From: a virus | Taxonomy: Duplodnaviria; Caudoviricetes | IMG/VR virus record: IMGVR_UViG_3300033072_000529 | DNA length: 64,000 bases | Strand: one strand, 5' to 3' | Shown here: in pieces, positions 1-64,000 of the stretch | How positions within the stretch are numbered: the first letter of the stretch is position 1 | Layout: each line of letters begins with the position of its first letter | Translations under genes and position numbers: made by a program | The notes under the pieces: generated by a model | Told to the model about the DNA's origin: nothing | Database searches by the model: none | The model's input: the letters and a program-made list of their open reading frames with translations, nothing else

Positions 1-1
1 A

Positions 2-538
2 GTGGTAGATAAGACTAAATTAGTGAAATTATCTGATGAATTAGCCCTTATGATCGCAGAGATATGCAAAAAATTGGGGAATAGACCTAATTTTATTGGA
101 TATTCTTATCTAGATGAGTTACGGGGAGATGCCATACATAAATCATTGAAGGCTATCAGGGACGGAAGTTTCAAATGTTATACTACTGCATTAGTGAGAG
201 ATGTGGTAGATAACGATGATGGCACCAAGACTGTAAGTTATTACGATAAGAAGAATATAGTACATAAGAAGTCATTAGACAGCACCGATGTATTCACTAC
301 CGAAGGCGGAGACACTTATATAACTTTCAAACAAAATGCTTTTGGATATTTCTCTCGTATAGCATGGCATTCATATCTCAATCGTATAAAAATAGAAAAT
401 CTGGCGAATGATACTAAGAATGCATATATGGAGCAGAAGTATGAAGAAGTTATGCAGAGTGAGGCATGGAAAAATGTGAAGCGTCAGAAATATTATTCTG
501 AGGATGACACGGATGATGTAATATATGAACAAGAATAA
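2..538 (+). CDS. gp55: T4-like late transcription sigma factor (5'-truncated at window edge), with ~50 aa insertion
   Basis: LALMIAEICKKLGNRPNFIGYSY..ELRGDAI and NAFGYFSRIAWHSYLNRIKIE match gp55 blocks; lies directly upstream of gp47 as in T4-like phages. Confidence 0.85.
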   Translation: MVDKTKLVKLSDELALMIAEICKKLGNRPNFIGYSYLDELRGDAIHKSLKAIRDGSFKCYTTALVRDVVDNDDGTKTVSYYDKKNIVHKKSLDSTDVFTTEGGDTYITFKQNAFGYFSRIAWHSYLNRIKIENLANDTKNAYMEQKYEEVMQSEAWKNVKRQKYYSEDDTDDVIYEQE

Positions 539-1532
539 AGCCCTTATTATAGGGGATATACATGCAGGGATATCGAAGAATTCTAAGATATTCCATGAAA
601 CGCTATTACAATACGGGGATTGGATTAAAAGATTGGCTACTGACAGAAATATAACTCGGCTTATATTTCTAGGGGATATATTTGATAATAGAGTGAATAT
701 ATCTCTAGATACCCTGAACTGTGTTAGTCAGTTTTTTGAGAAATTAACTGAGTATACTATAGATATAACCCCTGGCAATCACGACTGTCTATTAAATGAT
801 AATGCATCTATAAATTCTCTGGCACCATTTAAAAATCATCCTAATATACGCGTACATGATAATATTACAATGGATAATGATATAGTGTATGCGGGATGGG
901 GTGTGAAGTTAGATGATATTCCTAATTGTAGGCTATTTTTCGGACATATAGATGTCGTGGGATATGAATTGACTAAGGGAAAAATATCTCAACACGGTTT
1001 TAGGGGTAAAGATTTGATGGATAAAGTATCAGGTGCAGTATACACTGGACACTATCATCATCCGCAAACCAGGAACTATAATGGTAAACCACTATGTTAT
1101 ACTGGATCAGCATTCGCCCTGAACTTTAATGATGCTGGGGATCAGAAATTCATATATGAACTCGATCTGGATACGCTAGAAGTAGAAAAGATTCCCAATA
1201 CTATATCTCCTAAGTTTTATTATATCACGGATATTAAGGATTATGATAAAATCCAGGGTAATTTCGTGTCTATCAAAGTCCCCGCAGGTGATGAGGGGAT
1301 TAAAATACTGACGGACATACAAACCTATAATCCGCTACATGTGAAGACTGCCATATGTGAGCAACCCCATTTTCAAAGTTCGCCGGAGGTTAATAGCTTC
1401 AAATTAGTTAAAATAGATGACACTATTCGAGAATATATAATGGGTATGGATACTATAGATGATGATCAGAAAAATCAAGTGGTTAGCATGCTGAATGATC
1501 TATACCATAAACACCAAGTGGTACAGGACTAG
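525..1532 (+). CDS. gp47: Mre11/SbcD-like recombination nuclease subunit
   Basis: Metallophosphoesterase motifs GDIH, GDIFD, GNHD, GH, GHYH, YTGS; position after gp55. Confidence 0.9.
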   Translation: MNKNKALIIGDIHAGISKNSKIFHETLLQYGDWIKRLATDRNITRLIFLGDIFDNRVNISLDTLNCVSQFFEKLTEYTIDITPGNHDCLLNDNASINSLAPFKNHPNIRVHDNITMDNDIVYAGWGVKLDDIPNCRLFFGHIDVVGYELTKGKISQHGFRGKDLMDKVSGAVYTGHYHHPQTRNYNGKPLCYTGSAFALNFNDAGDQKFIYELDLDTLEVEKIPNTISPKFYYITDIKDYDKIQGNFVSIKVPAGDEGIKILTDIQTYNPLHVKTAICEQPHFQSSPEVNSFKLVKIDDTIREYIMGMDTIDDDQKNQVVSMLNDLYHKHQVVQD

Positions 1533-1550
1533 ATTATACAATAAAACTAG

Positions 1551-1579
1551 TTGAATCATTATGGATTGTGAGCTAAATT
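1551..1579 (+). promoter_or_regulatory. sigma70-type promoter heading the glycosylation island
   Basis: TTGAAT-N17-TAAATT, ATG 8 nt downstream at 1588. Confidence 0.5.
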
Positions 1580-1587
1580 AACAGATA

Positions 1588-2442
1588 ATGTCTGAATCAA
1601 ATTATAAATTTGCCGATAAGATAGTAGTGGGTATAGTCACTTGTAATAGACCTGAATACTATAAACTATGCGTTGACAGTATTGATCGTTCTGCTGTAAG
1701 AGCGATTTTCACTGTCAACGCAGGAGAAAAATATGAGTCTTACCCTGACGATGTACAAGTACACCATTGTAATCATAATCCTACAGTAGTTGGTATAGCT
1801 AAAAATATACTACTACGTAATATGAGAAATGCACATCCTGCTGCGGAATTTTTCTTTGTGATTGAGGATGATGTTAAGATCATAAACAATAAAGTGTTTG
1901 ATCAGTATATCACCACTGGATTGGATTCTGGCTTGATCCATGGGCAATTGAGCTTTGCACTGCACGGTGGTATAGGAGGGGGGAATGTTGTACCAGAGAC
2001 AGGGCTACCTAAGAAGAAATGCTCTGTCAAATACACAAACACTGTTGTGGATTTTTATGAACACTCCTTTGCCGCCTTTACGTTTTTCCACCAATCTACT
2101 TTTGCTAATTATGGACCAAATTTGTTCGATGAACAATATCTAAATGCTGCTGAGCATTTAGATTTACACCAGAAACTATATAAAAGAGGATTAGGCACAC
2201 CGTTCTTTTGGTTCCCCGATATAGCAAACAGTCACGAATATATAGAAGATCAGGATAATGATCATAAGAAATCTGCGATTAGAAATAGTCCAGATTTTTG
2301 GAGCAACTTCAATTATAGTTGGGCATTATTCAAAAAGATTCATGGCGTGTTACCTAATAAATTACCCCAAGTAACAGCCGTGAATCTCATGGCTTGTCTG
2401 GAGCAGTTGGAACACGTGTTCGCACAAAAACAACGTATATAA
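1588..2442 (+). CDS. GT-A fold (GT2-like) glycosyltransferase
   Basis: VGIVTCNRPEY N-terminal strand/helix, GIAKN, FFVIEDD DxD-type motif. Confidence 0.75.
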   Translation: MSESNYKFADKIVVGIVTCNRPEYYKLCVDSIDRSAVRAIFTVNAGEKYESYPDDVQVHHCNHNPTVVGIAKNILLRNMRNAHPAAEFFFVIEDDVKIINNKVFDQYITTGLDSGLIHGQLSFALHGGIGGGNVVPETGLPKKKCSVKYTNTVVDFYEHSFAAFTFFHQSTFANYGPNLFDEQYLNAAEHLDLHQKLYKRGLGTPFFWFPDIANSHEYIEDQDNDHKKSAIRNSPDFWSNFNYSWALFKKIHGVLPNKLPQVTAVNLMACLEQLEHVFAQKQRI

Positions 2443-2454
2443 TATATACTATAT

Positions 2455-2643
2455 ATGCCCCTCGTATTAGCCAAGATAACTATGAATGACATTCAATATA
2501 TTAAGTTGCCGAATTTAATAACTCGGGATTTAGCACAGGCTGATAAATTCAGTAACACTACTTTACGGATTGAAGGGTTTCACTACATAACATTGGAACA
2601 GGCTGATGAGGAGATGAAGAATATGATAATGAAGCAGGCATAA
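2455..2643 (+). CDS. small hypothetical protein
   Basis: 62 aa ORF filling the gap between co-oriented genes. Confidence 0.5.
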   Translation: MPLVLAKITMNDIQYIKLPNLITRDLAQADKFSNTTLRIEGFHYITLEQADEEMKNMIMKQA

Positions 2644-2644
2644 T

Positions 2645-3436
2645 ATGAGTACAGATAAAAGACGTATAGGGTTAGCAATAACCACTTTTAATAGCGAGTC
2701 GTATTTTAAAGCACTATATGATACCATACCCTTTGATATTGTAGATGAAGTTGTAGTAGTTAATGGCGGAGCACCATATGAAAGACATTATGAGGGCGTA
2801 CATTGGATACAGCATGAAACTATAAAGTATCCATCAGTGGCTAGAAATGATGGATTGAATTATCTTAAAACGCAGAATATAGATTATTTCTTTATATGTG
2901 AAGATGATATGATCATCAAAAATCCGAATATTTTCCAGGCATATATAGATGCCCATGAAAAAACGAACATCCACTATTTCATATATGCATCTAATGCATG
3001 GAACAGTGGGCCTAAAGGAAATAGAACGCCTTTATTACATATTCGATACACTCCCGACACTGCTATAAATTTATATGCAAACATGTGCAACGAATTCACG
3101 TTTCACACTAGACAATTATTGGATATAACACAGGGGTACGACGAGCAATATAAATATCTGTTCGATGTTGACTATACATACAGGGCTAGTACAAGCGGAT
3201 TGTCGGCCCCTTTCTGGTATTTTCCCGATATACCCGATTCAGATGACTATATAGATAACAACCCTGTTGCAGTCTCTAGATTGGACTCCGATGGAAGTCG
3301 GATAACTAAGTTGACACCGGAATACGAGAGGTTTCATAGAAAATATGATAAACCTCTCGTATTCATTGATAAGATACCCGAAGCAGAATTGATAGATATA
3401 CTAAAAAAACAACATGAAACTACTACTAGGCACTAA
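2645..3436 (+). CDS. GT2-like glycosyltransferase, paralog of 1588..2442
   Basis: IGLAITTFN, VVVVNGG, SVARN, FFICEDD; shares the PF(F/W)(W/Y)FPDI..S..YI motif with 1588..2442. Confidence 0.8.
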   Translation: MSTDKRRIGLAITTFNSESYFKALYDTIPFDIVDEVVVVNGGAPYERHYEGVHWIQHETIKYPSVARNDGLNYLKTQNIDYFFICEDDMIIKNPNIFQAYIDAHEKTNIHYFIYASNAWNSGPKGNRTPLLHIRYTPDTAINLYANMCNEFTFHTRQLLDITQGYDEQYKYLFDVDYTYRASTSGLSAPFWYFPDIPDSDDYIDNNPVAVSRLDSDGSRITKLTPEYERFHRKYDKPLVFIDKIPEAELIDILKKQHETTTRH

Positions 3437-4277
3437 TTTATTCGGAAATAATCATAGACAATCTATTGCGATAGATTCTTGGATTAACGTACAAATCCAT
3501 TTTCCTGATACTATACAACTATGCAACATACAGTTAGAGTCTGATCCTTCTCCTACAGAGGATAGTAGATTGGAAACTATTAAGATATCAGGACGATCTG
3601 CTAAAGATGTAATCCCTGGCAGCACTAAGAATATGCCAGTTTTATCTGATTTATTCAATAATTTATATACTATAGCAAAAGAACGAGGAAACGTGACTCA
3701 TTTCGCCTATGTGAATTCGGACTGTTGCTTGACAAATGTGGTTGCCCAATATCTATCCAATACTAAAGTGTCTGCCTTAGCAGTATCTAGGGTGGATGTG
3801 GCGGATAAAACACATCACTTCCATGCTTTTAAGTCCACTTTAGAAATTCTCCGACTGGAACCCGCAGGATATGATCTGTTTATATTCTCCTTGGATTGGT
3901 GGGAGAAGCACGGTAGTTTGTTCGGAGACTATATATTAGGTGCTCCTTTATTTGATCCTATATATGCTGGTATAATACGCCTATACGGTGGATCATTATA
4001 CTATGATCCCGCCAATCCTATGGTGTGCCATATATATCACCCTATCGTATCACATAATAATACACCAGAGAAGGCTTATAATGAAACCGTTATGAAAGCC
4101 AATCCGTTTGATCATTTAGTGTGTAATATGATGTTCTATAATTTACAATATAACTTAGCTAAACGCAAGCCATGGGGAGCTTATTTGCAGCCTTGGGGAG
4201 GGGAGCAAGTGTTTGAAAAAGATTTTTTTGAAACATTTTCTCTTGTTACGGAGAATCAAGTGAAGTATATTCAATGA
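3414..4277 (+). CDS. putative GT-A glycosyltransferase-like protein
   Basis: FAYVNSD DxD-like motif, GYDLFIFS..WW; island context. Confidence 0.5.
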   Translation: MKLLLGTNLFGNNHRQSIAIDSWINVQIHFPDTIQLCNIQLESDPSPTEDSRLETIKISGRSAKDVIPGSTKNMPVLSDLFNNLYTIAKERGNVTHFAYVNSDCCLTNVVAQYLSNTKVSALAVSRVDVADKTHHFHAFKSTLEILRLEPAGYDLFIFSLDWWEKHGSLFGDYILGAPLFDPIYAGIIRLYGGSLYYDPANPMVCHIYHPIVSHNNTPEKAYNETVMKANPFDHLVCNMMFYNLQYNLAKRKPWGAYLQPWGGEQVFEKDFFETFSLVTENQVKYIQ

Positions 4278-4278
4278 T

Positions 4279-4941
4279 ATGAAAATAAGATGCTATACTG
4301 TAGTTAGTCCGTCTCATCGAAAGTTATTGGAGAATTACATGCTCCCCAGCTTTCCAAACGAACCTAATATGGAAATGACAATAAAGTATATTGAACAACA
4401 TTGTCCATCATCTGAGTTTGAAAGTCCTGGGTGGCATAAAGTCATGCAGGAAAAAGCTAAGTGTTTCTATGATACTTTACTTGATTTAAAAGATGGGGAA
4501 TTGATGATGTTCATTGACACTGATATTATTCATTTAGATAATTGGTACAATGATATGGTGGAGCATATGAAGAATGTAGACCTAGCAGTACAGAATGATT
4601 ATGGGGGTGGATTAAATTCTGGATTCTTCTGTGTTAGAAAGACTACTGCCACTATAAACTTATTTCGGGCCGTACACGAATTCATTGGCCAATATTCTAA
4701 TGAACAAAAGGCTCTCACTTTTTATACTCTGAATCATGACAAGTATGTAGAATTACGTGATCTTAGGTGGAAATTTCTACCGAGGGAATATTGGACATTT
4801 GGAGAGAATATGACGCATTACGATGGTACGCAGATCATAGTGTTACCACCTAATCCCAAGATCGCGCACTTGAATTGGACGAAGACATTTGCTTTGAAGT
4901 CTGATTTAGGTGATATAGTTAAATCCCTCATCCCAAAGTAA
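4279..4941 (+). CDS. nucleotide-diphospho-sugar transferase (GT77-like)
   Basis: MFIDTDI DxD, LNSGFFCVR, EQ..L, late HLN motif typical of this family. Confidence 0.7.
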   Translation: MKIRCYTVVSPSHRKLLENYMLPSFPNEPNMEMTIKYIEQHCPSSEFESPGWHKVMQEKAKCFYDTLLDLKDGELMMFIDTDIIHLDNWYNDMVEHMKNVDLAVQNDYGGGLNSGFFCVRKTTATINLFRAVHEFIGQYSNEQKALTFYTLNHDKYVELRDLRWKFLPREYWTFGENMTHYDGTQIIVLPPNPKIAHLNWTKTFALKSDLGDIVKSLIPK

Positions 4942-4942
4942 T

Positions 4943-5782
4943 ATGGTATATGATTTTCGTAAGCTTCGGCCCCTGCCAACATACCCCACATACCCTAGCT
5001 ATCACACGGGATTGTATTTAGAGGATTACTTTTTTCAGTATTACATTAACAATAAGAGTAAATTCGATGCCAAGGGAACAACGTTAATACCTGTATCGTG
5101 GACTACTTTATATGTGGAAAACACTCCTATACCCATTCAGGAATATTTGAATGCCCTGGATCACACACAGTCGTATTTTACGGTGTCGCAACATGATGAT
5201 GGGATTCGACAGGTTTTACCCCCTAAGACGCGCCATTTTGCGGCAGGTGGGCTAGGCGGAGGCATACCAATACCATTGGTATGTAGTGCATTACCAGAGC
5301 AGTTGAAAGGTGGAGAGGTTGACAAGGATATACTATGCTCGTTTATAGGTTCAATGACGCATCCTATAAGACAAGAGTTATGGACTAGATATAAAGATCA
5401 ATTTGTGTTCAATCCGCCTAGACAGTGGTCACAATCAGTGAATAATACAGAATTACAGAATTTCATAGATATCACTAAACGTTCTAATTTCGCATTAGCG
5501 CCCCGTGGATATGGTTTATCTAGTTTCAGGTTATATGAAATATTACAATTGAATACTATACCTGTATATGTGAGTGATAAATTCTGGCTACCTTTTCAAG
5601 ATGAAATAAATTGGTCTGAGTTTTGTGTACTGGTTCACTCCAGTGCTATAACACATTTACCCGATATACTACGTAGTATATCTCCTGAACAACAACAAAT
5701 AATGCTTGCTAAAGGCAAAGAAGTGTGGCATAATTTCTTTTCTCTTGAAAAGGTTTCGGAGAATATCTTGAAGAGATTATAA
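4943..5782 (+). CDS. exostosin-family (GT47-like) glycosyltransferase
   Basis: FIGS..HPIR, SNFALAPRGYG.SSFRLYEILQLNTIPVYVSD..WLPF...INW. Confidence 0.85.
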   Translation: MVYDFRKLRPLPTYPTYPSYHTGLYLEDYFFQYYINNKSKFDAKGTTLIPVSWTTLYVENTPIPIQEYLNALDHTQSYFTVSQHDDGIRQVLPPKTRHFAAGGLGGGIPIPLVCSALPEQLKGGEVDKDILCSFIGSMTHPIRQELWTRYKDQFVFNPPRQWSQSVNNTELQNFIDITKRSNFALAPRGYGLSSFRLYEILQLNTIPVYVSDKFWLPFQDEINWSEFCVLVHSSAITHLPDILRSISPEQQQIMLAKGKEVWHNFFSLEKVSENILKRL

Positions 5783-5787
5783 TATAT

Positions 5788-6546
5788 ATGCGTATACGAA
5801 AATGTAGAGAACATAATGGATGGAGATGGTGGATAAATTTCGGAGATTATGCCAAACGGGGTGATACTGTGCGGATAGAGTTCTATCCTGGTAGACGGGA
5901 ATTAGGCTGTACCTTATCCATGCGGGCACAAGGCGAGAGTACTATATCGTTGATGCTGAAAATTCCGTTTCTATTTTCGTTGTATGTTACATGGGATACC
6001 ATGTGGGGATATAGCACGAAATGGTCCAAATTTCTATGTTTGGATGATGATAGACGATATGATGGTCGAGAATTCGGATTTAGCTGGTATGGAGCAGATG
6101 GGTGTATTAGTGGAGGATCGATTAATTTCTATCTAGGTTCCCATTTAAATGGATGGTCTTCAAAAGACCCTAAATGGTTGAGAACCCATATATATCCACA
6201 GGAGATATTATGTGGTAAGGACACGGTTAAGATGGAGGATTTAGAAACTACGGAGCATTCTGTAACTATCCCTGGTAATAGCACTTATCCTGAAAAGACC
6301 TATACTGTAAAGTGTAAGGAATTTAGAACTACATGGACTTGGCCTAGGTTTAAAAAACCACTAATTATCAATAGATTTGAAGTAGAGTGCGAGGAAGGTG
6401 TACCGCATCCAGGTAAGGGCACTTGCGATTATAATTGCGATGAAAGCAGATTGTATAGTCAGTGTGCGCCTGCCGATAGCAGAGAACACGCCGTTCAAAA
6501 GTTTATAGATTCCTGTGCATGGTACAGGAAGAATTATCCAATGTAA
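5788..6546 (+). CDS. hypothetical Trp-rich protein
   Basis: 252 aa ORF, tightly packed, no recognised motif. Confidence 0.6.
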   Translation: MRIRKCREHNGWRWWINFGDYAKRGDTVRIEFYPGRRELGCTLSMRAQGESTISLMLKIPFLFSLYVTWDTMWGYSTKWSKFLCLDDDRRYDGREFGFSWYGADGCISGGSINFYLGSHLNGWSSKDPKWLRTHIYPQEILCGKDTVKMEDLETTEHSVTIPGNSTYPEKTYTVKCKEFRTTWTWPRFKKPLIINRFEVECEEGVPHPGKGTCDYNCDESRLYSQCAPADSREHAVQKFIDSCAWYRKNYPM

Positions 6547-6547
6547 T

Positions 6548-7312
6548 ATGAAGTATTTTTTCGTTATAGCACAATATAAAGATGATCGACAACGGATTTT
6601 CGATGAAGTCATTTCACCGAGAAATCAAAAATATTGCGACAAACACGGATATAAATATATCGTTATAGATAATAATTATCCCCTGGCACCCTTTAGAGGG
6701 AGTCTGACTTGGCATAAGATTCTAGTTATACAAAATCTATTGGACGCAGGAACATTGAAAGATGGGGATATCATTACCAACTATGATGCAGACTGTCTAT
6801 TTGTCAAAGATTCCGACGTACTAGAACCACCGGATGGCAAATCCCTAGCACTGGCTGTTGATTCTGGTAATACCTTCTGTTTTGGATGGACCACATGGCG
6901 GATCAATGCCTGGAGTAGACGCCTTATAAAGGATATACTATCAGATGAATTATGGACTCAATATGTCAATCAGTTGACGGTACATGAGGGGTTTCCTAAT
7001 CGACCCCCGTCATCATTTGCATTGGAATTCCGTGAACAAGCCATGTTCTATAAGTTATATGGAATAACTAGACATTCCAGTGTACCCTTTAAACAGAAAC
7101 CTGCCATGGGTGTGAACGAGACAGGAGAACAACGATATGATACAGTAGACTTCCATAAGAATGTCCATGTCTTTGACCAACAATATAATTGTACTATATG
7201 GCCAGGAGAATCGGACACCACTTTCTACATTAATAAGTTATCACATCCTGAGGAAGTATATGTTAGACATTTAACAGGGTGTGATTGGAATAATTATAAA
7301 AATTGGATATGA
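6548..7312 (+). CDS. GT34/Mnn10-like glycosyltransferase (start moved to ATG 6548)
   Basis: N.KYCDKHGYKY, TWHKIL, YDAD DxD, EQAM, late H.TG. Confidence 0.7.
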   Translation: MKYFFVIAQYKDDRQRIFDEVISPRNQKYCDKHGYKYIVIDNNYPLAPFRGSLTWHKILVIQNLLDAGTLKDGDIITNYDADCLFVKDSDVLEPPDGKSLALAVDSGNTFCFGWTTWRINAWSRRLIKDILSDELWTQYVNQLTVHEGFPNRPPSSFALEFREQAMFYKLYGITRHSSVPFKQKPAMGVNETGEQRYDTVDFHKNVHVFDQQYNCTIWPGESDTTFYINKLSHPEEVYVRHLTGCDWNNYKNWI

Positions 7313-7596
7313 ATAAACGGAGAAATTTTCTAAAAAATATATTATTTGGTGTAGGTGCCCTGGTTCTTCCGGTTGAAGTACCTAGTGTATTAGCCGTAGA
7401 GCCAGTCGTCCGACCACCAGTTAAAGTAATTTATTCTCTAAACGAATGGATGACTCTGGAGATTCAAAGGGAAATAGATCAAGAAATGATTAGACGTATG
7501 ATGGCATGTGCTTATCCTCAGTCTACCGAACTAGTAACTCTTCCCACCTTGGAAGAAGAAGGATATATACTTTCACCTAATTTCACATGTCGATAG
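7309..7596 (+). CDS. small protein with twin-arginine-like N-terminus
   Basis: MNKRRNFLK followed by a hydrophobic stretch. Confidence 0.55.
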   Translation: MNKRRNFLKNILFGVGALVLPVEVPSVLAVEPVVRPPVKVIYSLNEWMTLEIQREIDQEMIRRMMACAYPQSTELVTLPTLEEEGYILSPNFTCR

Positions 7597-8342
7597 ATAC
7601 TTTTACAATCAATTTACACAATGGTGCCCGTCCAGAGTTGGTACAGGAACAGATTCATGCACATGATTCCCTGATTGCCAAATATGATATACAATGGAAT
7701 CTCCGAAGCAAGAGATATCCAAAGGCATATCCGTCATATTCCCAACTAATGAATCATGCCATTGCCACTAGTCCTACAGAATATATGGTATTTGTAAACG
7801 ATAGAACTACCTGTACTGCGGAATATACTGAAAAAATAATCAATCTATTACAGACCGGGTACTCATGCGTTTTCTTATACAATGTGGGTTATATGGGGTT
7901 CACTAAGGAGTTGGTGCGTCGTATAGGATGGTTCGATGAGCGATACCTTTTAGGAGGCAATGAAGATAAGGATTGGGTGTTCAGGCTCAAACATGCCAAT
8001 CTTGCCTTATATGAAAGTCAAGAAGCCGACTACGATTACAGTTGGAAGTCACCTTTACAGGTGATAGGTCATAATTGTAGATTATCACAGCCGCATTGGG
8101 ATGCGAAATGGAATTTACGGTATGATGATGCTATTATAAAGATGCTACCAGAGCAACGATATGAGCACTGGGATTTATTTTTAGGAGATGCTAAACCCGA
8201 TATCGCCCACACATGGGGAACCTGGGATAAATCCACCCTTAATATAGGATATGATAAACCTAATAGTGGGCATTCCGCTAGTTCTATGTTTAGAGGACGA
8301 CCTATAGTACACATCGACCAAGTTAGACATTTAATAAAATGA
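7587..8342 (+). CDS. GT2-like glycosyltransferase
   Basis: N.AI..S..EYMVFVND, IGWFDERY..GGNEDKDW..RL. Confidence 0.8.
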   Translation: MSIDTFTINLHNGARPELVQEQIHAHDSLIAKYDIQWNLRSKRYPKAYPSYSQLMNHAIATSPTEYMVFVNDRTTCTAEYTEKIINLLQTGYSCVFLYNVGYMGFTKELVRRIGWFDERYLLGGNEDKDWVFRLKHANLALYESQEADYDYSWKSPLQVIGHNCRLSQPHWDAKWNLRYDDAIIKMLPEQRYEHWDLFLGDAKPDIAHTWGTWDKSTLNIGYDKPNSGHSASSMFRGRPIVHIDQVRHLIK

Positions 8343-8566
8343 AAACAGTAACATATAAAGATTGGCAACATTTTGTGACTAAACGAGGATTTCATATTGT
8401 TCAAGAAAAAGAGGGCATGCGAGATTTGAAATATAAACAGTATGGTAATTCTTTCAATTTTATGCACTATTTTCTAATAGAACATGGTGCTGAATTTCTG
8501 GAATTCAAATTCAAAATGGATGGCAGTGTGGAGGTTACAGATTGGGAGGCGGATGACGATTTATAG
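8339..8566 (+). CDS. small hypothetical protein
   Basis: 75 aa ORF overlapping the upstream stop. Confidence 0.55.
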   Translation: MKTVTYKDWQHFVTKRGFHIVQEKEGMRDLKYKQYGNSFNFMHYFLIEHGAEFLEFKFKMDGSVEVTDWEADDDL

Positions 8567-8620
8567 ATATATCATCGTGTAAAGAACCATAAAAGCTGTA
8601 TGGCGCTATACATAAATATA

Positions 8621-9448
8621 CTATGGTATACATCCCAGTATGGCGGTTTTTCGTGATAAACCTATCGGACAAGATAATAAATATTGGCAGAGTATATCTA
8701 TTTTTTTGCGAATAGATATTCTACCTAATTTATACCCTTTCTTTGGATTTATATATCTATAATCAACGAAATCGGATATACCTATATCGATCAACATGTT
8801 CTTCAATGAAGAAAAAGCATATTCATAGGGGCCGGTAAATGATATACTTTTATACCTTTTCTTATGTGAGGGCAAGCGCGGTGTGGATATACTACAATGT
8901 CCATCGCCATCGAAAAACCCCCGCCAGAAGCAATTATGTAGGTTTGTTGGAATATGTTCCAGTATTTTAGTAGGCTCTATGTGAGATTTATCGGGATAGT
9001 CGAAAGAATTTAAGAAATTATAAAGTTCTTTCGAATTAACCTTAAAATTGGTTAATTCGTTTATGGATGTAGGGCGCATCCTGGTGTAAATGTTCCATTG
9101 CCCAATAGCGTTCATTATAGGCATTATATCTTGTGCATCTGAAGATAATATTTCTAATTGAACTATATGGTTGTATCCTGATCTGCAAACTGTGCCATCA
9201 GCCCACAGGAATCCGAGAAACCATGCCACTTCGGTCGAAACTATATCTTTAAACTGATTTAAAGGTATTTTTAATAATGATTCATGTTTCATCTTTTCAT
9301 ATGAACGAAGGCCCATATATCGTGCGCGATTACCGATTCTATCGGAATCGGTTCTGTTTAATATTTTTGCGCAGTAGCCTTGGCCATATAAAGGATAGTT
9401 AATCTTTATGATTTCTAACTCTTGTGGTGTGAAATATTTTGTATGCAT
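8621..9448 (-). mobile_element. free-standing double-motif LAGLIDADG homing endonuclease
   Basis: WFLGFLWADG and FWRGFFDGDG motifs, N-terminal HTH-like segment; antisense to the island; no intein or intron flanks seen. Confidence 0.85.
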
Positions 9449-9456
9449 ATCCGTCT

Positions 9457-9474
9457 ATAATAAATATTTATTAT
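9457..9474. promoter_or_regulatory. 18-bp perfect palindrome carrying late-promoter-like ATAAATA on both strands
   Basis: ATAATAAATATTTATTAT between divergent starts at 9448 (-) and 9473 (+). Confidence 0.6.
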
Positions 9475-10402
9475 GCGTGTGTTATTTTTAACGACTAGGA
9501 AAGACGATAAACAAGGTGATTATGGAGAATTGAGCAACATAATAGGATTTCGACAATTATTAGGCGATAATTTCGTAGAATATCCGAGGAAACATATATT
9601 ATATGGAGATTATTCTAGATCACCTAAAAACACATTACACGGTATGGGATTCACTTACTGTAATAATATTATATTGGATACATCATATAATCGAAGTAAT
9701 TTGAGATTATCTGATTTTGATGTCGTTATACATGGATCGGGTCACATGTATGGTGATTTATGGGAGGTTGACCATCCGGCTCAATATTATACATGTTTCC
9801 ATGATATGTATGGCGATGCGCCTAGAAAGATATTATATAATGGGGAATATATAATAGGGACACAATATACTAGCAAGTGTTTTAAACGAGAATTAGTAGA
9901 GGCGTTTCCAACTGTCTGGCCCGCTGGATTTGGTATTCCAGAACAATATATCATGCCGATTTCGCCTATTAAAGAGAGACTATATCAGTCCACTGCTCCA
10001 GGTGACGCTTGTTTTGCTAATAGCAAAGGGTATAGGTTTGACACTGAATACGACTATTATCGAGACATGAATACTAGTTGGTTTGGGCTGACTTGTAAGA
10101 AAGGAGGGTGGGATTGTTTGCGGCACTATGAAATTCTTGCTTCTGGGGCAGTATTATTATTCAAAGAATATAATAATAAACCGCCATTATGTTCCCCCGT
10201 TGATCTCCCCACTATATCATATTCCACTAAATCCGAATTACATGACATTATGTATAGATTAATTGATAATGGTAAGCCCACGGATGAGTATAATGTATTA
10301 TTAGATAATCAACGCCGATGGCTATATACATACGGTACAACTAAAAAAAGAGCAGAGCATATGTGGAATATCATATTAAACGATATGAGAGATAGCACTT
10401 AA
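9473..10402 (+). CDS. GT-B-type glycosyltransferase-like protein
   Basis: C-terminal S.FGLT.KKGGWDCLRHYEILASGAV motif. Confidence 0.65.
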   Translation: MRVLFLTTRKDDKQGDYGELSNIIGFRQLLGDNFVEYPRKHILYGDYSRSPKNTLHGMGFTYCNNIILDTSYNRSNLRLSDFDVVIHGSGHMYGDLWEVDHPAQYYTCFHDMYGDAPRKILYNGEYIIGTQYTSKCFKRELVEAFPTVWPAGFGIPEQYIMPISPIKERLYQSTAPGDACFANSKGYRFDTEYDYYRDMNTSWFGLTCKKGGWDCLRHYEILASGAVLLFKEYNNKPPLCSPVDLPTISYSTKSELHDIMYRLIDNGKPTDEYNVLLDNQRRWLYTYGTTKKRAEHMWNIILNDMRDST

Positions 10403-10430
10403 TATTTGGTCGATAAACCGTTTTACCCTG

Positions 10431-10459
10431 TTGCACAAAACAGTTTATTTTGATAAATT
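10431..10459 (+). promoter_or_regulatory. sigma70-type promoter, probably leaderless
   Basis: TTGCAC-N17-TAAATT-N6-ATG(10466). Confidence 0.55.
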
Positions 10460-10465
10460 GTTAGG

Positions 10466-11449
10466 ATGCATAAAAAGCGAATTTTGATTACTGGTGGACT
10501 AGGATTCATAGGCACACATTGCCTTCAATTGTGGAAGAGCCTAGGATGGGACATAACCATAATCGATAATTTATCATCCAACACCTTGTCACCTAATGAT
10601 CCCTTGGTGCAGGATGTTCAAGTAATAATCGGTGATATCTTAACCTTTGAATGGGATGAGTCTTTACCTCATTTCGATATGATTTTACACCTTGCATCAC
10701 CGGTCGGACCAGTCGGAGTGCTTAAACATTCTGGCAAAATGGCTAGATTGATTATAGATGATATATATTGGGTAGTGGCAGGTGCCAAGAAGAATAAATG
10801 TCCATTGGTGTTTGTGTCTACGTCGGAGATATATGGTCATAGAGAAGAGAAGTCATATCTATCCGAAGAGGATGATAAGGTTCTACATGGTCCGTTCACT
10901 GTTAGAAACGAGTACTCTATGGCAAAATTACTATCGGAAATAGTTCTGGTGAATCAAGCACGTATAGATAAATCATTCCGGTATCAGATTATCCGCCCAT
11001 TTAATGTCACTGGAGAATATCAACTACCAGATGGTGGGTTTGTACTACCACGTTTCGTAGAACAAGCCTTGACAAATAAACCAATCACGGTATACTATAC
11101 AGGACAGCAATTACGTGCCTTTACTTGGGTAAAAGATATAGTGAAGGGAATACAATTGGTATCAGAAGCACCCGATAATCTATGGAATCAAGAATGGAAT
11201 ATAGGTAATGAGCAAAACGAGCGATCAATCTTTTATTTGGCTGATAAAGTCAAAACCTTGACAGCTTCTTCATCCCCCATAAGCCATGTTGATCCGACCA
11301 TATTACATGGTCCGCTTTTTTCAGAAGCACCCGAAAAAATACCTAACAGTGATAAGATAAAAACCTTACTAGGTTGGACCCCTACCAAGGGAGTCGATGA
11401 AGTTATAAAAGAAGTAATAACATTTTACAAAAAACGATTAAATCAATAA
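10466..11449 (+). CDS. NAD-dependent nucleotide-sugar epimerase/dehydratase (UDP-GlcA decarboxylase-like SDR)
   Basis: ITGGLGFIG, HLASP, STSEIYG, YSMAK, RPFN. Confidence 0.9.
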   Translation: MHKKRILITGGLGFIGTHCLQLWKSLGWDITIIDNLSSNTLSPNDPLVQDVQVIIGDILTFEWDESLPHFDMILHLASPVGPVGVLKHSGKMARLIIDDIYWVVAGAKKNKCPLVFVSTSEIYGHREEKSYLSEEDDKVLHGPFTVRNEYSMAKLLSEIVLVNQARIDKSFRYQIIRPFNVTGEYQLPDGGFVLPRFVEQALTNKPITVYYTGQQLRAFTWVKDIVKGIQLVSEAPDNLWNQEWNIGNEQNERSIFYLADKVKTLTASSSPISHVDPTILHGPLFSEAPEKIPNSDKIKTLLGWTPTKGVDEVIKEVITFYKKRLNQ

Positions 11450-11450
11450 T

Positions 11451-11537
11451 ATGAGTGATCAGCAAAATCCTTTCACATGCAAAGCATTATATAGTATTGT
11501 TGGGTTATCAGTACCGAATTTATCAGAAATACCATGA
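11451..11537 (+). CDS. unannotated 28-aa micro-ORF (MSDQQNPFTCKALYSIVGLSVPNLSEIP)
   Basis: ATG 1 nt after the upstream stop; its TGA overlaps the next ATG (ATGA). Confidence 0.4.
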   Translation: MSDQQNPFTCKALYSIVGLSVPNLSEIP

Positions 11538-12526
11538 AAATAGCTTTCCATTCATATCAACTAGGAGAACGCGGGACTGAGATATGCCTGTATAAATACG
11601 CCAAGTATAATAAAGAAATACTTGGCAATGAATCCATTATAATATCTACGAGTTCTAGGCCCATACCATCCGCAGAGAGATTCAGGGAATTCCCTACTTT
11701 TTTATACCCCGATATATGGCAAAACGATGGAAAGAATGTGCAGTTGCGTTCTACGCTGGAGAAATTATGTGAACGCGAGAAAGTGGATGCGTTTTATGCT
11801 ATCAAAGGGGGTGAAGATGATGGGTTTATGCCTACTAACACTAGAAGATTGGCCCATTGTATATTTCGATGTGATCAACCCCATGGGGATCGTTGGGCAG
11901 GTGTGTGTAAATATATAGCTGATAAAGGCGGAAAGGGATTTCCATGGGTATATCATATAGTGGAAAAGGAGGCACCGGATTGTCACGATGATTATCGCGA
12001 ACACTTTAATATTCCCAAGGATGCCTTGGTATTAGGGAGGCATGGTGGTTATGATACATTCAGTTTATCATCTATAACTACACCTGCAATAACAACAGCA
12101 TTAAATAACCGATCAGATTTACATTTCGTATTTCTCAACACTAAGAAGTTCATTGATCATCCCCGAGTCCATCACTTACCATGGACCATGAATGAAACAG
12201 AGAAAGCTAAATTTGTCAATACTTGCGATGCAATGATACATGCTCGTTATGACGGAGAAATTTTCTCCCTATCCACCGCTGAATTCTCCGTAAGAAATAA
12301 ACCGATTATAACATGGAAACCTGATAATATACCGGGACATTACGACACAGGGCATTTAGAGGTTTTACAAGGTAGTGCATATTATTATAATAGTGTATCC
12401 AAATTAGCGGATATTATGACTTTTTTGGATAAAAAAGATATTGCGAAACACGATTGGAACGTGTATGGTGATACCTATTCACCATTGAATGTGATGAATC
12501 AGTTCAATGATGTCTTTCTAAAATAA
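11534..12526 (+). CDS. GT-B (GT4-like) glycosyltransferase
   Basis: RGTE N-terminal motif, GRHGG, CDAMIHAR.DGEIFSLSTAEF (Ex7E). Confidence 0.8.
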   Translation: MKIAFHSYQLGERGTEICLYKYAKYNKEILGNESIIISTSSRPIPSAERFREFPTFLYPDIWQNDGKNVQLRSTLEKLCEREKVDAFYAIKGGEDDGFMPTNTRRLAHCIFRCDQPHGDRWAGVCKYIADKGGKGFPWVYHIVEKEAPDCHDDYREHFNIPKDALVLGRHGGYDTFSLSSITTPAITTALNNRSDLHFVFLNTKKFIDHPRVHHLPWTMNETEKAKFVNTCDAMIHARYDGEIFSLSTAEFSVRNKPIITWKPDNIPGHYDTGHLEVLQGSAYYYNSVSKLADIMTFLDKKDIAKHDWNVYGDTYSPLNVMNQFNDVFLK

Positions 12527-12547
12527 TGAGAACAGTATAATTACACA

Positions 12548-13222
12548 ATGGAAATATTAGAACAAACACACGGGGAATCCGTAAACGAAGGACATTTGGG
12601 GGGTTTTGCCATCGGCGGAGACGGCGGAACATATTATCCTATAATGTGGAAATATCTGGTGGAAGAGTATGGGGTGAAATCCGTATTAGATGTAGGTTGC
12701 GGTCGAGGCTATGCAGCCCGTTTCTTTAAAAGCCTGGGATGTGAGATTAGGGGCGTAGATGGGGCACAACGTGCCAAAACTGAATCTTTGATACCCGAAG
12801 ACTTCATACACTTCGACTATACTACTGGACCTTTGGTGATCAATAGAGTATCTCCCAATGGATTGTTGAGTATGGATCAACGGGTTCAACCTAAACAGTT
12901 TGACCTGGGATGGACCTGCGAATTTGTGGAGCACGTGGAAGAAAAGTATATTCCTAATTTTATGGCGACTTTATCTCAATGCAAATATGTCGCCATGACC
13001 TTTGCATCTCCTGGCCAAGGAGGGCATCACCATGTCAATGAGAATACCCAAGATTATTGGATTGGTAAATTTAAGGAGTACGGGTTCAATTGGGATAATA
13101 TAGGAACACAAATTCTGCGGAATTATGCCCTAAAAGATAAGGAAGAACGATTGAAGATACCAAATCATCCATATTTCATCTCCCATTTTATAGATAGAGG
13201 TTTATTATTCCAAAAAGCGTAA
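12548..13222 (+). CDS. class I SAM-dependent methyltransferase
   Basis: VLDVGCGRG, GVDG, EFVEHV, PGQGGHHHVNE. Confidence 0.85.
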   Translation: MEILEQTHGESVNEGHLGGFAIGGDGGTYYPIMWKYLVEEYGVKSVLDVGCGRGYAARFFKSLGCEIRGVDGAQRAKTESLIPEDFIHFDYTTGPLVINRVSPNGLLSMDQRVQPKQFDLGWTCEFVEHVEEKYIPNFMATLSQCKYVAMTFASPGQGGHHHVNENTQDYWIGKFKEYGFNWDNIGTQILRNYALKDKEERLKIPNHPYFISHFIDRGLLFQKA

Positions 13223-13225
13223 TAT

Positions 13226-14215
13226 ATGATAGTAGCCAGCGTACCATTGCGAATATCCCTAGTGGGAGGATCAACTGATCAACCAGCATTTCTTGCCAAG
13301 TATGGCACTGGAGAGGTTATATCTTTTCCGTGTGATTTAAGGGTATATGCATCAGTTCATCGAGATGTGTTAGGGACTAATGGTAAGCGAAATAAGTGGA
13401 TCATAAATTATTCCAAGAGGGAAGAAGTATCTGATGTAGTTAATATTCATAATGATGTAGTACGGGAAACCCTATTATGTTTCGATGTGGAACCCTGTAC
13501 AATATCCTTGACTTCCGATGTTCCATCCTATGGATCAGGTTTAGCATGTTCCTCTGCATATATCATGGCATTGGTCGCAGCATTGAATCCCCATCTTAAC
13601 GAGGAAGTCATATGTTCAGTGGCATACGAGATAGAACGACGTATAAATCCTAGTGTAGGATTACAGGATTTCTATGGCTCAACAAAAGGTGGACTGCGCC
13701 GGTTGACTTTTTCGTCTATGAAGGATGACACCCCTGCTTGTACCCAAGTCCTGGGATATAATGATTCAATATTTGACACCATGAAGGAATCTAATATCTA
13801 CATGATGTTGGTGCCTACGGGTATTAGTAGGAGTTCTACAGAAGTATTAAAGACTCTAGATGTAGATGCATGCAGAGTTCTACTAGACGATGTACAGCAT
13901 ATGCATTATATATTGACGGGTACACTAGCTACAGGGGTTTCCCGACTAGATGAGGTAGCCACATTGTTGACTACTACGTGGGAACATAAGAAGAATACTT
14001 CTACCATGATAACACAAAATCCAGCAATCAAGGATTTAGATGATGCATTGGGATCGAATCCTCTAGTTAAAGGACGAAAATTGTGTGGGGCAGGCAATGG
14101 TGGGTACTTTTTTGTTCTGCTACATGCACCGTCTGACGCACAACGGCTAGGATTTTCCGCTAAATATGGCGCAGTTCCGATTAAATGCGATCACACTGGT
14201 ATAATTATAAAATAA
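13226..14215 (+). CDS. hddA: GHMP sugar kinase, heptose-7-phosphate kinase-like
   Basis: PLRISLVGGSTD, P.YGSGLACSSA, GLQD, KLCGAGNGG. Confidence 0.8.
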   Translation: MIVASVPLRISLVGGSTDQPAFLAKYGTGEVISFPCDLRVYASVHRDVLGTNGKRNKWIINYSKREEVSDVVNIHNDVVRETLLCFDVEPCTISLTSDVPSYGSGLACSSAYIMALVAALNPHLNEEVICSVAYEIERRINPSVGLQDFYGSTKGGLRRLTFSSMKDDTPACTQVLGYNDSIFDTMKESNIYMMLVPTGISRSSTEVLKTLDVDACRVLLDDVQHMHYILTGTLATGVSRLDEVATLLTTTWEHKKNTSTMITQNPAIKDLDDALGSNPLVKGRKLCGAGNGGYFFVLLHAPSDAQRLGFSAKYGAVPIKCDHTGIIIK

Positions 14216-14216
14216 C

Positions 14217-14717
14217 ATGAATATCAAAGACTTACAAAATGCAATTGCATCTATAGATGCAGATAAACTGGTTCAGTTGGAGAAACTGATACATAAGCAT
14301 AAGCATATTATAATACTGGGTAATGGAGGAAGCAATGCGATTGCTCAGCATATAGCACAGGATTATACAAAAGTATTAAAGAAACAAGCAATATGTTTTG
14401 CGGATGCTAGTAGACTAACGTGTTATATAAATGACTACGGTATGGATATGGCATATAGAATCTTCATACAGGATTTTGTACGACCGGATACACTGGTTAT
14501 TCTTATATCGTCCTCTGGAGAGTCTGTGAATATGATTCACGCCGCAGATTATTGTAGATTTCATTCTGTACCGTATATAACATTGACGGGTTTCAGTGGT
14601 ACGAATACTCTCCATACTATTGGTCAAGGTACTGCTGCCTTGACATTTCTAGTGGATTCTTTATCATATGGGGTTGTGGAATTAACACATGAAGCAATAT
14701 TACATACAGTATGTTAG
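14217..14717 (+). CDS. gmhA: SIS-domain sedoheptulose-7-phosphate isomerase-like
   Basis: GNGGS.AIAQH, NDYG, ISSSGES.N, LTGF, YGVVE..H. Confidence 0.85.
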   Translation: MNIKDLQNAIASIDADKLVQLEKLIHKHKHIIILGNGGSNAIAQHIAQDYTKVLKKQAICFADASRLTCYINDYGMDMAYRIFIQDFVRPDTLVILISSSGESVNMIHAADYCRFHSVPYITLTGFSGTNTLHTIGQGTAALTFLVDSLSYGVVELTHEAILHTVC

Positions 14718-15334
14718 ATCGTTGCAAAATATTACAATGGTTAATATCTGACCTTCGGGCGTGGGCAGTTCTGTGGGGTATGATATACATAGGTATAATG
14801 AATGCTAATGGAGAGTTGGCATTGCTATCTATTATAACCAATATAGGTCTGATTACTATATTAGCGGCGATATATAGAGATTGGGCTAATTCGTACACCC
14901 CTCAGGTTCCTACGTATGGTATAATAGCTGGTACATTTGATGTTATTCACCCTGGCTATGCGGCATTATTCAAAGAATGTCAATCCAAATGTGACCACTT
15001 AATAGTGGCATTGCATCGTGATCCATCCATGGAACGAGGAAATAAGACTACACCTGTTCTAAGCTTGGCGGATCGACAGCAAATACTGGAATGCCTCAAA
15101 CCGGTATATAAAGTAGAAGTATATTCGACCGAAAAAGAGTTATATAATATACTAGCCCGCTATGCACTATCTGCTGCAAAGCAGGATATACATTTGATTC
15201 GATTTCTAGGCGATGATTATAAGGATAAAAGTATAACAGGACAAGACTTGAACATTCCGATACATTACACCAGCCGAACACATGGCTGGAGTGCGACTAA
15301 ATTTAAACAATTAATATATGATTCCATCAATTAA
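14711..15334 (+). CDS. cytidylyltransferase-like (HxGH family) nucleotidyltransferase with hydrophobic N-terminal extension
   Basis: AGTFDVIHPGY, LIVALH.DPS.ER..K, GDDY, R.HGWSAT. Confidence 0.8.
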   Translation: MLDRCKILQWLISDLRAWAVLWGMIYIGIMNANGELALLSIITNIGLITILAAIYRDWANSYTPQVPTYGIIAGTFDVIHPGYAALFKECQSKCDHLIVALHRDPSMERGNKTTPVLSLADRQQILECLKPVYKVEVYSTEKELYNILARYALSAAKQDIHLIRFLGDDYKDKSITGQDLNIPIHYTSRTHGWSATKFKQLIYDSIN

Positions 15335-16217
15335 AAAAGTTCTAGTTACAGGAGGAGCAGGGTTCATAGGGTCTAATCTAGTGGATGCGCTTATATTACG
15401 GGGATATCAGGTAATATGTGTGGATAATGAATCTGCGGTTTCTAATGAGAAATTCTATTGGAATCCATTAGCAGAAAATCATAAAGTATCGATCTTAGAT
15501 GCAGACACTGGCGATCTATTCCGCGATGTACACTGTGTATTTCATATGGCAGCAGAGTCTCGTATACAGACTGCTATTGCTGATCCTCGATATGCCTATA
15601 CCAATAACATTATAGGCACATACAATGTCGTAGAGTGGTGTAAAAAACATAAAGTGTCCAAATTGGTGTATTCGTCTACCTCATCTGTGTATGGAAATAA
15701 TATATTATCATCTGATACTCATAAAGTGGATTGTTTGAATCCATATTCTGTATCTAAATACGCAGGAGAACAAATCGTATCAACTCATGCCAAAATGGGT
15801 GACTTCCAATCATGTATTTTTCGGTATTTTAATGTATATGGAGAACGATCCCCCACTAAAGGATCATATGCGCCCGTGGTTGGAATATTCTTAAATCAAT
15901 ATAAGAATGATAGACCCTTGACTATAGTCGGTTCAGGATTTAACACACGCGATTTCGTGCATGTGTCCGACATAGTTGAGGCAAATATATTGGCAATGAA
16001 CACCTTCACAGGGATGAGTATTGGTCCCCTGAATATCGGAACAGGGAAATCATATAGTATAAAAGCTATAGCCAATATGATTTGTAAAAATCATATATAT
16101 ATTCCTGCCAGGATAGGAGAAGCAGCATCTACTTGGGCAGATATATATCTTGCCAATAGCATATTAGGCTACACTCCCCGAGTAGATATTGAAACATGGA
16201 TACAATCCCAGCTATGA
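15318..16217 (+). CDS. NAD-dependent nucleotide-sugar epimerase (GalE/HldD-like SDR)
   Basis: VTGGAGFIGS, HMAA, SSTSSVYG, YSVSK, RYFNVYG, RDFVHV. Confidence 0.9.
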   Translation: MIPSIKKVLVTGGAGFIGSNLVDALILRGYQVICVDNESAVSNEKFYWNPLAENHKVSILDADTGDLFRDVHCVFHMAAESRIQTAIADPRYAYTNNIIGTYNVVEWCKKHKVSKLVYSSTSSVYGNNILSSDTHKVDCLNPYSVSKYAGEQIVSTHAKMGDFQSCIFRYFNVYGERSPTKGSYAPVVGIFLNQYKNDRPLTIVGSGFNTRDFVHVSDIVEANILAMNTFTGMSIGPLNIGTGKSYSIKAIANMICKNHIYIPARIGEAASTWADIYLANSILGYTPRVDIETWIQSQL

Positions 16218-16936
16218 CCAAAACTGCAATATGTATAAGTGGGGAATTACGATCCATAGATACATGCTTTCCGAAATTACAAACCAATGTACTAGATACT
16301 CTAGCAGACTATGATATCTATTACTTTGGTTGGACTGATGACCCCAATATAGATAAATTATCCATATTGGAGAAACACCCAAATATCAAAGATATTGCTA
16401 TAGAATCCAGAAAAAAGTTCAATATAGATTATTACTACCCTATAAAACAGCCTAATATACAGTATTTGAATATACTTCGGCAGTTTTATTGCTTACAAGC
16501 TGTGAATAATCTAAAAAACAGTCATAATATATCATATGATATCAATATACGGGTTCGACCCGATTTGTATATTAGAAACAAATTACAGGAGGATTTATAT
16601 GAATGTGATATGAATAAATTATGGTTACTGGATCATGATAATTGGCATGGGTATTCAGATAGATTGTATATATCTAACACCCCTATTATGGATATTGTAT
16701 CCAATCGTATTGATAACATCCGAGAGTACAACTTGTTGGGTGCTATTGCGGAATATGAGGGATTTTTACAATTCGTGTGTAATTGTCACGATGTTGAGGT
16801 CGATAGATTATCGTTGAAAACGCATTTATTACGCACCAACGGCGATACAGAGGGGGAATTGGTTGCTCTGGAGCGGGGAGAAATAGAATTAAGACCCCGT
16901 GGTATATATCATATTGCACAAAATGCTTACATTTAA
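16214..16936 (+). CDS. putative glycosyltransferase-like protein (start moved to ATG 16214)
   Basis: AICISGELR...YD..IRVRPDL pattern typical of polysaccharide-cluster proteins. Confidence 0.55.
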   Translation: MTKTAICISGELRSIDTCFPKLQTNVLDTLADYDIYYFGWTDDPNIDKLSILEKHPNIKDIAIESRKKFNIDYYYPIKQPNIQYLNILRQFYCLQAVNNLKNSHNISYDINIRVRPDLYIRNKLQEDLYECDMNKLWLLDHDNWHGYSDRLYISNTPIMDIVSNRIDNIREYNLLGAIAEYEGFLQFVCNCHDVEVDRLSLKTHLLRTNGDTEGELVALERGEIELRPRGIYHIAQNAYI

Positions 16937-16962
16937 GCATATTGCGATATAAATACGATATT

Positions 16963-17169
16963 ATGGCAATGACAACCTCCAGCGCATTCGGTATATCTAA
17001 CAATCAACGCACTCTAATACAGGGTGAACCATCTCAAGTTCAATCTCCTAGACAAGAACAAGTAGTAGTCGATCAAAAGGCAGTACTTCTCAAAAAAGCA
17101 GTAGACGATTATACTGCGGGCAAGATAACAAAGGAACAGTTTGAAACTATAAGTAAAGCTCTGAAATAA
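16963..17169 (+). CDS. small late protein with SHOCT-like C-terminus
   Basis: TATAAATA at 16948-16955 precedes ATG 16963; C-terminal Y..GKITKEQFE. Confidence 0.5.
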   Translation: MAMTTSSAFGISNNQRTLIQGEPSQVQSPRQEQVVVDQKAVLLKKAVDDYTAGKITKEQFETISKALK

Positions 17170-17205
17170 GCCTTTACTTATTGCGATGACGGTGTAACAT
17201 AAGGC

Positions 17206-17904
17206 ATGAATTACACCGTCATCGTACATGAACCCACTTTGGTCCAGTTTATTAACTGGTTGCCTGATAATGAGGCACATGAGCAATATTATATGTCGCT
17301 TTTTGCGCGTAAGAAGTATTATCCCCACTTGAAATGGATCAAGAGTGATAAAAGTCAACTGGCTAGAAAAACTAGCACCAAGCAAAAATTACTATCCAAA
17401 ATTCGCCAATTAGAGTGCCCAATTGGCGCATATGTTCAACACCAGGATAATGCTGCTATTCCTCCCGAAGCATTAGCACTATATATAAATCCTAATCCAA
17501 GGGACTTATATAAAGCCACATTGCACGGCTTAAGCGACTTTGCTAAGTTGATCGAAACACAAGCGAAGAATTACAATCCTCATCAAGAGATATTATCGAC
17601 TATACAGCGAACATCATCTAGAAAAGTGTGGATTGATTTTGATATAGATTGTTTAGATGATAGTGTTCTACCTAAAATCCATTCTATATTAGGAGATAAT
17701 AAAGCTTGTAGACGAATTTTACGCACCCGTGGGGGATACCATGTGTTGGTCAAGCCTGACATGGTGCCCGATTCAGTAGCTCGTACTTGGTATAAGAATC
17801 TAGCATCTATGGCAGATGTCAAAGGTGATAATATGATTCCCGTACCGGGATGTATACAAGGTTATATAGATGGCGAACCCTTTTACCCTCGATTTGTAGA
17901 TTGA
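17206..17904 (+). CDS. AEP/primase-polymerase-superfamily-like protein
   Basis: WIDFDID (hhDhD) and RTRGGYH (sxH) motifs; promoter TTTACT-N16-TAACAT 5 nt before ATG. Confidence 0.55.
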   Translation: MNYTVIVHEPTLVQFINWLPDNEAHEQYYMSLFARKKYYPHLKWIKSDKSQLARKTSTKQKLLSKIRQLECPIGAYVQHQDNAAIPPEALALYINPNPRDLYKATLHGLSDFAKLIETQAKNYNPHQEILSTIQRTSSRKVWIDFDIDCLDDSVLPKIHSILGDNKACRRILRTRGGYHVLVKPDMVPDSVARTWYKNLASMADVKGDNMIPVPGCIQGYIDGEPFYPRFVD

Positions 17905-17907
17905 TAT

Positions 17908-18486
17908 ATGAACAACTATTACACTAGTGATTGGCATCTAGGCGACCCTAGAATAGGTAACAATGGTAAACCTAATGTATTTTACCGTGATTTTCCTTCC
18001 ATATGGAGACAGAATAATATCATGGTGCAATCATTACAATATGATTTTCAAGATGGTGATACCTTATGGCATTTAGGTGATGTTGTATATGACATTGAAG
18101 CACCTGATGAAGGAGGACAATCAGCAGAATATTATATGGATCGCTTGCGAAACAAATATCCAAAATCTAAATTTAATTTGATTTTAGGTAATTATGATGT
18201 GGGTAAAGAGGATTGGCTACAGAAGTACTTTGATCAGTTGTATACTGATACATCGGTTACGATTAATGGTAGAGAGTACTACATGAATCATTACCCTGTT
18301 AATTGTCTAGACAAAGAATTTTCCTTGACAGGGCATATCCACGGATTATGGAAGGTGCAGCATAATATGATCAATGTAGGAGTGGATGCATGGCATAATA
18401 AGGTGGTATCAGACAATACTATTGATTTTTGTAGAACTGCATGCGAGAAATATTACGATAAAAATGCATTTCCTTATAAACCTTGA
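17908..18486 (+). CDS. calcineurin-like metallophosphoesterase
   Basis: SDWH, HLGD, GNYD, HYP, GHIH, NVGVD. Confidence 0.85.
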   Translation: MNNYYTSDWHLGDPRIGNNGKPNVFYRDFPSIWRQNNIMVQSLQYDFQDGDTLWHLGDVVYDIEAPDEGGQSAEYYMDRLRNKYPKSKFNLILGNYDVGKEDWLQKYFDQLYTDTSVTINGREYYMNHYPVNCLDKEFSLTGHIHGLWKVQHNMINVGVDAWHNKVVSDNTIDFCRTACEKYYDKNAFPYKP

Positions 18487-18491
18487 ACAAT

Positions 18492-19052
18492 ATGAAAACA
18501 ATACGATACGAGACAACCCAAGAAGAATTAGAGAAGCTAGATCATTCAAAACCTGTCATATTTCTGGCAGGACCGACTGTTAGAGGCAACCAAACTCATC
18601 TAACATCTTGGAGGTTTGATGCTATCGATGAATTCCAGAAGGCTGGATTTGATGGTACTTTGATAGTACCGGAATTCACCAGCAAGACTGAATCCGATCA
18701 ACATCGATATGATATTCCTCTTTGGGAATACACTGGGCTGTGCAAGGCTGATTGCATCATGTTCTGGATACCTAGAACGCGAGAGTTGATCGGTTTGACC
18801 ACTAATCACGAACTAGGGTATTGGATGGCTAGACAGCGGGAAAAGCTAGTATATGGTCGCCCACCGACGGCATATCGCATGGCATATTGTGATATCATGT
18901 GGCGGATAGATGCCAGTCGATATAATACTGCCACATCCACTACTATATATGATACCCTGCAAGATACCGTATCAGCGGCTAAAACCATGGCAGAAAAAGC
19001 GTTCAAGAATAATTCGACATATTTACTGGATTCTGCACCATCGATGGTGTAA
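18492..19052 (+). CDS. nucleoside 2-deoxyribosyltransferase-like protein
   Basis: IFLAGPT...SWR, WE..GL..AD.IMFW, TTNHELG. Confidence 0.75.
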   Translation: MKTIRYETTQEELEKLDHSKPVIFLAGPTVRGNQTHLTSWRFDAIDEFQKAGFDGTLIVPEFTSKTESDQHRYDIPLWEYTGLCKADCIMFWIPRTRELIGLTTNHELGYWMARQREKLVYGRPPTAYRMAYCDIMWRIDASRYNTATSTTIYDTLQDTVSAAKTMAEKAFKNNSTYLLDSAPSMV

Positions 19053-19060
19053 GATAGTAT

Positions 19061-20818
19061 ATGAAGCAAATTGTTTTCTCTAAGCTCAGAGTTCGAAACT
19101 TTTTAACGTTTGGCGATAACCCGGTTGAATTGACTATTCAACCGGGTTTAAATCTTATCACGGGAGACAATCTAGATGCACCTGATTCTAAAAACGGTGT
19201 GGGTAAAAGTACACTGGTATTAGAATCTATATCATTTTTACTATTTGGGGAGACATTTAGAGATATAAAAAACAGTCTAATACCTCATAATGGTACTAAA
19301 CAAGTTACCTCTGTTGAAGGATGGTTCAAGGTTAATGATGATGAATATGAGATAACTCGTACATTGAATCCATCTAAATTATTTCTTAAAAAGAATGGAA
19401 TAGATATTACGCGCACTATACCAGAAACCAATAAAGATATCGTTCAAATATTGGGTATATCGAAGGATATATTACGGAATACTATAGTCATGACTAATAA
19501 TGACAATATTCCGTTTTTTAAACAGAATACTACTAGTCGCAGCAAATTTATCGAGGGGATATTATCCCTGGATGTTTTTTCCCGAATGTTCGAGGATATT
19601 AAAAGTATACTAAATGAGAAAAATAAGGAACATGCTAGACTAGAGACAAAGCTACAAGAAATGCGTCGAAATATTGATGCAGATAGAAAATATGCAGAGA
19701 CGCATAGGGCGAAACATGATGACAATTTATCCAAATTGCGGACCAAATTAGAAGAATATAAAAATATCGCTTATCCTGATAAAAAAGCAGAGATAGATAG
19801 CAATAATTCACAAATTCAAGAGTTACAGGGTAAGATAGAACGTGCATATACTCAGGAACAGAAAGCAAAAGCTAAATTGACGACTTTAAATGCGTCTTTG
19901 CAACAAATGAATGCGGAGATTCATAAATTGAAGACCAACACAGGAGAATGTCCTACATGTAAGCGTGCATATGCATCCTGTGATGATCGATCTGCCAGTG
20001 AAGATAGATTGAAGGTCTTGACGGTCGAGGTAGATAAGGTATCACAGGATATCAAGAGTATTAGAAGTGTCATAAAGCAAATATCCGATAGAATGGATAT
20101 CTGGCAAACTGCTAAAGATAAATTAGAACAAGCTAATCGCGGATACGGTCAATATAGGGAGCAATACCTACAACAACAGGCACATATCGCACACCTGGAA
20201 CAATCTATATTAGATGGAGCTAATTATACATGTCCTTTTGCGGAAAAAATAATCGATACTGCTAGTAAAATAACCAAATTAGAGCAAGATATATTAATAT
20301 CTTATAATTATATAAAGATATTAGAAGCAGCTAAACACGTGGCATCCCCAACAGGGGTTAAAACATTGGTAACTAATAAGATTATCGATCTTTTCAATGA
20401 TAGATTGAACTATTATCTACAGCTTCTAGATGCACCCTGTAGAATAGTCCTAGATGATATGTTCCAGGAAACATTCATTCACAATAATGGACAGCATCGC
20501 GTATATGGTAATTATAGTGGGGGAGAAGCAAAACGTATAGATTTCGCATTACTGTTTACTTTTAGAGATATTAGACGGTTACAATCTAATATATCTGTAA
20601 ACGTGTCTGTGATGGATGAAATATTTGATGGTAGTCTGGATGCTATAGGAATTCAGAAAATCGTAGAGATTCTGAAAAATGCATCAGAATCGACTGGAGA
20701 CGCATATTATGTCATAAGCCACCGGCAAGATGCCATTGATCAACAAGCATGTAATGTTATTAGATTACAAAAACTGAATGGATCAACCACTATTGTAGAT
20801 AATAGTAGTTTCATGTAG
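19061..20818 (+). CDS. gp46: Rad50/SbcC-like ATPase subunit of recombination nuclease
   Basis: Walker A NGVGKS, coiled coil with CPTC zinc hook, signature YSGGE, Walker B MDEIFD, ISH. Confidence 0.95.
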   Translation: MKQIVFSKLRVRNFLTFGDNPVELTIQPGLNLITGDNLDAPDSKNGVGKSTLVLESISFLLFGETFRDIKNSLIPHNGTKQVTSVEGWFKVNDDEYEITRTLNPSKLFLKKNGIDITRTIPETNKDIVQILGISKDILRNTIVMTNNDNIPFFKQNTTSRSKFIEGILSLDVFSRMFEDIKSILNEKNKEHARLETKLQEMRRNIDADRKYAETHRAKHDDNLSKLRTKLEEYKNIAYPDKKAEIDSNNSQIQELQGKIERAYTQEQKAKAKLTTLNASLQQMNAEIHKLKTNTGECPTCKRAYASCDDRSASEDRLKVLTVEVDKVSQDIKSIRSVIKQISDRMDIWQTAKDKLEQANRGYGQYREQYLQQQAHIAHLEQSILDGANYTCPFAEKIIDTASKITKLEQDILISYNYIKILEAAKHVASPTGVKTLVTNKIIDLFNDRLNYYLQLLDAPCRIVLDDMFQETFIHNNGQHRVYGNYSGGEAKRIDFALLFTFRDIRRLQSNISVNVSVMDEIFDGSLDAIGIQKIVEILKNASESTGDAYYVISHRQDAIDQQACNVIRLQKLNGSTTIVDNSSFM

Positions 20819-20846
20819 AAGATGGCATTTGTAAATATGAATACAA

Positions 20847-22187
20847 ATGCCATCTTTTGTAGATAATACCAGTAGTACTCCAATACCTACAGTTCAGCCC
20901 CTTCAACCTCATAAGGACATGTATATACATAATCCTTTGATTTTTCGATTTGGTAAACCTTTTAGAAATAATTATCATGGGGAAATGCGACCGGTTCAAC
21001 CTCAAATCAAGTTACCTATTCCAGGGGAAGGGCAACCTAGAATTCTACATTATCTAGCAGATCAAGGTGGTTGTGCATTCTGGAGACTTATATGGCCAGG
21101 AGATGAACTGCTTATGCATGATAAAGGTGTAGTCATGTCTATGCATCAAATGATACTGGATGCGCAATTCTATGAGCATATTGATGCTATTCGGATTCAA
21201 CGGCAATGCACCCCTCAACAACTACAATTTATAAAGTTCCTACGCGATGTATCAGAACAATATAAAAAACAGGGTAAGAAAGGATTTAGAATTATATATG
21301 AAGCGGATGACTTAGTTGGTCCGCTAGAATGTCTACCAGAGTATAATGCGTGTAGAGAGGCATTTGCTGACCCTAATCTCATAAACACTGTTAAGGAAAT
21401 AGTCAGTTATTGTGATGAATTCACAGTTCCGAGTGAAGTGATGAAGCAGCACTATAGAAAGTATCTTGATTATGACCGTATTACTATGATACCTAATTAT
21501 GTCCCTAGATCATGGTTGGATAAGGGTGTAACGGAATATGAAAAGATTAAACAATATCGATTGAATAAAAAGAAACCCCGTATATTATATGCTGGTAGCT
21601 CAACACATTTCGATTTATTGAATAAGACAAACCAGAAAGACGATTTCGGGCATGTGGTAGATTACATTATTGATGATATCATGAATAAGAAGAAATATCA
21701 GTGGGTATTCATAGGGGGCGTTCCTCTAAGACTTCACAAATTCATACTTGACAAGACTATTGAATATTATCCATGGTCTAATTTGTCAGAGTATCCGCGA
21801 ACCTTGAAAGATGCAGGGGCTCAATTAATGATTGCGCCTTTAGCTGATAATGTGTTTTCTAGAGCAAAAGCCAATATAAAACTAACAGAAGGCGGAGCAA
21901 TGGGTATACCCGTGATAGCACAAAATCTAGATTGCTATAAGGGGTGGAAGTACTCGTTTAATACGGGTGCACAGATGATGCAAATCATTGCTGATACCTT
22001 AAGTAGTGAAGTTCAATATACTAAAGCTGTGAGATATGCTAAGGAGTATACAGATCAATATTGGCTAGATGAACACTTAGACGAATGGGTTAAAATATAC
22101 ACGACACCATACGGATCAAAGGAACGTCAAGATAATGAATTTCTGGTAGCAAATAATCCTGAACAGTTCTTGACAATTGAAGGATAG
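20847..22187 (+). CDS. GT-B glycosyltransferase adjacent to DNA polymerase
   Basis: GGCAFWR, YEADD, IPNY, YAGS.TH, APL..N.FSRAK.NIKL.E..A.GIP. Confidence 0.75.
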   Translation: MPSFVDNTSSTPIPTVQPLQPHKDMYIHNPLIFRFGKPFRNNYHGEMRPVQPQIKLPIPGEGQPRILHYLADQGGCAFWRLIWPGDELLMHDKGVVMSMHQMILDAQFYEHIDAIRIQRQCTPQQLQFIKFLRDVSEQYKKQGKKGFRIIYEADDLVGPLECLPEYNACREAFADPNLINTVKEIVSYCDEFTVPSEVMKQHYRKYLDYDRITMIPNYVPRSWLDKGVTEYEKIKQYRLNKKKPRILYAGSSTHFDLLNKTNQKDDFGHVVDYIIDDIMNKKKYQWVFIGGVPLRLHKFILDKTIEYYPWSNLSEYPRTLKDAGAQLMIAPLADNVFSRAKANIKLTEGGAMGIPVIAQNLDCYKGWKYSFNTGAQMMQIIADTLSSEVQYTKAVRYAKEYTDQYWLDEHLDEWVKIYTTPYGSKERQDNEFLVANNPEQFLTIEG

Positions 22188-22197
22188 CGTGTATCAT
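22170..22197 (+). promoter_or_regulatory. sigma70-type promoter of the polymerase locus
   Basis: TTGACA-N16-TATCAT-N7-ATG(22205). Confidence 0.65.
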
Positions 22198-22204
22198 ATA
22201 TGAT

Positions 22205-24343
22205 ATGAGTTATCGAAATGTTGTATATGACCGCAAGAAATCTGTAATACACCACTACCTTTGGGATGACCAAGGGAACCCCACGGAGAAGCAGGTATAT
22301 TTTGAGCCATATATATACCTGCCTTCTGCGGATAAAACAAAATTTCATGCAACTGGAATCGATGGAATGCCATTGATCAAAAAGTCATTCAAAAATGAAT
22401 GGGAACGACAAAAATATGTAAAAGATTATAAAGGGAAGATATACTTTGATTTACCCGCTACCCAGCAATATCTTCTAGAGAATTATTATTCCTGGGATAT
22501 TCAGGAATTGACCAGACATCCTCTACGTATATATTACTTCGACATCGAAGTAATTGCAGATGAATTTCCTGATGCCAAGCAGGCGAAATACCCTATTAAC
22601 TGTGTTACTATATATGATACCATCCGAAAGAAATATTTCGTATGGGGTGTAAAGCCATATGATCACTGGTCAGCAGCAGACCATCTGAAAGACATCGGTC
22701 CCGAAGATATTGTATACGAATATTGCATATCTGAGACGGCATTGTTGAAGAAATTTCTTCGATTTTGGCGAGCGGATTTTCCTGATTTGATAGTAGGCTG
22801 GAACAGTTCAACTTTCGATATACCATATATTGTCAATAGATTCAACACTGTATTTGGTGATGACAAAGCCAATCAATTATCACCCGTTGACAATGTGTAT
22901 GGTAAAGAGGTAGTGCACCAAAGGTTTAAAACCGTATATACTGAATATACTATAGATGGAGTATCCCATCTAGACTATATGTTTCTATACAAGTATTTCA
23001 CTCCTGGGGAACGCGAAAGCGATGCCCTTGATTTCGTGTGTTATTCTGAAATCAAGATGGGTAAGTTGGATTACGGCAGCATGTCACTCCATGATCTATA
23101 CCATAAAGATTGGAATAGATTCATTAATTATAACATTTGGGACGTTCATCTGATGGTTATGCTGGATGCGCAGAAAAAATATATTGATATTGCCCGATTT
23201 TCTGCATGCTATGGATTTTGTAATATAAACAAGGCTATGGGTAAAACCGCCATCATTACCGGCGTATTAGCCAAAGAATCCATGCAGAAGGGAAAAATAA
23301 TCCCTACTCAAACAAATGGATTGAAGGAGAATATTCCTGGTGGTCACGTGAAACAGCCAAAAGAGGGGATGTATGAATACGTGGTATCGTTTGATGCCGA
23401 CTCTCTATACCCATCAACTATCATAACTCTGAATATCTCACCGGAAACCAAAATTGCTAAGGTGATGAAAACGGAGAATGATATATGCACCATATTTTCA
23501 TTTAAAACTAAGACGTTCTTCCAACACCCTAAAAGTGGAATCAAGCAGTTAGCTAGGGATAATGGCTGGGCATTGTCTGCATCCGGTGTATTTTTCACGC
23601 AACATGAAAAGAGTGTGGCTGCGGACTTCGTAGACACTCTGTATGCAAAACGCAAAAAAGTGAAAGCCGAAGGTATACGAAAATTACAATCATTGGATAA
23701 CATGGTGAAAGATTCCGTGGAATATAATGCCACAAAACAGTTGGCATCCCAGTTGGACACTGAACAATACTTGTATAAGATTCTATTGAACTCTACCTAT
23801 GGGGCATTCGCTAATTCTCACTTTGCACTATATGATATTGATTGCGCAAAAGCGATCACTACCACGGGACAATCAATGATCAAGCAGACCGAGAAAATAG
23901 TGAATGATTATGTCTCCAAAGAATGGAATTTATCTAATGTGGACTGTGTTGCAGCAATGGACACGGATAGCGTCGCGGGCGAGTCTACTATCAGAACCAA
24001 TATTGGTACTATGCCCATAGAACAGTTATTCGATGTATATGATCCGTCTAAAGTCTTCTTATTTAAGGAACATGAAGCTATCGATGTATCCGACAGTTTA
24101 TTAGTAGCAGCATACGATCAAAAAGCTAATGCGGTAAAAATGGATAAAGCTAAGTATTTGATCCGTCATAAAGTCACTAAAAAGCGATATAAAATTAAAT
24201 GTAAAGGTAAGGAGATAATAGTTACAGAAGACCATTCTTGTATGGTTATTCGGGATGGTGCGTTATTAACAGTTAAGCCGCATGAAATGTTATTGACTGA
24301 CCAACTGGTGACGATACAGGCAGGTGTCCATTCCGATAAATAG
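22205..24343 (+). CDS. gp43: family B DNA polymerase N-terminal part fused to N-half of a split intein
   Basis: Exo motifs FDIE, GWNS.TFD, YNIWD; pol motifs FDADSLYPS, KILLNSTYG; motif C breaks after MDTD into intein sequence. Confidence 0.95.
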   Translation: MSYRNVVYDRKKSVIHHYLWDDQGNPTEKQVYFEPYIYLPSADKTKFHATGIDGMPLIKKSFKNEWERQKYVKDYKGKIYFDLPATQQYLLENYYSWDIQELTRHPLRIYYFDIEVIADEFPDAKQAKYPINCVTIYDTIRKKYFVWGVKPYDHWSAADHLKDIGPEDIVYEYCISETALLKKFLRFWRADFPDLIVGWNSSTFDIPYIVNRFNTVFGDDKANQLSPVDNVYGKEVVHQRFKTVYTEYTIDGVSHLDYMFLYKYFTPGERESDALDFVCYSEIKMGKLDYGSMSLHDLYHKDWNRFINYNIWDVHLMVMLDAQKKYIDIARFSACYGFCNINKAMGKTAIITGVLAKESMQKGKIIPTQTNGLKENIPGGHVKQPKEGMYEYVVSFDADSLYPSTIITLNISPETKIAKVMKTENDICTIFSFKTKTFFQHPKSGIKQLARDNGWALSASGVFFTQHEKSVAADFVDTLYAKRKKVKAEGIRKLQSLDNMVKDSVEYNATKQLASQLDTEQYLYKILLNSTYGAFANSHFALYDIDCAKAITTTGQSMIKQTEKIVNDYVSKEWNLSNVDCVAAMDTDSVAGESTIRTNIGTMPIEQLFDVYDPSKVFLFKEHEAIDVSDSLLVAAYDQKANAVKMDKAKYLIRHKVTKKRYKIKCKGKEIIVTEDHSCMVIRDGALLTVKPHEMLLTDQLVTIQAGVHSDK
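23969..24343 (+). mobile_element. split intein N-fragment (124 aa, Ser1)
   Basis: Starts SVAGESTI (block A) right after DTD; block B VTEDHS; ends at TAG. Confidence 0.9.
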
Positions 24344-24347
24344 ATTT

Positions 24348-25391
24348 ATGCGTAATAAATACCATCAAAAGACCCATAAAAAATATTGCGATATAGCTGG
24401 ACTCGAATTTGCTAATAGTATATGTGAATATGCCAAAGGTCTAAAAAAACGAGCGTCTGATATGTATGCAATAGTAGATGATATCCTCAAATATGGCGGT
24501 AGTTTGGATTGGAATGGAGTGTTGCGATTATATATGGAGTATACCAGTATTCGCGCTAAAGTATCTGAACGTAAAATGTTGATTCGATATGGTCAAGTCG
24601 AGGGTGCCATTAGATGGCTACAATATAGAACTAAACAGGCGTACTCCAATTCATTGGAATATAAACAGAGCATACACGGATGGACTGAACAAGACTATAT
24701 ATCTTATAATAAGTCTAGAGCGGTGACTAAGGTTAATTTAGTGAATCGTCATGGTGAATTAGAGGGAACTCGTAAATGGAACGAGTATATTGACAGACAG
24801 GCTTTTGCGGGTTGTAAAAAAGAATACTTTATACAGAAATACGGTACAGATAAAGGGGATCAAATATATAGGGAACTGAGTATCAAAAAGACTATAAAAA
24901 TAGACAATTACATTGCTAAGTATGGTGTAGCCGAGGGAACACGTCGTTATATTCATAGATGGAGTGGATCAGCTATGTCTGAATACGTCCATTCTAATAT
25001 ATCTCAAAAAATGTTTTGGCAATTATTAGAACGTATCCCTGAATCTAAACGATATACGGTGTTTTTTGCAGAGAAGAATTATGAATACTTATTTAATCAT
25101 AAGGATATGCATGGAGTTGTATTTGTGGATTTTTATTGTGCCACCACTAATAAGGTCATAGAGTTTTATGGTGATTATTATCACGGTAATCCACGGAAAT
25201 ATGCCGATGATTATTACAATACTCAAATTGGTAAACATGTGGCAGCTATACACGATTCTGATAATAAACGAATAGATACACTTGATGCGCTGTTTGGGGT
25301 TGAAACTTTAGTGGTGTGGGAGTATGATTGGAGAAAACGCCCCGAGGAGATGATTGATAAATGTTTGAAATTTTTGAATTATGATAATTGA
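24348..25391 (+). mobile_element. free-standing Vsr-like (EDxHD-type) homing endonuclease between the intein halves
   Basis: Four (Y/H)G...G...(W/Y) repeats, then VDFY....KVIEFYGDYYHGNP ... D..R ... VVWEYDW; ATG 24348 preferred over GTG 24324. Confidence 0.85.
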
Positions 25392-26337
25392 AATACTACC
25401 TATTGAAAGTATAGAACAACTAGATGATTTCCAAGATGAATATGTATATGATATTCAGATGGAAGATGAGACAGATCACACGTTTTTCGCTAATGATATA
25501 TTAGTACATAATTCGTGCTATATTACTCTTAAACCTATATTTGAGAGTAATAAATGGAATTTAGTTGATAGTAAAGGGGATTTGACTCCCGAATATTTGG
25601 AATTAGAAAACAAGATAGGAAACCATATCAATGTTGAAATTGATAAATGGGCTAGGACTCAGTTGAATTCTAAAGACCCAAGGTTTCACTTCAAACGCGA
25701 ATCAGTCTGTCCTAAAGCTATATGGGCAGGCAAGAAACACTATATATTGTATATTGTCAATAAAGAAGGCAAGAAGATGAATGACCTGAAATATTCAGGA
25801 TTGATGATTACTAAGAGCACGTATTCCAAAGCTGTGACGGATATATCTCGTAGAGTAGTAGAAATCATAATGGGGGTGTTCTCTAAATCGGAAGCGAATG
25901 AGAAGATATTCCAGGCATATGATAATTTCGAGTCTTTAACTTTAGTAGATATAGCTGAAAGAGCATCTATTAAAATACTCAACAAATATGAGGGGTTAAA
26001 TAGAGGTCTGGAAGTGGCTAAGGGTACAACTCGCCCTGCGAAGTTTGTTATATATCATAATGAACTGTTGAAGATGCTGCATTTAGAAAATAAATATAAA
26101 AAAATAACAAATGGCAGCAAAATTAAAATGGTTAATGTCTTGGATAACAGATGGAATATACCGGGTATTGCCTTCCAAGACGAACTCCCCGAAGAGTTTG
26201 GCTTACAAGCCGATTATGAGTCTGCCTTCTTCAAAGGCGTTATCAAAGCCCTTACACCCATCTACGATGCATTGGGCTGGGAAATTCCTAACCCTCGTAT
26301 CCGATATACAGTGGATTTACGAGAGTTATATAAATAA
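25381..26337 (+). CDS. gp43: split intein C-fragment (44 aa) fused to C-terminal part of DNA polymerase
   Basis: VYDIQM...FFANDILVHN|SCY; then FKRE, KKHY and thumb-domain sequence. Confidence 0.95.
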   Translation: MIIEILPIESIEQLDDFQDEYVYDIQMEDETDHTFFANDILVHNSCYITLKPIFESNKWNLVDSKGDLTPEYLELENKIGNHINVEIDKWARTQLNSKDPRFHFKRESVCPKAIWAGKKHYILYIVNKEGKKMNDLKYSGLMITKSTYSKAVTDISRRVVEIIMGVFSKSEANEKIFQAYDNFESLTLVDIAERASIKILNKYEGLNRGLEVAKGTTRPAKFVIYHNELLKMLHLENKYKKITNGSKIKMVNVLDNRWNIPGIAFQDELPEEFGLQADYESAFFKGVIKALTPIYDALGWEIPNPRIRYTVDLRELYK

Positions 26338-26347
26338 AGCCAAACGG

Positions 26348-26560
26348 ATGTATACCATCATATGCGAAGATCGAGATATAATCGATATACAAAATGATTA
26401 CCATAATGGATTATGGATTTCTAAAGATGAAGTTATTCGACTTATGGAGTATGAAAAACAGCTATTATTGGCTGAAATGCTGAAATATAGAGAAGAAACA
26501 AGCCTTTTGTTATCTGATTTCAAACTTGCTACTATGCGAAATTACCAACATGTAAGATAA
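26348..26560 (+). CDS. small hypothetical protein (start moved to ATG 26348)
   Basis: TATAAATA at 26329-26336 upstream; the longer ORF call overlaps gp43. Confidence 0.5.
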   Translation: MYTIICEDRDIIDIQNDYHNGLWISKDEVIRLMEYEKQLLLAEMLKYREETSLLLSDFKLATMRNYQHVR

Positions 26561-26609
26561 TGCATTTTTTTAGTTGCATAACGAGATATGTATGGATTAA
26601 TATATACAA

Positions 26610-26990
26610 ATGGAACCAACAACTGTAGTATTTTTTGATAGATTAAACCGATTGATAATAGCGCAAAAAGTTAAGTCAGAGGGCAACTTGTTTTATGTCC
26701 AACATGCGATGATGTTTTGTATTAGAGATGGTGGATTAGCATTGATTCCTCTGGATACTATTAATGAAAAACCCGATGTACGTATTCAACATACGGGAAT
26801 TATGAAAGATAATTCTGTGCTCATCGAATTCCCGTTCAAGGAAGATGAAGTAGCATATGTGGAATGCTCAGATAGAACTCGCGAACAATATATCAATGTG
26901 ATTACCCCTCCAGCCGCCAGACCACCAGTAGTTGCTCAACCTACAAATACTCCAAATGGGACCAATATTGTCAACTTATTTGAAAAATAA
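26610..26990 (+). CDS. hypothetical protein
   Basis: 126 aa ORF preceded by TTGCAT-N18-TAATAT-N6. Confidence 0.6.
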   Translation: MEPTTVVFFDRLNRLIIAQKVKSEGNLFYVQHAMMFCIRDGGLALIPLDTINEKPDVRIQHTGIMKDNSVLIEFPFKEDEVAYVECSDRTREQYINVITPPAARPPVVAQPTNTPNGTNIVNLFEK

Positions 26991-27031
26991 CCCTTGTAGT
27001 ATACAAACACGATAATAAATAATTATTTCTT

Positions 27032-27319
27032 ATGGAAAACACACCACAAAATACCGATGAAACCGTTAAACCAGTGCTAACTGCGCTAGAATTTGCACTA
27101 TCCACCAAGGATGAGTTGCAGGCTAAGCTAGAAGCTAACATTGCTAAGTTCCGCGCAAAGGGTACAGCATCCGCTGTGGCTCGCGCTCGTAAGGCAGCAT
27201 CCGCGTTGGCTAAGCATCTCAAGGTAGTTCGTAAAGAACTACAGTTGGATAAGGTCCGCGTTGTAGCTGAAAAGCGTGCAGCAAAAGCCGCCGCCAAAGC
27301 AGCAGTTGTATCTGAGTAA
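27032..27319 (+). CDS. histone H1-like Hc1-family basic protein
   Basis: KFRAKGTASAVARARKAASALAKHLKVVRKE resembles the Hc1 core KGNKAA..RARK; Ala/Lys-rich tail. Confidence 0.7.
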   Translation: MENTPQNTDETVKPVLTALEFALSTKDELQAKLEANIAKFRAKGTASAVARARKAASALAKHLKVVRKELQLDKVRVVAEKRAAKAAAKAAVVSE

Positions 27320-27342
27320 TAACACTTATCATAATATATGAT

Positions 27343-27376
27343 AAAGGCGAGGATGTATACATCCTCGCCTTTTTTA
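27343..27376 (+). terminator. intrinsic terminator
   Basis: AAAGGCGAGGATGTATACATCCTCGCCTTT palindrome followed by a T run. Confidence 0.85.
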
Positions 27377-27415
27377 TGTCTTGCATTGACACGATACATA
27401 TAGTATAGTATAGGG

Positions 27416-28426
27416 ATGTCTAAACTTTTAACCAAAATACGTCAACACACCATAGTAAATGCAGAAATTTTAAAGAATTCAAAATATTTCGATACCGGTG
27501 ATAGAATTCCGACAAGAGTGCCCTTATTGAATTTGGCACTGAGTGGTTCCATACGAAATGGTGGCTTACCTAAAGGTATAATACAAATAGCTGCTCCACC
27601 TAAGCACTTCAAAACCAACTTCATGTTGGAGATGATGAAAGGATTCCAAGATAAACATAAAGGGGAAGACTATTTCATAGTGCTATATGATAGCGAATTA
27701 GGATCAACTCTCGATTATTATGTCAAGATGGGCATTGACACTGAAAGAGTAGACCATCGACCGATTAAATCGGTAGAAGAACTAAAATCCGATATTACTA
27801 ATCTACTCAATGATATTGATGAAGGTGATAAAATTCTAATCTGTATAGATTCTATAGGAATGCTTCGCTCTGATAAAGAGGCAAAAGATGCTCTAGATGG
27901 TAATATTAAAGTGGACATGACCCGAGCAAAAGAAATTAAATCATTGTTCAGAATCATAACTGCCGAAGCAGCAATCAAACAAATCCCTATAATTGTAGTG
28001 AATCACTCATATACCACTATGGATTTATTCCCTAAAGAAGTTGCAGCAGGTGGTCGAGGCGCACAATATGCAGCCCACACCCTATTCTTTATAACTAAAG
28101 CGCAGGAAAAGGAGAAAGAGGATGGCAAAGATGTATTACAAGGATTCCGATTCACATTACGTGCAGGACTATCCCGATATGTTAAGGAAAATGCTACTTT
28201 CCCTATAACCGTTATATTTGGCGAGGGTATTGATCCGTATTCTGGTATTTTCGACCTAGCTTTGGAATTAGGATATATTACATCTGCTAAACAAGGGTGG
28301 TATATACTGAAAGGTAGCGATACACAACAACGTAGAGCAGCTATGGAAAATGATGAAGTACTCATGCAGAAGCTATTAGCAGATGATGGATTCGTTTCCG
28401 CTATTGAAAAGAAATATGCATTATAA
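27416..28426 (+). CDS. uvsX: RecA-like recombinase
   Basis: LNLALSGS, Walker A variant AAPPKHFKT, YDSE, IDSIG, DMTRAK, GG.G..YAA; promoter TTGCAT-N17-TATAGT-N6-ATG. Confidence 0.93.
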   Translation: MSKLLTKIRQHTIVNAEILKNSKYFDTGDRIPTRVPLLNLALSGSIRNGGLPKGIIQIAAPPKHFKTNFMLEMMKGFQDKHKGEDYFIVLYDSELGSTLDYYVKMGIDTERVDHRPIKSVEELKSDITNLLNDIDEGDKILICIDSIGMLRSDKEAKDALDGNIKVDMTRAKEIKSLFRIITAEAAIKQIPIIVVNHSYTTMDLFPKEVAAGGRGAQYAAHTLFFITKAQEKEKEDGKDVLQGFRFTLRAGLSRYVKENATFPITVIFGEGIDPYSGIFDLALELGYITSAKQGWYILKGSDTQQRRAAMENDEVLMQKLLADDGFVSAIEKKYAL

Positions 28427-28439
28427 TAAGTAGAATATT

Positions 28440-28742
28440 ATGATAGAAGCAATTATCAAATATAATGGCGTTTTAGTTGACAAACCACGTTTTGCTACGA
28501 TAGTATTCAACGAAAATGATATCGCATTCGAGAGAATGAATGAGACAACAAAGAAGACTGAGAAAATAACAGTTGGGCAGCTATACAATCGCTGGAAGCG
28601 CCCTGGTACATATGTTCAAGATGGTCCTGATCCAGATGATCATATCTCCCCCAATTGGTTTCTGAATTGGTTTTCAGTGAAGTATATACAAGGCAAACCA
28701 ATCCAACACCAAGTTATAGATATGCAGTTTAAAGTGACCTAA
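28440..28742 (+). CDS. hypothetical protein
   Basis: 100 aa ORF after ATAAGTA (28426-28432). Confidence 0.55.
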   Translation: MIEAIIKYNGVLVDKPRFATIVFNENDIAFERMNETTKKTEKITVGQLYNRWKRPGTYVQDGPDPDDHISPNWFLNWFSVKYIQGKPIQHQVIDMQFKVT

Positions 28743-28746
28743 AAAA

Positions 28747-28779
28747 AAGCTGCCCGTATAGAGTTTATACGGGCAGCTT
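28747..28779. terminator. hairpin, probably a bidirectional terminator
   Basis: AAGCTGCCCGTATA-gagtt-TATACGGGCAGCTT preceded by an A run. Confidence 0.75.
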
Positions 28780-28798
28780 ATTGGTCTATACGAATTTT

Positions 28799-30136
28799 AT
28801 GGCAAAAATTGACTTAGATTTATACGAAAAAATAATATTTAGAAATTTATTAAACAAAGACTCTGTTTTTCTGGCTTCCTGTGTGGAATACTTGGATAAA
28901 AGTTTATTCAAAGATAAGGATATTGGGGAAATAGTACACATTATAAAAACATTTTATTTGGAACGGGATGCTATTCCCAATTTGACGGAAATTAAGGGTA
29001 GATTGACATCATCCCAGCTTAAAGCGCATTATAAAGCAGCTATTGAGCATATAAAAGATTTAGATAAAGATTATAACGAAACGGAACTGGTAAAAAATAC
29101 AGAATACTTTCTGAAACAACGTAGCTGTGTCAACCTATTGGATGCAGCAGCCTTATCACATGCTGATAAAAAAGAAGTTGATTACGAGGAAATCCAGCGG
29201 CAAGTTGAACGTATAAACGCTATATCCCTTATAGATAATTTAGGGTTGGATTTCTTTGCAGAAAACCATAGAATCATCGAATATCTACAGAAGAAAGACA
29301 ACCTTATATCAACTGGGTATAAGGGTTTCGATGGTGCATTGGGTGGCATACAACGGGAAGGTAGAGCATTTTACTGTATTGGTGGAGAAACCAATATTGG
29401 TAAGTCAATAGTATTAGGGAATATTGCCACTAATTTTGCTCTACAGGATTTAAACATTATTATATATACCCTAGAAATGTCTGAAATGCGTTATGCTAAA
29501 CGCATTTCAGGTATGTTGACGGGTATAGCGATATCCCAATTGACTGATAAGATTGATGATTACAAGGAGTTTATCCGTGATTTTGTGGAAACACATAAAT
29601 CGAAGATAATCATCAAAGAATTTGCAGCCAAGTCCGTATCTGCCAAGACTTTATATGCCTATACGCGTAATATGATGCGTAAGAAAAAGATAGATAAATT
29701 AGATGGTCTATTTTTTGATTATCATCCTCTGTTAAAAGCGAGCGTAGCTCAGCCTAGTAAGCATGGTGAAATGCAATATATTACACAAGAGTGTCGAGGT
29801 ATGACATATTTGTTGGAAGCCCCAGGATTGAGTGTTGCTCAATTGAATAGAGGTGCCCATAAAAATGAACGACCTGGATTGGATAATGCATCGGGTAGCT
29901 GGGATATGATTTCAGATGTCGATGGTTGGGCAACAATTGCACAAAGTGATGTGGATCGAGAAGCCAATATTATTCGGTATTATGGGGATAAAGTTCGTGA
30001 CGATGGTAAAGGTAAATCAGGACAATTCACTATAGACTACAACACCCTTCGTTTATCAGAACATAACGATGATGACGAGTATTCTCCTGATGATTTACCG
30101 TCGGTAGATTTATCACAAATAGATTTTGCAGAGTGA
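28799..30136 (+). CDS. gp41: DnaB-like replicative helicase (start moved to ATG 28799)
   Basis: ISTG, GGETNIGKS, TLEMSE, IIKEF, FDY, AQLNR. Confidence 0.92.
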   Translation: MAKIDLDLYEKIIFRNLLNKDSVFLASCVEYLDKSLFKDKDIGEIVHIIKTFYLERDAIPNLTEIKGRLTSSQLKAHYKAAIEHIKDLDKDYNETELVKNTEYFLKQRSCVNLLDAAALSHADKKEVDYEEIQRQVERINAISLIDNLGLDFFAENHRIIEYLQKKDNLISTGYKGFDGALGGIQREGRAFYCIGGETNIGKSIVLGNIATNFALQDLNIIIYTLEMSEMRYAKRISGMLTGIAISQLTDKIDDYKEFIRDFVETHKSKIIIKEFAAKSVSAKTLYAYTRNMMRKKKIDKLDGLFFDYHPLLKASVAQPSKHGEMQYITQECRGMTYLLEAPGLSVAQLNRGAHKNERPGLDNASGSWDMISDVDGWATIAQSDVDREANIIRYYGDKVRDDGKGKSGQFTIDYNTLRLSEHNDDDEYSPDDLPSVDLSQIDFAE

Positions 30137-30160
30137 TTCCGGCTATATTAAGTAGCATGA

Positions 30161-30427
30161 ATGACTAGTCAACACGAATTCGTATGTCCTGATGCATCGG
30201 AAATAATAAATATGGACGAATTAGATGAGATAATAAACAAATATGGATCATATTTGACTATTATCACTAATAAACCGATATCATCGGTTACTATGTTCAT
30301 GATGACCGCTAAAACACCTGCATTACAGCAAATTTTAGTTGACTTAACAGAATTATCATGGTATTCTATTGTGGAATATTTAGCGTATCGTTACCCGATC
30401 TTGAATAAATCCAAGAAGATCAAATAG
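30161..30427 (+). CDS. hypothetical protein
   Basis: 88 aa ORF after TTAAGTA. Confidence 0.6.
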   Translation: MTSQHEFVCPDASEIINMDELDEIINKYGSYLTIITNKPISSVTMFMMTAKTPALQQILVDLTELSWYSIVEYLAYRYPILNKSKKIK

Positions 30428-30439
30428 TTAGGGCGTAGT

Positions 30440-30865
30440 ATGAATTTCAAATATCCTGAGTATAATTTTGATGAATGGTTGTATCAATTCATATGTCTGA
30501 TAGAATACGGCGAGGACACACTTGCCATTCAGGAGGCTCTAATTGAAAGTACAGAGGCGTTCATATGGCAACTACACTCCCATGCGGAAGATGAATATGA
30601 TAAGTGTGACAAATTTCTCGAATATCTTATATTATTCAATAAGTTCAATAAATTGATCGCCTATGATCCTATCGAATTAGCGGATATAGTCGCGTTCTTC
30701 ATAGAACATATCCCGAAATATAAGGGCACGGAGCATATAAAAGGAATAGCAAAATGCATCACCTTGGGCCATATCTACAAGACTCGTAAACACACTTTCA
30801 CACCTGCATTAGTTTATAAAATAACAGAATTCCTAGATATATTACAAATACCTTATAATAGATGA
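30440..30865 (+). CDS. hypothetical protein
   Basis: 141 aa ORF in the operon. Confidence 0.55.
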   Translation: MNFKYPEYNFDEWLYQFICLIEYGEDTLAIQEALIESTEAFIWQLHSHAEDEYDKCDKFLEYLILFNKFNKLIAYDPIELADIVAFFIEHIPKYKGTEHIKGIAKCITLGHIYKTRKHTFTPALVYKITEFLDILQIPYNR

Positions 30866-31539
30866 TAACGGATAAGCAGAAACAAATATATAATTTATAC
30901 ATACGGTCCACTAGAGTTAATAAGGGTAAACCTTTTAAATATAGGAAAAATTGGGATAATTTCAATGATCCTATTATAATTACTAGATTGGCCAAAATAG
31001 AGAAGTTGTTTGAGAAGTATCCGCATTTTTTCTGCGAGGATTTTTTTGATGCGCCCTATAAATTAACCGGTAATACAGATGATACATTCGGGTTAAAATG
31101 GTATACCACCCATGCCGCTATAGCTGCCTTTGTCAACTATGCCAGATTACGGAGAGAACAAAATCCCGATGAACAACTGGAGCATATTAAAAACTCCATA
31201 CGATTTATAGCGGAGTACTGTATCAGTAAGAAAATAACACTGGATAAGTATGCAACATATCAATCCGTTGTACAGCCGGATTGCTTGATACATCTAAAGG
31301 AGCATAAAATATCCTGGTATTTGGTTTTCGATATACCGGGGTTGTATAATACTTTATATTCATTAGCAGCAGATGAATTCGCATTATATTTTGGTGACGT
31401 TAATTTACACGAAATTCAGATCAGACTCAAGTCTAGCACCAAGGCACAAAGGCTTATCAATAAAGCAATACATAAATTAAAAGAGCATTTGTACTTGCAA
31501 AAACAGTCTATGTGTGATACAGTTGAATCTGATAAATAA
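30862..31539 (+). CDS. possible helicase loader (gp59-like position) / hypothetical
   Basis: Basic, aromatic, ~225 aa, immediately upstream of gp32; support is positional only. Confidence 0.35.
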   Translation: MITDKQKQIYNLYIRSTRVNKGKPFKYRKNWDNFNDPIIITRLAKIEKLFEKYPHFFCEDFFDAPYKLTGNTDDTFGLKWYTTHAAIAAFVNYARLRREQNPDEQLEHIKNSIRFIAEYCISKKITLDKYATYQSVVQPDCLIHLKEHKISWYLVFDIPGLYNTLYSLAADEFALYFGDVNLHEIQIRLKSSTKAQRLINKAIHKLKEHLYLQKQSMCDTVESDK

Positions 31540-31544
31540 CTTTT

Positions 31545-31568
31545 AAGCACTCCGCTATTGGAGTGCTT
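31545..31568 (+). promoter_or_regulatory. hairpin in the gp32 5' leader
   Basis: AAGCACTCC-gctatt-GGAGTGCTT followed by an A-rich unstructured stretch up to the ATG. Confidence 0.55.
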
Positions 31569-31593
31569 CTACGCAAATAAAAAATAATACTAC

Positions 31594-32532
31594 ATGTCTA
31601 ATATTGATATTGAAAAACTACTAAACCAAAGTGACGACAGCTATAAAGCAAGAACAGAAGCAGAAAATCAACAAAATGACGCACGCATTTTGAAGACCAA
31701 GATAGGTGGAACTTATTGGATTCGATTTGTGCCCAATGCACGTGATCCACTAAATTCCCGAGTTGCATACTCTGAATTCGGTTGGAAATCTCCAATTGAT
31801 GGTTCATATGTGTATGCAGGACGCGATCCATCCGATGAAAAAGATGCGAATGGACGACCAAAGGTAAAAGATGAAATTGTGACCAAGACCAAGTGGGCAG
31901 AATTTAAGAAGGCTAAAGATAATGGTACTGATAAAGCACCGGGTGGATATAAGCTCTTGAATCCTAGACGCAAGGAATTGGTTAATGTGTACCTCCATAA
32001 AGTGGAAGGTGATGAAGCAGCAGCTTCTAAAGTGGGTAAAGTATTAGTGTTTCGCTTCCCCGCTCAACGTATTAAAGATAAGAAAACCGATCAGATGGTC
32101 CCATCTTCTGATATCTTATCCAAGATCGAAGAAGCACTATATGGTGACAAGAAAGCCAAAATCGGTCGTAGAATGTGGAAACTTGATGCGACTGGACGTA
32201 GCTTTGTTCTAAAAGTTACAGAGAAGGCTGATTATCCTAATTATAGTAAATCAGAGTTCGATGATGCCGAAGACCTAGGTTTGACCACGGATCAAATCAA
32301 CGATATTATGTTGACTCAAGCGCATAATCTCCTTGAATTTGTGCCAGAAGTTAAATCTCAGGATGAACTTCGCCAATTATTGGATGCACATTATTTTGGC
32401 ACTATTGCTGCACCTAGTGATAATGTGGATGTTCCTGAATCCGAAGATGAAGACGATTTGATACCAGGGTTGGGTGCGCCATCTAATTCAGATGACGACG
32501 AAGACTTCCTAGCTGGTGTCGATGACGATTAA
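31594..32532 (+). CDS. gp32: single-stranded DNA-binding protein
   Basis: IRFVP, LVNVY, GKV.VFRF, F.LKV......YPNY.KS.F, highly acidic C-terminal tail. Confidence 0.85.
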   Translation: MSNIDIEKLLNQSDDSYKARTEAENQQNDARILKTKIGGTYWIRFVPNARDPLNSRVAYSEFGWKSPIDGSYVYAGRDPSDEKDANGRPKVKDEIVTKTKWAEFKKAKDNGTDKAPGGYKLLNPRRKELVNVYLHKVEGDEAAASKVGKVLVFRFPAQRIKDKKTDQMVPSSDILSKIEEALYGDKKAKIGRRMWKLDATGRSFVLKVTEKADYPNYSKSEFDDAEDLGLTTDQINDIMLTQAHNLLEFVPEVKSQDELRQLLDAHYFGTIAAPSDNVDVPESEDEDDLIPGLGAPSNSDDDEDFLAGVDDD

Positions 32533-32570
32533 TCTTTGATTAGCTTAATATTCCCGCTAAATATTGCAAT

Positions 32571-33203
32571 ATGACTGATGAAGAAGATATTGCAATTTTA
32601 GCGGGAATGAATGGTCAATTCCTTAGACAAACTATAGGACGCGACCGTGGTGCTGGCCCGTTGATCACTGGGACAGTTCGCCTTGATCCTAGAAAATTCT
32701 TGAATGGTGGTGGATACCCACAACAACCACCCCAAGGATACCCTCAACACCCCCAATATCATCCTCAGGGGTATCCACCACCATATCAGCACAATCCATA
32801 TCAACAACAACCTCCGCCGCAACAAGGGCAATATGATATGTATACTCCCCCTGATACACTTCCAGGGACGATACCGAGTTTATTACAATTACCTACTAAC
32901 GATAAAGGAGAAGTAGTGATTGCAGATGAATATAAAGCCAAGCTAGATCAAATAGCACAAGCACATTCTAATGTGCCTACATCCGGTTCAGGATTTAATA
33001 TTGATAATACTCAATCTTTTAATGTGCCAGGATTTGATCCAACCAAAGTATCCACATTCACCGAACAATTTGATGAAGTGAAGAAAGAACTAAAATTACT
33101 GAGAAGAGCAGTAAACACCTTGACAAATCTGTTACGAAAGACTATACTAGTAGAGGATCAGCCAACGCCTCCACCAACCAATACCAATGAAATTGATTCT
33201 TAA
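32571..33203 (+). CDS. hypothetical protein with P/Q/Y/G low-complexity region and C-terminal coiled coil
   Basis: GYPQQPPQGYPQHPQYHPQGYPPPYQHNPYQQQPPPQQGQY. Confidence 0.7.
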   Translation: MTDEEDIAILAGMNGQFLRQTIGRDRGAGPLITGTVRLDPRKFLNGGGYPQQPPQGYPQHPQYHPQGYPPPYQHNPYQQQPPPQQGQYDMYTPPDTLPGTIPSLLQLPTNDKGEVVIADEYKAKLDQIAQAHSNVPTSGSGFNIDNTQSFNVPGFDPTKVSTFTEQFDEVKKELKLLRRAVNTLTNLLRKTILVEDQPTPPPTNTNEIDS

Positions 33204-33921
33204 CGCACCCGATTTTACTGAAAATTATATCAAACCTGTCTTAGACCTGGATAAGAAAGGAAAGACCTCCCTATTTGTGGAGGATGGAGACTTGTATTCC
33301 ATAAATGAAGACGTAGGAGTTGCACTCTATAGTAGATACACCCCTGAGAGTATTCAGGAACCGATTGAAAGATTCAATCTGAACTTGAATACCTTAAATA
33401 AGGCATTAGCTTGTATACCTAAATCAACGTTAGAATTTGAGGTAAATGCCAATGCCAAAGTATTGACTTATAATGATTCCTTGATCAGGATCAAGCTTAC
33501 ACTCTTGGATAGCAAGGTGATGATACCGCCCCACATGCCGTATAAAACCCATATTATGGCAACACCATATCCAACACAGTTTACCGTTACCAAACTCGCG
33601 TTTGATGATATTCAACGAGCCATGAATTTCACAGAAACGGAACGCTTCTACATAGAAATGGAAGACGGGAAGGCTTTTATATACCTAGGTAATAAAAGCG
33701 ATAAAAGGGGCACACACCAGCACGATAATACTGCTCGAATTTTTCTTACAGACCAAATAACCGGAATCTCAACTGAGTCATCATATTCAATTAAAGTTTT
33801 AAAATTGTTATGCCAGCGTAAGGATGAGGTACGGTTCAAGATAGCACAAAATGGAACCCTTGTATGTGAAGTACAAGGGGGATGTTATGTGCATCGATAT
33901 TTGGTGTCATCAATAAAATAA
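33187..33921 (+). CDS. gp45: probable sliding clamp / processivity factor
   Basis: 244 aa with two-domain beta/alpha alternation; located in the replication block; no diagnostic motif. Confidence 0.5.
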   Translation: MKLILNAPDFTENYIKPVLDLDKKGKTSLFVEDGDLYSINEDVGVALYSRYTPESIQEPIERFNLNLNTLNKALACIPKSTLEFEVNANAKVLTYNDSLIRIKLTLLDSKVMIPPHMPYKTHIMATPYPTQFTVTKLAFDDIQRAMNFTETERFYIEMEDGKAFIYLGNKSDKRGTHQHDNTARIFLTDQITGISTESSYSIKVLKLLCQRKDEVRFKIAQNGTLVCEVQGGCYVHRYLVSSIK

Positions 33922-33941
33922 CTAACCAACCAACCATTATA

Positions 33942-34292
33942 ATGAGATACAACAATCAGAATGAACCAATGGATTTCCTAACTTTTCAACAGAAAGTAGG
34001 AAAGTATGAAATACAATCCCAACTATTAGATATTATGTATAAGCATAGTGATCCCCGCGCATGGTCCGCAGTGGTAAATCCTGGCACACACAATATCGTT
34101 GTGACATATTTCATCAATCGCAAAGACTTAGGTGATCGCAATTTTGATATCATCTCGTCTCGTAGAAACTTCTATGAAGTGGATGCAGACGATGTGTTCC
34201 AAACATTGGATTTGATCGTCAATCATGACGACAAAAACACTGTAGTCGATTTAAGCAGCTTAAATGCTCTCAACAGCATTAACCCCCGATAA
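33942..34292 (+). CDS. hypothetical protein, paralog of 34302..34634
   Basis: Y...DPRAWSAVVNPG..NIVVT. Confidence 0.6.
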   Translation: MRYNNQNEPMDFLTFQQKVGKYEIQSQLLDIMYKHSDPRAWSAVVNPGTHNIVVTYFINRKDLGDRNFDIISSRRNFYEVDADDVFQTLDLIVNHDDKNTVVDLSSLNALNSINPR

Positions 34293-34301
34293 TATCCATT
34301 T

Positions 34302-34634
34302 ATGTCAAAAATATCAACACAAGCATATACAATTAAACGACTACGTGACTCCGGTTACAATGTCGTAAAACTAGATAATCTACAATATACTCTGGAGGAC
34401 GAACGCAAGTGGACGATTCTCATCGATATGGGGGTTGCCAATATTTTGGCAACTTGTTATAAAGATGGTCGAATCAGCCTATACGATGGCGGACAATTCA
34501 CCGTCAATAATATGGCATATCGGGCGGAATCAGTGGAGGTTATTATAGATACCCTTAATACCTTGGGGATTTATAATAAGCATCATAGTTATTATTCTCG
34601 TCCGCAGACACTAACGGTGGATACCCTGGAGTAA
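34302..34634 (+). CDS. hypothetical protein, paralog of 33942..34292
   Basis: Y...DERKWTILIDMG..NILAT. Confidence 0.65.
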   Translation: MSKISTQAYTIKRLRDSGYNVVKLDNLQYTLEDERKWTILIDMGVANILATCYKDGRISLYDGGQFTVNNMAYRAESVEVIIDTLNTLGIYNKHHSYYSRPQTLTVDTLE

Positions 34635-35035
34635 TGCCTGTAAATAATTACATGGATGATATCACCGACAATGATCCGTTAGACCCTGTACAACCTTCTG
34701 ATGAAGTGAAAGATTCTTCATCAGAAGATGAGAAAAAAGTTATTCGATTGATGAAGGCGATGCAAGCATCTGCTAAAAATCGAAAAAACAAAGTACCTAC
34801 CAAGGTGTATAAGAATAAAGCTAAGTTAGCTGGGTCTTTACGACACATCGTAGGAGAATATCTGGATTGTTTCATCATATTGGGGTACGATGGAGAGGGA
34901 AATGATATCGTCATCACCGAAGCATCTACTCGTATGCACAATGCATCCCTGACTAAACTCATCGAGGCGTTCGTGGATAAAGTTATGATGGCAGACCAAA
35001 TACATACAACTCAGGACACGGAAGAAGACGATTGA
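34634..35035 (+). CDS. hypothetical protein (real start may be ATG 34652)
   Basis: EYLDCFIILGYD.EG core; GTAAATA at 34640-34646. Confidence 0.6.
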   Translation: MPVNNYMDDITDNDPLDPVQPSDEVKDSSSEDEKKVIRLMKAMQASAKNRKNKVPTKVYKNKAKLAGSLRHIVGEYLDCFIILGYDGEGNDIVITEASTRMHNASLTKLIEAFVDKVMMADQIHTTQDTEEDD

Positions 35036-35050
35036 GCATAAATAGCTATT

Positions 35051-35935
35051 ATGGCTATTTCGCTTAAAGATATTTTTCCTTGGGTTTCCACCGATACAGA
35101 CAAGACTTCATACCCTTCATTACGTAAGGGTATGAAGTCTTCATATGTTGAGGTATTGCAGCAACAGTTATCTCGTAACGGGTTTTATTCCGGTAGAATT
35201 GATGGTGATTTTGGAGAACAAACATATGCAGCAGTCGTACATTTTCAACAAACTCATGTAGGCTCCAACAAACAAGCACTGGATGTCGATGGAGTAGTAG
35301 GTAAACAAACTTGGTGGGCATTATACAACCCAAGTGTTGCAACAGTATCTAATAAAGTATCCAAATCGGATGATGTTATACCTGCTAATTTATCTGCAAA
35401 ACGGTTAGCAGTTTTAAAGATCGCCACTCAGGAATTGAACAAAAAAGTCAAAGAGATTCCAGATGGGTCTAATTGGGGACCAGATGTACGTAAATATCTA
35501 GAATTCTGTGGTATTGGACCAAATCCATGGTGTGCATGCTTTGCCTCCTGGGTAGTATATAACGGATTAGACAACAGTTTACCATGGGGTTCCAGAATAG
35601 CACACGTGGCTACTTTGTATAATAAGGCTAAATCTTTACAAATGGGGCATAGTGTAGCATCGGGTTACAAACCTCGTCCAGGCGATTTATTTGTAATGGT
35701 TCACTCTGATGGCACCGGACATATTGGTGTAATATCTAGAGTGTCCAAAGATGGAAAATCATTGAATGTTATAGAGGGTAATTCTGGTAATAAAGTTGCA
35801 TTGCGCACCCGTGTAGTAGGCGCAAATGATCATGTGGGATATATCAATTATCTAAAAGATGAAGATACCCCGTATGATTTCGAACTAGGATTAATTGGAA
35901 ACACTGATAGCTCCAATATATTACAAACGCGTTAA
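35051..35935 (+). CDS. endolysin: peptidoglycan-binding domain + CHAP amidase
   Basis: LRKG....V..LQ.QL...GF....IDGDFG..T..AV..FQ....VDGVVG..TW; PWCA.F..WV, GHIG, IEGN; CATAAATA at 35037. Confidence 0.9.
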   Translation: MAISLKDIFPWVSTDTDKTSYPSLRKGMKSSYVEVLQQQLSRNGFYSGRIDGDFGEQTYAAVVHFQQTHVGSNKQALDVDGVVGKQTWWALYNPSVATVSNKVSKSDDVIPANLSAKRLAVLKIATQELNKKVKEIPDGSNWGPDVRKYLEFCGIGPNPWCACFASWVVYNGLDNSLPWGSRIAHVATLYNKAKSLQMGHSVASGYKPRPGDLFVMVHSDGTGHIGVISRVSKDGKSLNVIEGNSGNKVALRTRVVGANDHVGYINYLKDEDTPYDFELGLIGNTDSSNILQTR

Positions 35936-37947
35936 GCGATTAACGATTCTAATTTTTTAGCTAATTCTGTATACCGTTGCTCGTATTTTCGATCCAACTC
36001 TGCAATGAGAGATTGAACTTCGTCAACGGTATATTTTTTTGTTCTACAACCGTCGCCGTCTGGCAATGTATCTAGGTCGTTAGATGTTTGCCAAGAGCCG
36101 TTATTTATAGATATGGGCTCGCATACACCCCCGAATTTTTCGACAATGGAAAATTGGGAGGTTGCATTCTGAGTCGGTAAAGGTTGTACAGGATTAGGTA
36201 GATTATTACTGGAGCCTATCGATCTGACCGCACTGTTGGGGTCTAATGCACCAGAAAAAGTTTTACCGTTATATGTATTGTTTATTTGTGTATTCGCGCC
36301 CACTAATTTTGTGGGAATACTAGCATAATTGTGAAAGTGGGGATGCACTTGCACAGAATTTTCACTTAATAATGATTCTATTATTATTGTCCTAGCAGGT
36401 ATGACACATGTTGCGCCATCACTACATTGACCTATAACATCATATTTGTTTGTACCTATTTCGCAGCCTTGTAATATATCTGCATATACCGTGCTTTTTT
36501 CCGGTGGTTCCATGCAACTTTCGGCACCCGTAGTATCCATTTCACAACTTTTTTGTTTACCCCATTCCCATGATTCGTATGTTTGTTGTATTTCTAATGG
36601 AGCCGTTATATGTTGTATAGTTAATTCGCCCTCTATATGTGCGCCCCCTCTTATAATAGCATTGGCAGCAACTTGTAAATTACCGTCGATTAATACTTGT
36701 TGTTCGGGGGCTGCGTTATCACCATGTATATTTTTGGATGTGGTATTTGGTCGAATTGATATAACATCTGCATTAATATCTATTCGTTCTGCTGCCAAGG
36801 CTATTTCCCCTCTGGAGTGTATTTGTATATCCTCAGATGTTTGGTGAATAGTTGGCGAATATAATTCCATAGGTCCAGTAGTTTTTATACTGATACCATT
36901 GGAACCCGCTACTAGATTATAATGATCATTACATGTCAAATCATACCCGCCTCCTGGTAGACGATCCACGGATACTTGTTCCACCAAAGGACTATGAGTA
37001 TATTGTACTTGTATGTGAGAACCATCAGGGCTAATTTTGACACCGTTGGGGACTAGTTTACCAGTTGCATCCCGACGAAATGATTCCAAATCATTGAAGG
37101 TCATGCCAACCATACCAACATAATCTTTAGTTATTTGTTCAATTTTCGTACCTGAATCAGGTTGATCATTTCTACCTAATTTTTTCTCTATTTCTAGTAA
37201 TTGTTTTTGTAGGTCAATCCGCAGTTGAGTCAATTTTTCTTTGGATGATTCTGCTGCCCAATCTCCATCTTGCGTAGACGGGCTTTCATGGGAACCATTA
37301 CAGGTTGCACAAAAATCACCGCCAGGACTCACAGTTTTATATTCTGTTTTTACTTCGGTGAATTCAGGGGGCGTTGAATTTCCTGGACTCTTTATAGATG
37401 CAGTGTATTCCGTTGCTTCGGATGTGAATATAAACTTACCATCAGTGTCTTCTACAGGACAAGACGCGTATCCGCCCGATTGTTTTTGATCTTTAGCATG
37501 ATCTATAACATTATCATATGCAACTCTCTGTACTTCAAATAGTCGTTTGATTTGATGCGATGGTCGCAGTGCTTTTTTATATTCTTCCTGAGCTTTTGAT
37601 TCTTTTACTACATCTCCTATTTTTTGATATGCATCCCCTAAAATGATTTCTTCTTTAGTTTTATCAACCATTACGATATTATTACCGTTTATTTCTGTTC
37701 TAGAATCTCCGATAATATGTTCTCGTTTATCTAATGGGTGTAATTCGTCTGTGGAATATTTATTAAATCTTAATAATGTGCCATTTTTATGGTATAATGT
37801 GACCATTTCATCACCTTTGGTATTAACAAACTCTAAACCACCAGCCGGTTGGTTGATTATAGATAAATCGCGAAACACATCTTCATTTGGTTGCGCATCA
37901 TTTTGTCTATTACCTGGATATGTAGGACTGGTCTTATTATTTTCCAT
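35932..37947 (-). CDS. gp5: gp5-like tail spike, C-terminal (beta-helix) part
   Basis: LEFVNT.G.E.V.LYH..GT followed by G-spaced beta-strand repeats; His-rich HPHFH near the C-terminus; own late promoters at 37951-37966. Confidence 0.55.
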   Translation of the reverse strand: MENNKTSPTYPGNRQNDAQPNEDVFRDLSIINQPAGGLEFVNTKGDEMVTLYHKNGTLLRFNKYSTDELHPLDKREHIIGDSRTEINGNNIVMVDKTKEEIILGDAYQKIGDVVKESKAQEEYKKALRPSHQIKRLFEVQRVAYDNVIDHAKDQKQSGGYASCPVEDTDGKFIFTSEATEYTASIKSPGNSTPPEFTEVKTEYKTVSPGGDFCATCNGSHESPSTQDGDWAAESSKEKLTQLRIDLQKQLLEIEKKLGRNDQPDSGTKIEQITKDYVGMVGMTFNDLESFRRDATGKLVPNGVKISPDGSHIQVQYTHSPLVEQVSVDRLPGGGYDLTCNDHYNLVAGSNGISIKTTGPMELYSPTIHQTSEDIQIHSRGEIALAAERIDINADVISIRPNTTSKNIHGDNAAPEQQVLIDGNLQVAANAIIRGGAHIEGELTIQHITAPLEIQQTYESWEWGKQKSCEMDTTGAESCMEPPEKSTVYADILQGCEIGTNKYDVIGQCSDGATCVIPARTIIIESLLSENSVQVHPHFHNYASIPTKLVGANTQINNTYNGKTFSGALDPNSAVRSIGSSNNLPNPVQPLPTQNATSQFSIVEKFGGVCEPISINNGSWQTSNDLDTLPDGDGCRTKKYTVDEVQSLIAELDRKYEQRYTELAKKLESLIA

Positions 37948-38002
37948 CGTTATTTAAGTATTTATGGACTTGCATATGCACCACAACGGTGTAAAGTAGT
38001 GT

Positions 38003-40003
38003 ATGTCTTTAGAACTACTTCAACAGATTTCCCAACGTAAAACCCGACTAGACGAATTAAATAAGCATTTGAAATCCCTGTTCTTTGGTATAGACCAAGA
38101 AATAGATAAGATCGTGGAATCCATGAAGTCATGGTATCTGGTTCCCGATATATTAACCAGTCCCATAATTATAAATCTATGGTCATTAACTGGTCATGGT
38201 AAAACGGCACTGGTTCGTGCTATTGTAGAATTTTTAGATTATAAGGATAAGTTTTGTGAAGTGCAATTATCTGATTCCGTGACAACTGATTCCCCGTCAT
38301 CATTAGCCGAAAAAATATTAAAAGCTGGTATAGGCGAGAGAAAACCGGGTATTATATTACTGGACGAATTCCAGCGTTATAAGACTATTGATAACAACGG
38401 TGAAACGATACGGGATTTACCCTACCAGGATATTTGGATGCTATTAAGTGATGGCAAATTTCCTATAGTTAAGGATTATGCCAAGGATTACCAAGATTTG
38501 TTACGAGATTTTTATTTTACTTGGAAGTCCCGACCTGTGGATAAACCCGGTAATTCTTTGACACCTGAGCCATCCGACTCTAGTGTGGAGTCCCCTAATA
38601 AAACCGAAGAAGACGAAGAAATGGAATTCGGAGCAGGGTCATATACCATGGTTAGACGTTCTAAAGATATTGGATTCAATGCCTATAATGAACATATGGT
38701 ATCTAGATTCCAACAATGCATCAATTATAGTCTTACCAAAGAAGAAATATTCAAGATGACATATTTCAGTGCGGGAGCATATCTGGAAGACTATAATGCT
38801 AAACGCAAATCGACATTTGATTTCACCAAATGTCTCATATTTGTGTGTGGTAATTTAGATCAAGCCTATCCTGGCTCAACGGATGTTGATGATTGCGATA
38901 TGGATGCCGATGTATATCATACTCGCACTCGGAAAGTTTCAATCATTGAAATTAAACAAGCATTAGGTGCCCGATTCAAACCAGAACAGATTTCCCGATT
39001 AGGTAATAACCATATCGTATATCCTTCTTTGAATAAATCGGCATATATGTCAATTATTGAGGATCAATGTAATAAATGTATCGAGCAATCGACCCTGCTA
39101 TCAGGGGTTCAATTTAGTATAGAACAGAACCTCATAAAACAAATATATGATAATGCGGTCTTCCCATCACAGGGTACACGCCCTGTATTTTCCACTATAC
39201 ACATGATGTTTGGTTGCCCAATGGCGAATGGCATATTATGGGCCTTGACCAACAGTTATAATAGTCTTCAAGTTGATATTGATGTTGCAAAATCTAGTCT
39301 AGTGTTCAAACACGGTGAGGATACATTATATGTTCCAATCGACTTCCAGCTTAAGATTCGCAAAGATCGCCACACTGAGGCTTTCCAAGCATTAGTTAGT
39401 GTTCATGAAGTCGGGCATGCTATCGTATACTCCAAATTATTCAAGAAACCCCCAGCATCTATTAAAATCAATATAGCGTCGTTTGATGGAGGATATAATA
39501 TGCTAGATGAGCAATTCCCGTCTGCACAGGATGTATTAGATAATATATGTGTAGGTTTAGCTGGTATAGTGGCGGAAGAAATAGTGTTTGGCGAAGGCAA
39601 TAGATCAACGGGGTCTGCTAGTGATTTATTATCATGTACTTCTCAAGCAGGACAATATTACCGTCGATGGGCGATGGGCACTAAATTAGCGGTGCAAATG
39701 AAAGACCAAAGCAGTCTATATGTTCACAATTTAGATGAATCTGATAAGCATATAGAGAAATTGCTAAAGGAACAGAAATCGCGCTGCAACCGTATTATGA
39801 TGGATCATCACAAGTTTTTACTAACTTGCTCCATGGATTTACTTCAACGAAAAGAATTCACTCGCGCAGAATTTAGAGAATATGCACGATCCGAATTCAA
39901 CTTCGAGTCATCTAATAAAGATGAATCAAAGATTGATACTACATCGGATTATGCAGCATTATTATATGCTGCTGCCGAGGCTAAATCATGCAAACCTGCA
40001 TAA
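38003..40003 (+). CDS. soluble AAA+ ATPase fused to FtsH-type M41 zinc peptidase
   Basis: FFGID..I, SLTGHGKT, LLDEFQ, PEQISRLG; HEVGH, LAG.VAEE.VFG, STGS.SDL; no TM segment; promoter TTGCAT-N16-TAAAGT-N5-ATG. Confidence 0.85.
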   Translation: MSLELLQQISQRKTRLDELNKHLKSLFFGIDQEIDKIVESMKSWYLVPDILTSPIIINLWSLTGHGKTALVRAIVEFLDYKDKFCEVQLSDSVTTDSPSSLAEKILKAGIGERKPGIILLDEFQRYKTIDNNGETIRDLPYQDIWMLLSDGKFPIVKDYAKDYQDLLRDFYFTWKSRPVDKPGNSLTPEPSDSSVESPNKTEEDEEMEFGAGSYTMVRRSKDIGFNAYNEHMVSRFQQCINYSLTKEEIFKMTYFSAGAYLEDYNAKRKSTFDFTKCLIFVCGNLDQAYPGSTDVDDCDMDADVYHTRTRKVSIIEIKQALGARFKPEQISRLGNNHIVYPSLNKSAYMSIIEDQCNKCIEQSTLLSGVQFSIEQNLIKQIYDNAVFPSQGTRPVFSTIHMMFGCPMANGILWALTNSYNSLQVDIDVAKSSLVFKHGEDTLYVPIDFQLKIRKDRHTEAFQALVSVHEVGHAIVYSKLFKKPPASIKINIASFDGGYNMLDEQFPSAQDVLDNICVGLAGIVAEEIVFGEGNRSTGSASDLLSCTSQAGQYYRRWAMGTKLAVQMKDQSSLYVHNLDESDKHIEKLLKEQKSRCNRIMMDHHKFLLTCSMDLLQRKEFTRAEFREYARSEFNFESSNKDESKIDTTSDYAALLYAAAEAKSCKPA

Positions 40004-41484
40004 TCCTCTTGATTGTAGAATACGCCATCCACTATAGGGTATAGTGGATCGCCGTTATCGAAATACACAGATACATGTGAACCGACTCCAGGTATGCTTA
40101 TCATACCTTTCACTTTGTTATTCTGTGTATTTCCTATTATAGGAGGAAGGATATCAGGTTGTAACTGTTGGTTTAATCCATATATTTTATTAGGGTCTAA
40201 AGTTGATGGTATGGTAGTGCCCATATTTCCTCCTTGTTTGGATTGCATATTAGTCGATCCAATATTATTCTGTAGTAGATTATAAGCAGGCAGAAATTTA
40301 CTATTAGGCATATTGAACATATTACCTGCGCCTCCCCCATGATTATATTGGGGAGTGTTTATGATGCCAGGAGGTAATATAGGTGTAGTAGGTTTGGCTT
40401 CTACCGTTTGATAGGGTGCTAATACTTGCGACAATACGCCTAATCTAGGGGATGATAAATTGGGTTGTTGAGTAGCATCCACCGTCTGCACTACCCAGTG
40501 AGATATATCGTCTGCGTTGAATATGTATGTTCGAGGCGCAGCATAGGTTGTAGGGGTTTGAATCGAGTCTGCTACTCCACTCCCCTCTAAACTCGCAGAA
40601 GCCTGTACACTCACTCTACGACGCAATCGCGCATTGCCTCCTATATTCACTTCAAATTGCGTACCTGTCAGAGTTAATGCGGAACTATTAGTTGCCAATA
40701 TTTGACCATTAGGCTGAATTATGTTCACGGGAACACTCGTAGGCGTAGTAACTTTTGTAGGAGTGACATCAGCCGTGTATAGTATAGGTTTAGAAAAAGT
40801 CTGAGTTACTAATTGCGTAGTTCTGGCTATAGATGCAGTAAATTCATTCGGTCCACCGACATCTGTAGTAGCTGTAACCCCTACAAATCGTCGTCTATTA
40901 GGATTACCTGTTATGCTGATAGTTATTTGTGATATATTATCCTCAGTCGGATTAGCAGAAGGTGTAGGAGTTTTAGTAATAGCAGGTGCAGTAGATACGG
41001 TATCAGGTGCCACTATATGACTCAACGTGTTTTCCGGTGATAAGGCTACAACTTGAGTAGTTTTAGTATTATTCGGACTTACCATATATGGCGTACCAGA
41101 TAATCTATCAGCCAATGATGTTATTGGTGTAGGAGGTAGACTAGTATTCAGATCATTGGATTGAACAGTCTTATTACTGTCATTAGTAGGTTCATAATGA
41201 TCACTATCAGCATTATAAAAACCTGCGGTGCCCATGCCGAATATTGGCTGTTTCACTTGTCCCCAAGGTAGAGCTTGTTTGAGCCTTAATAATATCTCAG
41301 GTGTTAAAGAAGATGCCAAGTTATTCCCTGGATAAGTTACATGTTTATCTACGGTTTTGTCCTTATTCCACTTATCAAAAAGTGTCATATTAACTTCTGG
41401 AACAAAAACTTTCACTCGTCCTATTTTATCAGGATCGTCGTTTTGTATCACTATTCCTCTGTAACTGTGGGGGTATTTTGTCAT
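39949..41484 (-). CDS. gp5: gp5/VgrG-type N-terminal OB-fold protein with long Thr/Pro-rich insertion
   Basis: YRGIVIQNDDPDKIGRVKVFVP...LPW at the N-terminus; GMISIPGVGSHVSVYFDNGDPLYP at the C-terminus. Confidence 0.75.
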   Translation of the reverse strand: MTKYPHSYRGIVIQNDDPDKIGRVKVFVPEVNMTLFDKWNKDKTVDKHVTYPGNNLASSLTPEILLRLKQALPWGQVKQPIFGMGTAGFYNADSDHYEPTNDSNKTVQSNDLNTSLPPTPITSLADRLSGTPYMVSPNNTKTTQVVALSPENTLSHIVAPDTVSTAPAITKTPTPSANPTEDNISQITISITGNPNRRRFVGVTATTDVGGPNEFTASIARTTQLVTQTFSKPILYTADVTPTKVTTPTSVPVNIIQPNGQILATNSSALTLTGTQFEVNIGGNARLRRRVSVQASASLEGSGVADSIQTPTTYAAPRTYIFNADDISHWVVQTVDATQQPNLSSPRLGVLSQVLAPYQTVEAKPTTPILPPGIINTPQYNHGGGAGNMFNMPNSKFLPAYNLLQNNIGSTNMQSKQGGNMGTTIPSTLDPNKIYGLNQQLQPDILPPIIGNTQNNKVKGMISIPGVGSHVSVYFDNGDPLYPIVDGVFYNQEDYAGLHDLASAAAYNNAA

Positions 41485-42446
41485 TATACTTTAGCATTCT
41501 TCTTGGACTCATCCGCCACTGGTAATTCAGGGTTATACAACACTGGTCTATTAAGACCGTCTGCTACATATTCACCGTTTTCGGCAGATATATTATATAA
41601 TTTAGCTCTGTTTTGACTGTTGTATTCTATAGGATAATAAGCATTTAACAGTTGTACTGTTGGTCCAAAGTGTTGAACTGTTTGTAGTGCGCTTTCTTGC
41701 ATTGCGCCTTTTATTCTAGCAGCATTTTTCACATCCGGCATCATACTTAATCCATGTGCTTTAGAGGAATCCGTATTCACCAAACTAGTACAATGCGGTC
41801 TAATACCTCTATTGAATAGTATATTAACCATGTTATGGGAGTCATCTAGCAAAGTTGCAGATGGTTTATAGATTTTGGATTGTGTTATACGTCCTAGGCG
41901 ATTGGATGTACCCATCTTCAAACCATCTGATTGTATACGATTTACATGTGATACATCCTGGGAACCTAACACGATTTGTCCAAATGTGCCCACATAATTA
42001 GACACTTCTTGGAAATGTGGATATTTACCTATATTCAGTTGAATATAGTTGTTTATAACAGGACTAATAGATTGACATTTGTTGATGAATGCTCTATATA
42101 AAGGCACATCCATATCATTGGCGACTATGTTGTTTATTCGTCCAACACTGGATTGTGTAGTGGGTATAGTCTTGAGCATTTGTATAGCGTTTCTAGCATA
42201 ATCTCTATAACCTTTGAATTTACCCGATGTGCTACTTAAGTAGTTTATTATGTTGAGTATATTGGCATTCATCCCTGACCAGGGTCCATGGAATTCTGAT
42301 ATAAGTTGCAACACTTGATCGATAGGGTATTGACTGTGTTCCATGGCTAATCGCAACTCATCGAAGATAGTCGGGTTATTATCCCTCTTTCCCGATGGAG
42401 GAGTATATATACGTTGAAGTATATTTTCGTTTACAATTTGGGCCAT
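41484..42446 (-). CDS. hypothetical (probable baseplate-region) protein
   Basis: 320 aa in the late structural block; TTAAATA 5 nt before ATG. Confidence 0.55.
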   Translation of the reverse strand: MAQIVNENILQRIYTPPSGKRDNNPTIFDELRLAMEHSQYPIDQVLQLISEFHGPWSGMNANILNIINYLSSTSGKFKGYRDYARNAIQMLKTIPTTQSSVGRINNIVANDMDVPLYRAFINKCQSISPVINNYIQLNIGKYPHFQEVSNYVGTFGQIVLGSQDVSHVNRIQSDGLKMGTSNRLGRITQSKIYKPSATLLDDSHNMVNILFNRGIRPHCTSLVNTDSSKAHGLSMMPDVKNAARIKGAMQESALQTVQHFGPTVQLLNAYYPIEYNSQNRAKLYNISAENGEYVADGLNRPVLYNPELPVADESKKNAKV

Positions 42447-42450
42447 ATAG

Positions 42451-44019
42451 TTATTTAATTATGATAGTATCGTCCGCAGTGAAAGCTACGTCATCATATT
42501 TGTGCGTTTTAATCCCTGTCATGTTGGTGTAATATCCAACTTGAGTAGTCGAAAAATAGTGAACTACATTAGTGATGAGATATTGCCCTTCTATCAAATG
42601 ATCATAATCTTGGTCATTTGTGGTCCGTTTAGATATAGCAAAAAATCGACCGGGTTGTCGTATTGTAAATCCTCGTAATGAGAAATTTATACCTAAATTA
42701 TCGAATAGATAGTATTTCAACAATTTGTTTTTACCATCCGCAAATCTAGCAATATCAGTTTGTCTAGGGGTATATATGGTTTGGGTGTTATACCCTTGGG
42801 TTATATAGTTAGTTAATGGTATTCGATCATCTGTTGATTTGGTGACAACATTAGGTATAATGTTTTGCTGGGCATAGGTCTTAATATTTTCAGTGGAGTG
42901 ATCTTTGCATTCAAAATTATATTGACCATCTTTCGTATTATATGAACATACAACTCTATTAGTTAGATGATTACTATAATCTTTACCCACCATATCTACC
43001 AGTTGGTAACTGGCTATCTCAGAGTATTCTGCTCCTTTAACATCTTTGGATACAGACATGGCAGATGATTCCGGTGATTTTTTAAGATATATACCACCTG
43101 ATTGTGCTATTGTCTCACTATGCTCCTGTAGATAAAAGTGTTCCATCTGATATTCCCCTGGTTCAGTCAATGACTTTCCTGCTTTATCAAAGTAACTTTT
43201 AATCGGTAATAAGGAGAATTGTCTAGGGGTATTCTTTTGTTCAGGGCGTTCCAATTTTAATATACAAGGTTGATTGAATGTATCATCTGATGATGTATGC
43301 AATGCTGATAGATAATTCAGATCATCTAAGAATCGATGATTGGAGGGAGACGTGTAGAACACTTTATTTTTATCAGAACCAGAATCCCATTTATCAGTAT
43401 TGTATAATTTGGCGTGTTTCTTGAAATCCTCATCCTGTAAAATCAATTCACCCAAGGCTTCTCCGGTTTTCAATGATCGTTCATCATTGTTTAATTTATG
43501 GATATCCTTTTTGTTTTTATTAGCACCAATGGTAGCAGTGGAGAATTCTATGTTTTTCTCCGCCATCATTTGGTGTGTTTTTTCTATGAAATATATTTTT
43601 TTAGCCTTGTTTGGTATATTACTATGGATATAGTCCTCCACATCTACTATAGATGCTTCTATTTCTATACGCCATAGTGCTTCTGGTAATTCTATACTAT
43701 TACCGGTTACAGCCGGATCATTTTTAGGATATATGGATATGAATATGGTATCTCTACCATCCCCTCTGAATTTATATATCAATTTGGTGTTGTCACTACC
43801 TGTTAGTTTGATAGTGTCCTCTGATGATCGTTCCAAAGTGTTATGGGGTGATTTTAATAGTATACTTCCTTTAGTAGCCCAATCAAAAATATCCTCTTCT
43901 ATATATAGATCATCCCATGCTTCTGGACGCAATTGTATATCATTTACACCGTTATATAAACGTACAATACATTCAAAATCATTACCGTTGAATGATATAT
44001 CATTGGGATTCGGGGTCAT
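42451..44019 (-). CDS. baseplate hub (gp27/GPD-like) protein
   Basis: L.IEEDIF.W..KGSI at the N-terminus; C-terminal F...G...RQPG ... GQYLITNVVHYF...Y.T; next to gp5 and gp53. Confidence 0.55.
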   Translation of the reverse strand: MTPNPNDISFNGNDFECIVRLYNGVNDIQLRPEAWDDLYIEEDIFDWATKGSILLKSPHNTLERSSEDTIKLTGSDNTKLIYKFRGDGRDTIFISIYPKNDPAVTGNSIELPEALWRIEIEASIVDVEDYIHSNIPNKAKKIYFIEKTHQMMAEKNIEFSTATIGANKNKKDIHKLNNDERSLKTGEALGELILQDEDFKKHAKLYNTDKWDSGSDKNKVFYTSPSNHRFLDDLNYLSALHTSSDDTFNQPCILKLERPEQKNTPRQFSLLPIKSYFDKAGKSLTEPGEYQMEHFYLQEHSETIAQSGGIYLKKSPESSAMSVSKDVKGAEYSEIASYQLVDMVGKDYSNHLTNRVVCSYNTKDGQYNFECKDHSTENIKTYAQQNIIPNVVTKSTDDRIPLTNYITQGYNTQTIYTPRQTDIARFADGKNKLLKYYLFDNLGINFSLRGFTIRQPGRFFAISKRTTNDQDYDHLIEGQYLITNVVHYFSTTQVGYYTNMTGIKTHKYDDVAFTADDTIIIK

Positions 44020-44028
44020 ATGAAATAT

Positions 44029-44358
44029 TTAATCTGGTAAATTGATTTGTGAAATTATATCAGATACCACGAAAGATTTCAATATTTTAATTTTGGTATT
44101 GGCTAGAGATTCAAAAGGATTGATAATATTATTAGCTATCAATATAGTCCACCATAAGCGATTATCCCCATAGTATCTATTGGCTAGATCATACCAATTA
44201 TCTGATGATGTCATATAGTACTCATCATATAAGGATGCATCAATATCGCCATCTATATATATTGAATTTAATAGATTATAATATTCGTAGCCATCCTCAT
44301 CTGTATAGGTTTGAAATATATTTGCCATGTCTACGGCAGCTAGTTTATTATTAGTCAT
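44029..44358 (-). CDS. gp53: baseplate wedge gp53/LysM-like protein
   Basis: D.W..LA.RYYGD.RLWW.IL.AN.I.NPF. Confidence 0.8.
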   Translation of the reverse strand: MTNNKLAAVDMANIFQTYTDEDGYEYYNLLNSIYIDGDIDASLYDEYYMTSSDNWYDLANRYYGDNRLWWTILIANNIINPFESLANTKIKILKSFVVSDIISQINLPD

Positions 44359-45334
44359 TGTTGATATTTATGTCCTGTATTTTTATCAATTCTAATAGTG
44401 CATCAGGATTCGACCAATCTATATTAGCAATAGCCTGCACTGTTTTGCCAGAATATACTTTCTCTAATATATTTCTATATGGTAGGAATAGAGATTGTAT
44501 ATTCATGGTTATGCGGAATGCTTCTGGTATAACTTTGTTTACACCATTTATATTCATCATTCGTTTATTACCTAAATCTGTGACCTCTAAGGAGTTCATA
44601 AAGGCAGCAGGTAGATTGACCACGCCGGGAATATTAACGGAGTATATACAGGTTGGATCAACTATGGCTACCCCTCGTCGGAAAGGACTTTGTTGATAGG
44701 TTAATAATTCCACCAATTTAACATTTTGAGTAATATCTTGTACGGTGGCAGAATTGAATAGATCGAAAGTTATGATATATCCGCTATCATTTGTACCAGT
44801 CCATTGGCGAGGATTATCTAGACTCAATTTACCGGGGACTATTCCACTACCCACTTGCATAGCAGCACCAACCATAGCAGTGAACGTACTAGCACCCCCT
44901 ATCTTATTACTCAAGCCAGGAACAGTATGACCAAATGATAATAATTCACTAAAAGGATTCTTGCCATCTTCATATGAAAATTCTGTATTACGGGATACCC
45001 GTTTAGTGTCAAAATAAGGGAATCTATAACTGAAACCCGTTGGTTCCGCAATATACTTCAATTGAAACACATCAGCGGGGTCTTTCGGTCCAGATATTAA
45101 TTGTGATGGATTTTGGATTAATCCTGGCAAAACTCTTGCAAAGTATAGAATGCTGGCTATAATTTTGCCTGCGGTTTGTTGGTATTCTATCAGTTCAATA
45201 TAGGGCACATCCTTGCGAGGGAAGGTGGGGGATAGAGTCCAAGAAAAATCCTTAACAACGTCTATGAAACCCGCACCATTGGCGGGTTTCATAAAACGGC
45301 TTGATTTATCAGATATCACATAATCTATAGGCAC
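44351..45334 (-). CDS. tail-tube/baseplate junction protein (gp48/gp54-like)
   Basis: Position before gp53; F.L.N, P.CIY.V.IPG, A.M..L.V, P....IT..I..L pattern. Confidence 0.4.
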   Translation of the reverse strand: MPIDYVISDKSSRFMKPANGAGFIDVVKDFSWTLSPTFPRKDVPYIELIEYQQTAGKIIASILYFARVLPGLIQNPSQLISGPKDPADVFQLKYIAEPTGFSYRFPYFDTKRVSRNTEFSYEDGKNPFSELLSFGHTVPGLSNKIGGASTFTAMVGAAMQVGSGIVPGKLSLDNPRQWTGTNDSGYIITFDLFNSATVQDITQNVKLVELLTYQQSPFRRGVAIVDPTCIYSVNIPGVVNLPAAFMNSLEVTDLGNKRMMNINGVNKVIPEAFRITMNIQSLFLPYRNILEKVYSGKTVQAIANIDWSNPDALLELIKIQDININND

Positions 45335-45343
45335 ATATATTAT

Positions 45344-46078
45344 TTATGATCCTGATACAGGTGGTTTTTTGTATATCTCTAAACGTTCCACTAAGAATTT
45401 GACTAGTTCTGATCTTTTGATATCTTCCACACCAAAAGTTCTAACATGAATGCCATAATTCTGTGCCTCTGCATCCAAAAGTTTTTCATATACTGAACTG
45501 AATTGATTATGTTGTTTAATATCAGTCTGTAAGGAGTCGCCCATCAGAAAAATCTTGCAATTATCTGCACAACGTGTTAATATGGTTAATAGTTCTTTAT
45601 ATAGAATATTTTGGGATTCTTCTACTATGATTACGCAGTCTTTGAAATTTCGTCCCCGTAGATAGGATATAGGCGCAAACTCTATTTTGTCTGATTTTCT
45701 AAATTCTGCCAATTCTTCTTCGGTGATGAAATTAGAACATGCTTCGAAAGCAGTTTGAAACCATTCTTCCACTTTATCGTTTTTAGAACCCGGTAAATAT
45801 CCCAAATGTGCCTGTGATGATTCCACCACACTACGTATATATACGATTTTGTTTATCTTTTGGCGATTTAGTAGATTAAGGGCTGCATACATGGCACATA
45901 CACTTTTACCTGTACCTGCTGGTCCTTCGACAAATATAGCTCTAGAGTTAATATTTAACATCAGCTTTATTAATTCTGATTGTTTCTCTGTCCAGTCAAA
46001 AGGTTCTGATAATAGAATATCGCCTTTTAGTTTTCTTTTTACTTCCCCGATGTTTTTGATGCGGTGTTTAGCTGACAT
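45344..46078 (-). CDS. phoH: PhoH-family ATPase
   Basis: GPAGTGKS, RSVVE, LGYLPG, YLRGRNF, EESQN, LTR, GD..Q.D, DI.RS. Confidence 0.95.
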   Translation of the reverse strand: MSAKHRIKNIGEVKRKLKGDILLSEPFDWTEKQSELIKLMLNINSRAIFVEGPAGTGKSVCAMYAALNLLNRQKINKIVYIRSVVESSQAHLGYLPGSKNDKVEEWFQTAFEACSNFITEEELAEFRKSDKIEFAPISYLRGRNFKDCVIIVEESQNILYKELLTILTRCADNCKIFLMGDSLQTDIKQHNQFSSVYEKLLDAEAQNYGIHVRTFGVEDIKRSELVKFLVERLEIYKKPPVSGS

Positions 46079-46101
46079 ATGCAGTGTATGTCGATTACTT
46101 A

Positions 46102-46587
46102 CTACTTTCCCAGTATAGTGTTTATATTTTTTTCAGTTATTATTATGAACGACACATCGCGTCCTTTTCTTCGTTTTTCTTCACACCATTTCTCTGCTGC
46201 CGCCCATTTATCTTGATTGGTTCTATACGTCATCTGTTCATATAGAATAGTAGATGGCTTCTTATTACCATGTGTAGTAGGTTTCACACATTGCTTAGAT
46301 GGTTTCAGTTCTACTATAAATTCTTTGACTTCTGTTTCCGATATGCGTATACGGAAACAGAAGTCTACAAAATAACGGGCATTTCGTTTCTCTATAGATT
46401 TATAATAAGGTATAACGGTTTGTTCAGAACTCCATGAAATAACATTAGGATTCTTATCCAATACCAACATTAAAGATAATTCTAATCCAGATCGATATAT
46501 TATACGACCTTTATTAGTGCATTTATCCTTGTTTTTTGGGGTGAATACTCCCTGTTTGAATTCCCGATATGTCCTCTTTTTTCCCAT
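46102..46587 (-). CDS. gp4: head completion nuclease (TnsA-like)
   Basis: QG.F.PKN..K, YRSG.E, WSSE..VIPY, RYFVDF, VE.KP..Q, N..KW.AA. Confidence 0.85.
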   Translation of the reverse strand: MGKKRTYREFKQGVFTPKNKDKCTNKGRIIYRSGLELSLMLVLDKNPNVISWSSEQTVIPYYKSIEKRNARYFVDFCFRIRISETEVKEFIVELKPSKQCVKPTTHGNKKPSTILYEQMTYRTNQDKWAAAEKWCEEKRRKGRDVSFIIITEKNINTILGK

Positions 46588-46828
46588 TTTTATTATCTAA
46601 ATCCACTATCTCGACTTTACTTTTATATGATTGTAGTTCTGCTTCCGCATTATTAAGTTTCTTCTCTAATCTATCAGATTCAGCTTGTTTATAATAATGT
46701 GTTATAATAGAACTAGCTATGCCTATGAAATATTCCGCCGAAAGTTTATCCATAAAGAATGCCAAGACAATGGCACCCAATATAATAAACGCATATATAT
46801 CTTTAGCGGTTATAGTAGGCATACGCAT
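46523..46828 (-). CDS. small two-TM membrane protein (holin-like)
   Basis: Two hydrophobic segments then a charged coiled tail. Confidence 0.4.
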   Translation of the reverse strand: MRMPTITAKDIYAFIILGAIVLAFFMDKLSAEYFIGIASSIITHYYKQAESDRLEKKLNNAEAELQSYKSKVEIVDLDNKNGKKEDISGIQTGSIHPKKQG

Positions 46829-47148
46829 TATTTTAGTAGATCATCTAATGCATTTAGAGCATTAGTTAGTTCTAATTTAGGGTCATCTGTAGATTGTGCA
46901 GATACAGGAGGTACAAACCCGATAATTGGGCCATATTTCAGAATCAAATCTTTTAGTTTGATAAGTGTAGATTCTACACCTGGGACATATTGCTTGATTA
47001 TATTACCCAATTTGGTATTATCGGTTTGTTTGGATACTATTTGAATCACTGCTAAGGCTTTGTCTAGGACAATATAAACAGTGTCGATTGCGGCTTTGAT
47101 TTTGCCGATGTTGGTTGCTATCTTAAATGCTGCGAAAATGTTGGACAT
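46828..47148 (-). CDS. hypothetical amphipathic protein
   Basis: ATG 47148 preceded by GATAAGTA (47158-47165, - strand). Confidence 0.55.
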   Translation of the reverse strand: MSNIFAAFKIATNIGKIKAAIDTVYIVLDKALAVIQIVSKQTDNTKLGNIIKQYVPGVESTLIKLKDLILKYGPIIGFVPPVSAQSTDDPKLELTNALNALDDLLK

Positions 47149-47205
47149 ATACACTTGTACTTATCTTTTCTCTTGACTTCCCAAAGGGAAGGATTATCAT
47201 ATAGT

Positions 47206-47721
47206 ATGAAAAAAGTTATATCTATACTATTATTAAGTACAATATTTGCGGTGTCTAGTTTGGCCCAGCAAGTACCTCCAACAATTCCTCCTGCGGAATT
47301 GAATACCACCATATCAGAGAAATATTCCTCAGTAGATTTGGCCAAATCCCTAGCATTTAAGCAAGAAGTCAAACGACTAATCAAAGATTTTGCCGACAAG
47401 GGTAATATGGCGTCTGCTAGAAATGTCTATGACTATCTAATCAGCATAGACCCTGATGCAGATGTGTTGAAGACTGACTTTTTTATTAATAAAACCTGGA
47501 AAAGAGAGAATCGATCATTGTATAGATTCGCTCGCGATGGCACAGGCGTTCTGAAAGACAGCGGAACCGTGTCGAATTTCTCCTGGTCTAAAAATGCAGG
47601 GGTAATACACATCATTACATCCCAAGGTGTGCATACCTATGTGCGTTTTGTTACTAAGAATATCGCAGCAATAGGTGAAAACCCTGATCTACCACAGCCT
47701 AAAAAACTAGAATTAAACTGA
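47206..47721 (+). CDS. secreted protein with Sec signal peptide (start moved to ATG 47206)
   Basis: MKKVISILLLSTIFAVSSLA|QQ; TTGACT-N16-TATCAT-N5-ATG. Confidence 0.7.
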   Translation: MKKVISILLLSTIFAVSSLAQQVPPTIPPAELNTTISEKYSSVDLAKSLAFKQEVKRLIKDFADKGNMASARNVYDYLISIDPDADVLKTDFFINKTWKRENRSLYRFARDGTGVLKDSGTVSNFSWSKNAGVIHIITSQGVHTYVRFVTKNIAAIGENPDLPQPKKLELN

Positions 47722-48315
47722 TGAGTTGATAAATATCGGTTCTAATTTGTCGATCTTTTTATTAAGGGAATTAAATTGAGGAGCTTTGATCAATACTCGA
47801 TCAAAGCTCTGTTTGTTTATACAGGGGAAACTAGATGCATATTGGGGATTGATATCCAGATGAAACAATACATCTGGAATATTATCCCATATTTTATGAT
47901 AATTTATGCATATGATATCATATGCATATGATGTATTAACATAGTTATCAAAGAATTGTTCATATTGAATTATATCTGTCGGAATAGCCAACAGTTGATC
48001 CCTGGATATATCGCCCAATTGTTTAATCACCTGTGCATGTACTCCGATGTTTCTCCAATGAACATCTCCAAATGATGCACGGGATGCTATGGAGTGTTCT
48101 GGTTTAGAATATAGATATATGACTTTTGCAGGCTCCAACTCCGGTATAGAACTGAATTGTTCGTGGGGTTTACCATCTGCATCAAAAAAAGGCTTACATA
48201 ACACTTTTGGTGGAAATCTACTATGTATATGATACGCCGTATGACCTAAATTGGTCAGAAAATTACACATCATCCAACTACCACATCCCCCATAACTGCA
48301 TACATAGTATATCAT
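47713..48315 (-). CDS. sulfotransferase-fold protein
   Basis: YVCSYGGCGSWMM (5'-PSB-like loop), H, KVIYLYSKP..SIAS (3'-PB-like), INYHKI; operon with APS kinase. Confidence 0.5.
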   Translation of the reverse strand: MIYYVCSYGGCGSWMMCNFLTNLGHTAYHIHSRFPPKVLCKPFFDADGKPHEQFSSIPELEPAKVIYLYSKPEHSIASRASFGDVHWRNIGVHAQVIKQLGDISRDQLLAIPTDIIQYEQFFDNYVNTSYAYDIICINYHKIWDNIPDVLFHLDINPQYASSFPCINKQSFDRVLIKAPQFNSLNKKIDKLEPIFINSSV

Positions 48316-49115
48316 AACTTAATATATCTATCTATTAGATGTTGTTTGGATTTCAACTGTAAAATTGGAGGTAAGTGTAGATTATAGATTGCCTGGATTT
48401 TTTCGGAAGGATAGAATTGTAAGGGTCTGGTTGAAAAGTTGAGAGTGTTCTGTTTATGATATTGGAAATTATCAGGGCGGTTGATTGTTCCACTTTGTTT
48501 ATGTCCTCTCATGAGTCCTTGATCATGCCAATTGAAACAATATGCTGGTATGCTGTCATCGTCTATCTTTATTTTATCATGTTTGGATAGGTATTCATAC
48601 CAAGATAAATGTTCCCCTCCGCCAGGATGAGGAATATAACCTATATTTCGTATGGTGTCAGTATGCGAAATAATGCTGGCTTCCATGACATTTCCTGCAA
48701 TTTCCGGTAGATCATCGGGTGCACCGGCCCACCACATACTTTTAACAGGTTTCCATGCTAGATAATCAGAGTGGCGATTTATACCATCCCAACATTGCTG
48801 TATGTTCCATGGTAAAAATATATCATCATCATCCCAGCATATATAATATGTTCCAGTTGCATGAGTCATAGCATCCCGTCGAATACTACCCAAATTATTA
48901 TACTCTGTTCCAGTTAGATAATCTGTATTATTATTGATTATTTTTATATTGGATATGTTCTTGAAATCATCTCCCAATACTAGAGGGAATCTCACAGCAG
49001 TATTATATATAATCAACTCTGTGGTGGCAGTTGTATGCTGGTTTAAAAAGAATTGTATAGATCGCTCCACACATTCAAATCTACCATAGGTGGTCATTAC
49101 GCAAGATATATTCAT
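48312..49115 (-). CDS. GT2 glycosyltransferase
   Basis: ISCVMTTYGR, F..Q, ELIIYN, LG..R, WDDDD..LPW. Confidence 0.85.
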   Translation of the reverse strand: MNISCVMTTYGRFECVERSIQFFLNQHTTATTELIIYNTAVRFPLVLGDDFKNISNIKIINNNTDYLTGTEYNNLGSIRRDAMTHATGTYYICWDDDDIFLPWNIQQCWDGINRHSDYLAWKPVKSMWWAGAPDDLPEIAGNVMEASIISHTDTIRNIGYIPHPGGGEHLSWYEYLSKHDKIKIDDDSIPAYCFNWHDQGLMRGHKQSGTINRPDNFQYHKQNTLNFSTRPLQFYPSEKIQAIYNLHLPPILQLKSKQHLIDRYIKL

Positions 49116-49504
49116 GATATTGTGAAAAAGTACGAGGCTTCTTCCATCGTGGGAGGCTCGTATAACGAGTTGGTGTCAGGATATCGTTCATCTCCTGGTC
49201 TTTTTATATAGAAAATTACATCCGGTTGTATGATTTTTCTTAATTCGACAGTAGGACATATGAAATCCAACAATACTATAGAATTGGTAGATTTACCAGC
49301 TAAATCTTTCATACGATGTGCTTGGCGTATCCGTCCTTCTATACTGAAATCCCAATCATTCGCATTTGCTCGTATAATATCAGCATTTAGGTGACAAGAA
49401 TCAGGTAAAATACTGTTTAGTATTTTACTATAAAAGGTTTTACCCGATCCAGGTAAACCGGTGACTAATATTATATGCTTATAAGGTTTGTATGGCATCT
49501 GCAT
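49112..49504 (-). CDS. cysC: adenylyl-sulfate (APS) kinase, short phage type
   Basis: TGLPGSGKT, LNAD.IR, DWDFS.EGRIRQA.RM, DFICP, YEPP. Confidence 0.85.
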   Translation of the reverse strand: MQMPYKPYKHIILVTGLPGSGKTFYSKILNSILPDSCHLNADIIRANANDWDFSIEGRIRQAHRMKDLAGKSTNSIVLLDFICPTVELRKIIQPDVIFYIKRPGDERYPDTNSLYEPPTMEEASYFFTIS

Positions 49505-50330
49505 ATATTGAATTCAATTGTTCAGCCGTTAAGCGGGAGGAAAAATGGTCATATATACTTTTGATAAAAGGATGGTTAGGGTCTTTATATATTTCTAGCC
49601 ATCCTACGAAATAATTCCATACTCTATCCTTTAGATCGTTGGTATAGGGCAACCCGTTTGGTCTACCAAAACGGTGATTCCATTTTAAATTAGGAAGGCA
49701 TATACATTTGGCTCCATTTTGGCGGAATTTTTCGTGTATATATCCCTCTTCGCCTCCAAATCCACGGAATAACGGATTGAAACCCAACCATTCAGATGTT
49801 TTACAAGAGAATAATCCTAATCCTTGAGATGGTATTTCAAATGGCTCACCTATCAACATTGCCATATGATTTGACCCCCAAATACCAAACATACCATCTC
49901 GCCATACAGGATCAAATTGTGTTGAATATCCTTGTAAACTATCATCCCATAATGGTCCTTGTATTAAATTTTTAGTGTTCGGATTTTGTGCGTAATACTG
50001 TAGCAAATGTTTAATCCCATCAGGTTCCAACATAACATGGCAATCCAAGCATAAAGTGTATATACCCTGTGCTAATCTGAAAATTTCATTTCTCGTAGAT
50101 GTGCCAGTCTTATCTTTATATGGAACATATCTAGCAGATATGTTTTTATTAGCATAGCCTTCTATGAAATGTTTGATCGCTTTACCATGAGCAGAATCAG
50201 GATTATTATCAACAACTATCAATTCAAATTGTTGATTATTACAACCCTGATATATACGTAGTGCTTGTACAGTGAAATAAACGCCATCGAAATCATCATA
50301 CACTGCCATACCAATCGTTAATTGTTTCAT
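49479..50330 (-). CDS. GT2 glycosyltransferase
   Basis: LTIGMAVYDD, ELIVVDNNP, RN.IF..AQG...LCLDCH, GFGGEEGY; GTAAATA 6 nt before ATG. Confidence 0.85.
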   Translation of the reverse strand: MKQLTIGMAVYDDFDGVYFTVQALRIYQGCNNQQFELIVVDNNPDSAHGKAIKHFIEGYANKNISARYVPYKDKTGTSTRNEIFRLAQGIYTLCLDCHVMLEPDGIKHLLQYYAQNPNTKNLIQGPLWDDSLQGYSTQFDPVWRDGMFGIWGSNHMAMLIGEPFEIPSQGLGLFSCKTSEWLGFNPLFRGFGGEEGYIHEKFRQNGAKCICLPNLKWNHRFGRPNGLPYTNDLKDRVWNYFVGWLEIYKDPNHPFIKSIYDHFSSRLTAEQLNSIYADAIQTL

Positions 50331-50371
50331 ATCGGATATTTACGAATAGCTATTCATAAGTGCAATATCAA

Positions 50372-52030
50372 TTAAGGAGGGGGTGGTGGGTTAGTGGTAG
50401 ATGTAGGAGGATTAGTAGTGGATGAGGTTGGCCCAATGGTAGTAGAAGTGGACGTAGACGTGGTTGACGTTGTGGGAACCACTGTGGTCGTTGTTGTAGA
50501 CGTAGACGTGGTTGTAGACGTTGTAGGCATCAATGTGGTCGTTGGCATTGGTGTGGTGCTTGTGGTCGTTGTAGTGGTCGTTGTAGCACAATCCTCATCG
50601 TATGTCAATACACCTAGTCCATCAGTTATATATTTTCTGATTCCCTCCACATATACCCCGCTGATTAATTTGGTGGTCAACGATGCATTCAAATAAGCTA
50701 TCGGAGAATCATCTAGATAGTATCCTTCTTGAGTATATATCCGCAGTAATGATCTAGGATCAGATGGACATGCATCATAACCCTCATATAATTCGTAAGG
50801 TGGTGGAACATATGGTGCCGGTGTGGTAGTAGGCGGAATAGGCACAGGGGGTGAACAACCATCCTGATATATAGATTCCTTAAGAATGGATAGCGCAGTA
50901 CCAAACAATATATTCTCATTATCATATACTTGCCGAGGCTGTATATAATTAACCAAACACTTAACATTCTGCCCTTTGATAATTGCATCTATATATTTCC
51001 CTATATATGATTCCAATTCAGCAGACCGAGATAGGTAATATATACCATTACATCCCGCTAGTTCATAAGTCAATTTACTTGCACAATCAGTTCCAGTGTA
51101 ATATGTGTTGGGGTCGATATAGGTAAAGCATTTATCATTTTTAGGCGTGCAGAAATTTATATTACCATTAGGAATGTATTCCCAGCCAGTGCTTCGTTTA
51201 ATATAACTAAACACCCCACTGTATGTATTATATATATTTTGGGTATTAAATTTTGAGAGAATATCGGGTGATATTGTATTCAGTCCTTGACTCACCAAAT
51301 TGTTATAAGTGGGTGCCAATAGTTCCCACTGATATATCAGGGTGTATAGTTGATTGATTGAATATTGCTTAAATGTAGCATATTCAGGATGGCTAAGTGT
51401 TCTATTTAAAATCTGAAATGTATTACTGTTAGGTATAGTAGTACTAGATTTGATTATCAAATCTGCCCGGTTTTCTCTTCGAAATATATTGTTTATAGTC
51501 GATATGATCACATCTACGTGATTTTTATAGATTATAAATGTTTGGATATTTTTGGTGGTAAAACCCAATGCTGCTGATACAGCATTCATAGCTTCTATGG
51601 TGATGTTGCTGACTGCCGTATTGTTCAATACATCAGGATCATAATTTTTAACAAAGAATGTCACATTAGCTATTTGTCCTGTGGATACCGTTTGGACGGT
51701 GTTATTCAACCAGTATAATATATCAGAATAGTTTCCGATATATGCGAAAGTTTTAGGATATATTAGGGATAATGGTGTTAGCCAATATCCTTCCAGATTA
51801 GAAACTGTATTAGTAGTATCTCTCCAACCTGCACTAAGGGTGTTGGTAGTAGTGTATAACTGTTGATATAATGCACTGTTATTCTGCATCAGGGTTGTGA
51901 ATGCACGCATTTTAGCCTCTGTGGTATTATAATCACATAGCCGGAAATTGAATAACTGGAAATTTCCATTAATATCCGCTAATGGATTTCCTAGGGAGTC
52001 AAATATATCAATAGTTTTAACAGTGTTCAT
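50372..52030 (-). CDS. putative virion protein with mucin-like Thr/Ser/Pro C-terminal tail
   Basis: N-terminus paralogous to 52033..52710; ends TTTTTTTTSTTPMPTTTLMPTTSTTTSTSTTTTTVVPTTSTTSTSTSTTIGPTSSTTNPPTSTTNPPPPP. Confidence 0.7.
   Translation of the reverse strand: MNTVKTIDIFDSLGNPLADINGNFQLFNFRLCDYNTTEAKMRAFTTLMQNNSALYQQLYTTTNTLSAGWRDTTNTVSNLEGYWLTPLSLIYPKTFAYIGNYSDILYWLNNTVQTVSTGQIANVTFFVKNYDPDVLNNTAVSNITIEAMNAVSAALGFTTKNIQTFIIYKNHVDVIISTINNIFRRENRADLIIKSSTTIPNSNTFQILNRTLSHPEYATFKQYSINQLYTLIYQWELLAPTYNNLVSQGLNTISPDILSKFNTQNIYNTYSGVFSYIKRSTGWEYIPNGNINFCTPKNDKCFTYIDPNTYYTGTDCASKLTYELAGCNGIYYLSRSAELESYIGKYIDAIIKGQNVKCLVNYIQPRQVYDNENILFGTALSILKESIYQDGCSPPVPIPPTTTPAPYVPPPYELYEGYDACPSDPRSLLRIYTQEGYYLDDSPIAYLNASLTTKLISGVYVEGIRKYITDGLGVLTYDEDCATTTTTTTTSTTPMPTTTLMPTTSTTTSTSTTTTTVVPTTSTTSTSTSTTIGPTSSTTNPPTSTTNPPPPP
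50375..50586 (-). repeat. low-complexity Thr-rich coding repeat
   Basis: Recurrent GTAGACGTGGTTG / GTGGTCGTTG units on the + strand. Confidence 0.8.
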
Positions 52031-52032
52031 GG

Positions 52033-52710
52033 TTATTCAAAAATCTTTGTACCATTAGACCATTCGAGATTAGAATCCAAGGTATAGCGTATACCTATGA
52101 ATTTGTTTATAAATTGGTCTTCTAGTGTCAGCGATGCATTGGTTGATCCGCAGTCTACTTTGGATTGGCCTTTTATAGTTATGCGTCTACTTATACATGA
52201 TGTTGTAGCAGTCCAGTTCACTATCTTTGTTCCTATATTGGATGTGGATGATGCGGTACGATTTATGAAATAATACTCGGGAGAAAATATGTATAGAACT
52301 TGACCCGTGATGTAATTCATACATGATCCGTTTCTAGGAGATACGTTCTCATTCAACCATTGTCGTATGACTTCTATATCAGAAGATGCCGTGAATGGAT
52401 ATGGATAGACCAAGGTTATGGGGGATAACCAAAATCCACTCATTTCACTAACAGTTGTAAAGGTATTTTGCCAGCATGCAGAATTTTGTGCAAGGGTCGT
52501 GTATGCACTATTCCAATTAGCACTTAAAGTGGAGAACGTTGTCAATGCTGGATTAAAAGAAACCCTGATTTCATTCTCCACACCGCATACTTGGTAATCT
52601 AATTGTTTAAAATTCAAGTTGATTGCTGATAAACTATTACCGATGGAATCCCCGCCTAAGATAGGATACACATAGTCACAGTCACCGCTTTTACATAAAT
52701 GTAAGGACAT
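52033..52710 (-). CDS. putative virion/fibre protein
   Basis: DSIGNSLSAINLNF, LSANWNSAYTT...SGFWLSPITLVYP; GTAAATA 5 nt before ATG. Confidence 0.6.
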   Translation of the reverse strand: MSLHLCKSGDCDYVYPILGGDSIGNSLSAINLNFKQLDYQVCGVENEIRVSFNPALTTFSTLSANWNSAYTTLAQNSACWQNTFTTVSEMSGFWLSPITLVYPYPFTASSDIEVIRQWLNENVSPRNGSCMNYITGQVLYIFSPEYYFINRTASSTSNIGTKIVNWTATTSCISRRITIKGQSKVDCGSTNASLTLEDQFINKFIGIRYTLDSNLEWSNGTKIFE

Positions 52711-52714
52711 ATTA

Positions 52715-55700
52715 TTATTTACACACCGTCATACAATCTGTAAATCGTTTACTTGGTAATAACACACAGTTGTTTGCTAAATCATCCCAGGTAATACCTT
52801 TCGCGGATAAATCAGCCCATGTAGTAGGAACCAAACAATTACTACCCATGACATTCCAAGTTCTACTATATGGATATATAGTGGATTCAGTCTGACAATC
52901 AGGGCTCACAGCCGTATTCCAAGTGATGGAACTTAATAATGGATTACTCAATTTATTAGTATCGGTTAATTCCCACCAGGAATATGGATTTATACGATCA
53001 CTGGTATTCTGTGGACTTGTGATAGTGTGAGCATTCCAAGTCCAACATACTGGTCCTTGTGTGAAATTATCCCGAACTTGCAACATATCTTGTAATAAGA
53101 GTAAATTATTATAAACTCCGTCAATACTTCTATTGATAGTGTCCCAGGTCACTAATTCATTTATACCCAACAAGGAATAATTCAATGCCGAGAGGGATAT
53201 TTCCGATGCTCTTATATTATCTATGGTGTGTGATAATAGCTCGAAATTGGAATCATATTTCGCGACAAATTTATATTGTATATCCTTCGCTAATAGATAG
53301 ATATTATCATTTAGTTTTTTAAATGTATCATTATATACCACGGGAGATACCAATTCGGGGGAGGTCACTAACATGGAATCGATACTCCATGCAGATGCAT
53401 AGAACTGATGCGTATCCACTGATAAAGGTTCCAAATATTCTAGATATTTGGTTAGTCCGTATGGATTAGATATATACATCTCATTGCCATTGAATGCCAA
53501 ACCTGTAGCAGAAGTGGTCAATATATTGGAACCGATTCTCAATCCATATATGGTATAGGATTTAATAATCGAGCCCGATATTACATATAATAGTTCATTA
53601 TGGAAATATATTTTAGTACCTGTGGATATTGTGAAAGTCCGAACAAGATTCAATGTGGAATCATATAGATAAACCTGTCCTGATTCTGTCAAGACCGCTA
53701 TATATGAGTCATTTGCAGCTACCGCTAGGGGTATATTCGTTCCCGCCCAATCTATGTTGCGAAGATCGCCAATCCAATTGAAGTATGCATTATATATTTT
53801 AACGGTCGGTTCTCCTTGGTCCACAATATAGATATTATCATCTGTATCAATCGTCATATCCATAGGCTTATTCAAATGAATATGTGAATAAGCTGGACCT
53901 GAACCACCCCAATATTGAGCCAACGTCATATCATCTTCAAATGCATAAATGGATTTCTTATCTTTATCCAATACTACTATTTTACTATTTGTATTATTGT
54001 ATACTATTCGAATTGGCTTGACAAACACTTCGCTGGGCGTTATGCTTCGCGCAGACAAGCCCAATGATACTGTAAAATCATTATTCCAAATTTTGATAGT
54101 GTCATCATCAATAATATAAAATTTTCCATCATTATAATATACATCTCCAATATTATGGATTTTATCCGAATATATAGGTGTAGCAAATGTGTTATCCCAA
54201 TGCCATTGTAATGTGGCATTTCTCTCTCCCAACCATCCAATATATTGTTTTGGTAATACTGAATTATAAGTGTATGCCATGCTACTTAGATAGACAATAT
54301 TGGTGTTAATTTTATTGATTGTGCTATTGAGTACAGATTCTAATTGCCAATCATTTGGAGAAATTTGGATATCATTCAAATTATATGGTAATGTGATTTG
54401 ATCGGGGAATTCTCTGATGATATTTTTATCCCAGGTTGGGAAAGAATCACGTATTAAGAAATAGTTTGGCCAAGTCCGTATAATCGGTGATCTACCATCT
54501 GCATAATACCCTGTCATACTAGGAGTATATGTCCCTTCGTTTAGGTATTGTGCGTATATAGGTTCAGATGCACCACTTAATGTAGTAGTTCCAGTATTTG
54601 TACCATCTGTGAAATCAAAATGATCAAATATATCAGGGGTTTGGTTCGATATGCTGATCATCTCACTGGTAGCATATATATTACGGGGAGAGAAAATTTC
54701 TAGATATGGACCATCATATGCTGTCAGTGTTACAACATTGGTTGTTATTTTCTGTGTTATCGGACAAGTATCATAAGGATAATTAGCTGGAGTTTTAATC
54801 ATATTACCTGATAGCGATAATGTGAACACGTTATAACTATTTTCAGTTATATGGAACTGGTTTGTTTTGTCAAAATTAAACTCGTTATTATATGTGAAGC
54901 TGTTACCTGTGAATGATAATTCGTCGGAAACACTGGTTAATCCGGTTTGTGCACTACTAAGAACCCATACTGCATTGGTTGATAATGCAGTATAATTTGT
55001 GGATACATAATTTACGTTTACTATAAACGGTGCATACTTATTAATTGATAAATTCAGATCAGGTGTATTGAGTATAATTGATGGGTTTATAGTTTGCGGA
55101 GTTCTAGGGGTTATCCATCCATTGAATACTGTTGTTCCAGTCGAACTAGCACCATTATATATGGTTATTGGATCGGTTGGCACGAATATATTATTAAATG
55201 CGGATACGTTTATGGATGATATAGGTGATATATCAGAAAATGTTACGCCTATGGTTTCTATATTAGATGTAGAGCTTACTTGTTTAGTACCAATTTTATA
55301 GATATATTGATCAAATCCGCCAAATGTGGATATTATGAAATTTTGTGTACCACATGGGCGCAGATAACGTAATCCACCAGAAGACAGATAGGTATTGTCT
55401 TCTATGTTTAATTTAGTTGTAGGTTGGAATTTATATTCAGGGAAAGCTATGAATTCCAGTTTACGGGGAGTAGAACCCAACACATTAATGCATATTTCAT
55501 CTGTAAAATCATATGCACCAAATCCACCATATTTAGGAATAGCGTCTATAGCTGATATTCTCATACAGTGGGTAGCAGTAAGCGGGAATGTGGCGGATAT
55601 ACCAGTATGTATGGTGTTATCAGGATATAACCATCTGATTTCTCCATAAGATGAGAAATCTTCCAGTATAGCAGATGCAGAAACATTTACAGATGAAGAT

Positions 55701-57901
55701 ACGAAAAATATACTTTCATACTCTCGGGAGTCTAATACTTGTCCATTGGAGCCGGATAGTGATGCATATATATTTGATTGCGAAGGGTAATCCCGTATAT
55801 TGAAAATGCGATTTTGTGATAAATTATAATCCGAGGAGAATACGTTTAATGCGATATTAAACGCTTGTATGGATGGATTATCAGGCGTACTATTAGCCGT
55901 ACATAATGCTTGAGGTTGTATATATTTTTGAATACCAGGGTATGCTATATTCTCAAAAAAGTTCTCGCCACTAGCAGTTTGGAATTGTATATCGGCATTA
56001 TTGTTTTCGTTCCATATAACTGACCCCGATTCCGGCACATCATATATTAAACCATTTTTAAGTATGGTTGGCTTTAATTTTAATTTACTGGATAATAGAT
56101 TGTTTTCAAATGTTCCATCTAACAACAATGATATATTGGCGAAAGATGCAGACGTTGGATACCATTTTATAGACCCTGATGTATTATATTGCTCTGAATA
56201 CATCGATATAGTAGTTGGCTCCACACCTAGGTTTAATATTTCAACTGAAAAATCATTTGCTACTGTTAATGTATTGTGGGGTAATATCTGTGTTCTTTCA
56301 CCGTTTACTAGTTCCCATATAACGGCATTCGCAGAAGGACTCACTGACCATTTTATATTATCGTTGGGGTCAGATGATGGATTTATTATGGATTGTAGTG
56401 CTATTGAATTAGGAGTAGCAGATAATTGTGTTAGCTGGATTAGTGCTTTATCACCATTCAAGGTGAACGTTATGGGGTCTAGCCGGTAGTAGGCACCACT
56501 CAAGGATGCAAACTCTAGTGCAACATCATAGGTGTTCACGTTTCCATCATTTATGAATTTCAGAGGTGCATTCACAGGTATCCAAGTAGATGGAACATAT
56601 ACAATATCTGTATTAGCTATAGGGCTGGCAGATAGTGTTATATCTCCACTAGTGTCTCTAAAGTTCATGAACCAATTATTGGTGTTTTGTTCTATAGGGA
56701 TGTTGGTGGACCAATAGTTATCCGTCATAGTCAATAGAAGATTGACAGAACTAATATCCACATGTACTGTATTCGCAGATGGGTGGAAATATACTACCAT
56801 ATCACGGTTTACCGGTCTACCAGATATCGGGAAGGTGTATATATAATCAAATATAGATGAATTGGTTGATAATGAATAATAGTTATTATCCAGTTTTGTA
56901 AATGATGTAGTTGCTGCTATGGGAGTAGCAGATGTACAGTATGTCAATAGCACATCTGATTGAGCAGGTATTTGGAAATTACTTTTCAGTTTCAGATATA
57001 AGTTCCATTGATTATTAGTTGTGCGGTATAATGTACTGGTCGTATCTAATACATCTCGATCTTCAATAGGTACACCGGATAGAGAATATGCAGTAGCAGA
57101 TGTATTCCGATCCACAGACACACTATATAATAGTGCACTATCTTCTAGATATGAAGTCGATAATGGGAAGGTGACAATAAATGATTGAGGTAATATATTA
57201 GTGTCGAATGGAGAAACTGCCGGTATTTTAGAACCAACTGATGCAGTTTTGCTGCCCAATAAATTGGTATTTTTGGTCGTAGTCATCCATGTCAATTGTC
57301 TTTTCTGATTATTGACTTTTATAACGGGCTCTCTCAGAGATGCGATATTTCCCGATATACCATATAGGGTAGCCGGATCAAGAGACTCATAGTAGTCTTG
57401 TCGAGTGGTCACGTTTTCTAGCCCTATATAGGGAGATAATACAGCAGATAGGGTGAAACTATTATTAACTGCACTACCACTTTGGTATATGGATGTACCT
57501 TGTATGATTGGATAAAAATTGGTAGGAAATACCGCTATTGCCGTTAATCCCCCGTGGAAACTCATATGTCCATACCTATCGCTGCTATTGGAGAAATCCA
57601 CAAATAGTGGATAGTCTGCGGGTATTTCTAGACTGTAATGAGTTTGTTGATATGAATCAGTTTTATCATCATCATATATACCTGATATAACTTGGGAACT
57701 CAATACTGCATATGTAATGCCGACTTGATCGAAGGTTGGTGCATTGCGCCATTTTTTCATCACATCTCCGTCGATATACGTATTATCTCGTATTGCGAAT
57801 GATGTAGAGGCATTAGATTCTGCATCAATATCCTGGGATAGAAAAATACCTAATTTTTCATGGGGAAAAGCGCAGAGAGGAAATACTTCCGATAGAATCA
57901 T
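52715..57901 (-). CDS. very large putative virion protein (Ig/PKD-like segments, NHL beta-propeller, Trp-repeat C-terminus); start moved to ATG 57901
   Basis: Y..EGTYT PKD-like motif; LNKP.D..ID.DDNIYIVD NHL repeat; TATAAATA (57907-57914, - strand) 5 nt before ATG. Confidence 0.7.
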   Translation of the reverse strand: MILSEVFPLCAFPHEKLGIFLSQDIDAESNASTSFAIRDNTYIDGDVMKKWRNAPTFDQVGITYAVLSSQVISGIYDDDKTDSYQQTHYSLEIPADYPLFVDFSNSSDRYGHMSFHGGLTAIAVFPTNFYPIIQGTSIYQSGSAVNNSFTLSAVLSPYIGLENVTTRQDYYESLDPATLYGISGNIASLREPVIKVNNQKRQLTWMTTTKNTNLLGSKTASVGSKIPAVSPFDTNILPQSFIVTFPLSTSYLEDSALLYSVSVDRNTSATAYSLSGVPIEDRDVLDTTSTLYRTTNNQWNLYLKLKSNFQIPAQSDVLLTYCTSATPIAATTSFTKLDNNYYSLSTNSSIFDYIYTFPISGRPVNRDMVVYFHPSANTVHVDISSVNLLLTMTDNYWSTNIPIEQNTNNWFMNFRDTSGDITLSASPIANTDIVYVPSTWIPVNAPLKFINDGNVNTYDVALEFASLSGAYYRLDPITFTLNGDKALIQLTQLSATPNSIALQSIINPSSDPNDNIKWSVSPSANAVIWELVNGERTQILPHNTLTVANDFSVEILNLGVEPTTISMYSEQYNTSGSIKWYPTSASFANISLLLDGTFENNLLSSKLKLKPTILKNGLIYDVPESGSVIWNENNNADIQFQTASGENFFENIAYPGIQKYIQPQALCTANSTPDNPSIQAFNIALNVFSSDYNLSQNRIFNIRDYPSQSNIYASLSGSNGQVLDSREYESIFFVSSSVNVSASAILEDFSSYGEIRWLYPDNTIHTGISATFPLTATHCMRISAIDAIPKYGGFGAYDFTDEICINVLGSTPRKLEFIAFPEYKFQPTTKLNIEDNTYLSSGGLRYLRPCGTQNFIISTFGGFDQYIYKIGTKQVSSTSNIETIGVTFSDISPISSINVSAFNNIFVPTDPITIYNGASSTGTTVFNGWITPRTPQTINPSIILNTPDLNLSINKYAPFIVNVNYVSTNYTALSTNAVWVLSSAQTGLTSVSDELSFTGNSFTYNNEFNFDKTNQFHITENSYNVFTLSLSGNMIKTPANYPYDTCPITQKITTNVVTLTAYDGPYLEIFSPRNIYATSEMISISNQTPDIFDHFDFTDGTNTGTTTLSGASEPIYAQYLNEGTYTPSMTGYYADGRSPIIRTWPNYFLIRDSFPTWDKNIIREFPDQITLPYNLNDIQISPNDWQLESVLNSTINKINTNIVYLSSMAYTYNSVLPKQYIGWLGERNATLQWHWDNTFATPIYSDKIHNIGDVYYNDGKFYIIDDDTIKIWNNDFTVSLGLSARSITPSEVFVKPIRIVYNNTNSKIVVLDKDKKSIYAFEDDMTLAQYWGGSGPAYSHIHLNKPMDMTIDTDDNIYIVDQGEPTVKIYNAYFNWIGDLRNIDWAGTNIPLAVAANDSYIAVLTESGQVYLYDSTLNLVRTFTISTGTKIYFHNELLYVISGSIIKSYTIYGLRIGSNILTTSATGLAFNGNEMYISNPYGLTKYLEYLEPLSVDTHQFYASAWSIDSMLVTSPELVSPVVYNDTFKKLNDNIYLLAKDIQYKFVAKYDSNFELLSHTIDNIRASEISLSALNYSLLGINELVTWDTINRSIDGVYNNLLLLQDMLQVRDNFTQGPVCWTWNAHTITSPQNTSDRINPYSWWELTDTNKLSNPLLSSITWNTAVSPDCQTESTIYPYSRTWNVMGSNCLVPTTWADLSAKGITWDDLANNCVLLPSKRFTDCMTVCK

Positions 57902-57945
57902 AACATTATTTATACACATATAATTCCCGTAAAATGGGAAACTCC

Positions 57946-57973
57946 TTGACATTACCAATATAACTGGTATAAT
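57946..57973 (+). promoter_or_regulatory. consensus sigma70 promoter, probably leaderless
   Basis: TTGACA-N16-TATAAT with TG extension; ATG 6 nt downstream; back-to-back with the late promoter at 57907. Confidence 0.8.
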
Positions 57974-57979
57974 TAAAGA

Positions 57980-58687
57980 ATGACTATAAAGTTAAATACT
58001 TCTCAATTATACCTATTAGGTGATATACATGCTAAATTCGATATATTGGAGAAATATATCGAATTGCTACCTAATGATGTAGCCATTATACAGGTAGGCG
58101 ACTATGGAATAGGATTTAAATCATTCGCGGAAGACTATGAACAGCAGTTTCATATAAACGAAAAACTGGCAAATAAAAATATCAAGATGTTTGTTATTCG
58201 CGGTAATCACGATGATCCATCAAAGTTTGTGGAAGATAGTGATATGAACTTTTCGTATATAACCTTTTTACCGGACTATACTACGTTAGAAGTCAATGAT
58301 AAGAGGATACTATGTGTAGGAGGAGCAATATCAGTTGATCGAGCGGATCGTATAGATAAGATATCATACTGGATTGATGAAATATTCCGTTTACCGGATG
58401 ACATGGCAGCAATATCAACAGACTATGATATATTAGTGACTCATGCTAGTGCCAAGGGAATGCCACCATTTACAACGGGTAATATACGATCATATATAGT
58501 AGATGATCCTAAATTAGAAGCTGATTTGCTTCAAGAAAGGAATCAGATATTACAATTATTACGACACCTTAAACAGGGACCGTTGACACATATGTATTTT
58601 GGACACTATCACCAATATCTAGCTGGTAGATGCGAAGGTGTATTTTACCGAGGATTGATGATAGGTGAAATGGTATCAATATTATAG
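57980..58687 (+). CDS. calcineurin-like metallophosphoesterase
   Basis: GDIH, VGDYG, RGNHD, GGA.SVDR, VTH, FGHYH. Confidence 0.9.
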   Translation: MTIKLNTSQLYLLGDIHAKFDILEKYIELLPNDVAIIQVGDYGIGFKSFAEDYEQQFHINEKLANKNIKMFVIRGNHDDPSKFVEDSDMNFSYITFLPDYTTLEVNDKRILCVGGAISVDRADRIDKISYWIDEIFRLPDDMAAISTDYDILVTHASAKGMPPFTTGNIRSYIVDDPKLEADLLQERNQILQLLRHLKQGPLTHMYFGHYHQYLAGRCEGVFYRGLMIGEMVSIL

Positions 58688-58939
58688 CTGAACAATATCG
58701 GGTAATTTCAATGTGTTAGATTGGGGTTGCAGTTGCGGTATAGGTGGAAGGATCAAGGGCGGAATAACTTCCAACTTTGGTCCTTCTATTTTTGGCATAG
58801 GGGTTACTTGTTGGGTAGCTAGGGTTTTGACGATCAATTCCAGGGCAACATGTTCACTAGATTGAATACATGTGATACCTAGATATAAAATTGTCGCACA
58901 CACTGCGACACACCGGAAGGTTTTACATATTTGCTTCAT
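58682..58939 (-). CDS. small membrane-anchored Pro-rich protein
   Basis: MKQICK then a hydrophobic helix and a Pro/Gln-rich tail. Confidence 0.45.
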   Translation of the reverse strand: MKQICKTFRCVAVCATILYLGITCIQSSEHVALELIVKTLATQQVTPMPKIEGPKLEVIPPLILPPIPQLQPQSNTLKLPDIVQL

Positions 58940-59720
58940 ATAATAATTTGTTTTTATAGGTTGATAAGGCTTCATATATTTTATACGTATCGGCAGCATA
59001 ATAACTGGCGGTGTCTGCTGCATTGATTTCTAATAGCTTGAGTTCATTATTAACTACGGCTATATCAATGACAAAATTAAAGATATTAGTGAAATATCCT
59101 GATTTTGCTATACTGGTAGCAAAATCCACCACTTTTTGGGGGATACCCGGTTGCACATCCAGTTCTTCATTGGTCATATATTGACAACCACTTATGTATG
59201 TATTACCTATGAATATTGTCCGATATTCAGAACTTATTCGGGATACAGGAGCATATACACAAGTTATATATTCAGGCTCTAGATTTTTCTGTTGTTTGAT
59301 ATATGCTATTTCTGAATTAAATTGTTCATTAGATTTGAACACTTGTCCCGAGAATGTTTTATACGGTTCTACAGGACGGATGAATAGTGGCATACTATCA
59401 AAATCGTGATACTTTTTAAAGTATGCCATATCCAAGAATTTTGTTTCTTTTGGATAAATTAAAATATCTCTAAATGCTGGAACCCATTGCAAGGCATCTG
59501 CATATGTATAACGTCTACCTAATAGGCGTGCTAATTCTAGACTTCCCCTGAATTCCTCTGCGTTTATCTTATTTTTGGTTTGTAAAAAGTCAGGAGTTCT
59601 GAACAATGTATTCAGATCGATAGGGTGAACATCAAAAAATGTTTCTATATTTTCGGCTGTTTGGGGATTATCATCCTCGTGGAACAACCCGCGTTGTACA
59701 TATATAATAGGCTTATTCAT
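58923..59720 (-). CDS. ATP-grasp (R2K/DUF4343-like) protein
   Basis: RGS, LFIRP...KTFSGQV, EYR, FVIDIA....KLLEIN. Confidence 0.75.
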   Translation of the reverse strand: MNKPIIYVQRGLFHEDDNPQTAENIETFFDVHPIDLNTLFRTPDFLQTKNKINAEEFRGSLELARLLGRRYTYADALQWVPAFRDILIYPKETKFLDMAYFKKYHDFDSMPLFIRPVEPYKTFSGQVFKSNEQFNSEIAYIKQQKNLEPEYITCVYAPVSRISSEYRTIFIGNTYISGCQYMTNEELDVQPGIPQKVVDFATSIAKSGYFTNIFNFVIDIAVVNNELKLLEINAADTASYYAADTYKIYEALSTYKNKLLYEANM

Positions 59721-60009
59721 AGTTCTGCTCATAGACACGCTCTGCTATGCGCTTTGCGACCAGTGCCGCCTGGTGCCATGCGTAACGTGCCTTTGTTTTG
59801 TTACCGCGCTTTTGCTCTGCCCAGAGCGCTTCGCCTTCTGTTTGCAGCTTATGCCATTTGATGGCCAGTTCGGGAAGGGTGAGATTCGCAGTGGCAGAAC
59901 GGGTCGCAATGAAAGACGCAGAACCAGGCACTGGAGGAGAGCACTTGGCACACGGCCTGTCCTCCCAATGGGCATCTCCACATTTTTCGCATGTAGTAAT
60001 TTTTGGCAT
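59713..60009 (-). CDS. small CxxC..CxxC protein encoded on high-GC DNA
   Basis: CEKC...CAKC; fits between neighbours on the same strand. Confidence 0.55.
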   Translation of the reverse strand: MPKITTCEKCGDAHWEDRPCAKCSPPVPGSASFIATRSATANLTLPELAIKWHKLQTEGEALWAEQKRGNKTKARYAWHQAALVAKRIAERVYEQNYE

Positions 60010-60010
60010 A

Positions 60011-60682
60011 TCAGCGTGCCTCCTCAGTTGTTGCGTTCATATGGTTTTGTCGCAACATTCTAGTATTCATCAATACTGTACCCAACACATTTAATCCTTG
60101 CCATTTATCCACATCATATGTGTCTGGATTATCTGGACCCATACCAATACCCCATATAGCATCCCATGGACTTGCTTCGCATATTATATAATTTTTATAC
60201 TTTATAGTTAGTAGTTCGTCTATTACTGGATTTTGTTTAAATTTCTCGAATAGAACTTTGGTCATATAATCTACTCTGATATTAGCCCAATACACAGGAT
60301 TATACCCTTTAATGGCACGTCCTAGAGTTTTTTGTATATTCGGGTGACTGGATCGCATAATCTCTTCGGCTTTTTCCCAATCCCCGAATATAACAGCCTT
60401 TCCAAACATCATGGCTTGTTCAGAACAGTTGAATGATATATTATTATTGGTTAATATATCACCATTATCATATAATTCATAATAACGATCCACATTGGAC
60501 TGTGAATAGGGTTGTATAAACCGGGTGAAGTCACCTGGTTTCATGTTAAATGCGCCCCATGGTTGATTTTTAAATGCACCATACCAGTTAGAAAAAAAGG
60601 ACCGCTGAAATGCCGCCACATTGTTTTTAATAGTTATACCGTTTTGTGCGATTTTAAGTTGTTCTTCGTGTAATGTATTCAT
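60011..60682 (-). CDS. NADAR (YbiA-like) family protein
   Basis: FSNWY, SEQ.MM..KA..FGD, K.LGR, KF.QN, EASP.D.IWGIG, W.G.N.LG..LM. Confidence 0.92.
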   Translation of the reverse strand: MNTLHEEQLKIAQNGITIKNNVAAFQRSFFSNWYGAFKNQPWGAFNMKPGDFTRFIQPYSQSNVDRYYELYDNGDILTNNNISFNCSEQAMMFGKAVIFGDWEKAEEIMRSSHPNIQKTLGRAIKGYNPVYWANIRVDYMTKVLFEKFKQNPVIDELLTIKYKNYIICEASPWDAIWGIGMGPDNPDTYDVDKWQGLNVLGTVLMNTRMLRQNHMNATTEEAR

Positions 60683-60683
60683 T

Positions 60684-61133
60684 TTATCTTATTTTTATAA
60701 TTGATCCGAAATTAGGTCGGATGCCTTTAGTCGGGTCGTGTTGGCTATATTTAGTATTTGCTATTGTGATATGGTAAGCTCTAGATGAGACATTGAAATT
60801 TTTAGCCACCACATCTAGTATGGGAGAATATATCTTTACCCAGTAATTAGTGAAATTAGCGTATTTTCCACCTACATGTATATATGGATTATAATACACC
60901 TCCACAGGTGTATTATGCCATCGATTTAATATTTTCTCTGATACATTTGGAGTGTAACGAGAATCCACTAAAGTAGAGTGGGCACCATGCATAGGCGTAT
61001 TCACCAGTACTTTAAAATGCTGTTCAATTAACCATTTATAATAATTGATAAAATCATTGGAATATATGACTTTTAACATCATATCTTCTTTCTGGATGAT
61101 ACCTTTTACTTTTAATGGAAAATCAGTGGACAT
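60684..61133 (-). CDS. 2H phosphoesterase-like protein
   Basis: Two Hx(S/T) motifs: AHSTL and YHITI. Confidence 0.55.
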   Translation of the reverse strand: MSTDFPLKVKGIIQKEDMMLKVIYSNDFINYYKWLIEQHFKVLVNTPMHGAHSTLVDSRYTPNVSEKILNRWHNTPVEVYYNPYIHVGGKYANFTNYWVKIYSPILDVVAKNFNVSSRAYHITIANTKYSQHDPTKGIRPNFGSIIKIR

Positions 61134-61944
61134 GGTGATCTAAATGGAGAGGCTTTTTCTTATTCATTATATTCTGGACATCTTTCCAAGAGAAAAATGC
61201 GGACGAATTGTATTTTCTACTGTTATCTATTCCTACGTCTAAGCGTTGACCATATTCATATTCTGTTGGACTGGACCATGGTAGATTACCGTGACTATGC
61301 CCATGTAATGACCAACAATGTTTTGGGGGTATCAATGGAGCCTGATGGCGACAATGTACCAATTGTTTTGGAGCTTTTTGAGATGGGGTAACTCGATCCG
61401 ATATACTGAAAATAGCATCGTTCCCGAAGAACACCATATCATATGCGGGATTAGTTGTCAATCCGAAGTCATATATAGGCACACAATCATCTGCCAGTTG
61501 GGGTATAGTCCCATCTTTATATGGTAGTTTGAATTTAATGGATTTACTCTGTATTGATAATGGATACATATCCATTGAACGCGCAGGCGTATCGTGCACA
61601 GGTATATTATGCTTCTTGAATATAAACTCGATAATCCGTTGATATATTCTATAATCATATGAACTATGATCGCCCCATATGATATATTTTATAGCAGGAA
61701 TATTTTGGAACCATTCTAGAGTTCCTTCATATGTACTATTCAATGTATTATCCCCTAATAGAATTAAAAGATCATTTGGTTTGAGAGAGAATAACTGATT
61801 TCTAAGCCATTCGTCGTGGCTGGATATATCCTTGAATCCGCGATCCCCATATATCCATGGTCTATCATGGTTGTAATGACAGTCAGACCCGAAGTATATG
61901 TTATTATATCGGTTGCTTAAAATTTGATGATGTACGTCTCTCAT
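61123..61944 (-). CDS. calcineurin-like metallophosphoesterase (start moved to ATG 61944)
   Basis: SDCH..H, LLGD, WGDH, LHGHSHG, DVGID; TTGACT-N16-TATATT-N5-ATG on the - strand. Confidence 0.85.
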   Translation of the reverse strand: MRDVHHQILSNRYNNIYFGSDCHYNHDRPWIYGDRGFKDISSHDEWLRNQLFSLKPNDLLILLGDNTLNSTYEGTLEWFQNIPAIKYIIWGDHSSYDYRIYQRIIEFIFKKHNIPVHDTPARSMDMYPLSIQSKSIKFKLPYKDGTIPQLADDCVPIYDFGLTTNPAYDMVFFGNDAIFSISDRVTPSQKAPKQLVHCRHQAPLIPPKHCWSLHGHSHGNLPWSSPTEYEYGQRLDVGIDNSRKYNSSAFFSWKDVQNIMNKKKPLHLDHHVH

Positions 61945-61949
61945 GGGGA

Positions 61950-62026
61950 AATATAACATGTGCATGGAAAAAGTCAACTTTTTGTTGACTTTTTGTTGAC
62001 TTTTGAGATGTAGTGCTGTATAAGTA
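61950..62026. promoter_or_regulatory. divergent sigma70-type promoters built on tandem and inverted GTTGACTTTTT units
   Basis: AAAAAGTCAAC then CTTTTTGTTGA x2; + strand TTGACT-N17-TATAAG. Confidence 0.6.
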
Positions 62027-62031
62027 GCGAT

Positions 62032-62406
62032 ATGAAAAAGATATTGATAGCATTACTAATGTGTTCACTGAGCGTGTCTTGTGTAGCGTTCAAAGATGGA
62101 CCAACTTACCTGGGGATTGTTGGCGGAGATGCCTCCCTTATTGAAATACCAAACAAGTTGACAATTAAAGATTTGAATACCTCCATTGCATTCAGTTCAA
62201 CTGTCAAAGCAGTCAAAGATATGTGGTCAAATTACCTGATCTCCGAAGGATTGAAATATGTCGCTGGACAATACTACAATCATGAGGGACAGGTGCTAAA
62301 GGCTAGTACTTCTGTCAAATTGGAAGAACTGAAAAATGCAAAGTCTGCTGCCGATGCAGCAGCAAAGTTAGAAGAACTTAAACTGTTAGAATCCACAACC
62401 CCTTAA
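62032..62406 (+). CDS. putative lipoprotein
   Basis: MKKILIALLMCSLSVSC lipobox-like signal. Confidence 0.6.
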   Translation: MKKILIALLMCSLSVSCVAFKDGPTYLGIVGGDASLIEIPNKLTIKDLNTSIAFSSTVKAVKDMWSNYLISEGLKYVAGQYYNHEGQVLKASTSVKLEELKNAKSAADAAAKLEELKLLESTTP

Positions 62407-62410
62407 TTAT

Positions 62411-63004
62411 ATGGTAAAAATGAACATGAAGAAGAAAGCATCTGCTGTCGATGATTCTATGCAAATAGCACTTATCATTCAGCAGGCAGAACAGCCTACG
62501 ACTAATACCCGATCCATCAAGGTGGCATATCCCCTCGTTCGCTCACTTATGAAGTCGTATACTCTGATATCAACTGGCAATGTAGAACAGTTGATCCCAA
62601 CTGATATCTTCATGAAAATGGTTAAAGCCTCGAATGCCAATAATAAGCTATTATATGATATTCATCCAGTGGCAATGACTGCTAAAGTAATAGCCAGACT
62701 AGCAGATATGGTCAAAGCCGTTGCTCAAAAATATAATGTCGAGGTTCGAGATTATAGAATTGATACACCAAATGGTTCATATAATACCATTTTGATAGAT
62801 CAACAGGTGAATGATGTGGAGTGGGCATACATGACTAAGGTTTATGATGATGCTATTACCAATAATAAAATATATGATTTGGAGAAGAAATTAGCATCAT
62901 TAGTACAGGTTCGCAATCAATTAGCACGGCAAGTGAAGCTAACTGCAATTGCGATTGATAAAACGGCTCGATCTATTCTCGATTTGGAGAAAACCATAAA
63001 GTAA
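62411..63004 (+). CDS. hypothetical protein with C-terminal coiled coil
   Basis: 197 aa ORF in the operon. Confidence 0.6.
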   Translation: MVKMNMKKKASAVDDSMQIALIIQQAEQPTTNTRSIKVAYPLVRSLMKSYTLISTGNVEQLIPTDIFMKMVKASNANNKLLYDIHPVAMTAKVIARLADMVKAVAQKYNVEVRDYRIDTPNGSYNTILIDQQVNDVEWAYMTKVYDDAITNNKIYDLEKKLASLVQVRNQLARQVKLTAIAIDKTARSILDLEKTIK

Positions 63005-63012
63005 TATTACAT

Positions 63013-63633
63013 ATGGCTGATGATTGGAGTTGGCAACCATATTGGAAATTTTTTAAGTTAGGTTATAAAGAACAATTATTCAATTCTTCCTTTAAAAGGA
63101 TAAAATCTATAATCTCTTCTATAGAGGGTTCTTGTCCATATAAAATAAAAACTAGCGTAGATAAAAGATTACATGTTGCCTGGGCGGTAGAAGGCAATAT
63201 AAACGACATATCCAAAACCATAGTATTTAACTCTAGAGAGAAAATATCAGAATGGATGATATGGCATGAGTTGGGGCATATTCACGATAAAGTGGTATCG
63301 AATCGACTATTTGATCGTGATAGTAGCCTATTCAACCATATAAATGGCGACTGGAAATCCAGGAATGCCCAATTAACGTGGCGTGCAGCCAGTGAATATA
63401 TTGCCCATAAATGGGCGATAGATAAAGCTATTGCGCTGAAACGATGGGATGTGCTAAAGGGATTATTATATTGTATGATCTTTATACCTAAAAATGGATA
63501 TTCTGATGAAAACTACTATAGAATAGCATTTGACAGATTGGAACAATTACCCTATATTGAGCGACTGGTTAAAGAATATTGCCATCCCCAAGTATATCGT
63601 ATGCGGGGTTCTTGGTGGAAAATGTGTCAGTAA
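63013..63633 (+). CDS. zincin-like (HEXXH) metallopeptidase
   Basis: WHELGH followed by E..A..WA. Confidence 0.65.
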   Translation: MADDWSWQPYWKFFKLGYKEQLFNSSFKRIKSIISSIEGSCPYKIKTSVDKRLHVAWAVEGNINDISKTIVFNSREKISEWMIWHELGHIHDKVVSNRLFDRDSSLFNHINGDWKSRNAQLTWRAASEYIAHKWAIDKAIALKRWDVLKGLLYCMIFIPKNGYSDENYYRIAFDRLEQLPYIERLVKEYCHPQVYRMRGSWWKMCQ

Positions 63634-63640
63634 AAAAAGT

Positions 63641-63668
63641 TTGACAAAAGATAAGAAAAAAGTATAAG
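63641..63668 (+). promoter_or_regulatory. sigma70-type promoter
   Basis: TTGACA-N16-TATAAG. Confidence 0.7.
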
Positions 63669-63680
63669 TATACGACAGAC

Positions 63681-63785
63681 ATGAAATCATTTCTCATAAA
63701 TCCTATTTGCCCGGTAAGCCATAAATGGCAGGGCACTGGCATGTCCTATATAAACGAGTTTAGTGTAAAAACTTATCGTTTATAA
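63681..63785 (+). CDS. unannotated 34-aa candidate leader peptide
   Basis: MKSFLINPICPVSHKWQGTGMSYINEFSVKTYRL, directly after the promoter and directly before alternative hairpins. Confidence 0.5.
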   Translation: MKSFLINPICPVSHKWQGTGMSYINEFSVKTYRL

Positions 63786-63786
63786 C

Positions 63787-63970
63787 TCCAAAGTCCTAAA
63801 CCACTTTGGAAACAATAACCAAACTGTGGTGTCTTTAAAAGATTTCAGCCCAAATACGAGAAATGCTAAGGTTGATACGATTTATATTGGATGCCCGATA
63901 TAAAGGAAATGGAGGAAATCCATTCGTTATTGCTTAAAATAACGTTATAACGTTATTTTAACGGCGAATG
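63787..63970 (+). promoter_or_regulatory. structured non-coding leader / possible ncRNA
   Basis: Several stems, including mutually exclusive hairpins at 63787-63830 and a perfect 28-bp palindrome at 63934-63961. Confidence 0.5.
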
Positions 63971-64000
63971 AAATTATTATGGCAAAGAGAGATAAAAAAC

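What the first reader, a model, noticed from the sequence alone, without database searches (positions are those of the whole stretch)
47713..52710. Candidate phage 'sulfomucin' system: mucin-tailed virion protein followed by a late GT2 - APS kinase - GT2 - sulfotransferase operon
Seen: the 552-aa protein at the end of the large-virion-gene run terminates in ~70 residues that are almost all Thr/Ser/Pro. 41 nt later a four-gene overlapping operon starts with its own late-type promoter (GTAAATA, 6 nt before ATG 50330). It encodes two GT2 enzymes, a CysC-type APS kinase and a sulfotransferase-fold protein. Established: APS kinase makes PAPS, the donor for sulfotransferases, and T/S/P tracts are O-glycan acceptors. 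Inference: the phage O-glycosylates and then sulfates a bottle-brush tail on its own virion, for shielding, adhesion or mimicry of sulfated glycans. On this reading phage cysC is a virion-modification gene rather than a sulfur-assimilation AMG. No ATP sulfurylase is in the window, so APS would come from the host or from elsewhere in the genome. The sulfotransferase call is the weakest link.
Basis: partly seen in the sequence, partly recalled or inferred. Interest (0 to 1): 0.88.

Follow-up and report, generated by a model that had tools for sequence, protein, structure and literature searches.

The report
Phage Thr-rich fibre glycosylation-sulfation cassette
A large uncultured T4-like phage has, beside a fibre-like protein ending in a threonine-rich tail, a late operon of two glycosyltransferases, a shortened APS-kinase-like enzyme and a sulfotransferase-fold protein; related phages keep the pairing of Thr-rich protein and first glycosyltransferase, so the phage probably sugar-coats this protein and may also sulfate the sugars.

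Summary
The 552-aa protein ends in 77 residues of which 62 are Thr, Ser or Pro. This is the only such tract among 69 ORFs in the window. A four-gene operon starts 41 nt later.

Both GT2 calls pass Pfam's cut-off. The kinase belongs to a family of more than 800 short (about 140 aa) proteins. By profile and by fold this family is nearest to APS kinases, but it lacks their lid. The 200-aa protein has a confident sulfotransferase fold, but it lacks the Lys/Arg of the 5'-phosphosulfate loop.

New comparative evidence:
- In the GT2a clade that holds the window, 11 of 15 evaluable viral loci have a Thr-rich ORF ending 0-46 nt upstream of GT2a. Only 3 of 790 control ORFs have such a tract.
- Three syntenic relatives keep the same structural backbone but swap the genes after GT2a. 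They carry methyltransferases and other GTs where this phage has the kinase and the sulfotransferase-fold gene.
- None of 83 GT2a/GT2b loci carries the kinase or this sulfotransferase family.

Glycosylation of the Thr-rich protein is therefore well supported by association. Sulfation is plausible but unproven, and whether the protein is in the virion is inferred. Giant-virus fibril glycosylation clusters with an APS kinase and a sulfotransferase are a published, unvalidated precedent.

The parts
52715..57958 (-). 1747-aa giant fibre-like protein that heads the conserved block
   Evidence: No Pfam or PHROG hit. Homologs of 1326-1706 aa sit in the same position in L100, L101 and L137 (E 1e-145 to 1e-160).
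52033..52710 (-). 225-aa protein whose N-terminal ~110 residues are paralogous to those of the 552-aa protein; GTAAATA lies 5 nt upstream
   Evidence: BLASTP gives 36% identity, E 2e-16. Motif. Homologs precede the p552-like gene in L100, L101 and L137.
50372..52030 (-). 552-aa orphan fibre-like protein, the proposed glycan acceptor
   Evidence: No Pfam or PHROG family. Only itself was found among 5.8 billion proteins. Three homologs were found through GT2a loci (E 1e-32 to 1e-42).
50375..50605 (-). Thr/Ser/Pro-rich C-terminal tail (residues 476-552: T39, P12, S11)
   Evidence: It is the only such tract in the window. The L101 homolog ends in a 102-residue T/P/E tract.
50337..50343 (-). GTAAATA (core TAAATA), 6 nt before the GT2a start; a late-type start-proximal signal
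   Evidence: TAAATA lies upstream of 12 of 68 starts against 0.57 expected. It is also upstream of GT2a in L100 and L101.
49479..50330 (-). GT2a: GT-A glycosyltransferase (family 2) with invariant D96-x-H98; the conserved head of the cassette
   Evidence: Pfam PF00535, 31 bits. At least 287 viral homologs at 51-66% identity. Invariant columns. Thr-rich ORF upstream in its clade.
49112..49504 (-). 130-aa short APS-kinase-like P-loop kinase, lid-less
   Evidence: Pfam PF01583, 25.3 bits. Family of more than 800 proteins. A family profile hits APS kinases first (2yvu, E 3.9e-11). AlphaFold2 pLDDT 94.6; Foldseek's top matches are APS kinases at TM 0.70-0.74, with gluconate kinase close behind.
48312..49115 (-). 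GT2b: second GT-A glycosyltransferase (WDDDD motif)
   Evidence: Pfam PF00535, 28.2 bits. Co-occurs with GT2a in 8 of the 80 GT2a loci; the other 3 of 11 hits are the loci fetched with GT2b itself.
47713..48315 (-). 200-aa sulfotransferase-fold protein of a divergent, mostly viral family
   Evidence: AlphaFold2 pLDDT 92. VIA-align: the top 19 chains are all sulfotransferases, Z 8.0-6.7. ESM Atlas: TM 0.76-0.78 to a cluster in which 71% of members carry Sulfotransfer_1. 6 of 15 relatives hit PF00685. Fusions to GT domains.

Best explanation
This is a late-expressed glycan-decoration cassette of a T4-like jumbo phage, and none of its four enzymes shows an obvious membrane anchor, so they are probably cytoplasmic. 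GT2a probably starts an O-glycan on the Thr-rich tail of the fibre-like protein encoded just upstream, and GT2b probably extends it. The short APS-kinase-like enzyme would turn host APS into PAPS. The sulfotransferase-fold protein would use PAPS to put sulfate on the glycan, at the cassette position where related phages carry sugar methyltransferases.

Shown: the genes, their folds, the shared start-proximal motif, and the recurrent pairing of a Thr-rich protein with GT2a.

Inferred: the acceptor, the sulfate chemistry, and that the protein is on the virion.
For: 1. Acceptor-enzyme pairing. In 11 of 77 GT2a loci, the ORF ending 0-46 nt upstream has at least 70% S/T/P over 30 residues, against 3 of 790 control ORFs. 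On the GT2a tree these loci make up 11 of 15 evaluable rows of the window's clade, plus one separate subclade. The Thr-rich proteins are of unrelated types: InlB-type repeats, an FGE-sulfatase/lectin-like domain, a glycine-rich domain.

2. Synteny. L100, L101 and L137 keep the order p1747, p225, p552-like, Thr-rich ORF, GT2a, a variable block, p108, gp4-like, PhoH. Their variable block holds FkbM and SAM methyltransferases, a GT32-like enzyme, GT2b or a polysialyltransferase-like protein. It behaves as a glycan-decoration slot.

3. Sulfotransferase fold. The family domain is fused to GT2, GT9, GT10, Stealth, Gly_transf_sug, a methyltransferase and a canonical Sulfotransfer_1 domain. The three closest viral relatives sit among GT and sugar-nucleotide genes. 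The family consensus keeps the 3'-phosphate motif R70...S78.

4. Another relative, L093, has a different small sulfotransferase-like protein in the same slot after GT2b, with the motifs YRSGGT and YRNVDDVIFS.

5. Kinase. It is nearest to APS kinases by profile and by fold. The residues that align with the APS-binding Arg, Phe and Arg, and with the second Asp of D-G-D, are invariant in the family. The motif PDTNSLYEPP aligns with FTGIDDPYEPP of a solved APS kinase.

6. Kinase neighbours elsewhere. Genes with a Pfam sulfotransferase hit lie within 4 kb of family members in a bacterial glycan island (L004) and in a 92-kb phage-like contig (L179).

7. Timing and setting. The TAAATA motif is shared with baseplate genes. 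The operon sits in a structural block with gp53-like, gp5-like and gp4-like genes.
Against: - The whole sulfotransferase-fold family lacks the Lys/Arg of the 5'-phosphosulfate loop (YGGCGS). This member also has Ser in place of the 3'-phosphate Arg.
- The kinase lacks the lid, has N-A-D instead of D-G-D, and matches gluconate kinase almost as well by fold. As a single sequence it hits Sep-tRNA kinase slightly better than APS kinases.
- No kinase or family sulfotransferase lies within 8 kb of GT2a/GT2b in 83 loci. No kinase, GT2a or GT2b lies near the sulfotransferase-fold gene in 80 loci.
- The closest sulfotransferase-fold relative sits alone in a bacterial contig.
- Most GT2a homologs (clade B) follow a PD-(D/E)XK nuclease in replication modules, with no Thr-rich neighbour.
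- No ATP sulfurylase is in the window, and the rest of the contig could not be searched.
- Whether p552 is in the virion, and whether any glycan exists, is untested.
Confidence: 0.4

Rival explanations
1. The cassette does glycosylate the Thr-rich protein, but the kinase and the sulfotransferase-fold protein do not carry out PAPS-dependent sulfation. The kinase might phosphorylate a sugar, the glycan or another small molecule. The fold protein might use a different donor or be non-catalytic.
For: The 5'-phosphosulfate Lys/Arg is absent from the whole family, and the 3'-phosphate Arg is absent here. The kinase is lid-less, with N-A-D for D-G-D. Gluconate kinase is almost as close by fold. Family members also sit where no sulfotransferase is seen: between a carbamoyltransferase and a dCMP deaminase (L175), in the L177 glycan island, and inside a 245-aa protein of Xylella phage Sano.
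Against: By profile, solved APS kinases fill most of the significant matches. The APS-contact residues are invariant. Pfam sulfotransferase genes recur near the kinase family. The fold matches sulfotransferases better than kinases.
Confidence: 0.22
2. The operon acts on something other than the 552-aa protein. Candidates are host envelope glycans or lipid-linked intermediates (surface remodelling, superinfection exclusion), or glycans made by the 15-kb island at 1588-16936 for another virion part. On this reading the Thr-rich tail is only a flexible linker.
For: Marine phage GT islands are usually read as host-surface modification (PMC12801897). The nearest solved match of the GT2a profile is TarP, a teichoic-acid GlcNAc transferase; that TarP is prophage-encoded is from my own knowledge. 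Clade B GT2a homologs lack Thr-rich neighbours. The window carries a large separate glycan island.
Against: The Thr-rich ORF is tightly adjacent and on the same strand in 11 of 15 evaluable clade A loci, across unrelated Thr-rich proteins. The late-type motif and structural setting also argue against it. No membrane anchor is apparent in any of the four enzymes on reading their sequences; no predictor was run.
Confidence: 0.2
3. The kinase is an ordinary sulfur-assimilation auxiliary gene (viral cysC) that happens to sit among glycosyltransferases.
For: Viral cysC is catalogued as an assimilatory sulfate-reduction gene and is found almost only in marine and freshwater viruses (bioRxiv 10.1101/2021.01.05.425418).
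Against: It overlaps both flanking GT genes within one operon, under a late-type signal. No cysH, cysD or cysN was seen among the 42 of the 69 larger window ORFs that were scanned. Family members in cellular contigs sit in glycan islands, not in cys operons.
Confidence: 0.06
4. The glycosyltransferases modify phage DNA, as T4 glucosyltransferases do.
For: Clade B GT2a homologs lie in replication modules beside a nuclease and a polymerase.
Against: Here the operon is in the structural block, next to a Thr-rich protein. Nothing links a sulfotransferase fold or an APS-kinase-like enzyme to DNA modification.
Confidence: 0.04

Closest known systems
Megavirinae (Moumouvirus australiensis, Cotonvirus, Tupanvirus) fibril-glycosylation gene clusters with Ma457 (SAT/APS kinase) and Ma461 (sulfotransferase), PMC10117803
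   Same: A virus-encoded APS kinase and a sulfotransferase sit inside a cluster of glycosyltransferases thought to decorate a virion appendage. Sulfation is predicted and unvalidated in both. The sulfotransferase-fold family found here is common in giant-virus bins.
   Different: This is a bacterial virus. The kinase is a 130-aa lid-less form without the ATP sulfurylase domain. The sulfotransferase lacks the canonical 5'-phosphosulfate Lys/Arg. A Thr-rich acceptor gene lies directly upstream. No homology to Ma457 or Ma461 was tested.
Mycobacteriophage virion O-glycosylation (Freeman et al. 2023, as cited in PMC12619734)
   Same: Phage-encoded glycosyltransferases lie next to structural genes, and the glycans sit on C-terminal parts of virion proteins.
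   Different: There the acceptors are the capsid and tail-tube subunits and the glycans were demonstrated. No kinase or sulfotransferase is involved. Here the acceptor is an orphan fibre-like protein with a mucin-like tract, and nothing is demonstrated.
Bacterial sulfated-glycan loci that pair PAPS synthesis with a sulfotransferase (for example rhizobial NodPQ with NodH; from my own knowledge)
   Same: A dedicated PAPS supply is encoded beside a carbohydrate sulfotransferase. The short kinase family also lies in a bacterial glycan island that carries a Sulfotransfer_1 gene.
   Different: Those loci use full-length APS kinases with an ATP sulfurylase, and sulfotransferases with a canonical Arg/Lys loop.
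Viral cysC auxiliary metabolic genes (bioRxiv 10.1101/2021.01.05.425418)
   Same: The same Pfam family (PF01583) in aquatic viruses.
   Different: That work files cysC under sulfur assimilation and never mentions sulfotransferases. Here the gene is embedded in a glycosyltransferase operon.

Membership tests
APS kinase (CysC, PF01583, EC 2.7.1.25) | Pfam PF01583 score above the gathering cut-off | tested here: met
   25.3 bits against a cut-off of 21.1, but only profile positions 4-92 of 152 are matched.
APS kinase (CysC, PF01583, EC 2.7.1.25) | Walker A P-loop GxxGxGK[ST] | tested here: met
   GLPGSGKT at residues 16-23, invariant in the family.
APS kinase (CysC, PF01583, EC 2.7.1.25) | D-G-D motif | tested here: inconclusive
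   N40-A41-D42 aligns with D-G-D of 2yvu. The second Asp and the following Arg (R45) are invariant, but the first Asp is Asn.
APS kinase (CysC, PF01583, EC 2.7.1.25) | APS-contact residues (Arg, Phe, Arg after the D-G-D motif) | tested here: met
   R45, F53 and R58 are invariant and align with the corresponding residues of solved APS kinases. That these residues contact APS is from my own knowledge.
APS kinase (CysC, PF01583, EC 2.7.1.25) | Full-length core with the mobile lid (about 170-210 aa) | tested here: not met
   130 aa here, and about 135-150 aa across the family. Profile matches to solved kinases stop at about position 84-94. The C-terminal FTGID.PYE.P-like motif follows directly.
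APS kinase (CysC, PF01583, EC 2.7.1.25) | Structural similarity to solved APS kinases | tested here: met
   Foldseek's top match is 5cb8 (E 2.6e-6). TM by query is 0.63-0.74 for APS kinases, which make up most of the top 50. Gluconate kinase scores nearly the same.
APS kinase (CysC, PF01583, EC 2.7.1.25) | Makes PAPS from APS and ATP | not testable with these tools
   Needs an enzyme assay.
PAPS-dependent sulfotransferase (Sulfotransfer_1-type fold) | Sulfotransferase fold | tested here: met
   VIA-align: the top 19 chains are all sulfotransferases (Z 8.0-6.7, 144-165 residues aligned, rmsd 3.4-4.9), with kinases below them. ESM Atlas: TM 0.76-0.78 to a cluster in which 71% of members carry PF00685. 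Foldseek against PDB is weak (best E 8.5e-3).
PAPS-dependent sulfotransferase (Sulfotransfer_1-type fold) | Pfam sulfotransferase model hit | tested here: inconclusive
   This protein has none. 6 of 15 relatives hit PF00685 (best E 4.3e-5) and 3 hit PF13469.
PAPS-dependent sulfotransferase (Sulfotransfer_1-type fold) | 5'-phosphosulfate-binding loop with Lys or Arg (PKxGTT / RSGxT) | tested here: not met
   The loop reads S-Y-G-G-C-G-S-W. Gly is nearly invariant at the expected Lys/Arg position in 150 family representatives.
PAPS-dependent sulfotransferase (Sulfotransfer_1-type fold) | 3'-phosphate-binding motif, Arg then Ser eight residues on | tested here: inconclusive
   Family consensus is R70 (99 Arg, 28 Lys) and S78 (130 of about 148). 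This protein has S70-K71...S78. The profile aligns this stretch with the RNPKD..VS motif of SULT4A1.
Glycosyltransferase family 2 (GT-A fold) | PF00535 above cut-off and an acidic metal-binding motif | tested here: met
   GT2a 31.0 bits and GT2b 28.2 bits, cut-off 23.3. GT2a has invariant D96-x-H98. GT2b has WDDDD.
Phage virion O-glycosylation system (mycobacteriophage type) | GT genes adjacent to the gene of a structural protein with a Ser/Thr-rich acceptor region | tested here: met
   A 41-nt gap separates the Thr-rich protein from GT2a. The pairing recurs in relatives.
Phage virion O-glycosylation system (mycobacteriophage type) | The acceptor is in the virion and carries glycans | not testable with these tools
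   The phage is uncultured. Virion status is inferred from the structural-module setting.
Giant-virus glyco-cluster with SAT/APS kinase and sulfotransferase | ATP sulfurylase domain joined to the kinase | tested here: not met
   The kinase is a stand-alone 130 aa. No ATP-sulfurylase hit appeared among the 42 of the 69 larger window ORFs that were scanned. The rest of the contig could not be searched.

The most novel reading that the evidence does not exclude
Aquatic phages display mucin-like, O-glycosylated Thr-rich appendages whose glycans are diversified by swappable decoration cassettes. In this phage the decoration is sulfate, made with a minimal lid-less APS kinase and a sulfotransferase family that lacks the canonical lysine. 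It would follow that many 'viral cysC' genes of marine and freshwater viruses supply PAPS for glycan sulfation rather than for sulfur assimilation.
Probability: 0.3. Interest if true: 0.82.

Novelty: new variant of a known kind. Interest (0 to 1): 0.66.

Why it matters
If true, this would be the first bacterial virus predicted to make a sulfated glycoprotein on its own particle. It would extend virion glycosylation, shown so far in mycobacteriophages and giant viruses, to abundant uncultured aquatic phages.

The conserved pairing of a Thr-rich protein with GT2a gives a simple and testable enzyme-acceptor pair. The variable block after GT2a (methyltransferases in relatives, kinase plus sulfotransferase fold here) suggests that phage surface glycans diversify much as bacterial O-antigens do.

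It would also change how viral cysC genes are counted in sulfur-cycle surveys. And it would define two unusual enzyme families: a 130-140 aa APS-kinase-like kinase, and a sulfotransferase fold without the loop lysine.

Tried and rejected
- Cultured phages: no DNA or protein match for the region, the 522-aa baseplate-region protein, the sulfotransferase-fold protein, GT2a or GT2b.
- The 552-aa protein: no relative among 5.8 billion proteins, and none by pattern scan of viral contigs. Relatives appeared only through GT2a loci.
- Whole genome: none is held, and the Logan contig is not searchable, so ATP sulfurylase elsewhere on the 272-kb contig could not be checked.
- Short kinase in four relatives' records: no match, but these records are 9-42% complete fragments.
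- Profile-profile comparison of the sulfotransferase-fold family with single small P-loop proteins beside other phage kinases (L008, L011) and with the L092 and L093 candidates: nothing significant, although the L092 and L093 alignments put the two motifs in register.
- A regular-expression scan for sulfotransferase motifs, and jackhmmer from the L092 and L093 candidates, found nothing further.
- Foldseek of the 200-aa model against PDB gave only weak rows. The fold call rests on VIA-align and the ESM Atlas.
- The 7-mer GTAAATA and the T4 consensus TATAAATA are both under-represented in the window, so they were dropped in favour of the core TAAATA.
- Not run: complex prediction and read mapping, because neither would settle the chemistry.

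Full report
**Setting.** The window is part of a 272-kb metagenomic contig, with about 36% G+C and no tRNA gene. The minus-strand block at 39.9-58 kb carries weak but coherent T4-type structural markers:
- a gp5-like spike OB domain (39949-41484),
- a gp53-like wedge protein (44029-44358),
- a gp4-like head-completion protein (46102-46587),
- PhoH (45344-46078).

Cultured phages hold no DNA or protein match to this region. Start codons have no Shine-Dalgarno sequence. That would fit a Bacteroidota host, as proposed for the large aquatic 'moraphages' (PMC12619734), but membership of that lineage was not tested.

**The observation.**
- *Thr-rich tail.* Residues 476-552 of the 552-aa protein hold 39 Thr, 12 Pro and 11 Ser. 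No other ORF of the 69 in the window exceeds 0.44 Ser+Thr in any 25-residue stretch. The tract uses all four Thr codons and only imperfect repeats, so the amino-acid composition appears to be what is kept.
- *Paralogous N-terminus.* The first ~110 residues of the 552-aa protein are paralogous to the 225-aa protein upstream (36% identity, E 2e-16). A shared N-terminus like this is what one would expect of alternative fibre-type proteins that use the same anchor (inference from my own knowledge).
- *Promoter-like motif.* GTAAATA lies 6 nt before the GT2a start. The 7-mer and the T4 consensus TATAAATA are both under-represented. The core TAAATA, however, lies within 25 nt upstream of 12 of 68 starts, against 0.57 expected. 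It usually sits 5-7 nt before the start, and mostly before structural genes. The signal is real and ties the operon to the structural genes. Whether it is a late promoter that gives leaderless mRNAs or a translation signal is open. An earlier scan note saw the same pattern genome-wide.

**The enzymes.**
- *Glycosyltransferases.* GT2a and GT2b pass the Pfam GT2 cut-off. GT2a has an invariant D-x-H. Its nearest solved relative by profile is TarP, a teichoic-acid GlcNAc transferase (E 2e-5), which is not informative about the acceptor.
- *Kinase.* The 130-aa kinase belongs to a family of more than 800 proteins of about 135-150 aa, mostly from marine samples. A family profile hits solved APS kinases first (2yvu, E 3.9e-11) and they fill most of the significant matches, but only over the first ~84 positions. 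The P-loop is invariant, as are the second Asp of D-G-D, the following Arg, and a Phe and an Arg that align with APS-contact residues; the first Asp is Asn. The lid is missing. The C-terminal motif that aligns with FTGIDDPYEPP of a solved APS kinase follows directly. The AlphaFold2 model is confident (pLDDT 94.6). Foldseek ranks APS kinases first (E 2.6e-6, TM 0.63-0.74) with gluconate kinase nearly equal. 'APS-kinase-like, lid-less' is the accurate label; 'CysC-type' overstates it.
- *Sulfotransferase-fold protein.* The 200-aa protein has no Pfam hit of its own. Its model is confident (pLDDT 92). In an exhaustive structural comparison the top 19 chains are all sulfotransferases (Z 8.0-6.7), ahead of P-loop kinases. 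ESM Atlas models in which 71% of members carry Sulfotransfer_1 match at TM 0.76-0.78. Six of 15 relatives hit PF00685. The family is large (986 representative clusters) and mostly viral, including many giant-virus bins. Its consensus keeps the 3'-phosphate motif Arg...Ser at the canonical spacing, but this member has Ser-Lys in place of the Arg. The whole family lacks the Lys/Arg of the 5'-phosphosulfate loop. So the fold is confirmed, but canonical catalysis is not.

**What the sulfotransferase-fold family does.** Domain fusions link it to GT2 (twice), GT10, GT9 (twice), Stealth, Gly_transf_sug/Caps_synth, a methyltransferase and a canonical Sulfotransfer_1 domain. In its three closest viral relatives it overlaps GT1-type, GNT-I-like and DUF6492 genes, a nucleotidyltransferase and a methyltransferase. 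A glycan-modifying role is well supported. The closest relative of all, however, sits alone in a bacterial contig.

**The key comparative result.** GT2a has at least 287 homologs in viral contigs at 51-66% identity.
- In 11 of 77 loci where the upstream ORF can be read, that ORF ends 0-46 nt before GT2a and has at least 70% Ser/Thr/Pro over 30 residues. Two more loci reach 67%. Among 790 other ORFs of 150 aa or more in the same loci, 3 do. The tracts are 28-270 residues long.
- On a GT2a tree the loci split into two well-supported clades. Clade A (19 rows, including the window) has the Thr-rich neighbour in 11 of 15 evaluable rows, counting the window and the two loci at 67%. Clade B (62 rows) has it in one subclade only; elsewhere GT2a follows a PD-(D/E)XK nuclease in replication modules.
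- The Thr-rich proteins are of unrelated kinds: InlB-type B-repeats, an FGE-sulfatase (lectin-like) domain, a glycine-rich domain, and p552 homologs. The pairing is therefore with the Thr-rich tract rather than with one protein family.

**A swappable decoration slot.** L100, L101 and L137 are syntenic relatives. They keep the order giant protein, p225-like, p552-like, Thr-rich ORF, GT2a, variable genes, p108, (p101), gp4-like, PhoH. The variable genes are:
- L101: an FkbM methyltransferase fused to GT2a, a GT32-like protein, GT2b and a SAM methyltransferase.
- L100: a GT2/GT32 fusion and an FkbM methyltransferase.
- L137: a polysialyltransferase-like protein.

In the window the same slot holds the kinase, GT2b and the sulfotransferase-fold gene. 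None of the 83 GT2a/GT2b loci carries the kinase family or this sulfotransferase family within 8 kb. None of 80 sulfotransferase-fold loci carries the kinase, GT2a or GT2b. The pair is thus a lineage-specific addition to a conserved glycosylation core.

A different small protein with both canonical sulfotransferase motifs, and Atlas neighbours that carry Sulfotransfer_1, occupies the slot after GT2b in L093. A second candidate lies just upstream of GT2a in L092, judged by motifs only.

**Is the kinase tied to sulfation elsewhere?** In seven contexts sampled:
- A gene with a Pfam sulfotransferase hit lies within 4 kb in a bacterial glycan island (L004), in a 92-kb phage-like contig (L179), and here by fold.
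- Two other phage contigs (L008, L011) place the kinase after small P-loop proteins of unknown family. In L008 it is followed by a HIGH-motif nucleotidyltransferase with a faint ATP-sulfurylase hit (E 0.07).
- Two contexts (L175, L177) show no sulfotransferase.

In Xylella phage Sano and its relatives the domain is part of a longer protein. This is suggestive, not decisive.

**Literature.**
- Glycans at the C-termini of mycobacteriophage capsid and tail-tube subunits are established (Freeman 2023, as cited in PMC12619734).
- Giant-virus fibril glycosylation clusters contain a SAT/APS kinase and a sulfotransferase. The authors suggest sugar sulfation and say it needs validation (PMC10117803).
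- Viral cysC is catalogued as an assimilatory gene found almost only in marine and freshwater viruses, with no mention of sulfotransferases (bioRxiv 10.1101/2021.01.05.425418).
- Full-text searches found no paper linking Thr-rich phage proteins to adjacent glycosyltransferases.

**Verdict.** My estimates:
- About 0.65 that GT2a glycosylates the adjacent Thr-rich tract.
- About 0.6 that the protein is a virion appendage.
- About 0.45 that the kinase and the sulfotransferase-fold protein add sulfate through PAPS.
- About 0.4 for the joint reading; the three parts are not independent, because one working system would make all of them true together.

It is a new variant of a kind already predicted for giant viruses and partly demonstrated for mycobacteriophages. 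What is new here is the comparative evidence for the pairing of a Thr-rich protein with GT2a, and for a swappable decoration cassette.

Noticed in passing
window 1588-16936 (+): A large glycan-building island: Nucleotid_trans, Exostosin GT47, two SDR epimerase/dehydratases, a methyltransferase, a GHMP kinase with SIS isomerase and cytidylyltransferase-like protein (looks like a heptose pathway), and DUF7796. Several families are more typical of eukaryotes or giant viruses. Apart from the palindrome shared by the divergent starts at 9448 and 9473, it lacks the TAAATA start motif, so its timing probably differs from the late cassette.
   Followed up: partly
L008:3182-8833 and L011:3138-6165: In other marine phage contigs the short APS-kinase-like gene sits in a conserved run: a TctA or TctC transporter part, two small P-loop-like proteins of no known family, then the kinase. 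In L008 it is followed by a 129-aa HIGH-motif nucleotidyltransferase with a faint ATP-sulfurylase hit; in L011 the downstream 149-aa gene has no clear family. This could be a minimal PAPS module and deserves its own look.
   Followed up: partly
window, 12 gene starts (e.g. 35935, 37947, 42446, 44019, 44358, 45334, 50330, 52710): TAAATA lies 5-7 nt before the start codon, with no Shine-Dalgarno sequence anywhere. That implies leaderless or near-leaderless late mRNAs.
   Followed up: partly
window 47155-47721 (+): An ORF convergent with the operon, overlapping the end of the sulfotransferase-fold gene by 9 nt. From an internal Met it has a signal-peptide-like start (MKKVISILLLSTIFAVSSLAQQ). It has weak homologs (E 3e-5 and 7e-5) in L137 and L142, in L137 in the same reverse orientation. 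Small reverse-strand ORFs with lipoprotein-like starts also lie nearby in L100 and L101, but homology to them was not shown.
   Followed up: partly
L104-L171 (GT2a clade B): GT2a homologs at 51-56% identity sit directly after a ~340-aa PD-(D/E)XK nuclease, near primase/helicase and polymerase genes of smaller phages. Their target there is unknown and may differ.
   Followed up: partly
L175:6511-8860: A short-kinase family member overlaps a carbamoyltransferase upstream and a dCMP-deaminase-like gene downstream, next to radical SAM/SPASM genes. This context hints at nucleotide or nucleoside modification rather than sulfation.
   Followed up: no
window 38003-40003 (+): A protein with an AAA+ domain and an M41 peptidase domain lies on the opposite strand, between the gp5-like OB gene (39949-41484) and a 671-aa gene (35932-37947).
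   Followed up: no
window 57980-61977: A cluster of a metallophosphoesterase, an ATP-grasp (R2K) protein, a NADAR protein and another phosphoesterase. In Xylella phage Bacata the short kinase lies beside a NADAR/GTP cyclohydrolase II gene.
   Followed up: no
window 8621-9448 (-): A LAGLIDADG homing-endonuclease-like ORF sits alone on the minus strand inside the glycan island. It is flanked by the palindromic TAATAAATATTTATTA promoter-like sequence.
   Followed up: no
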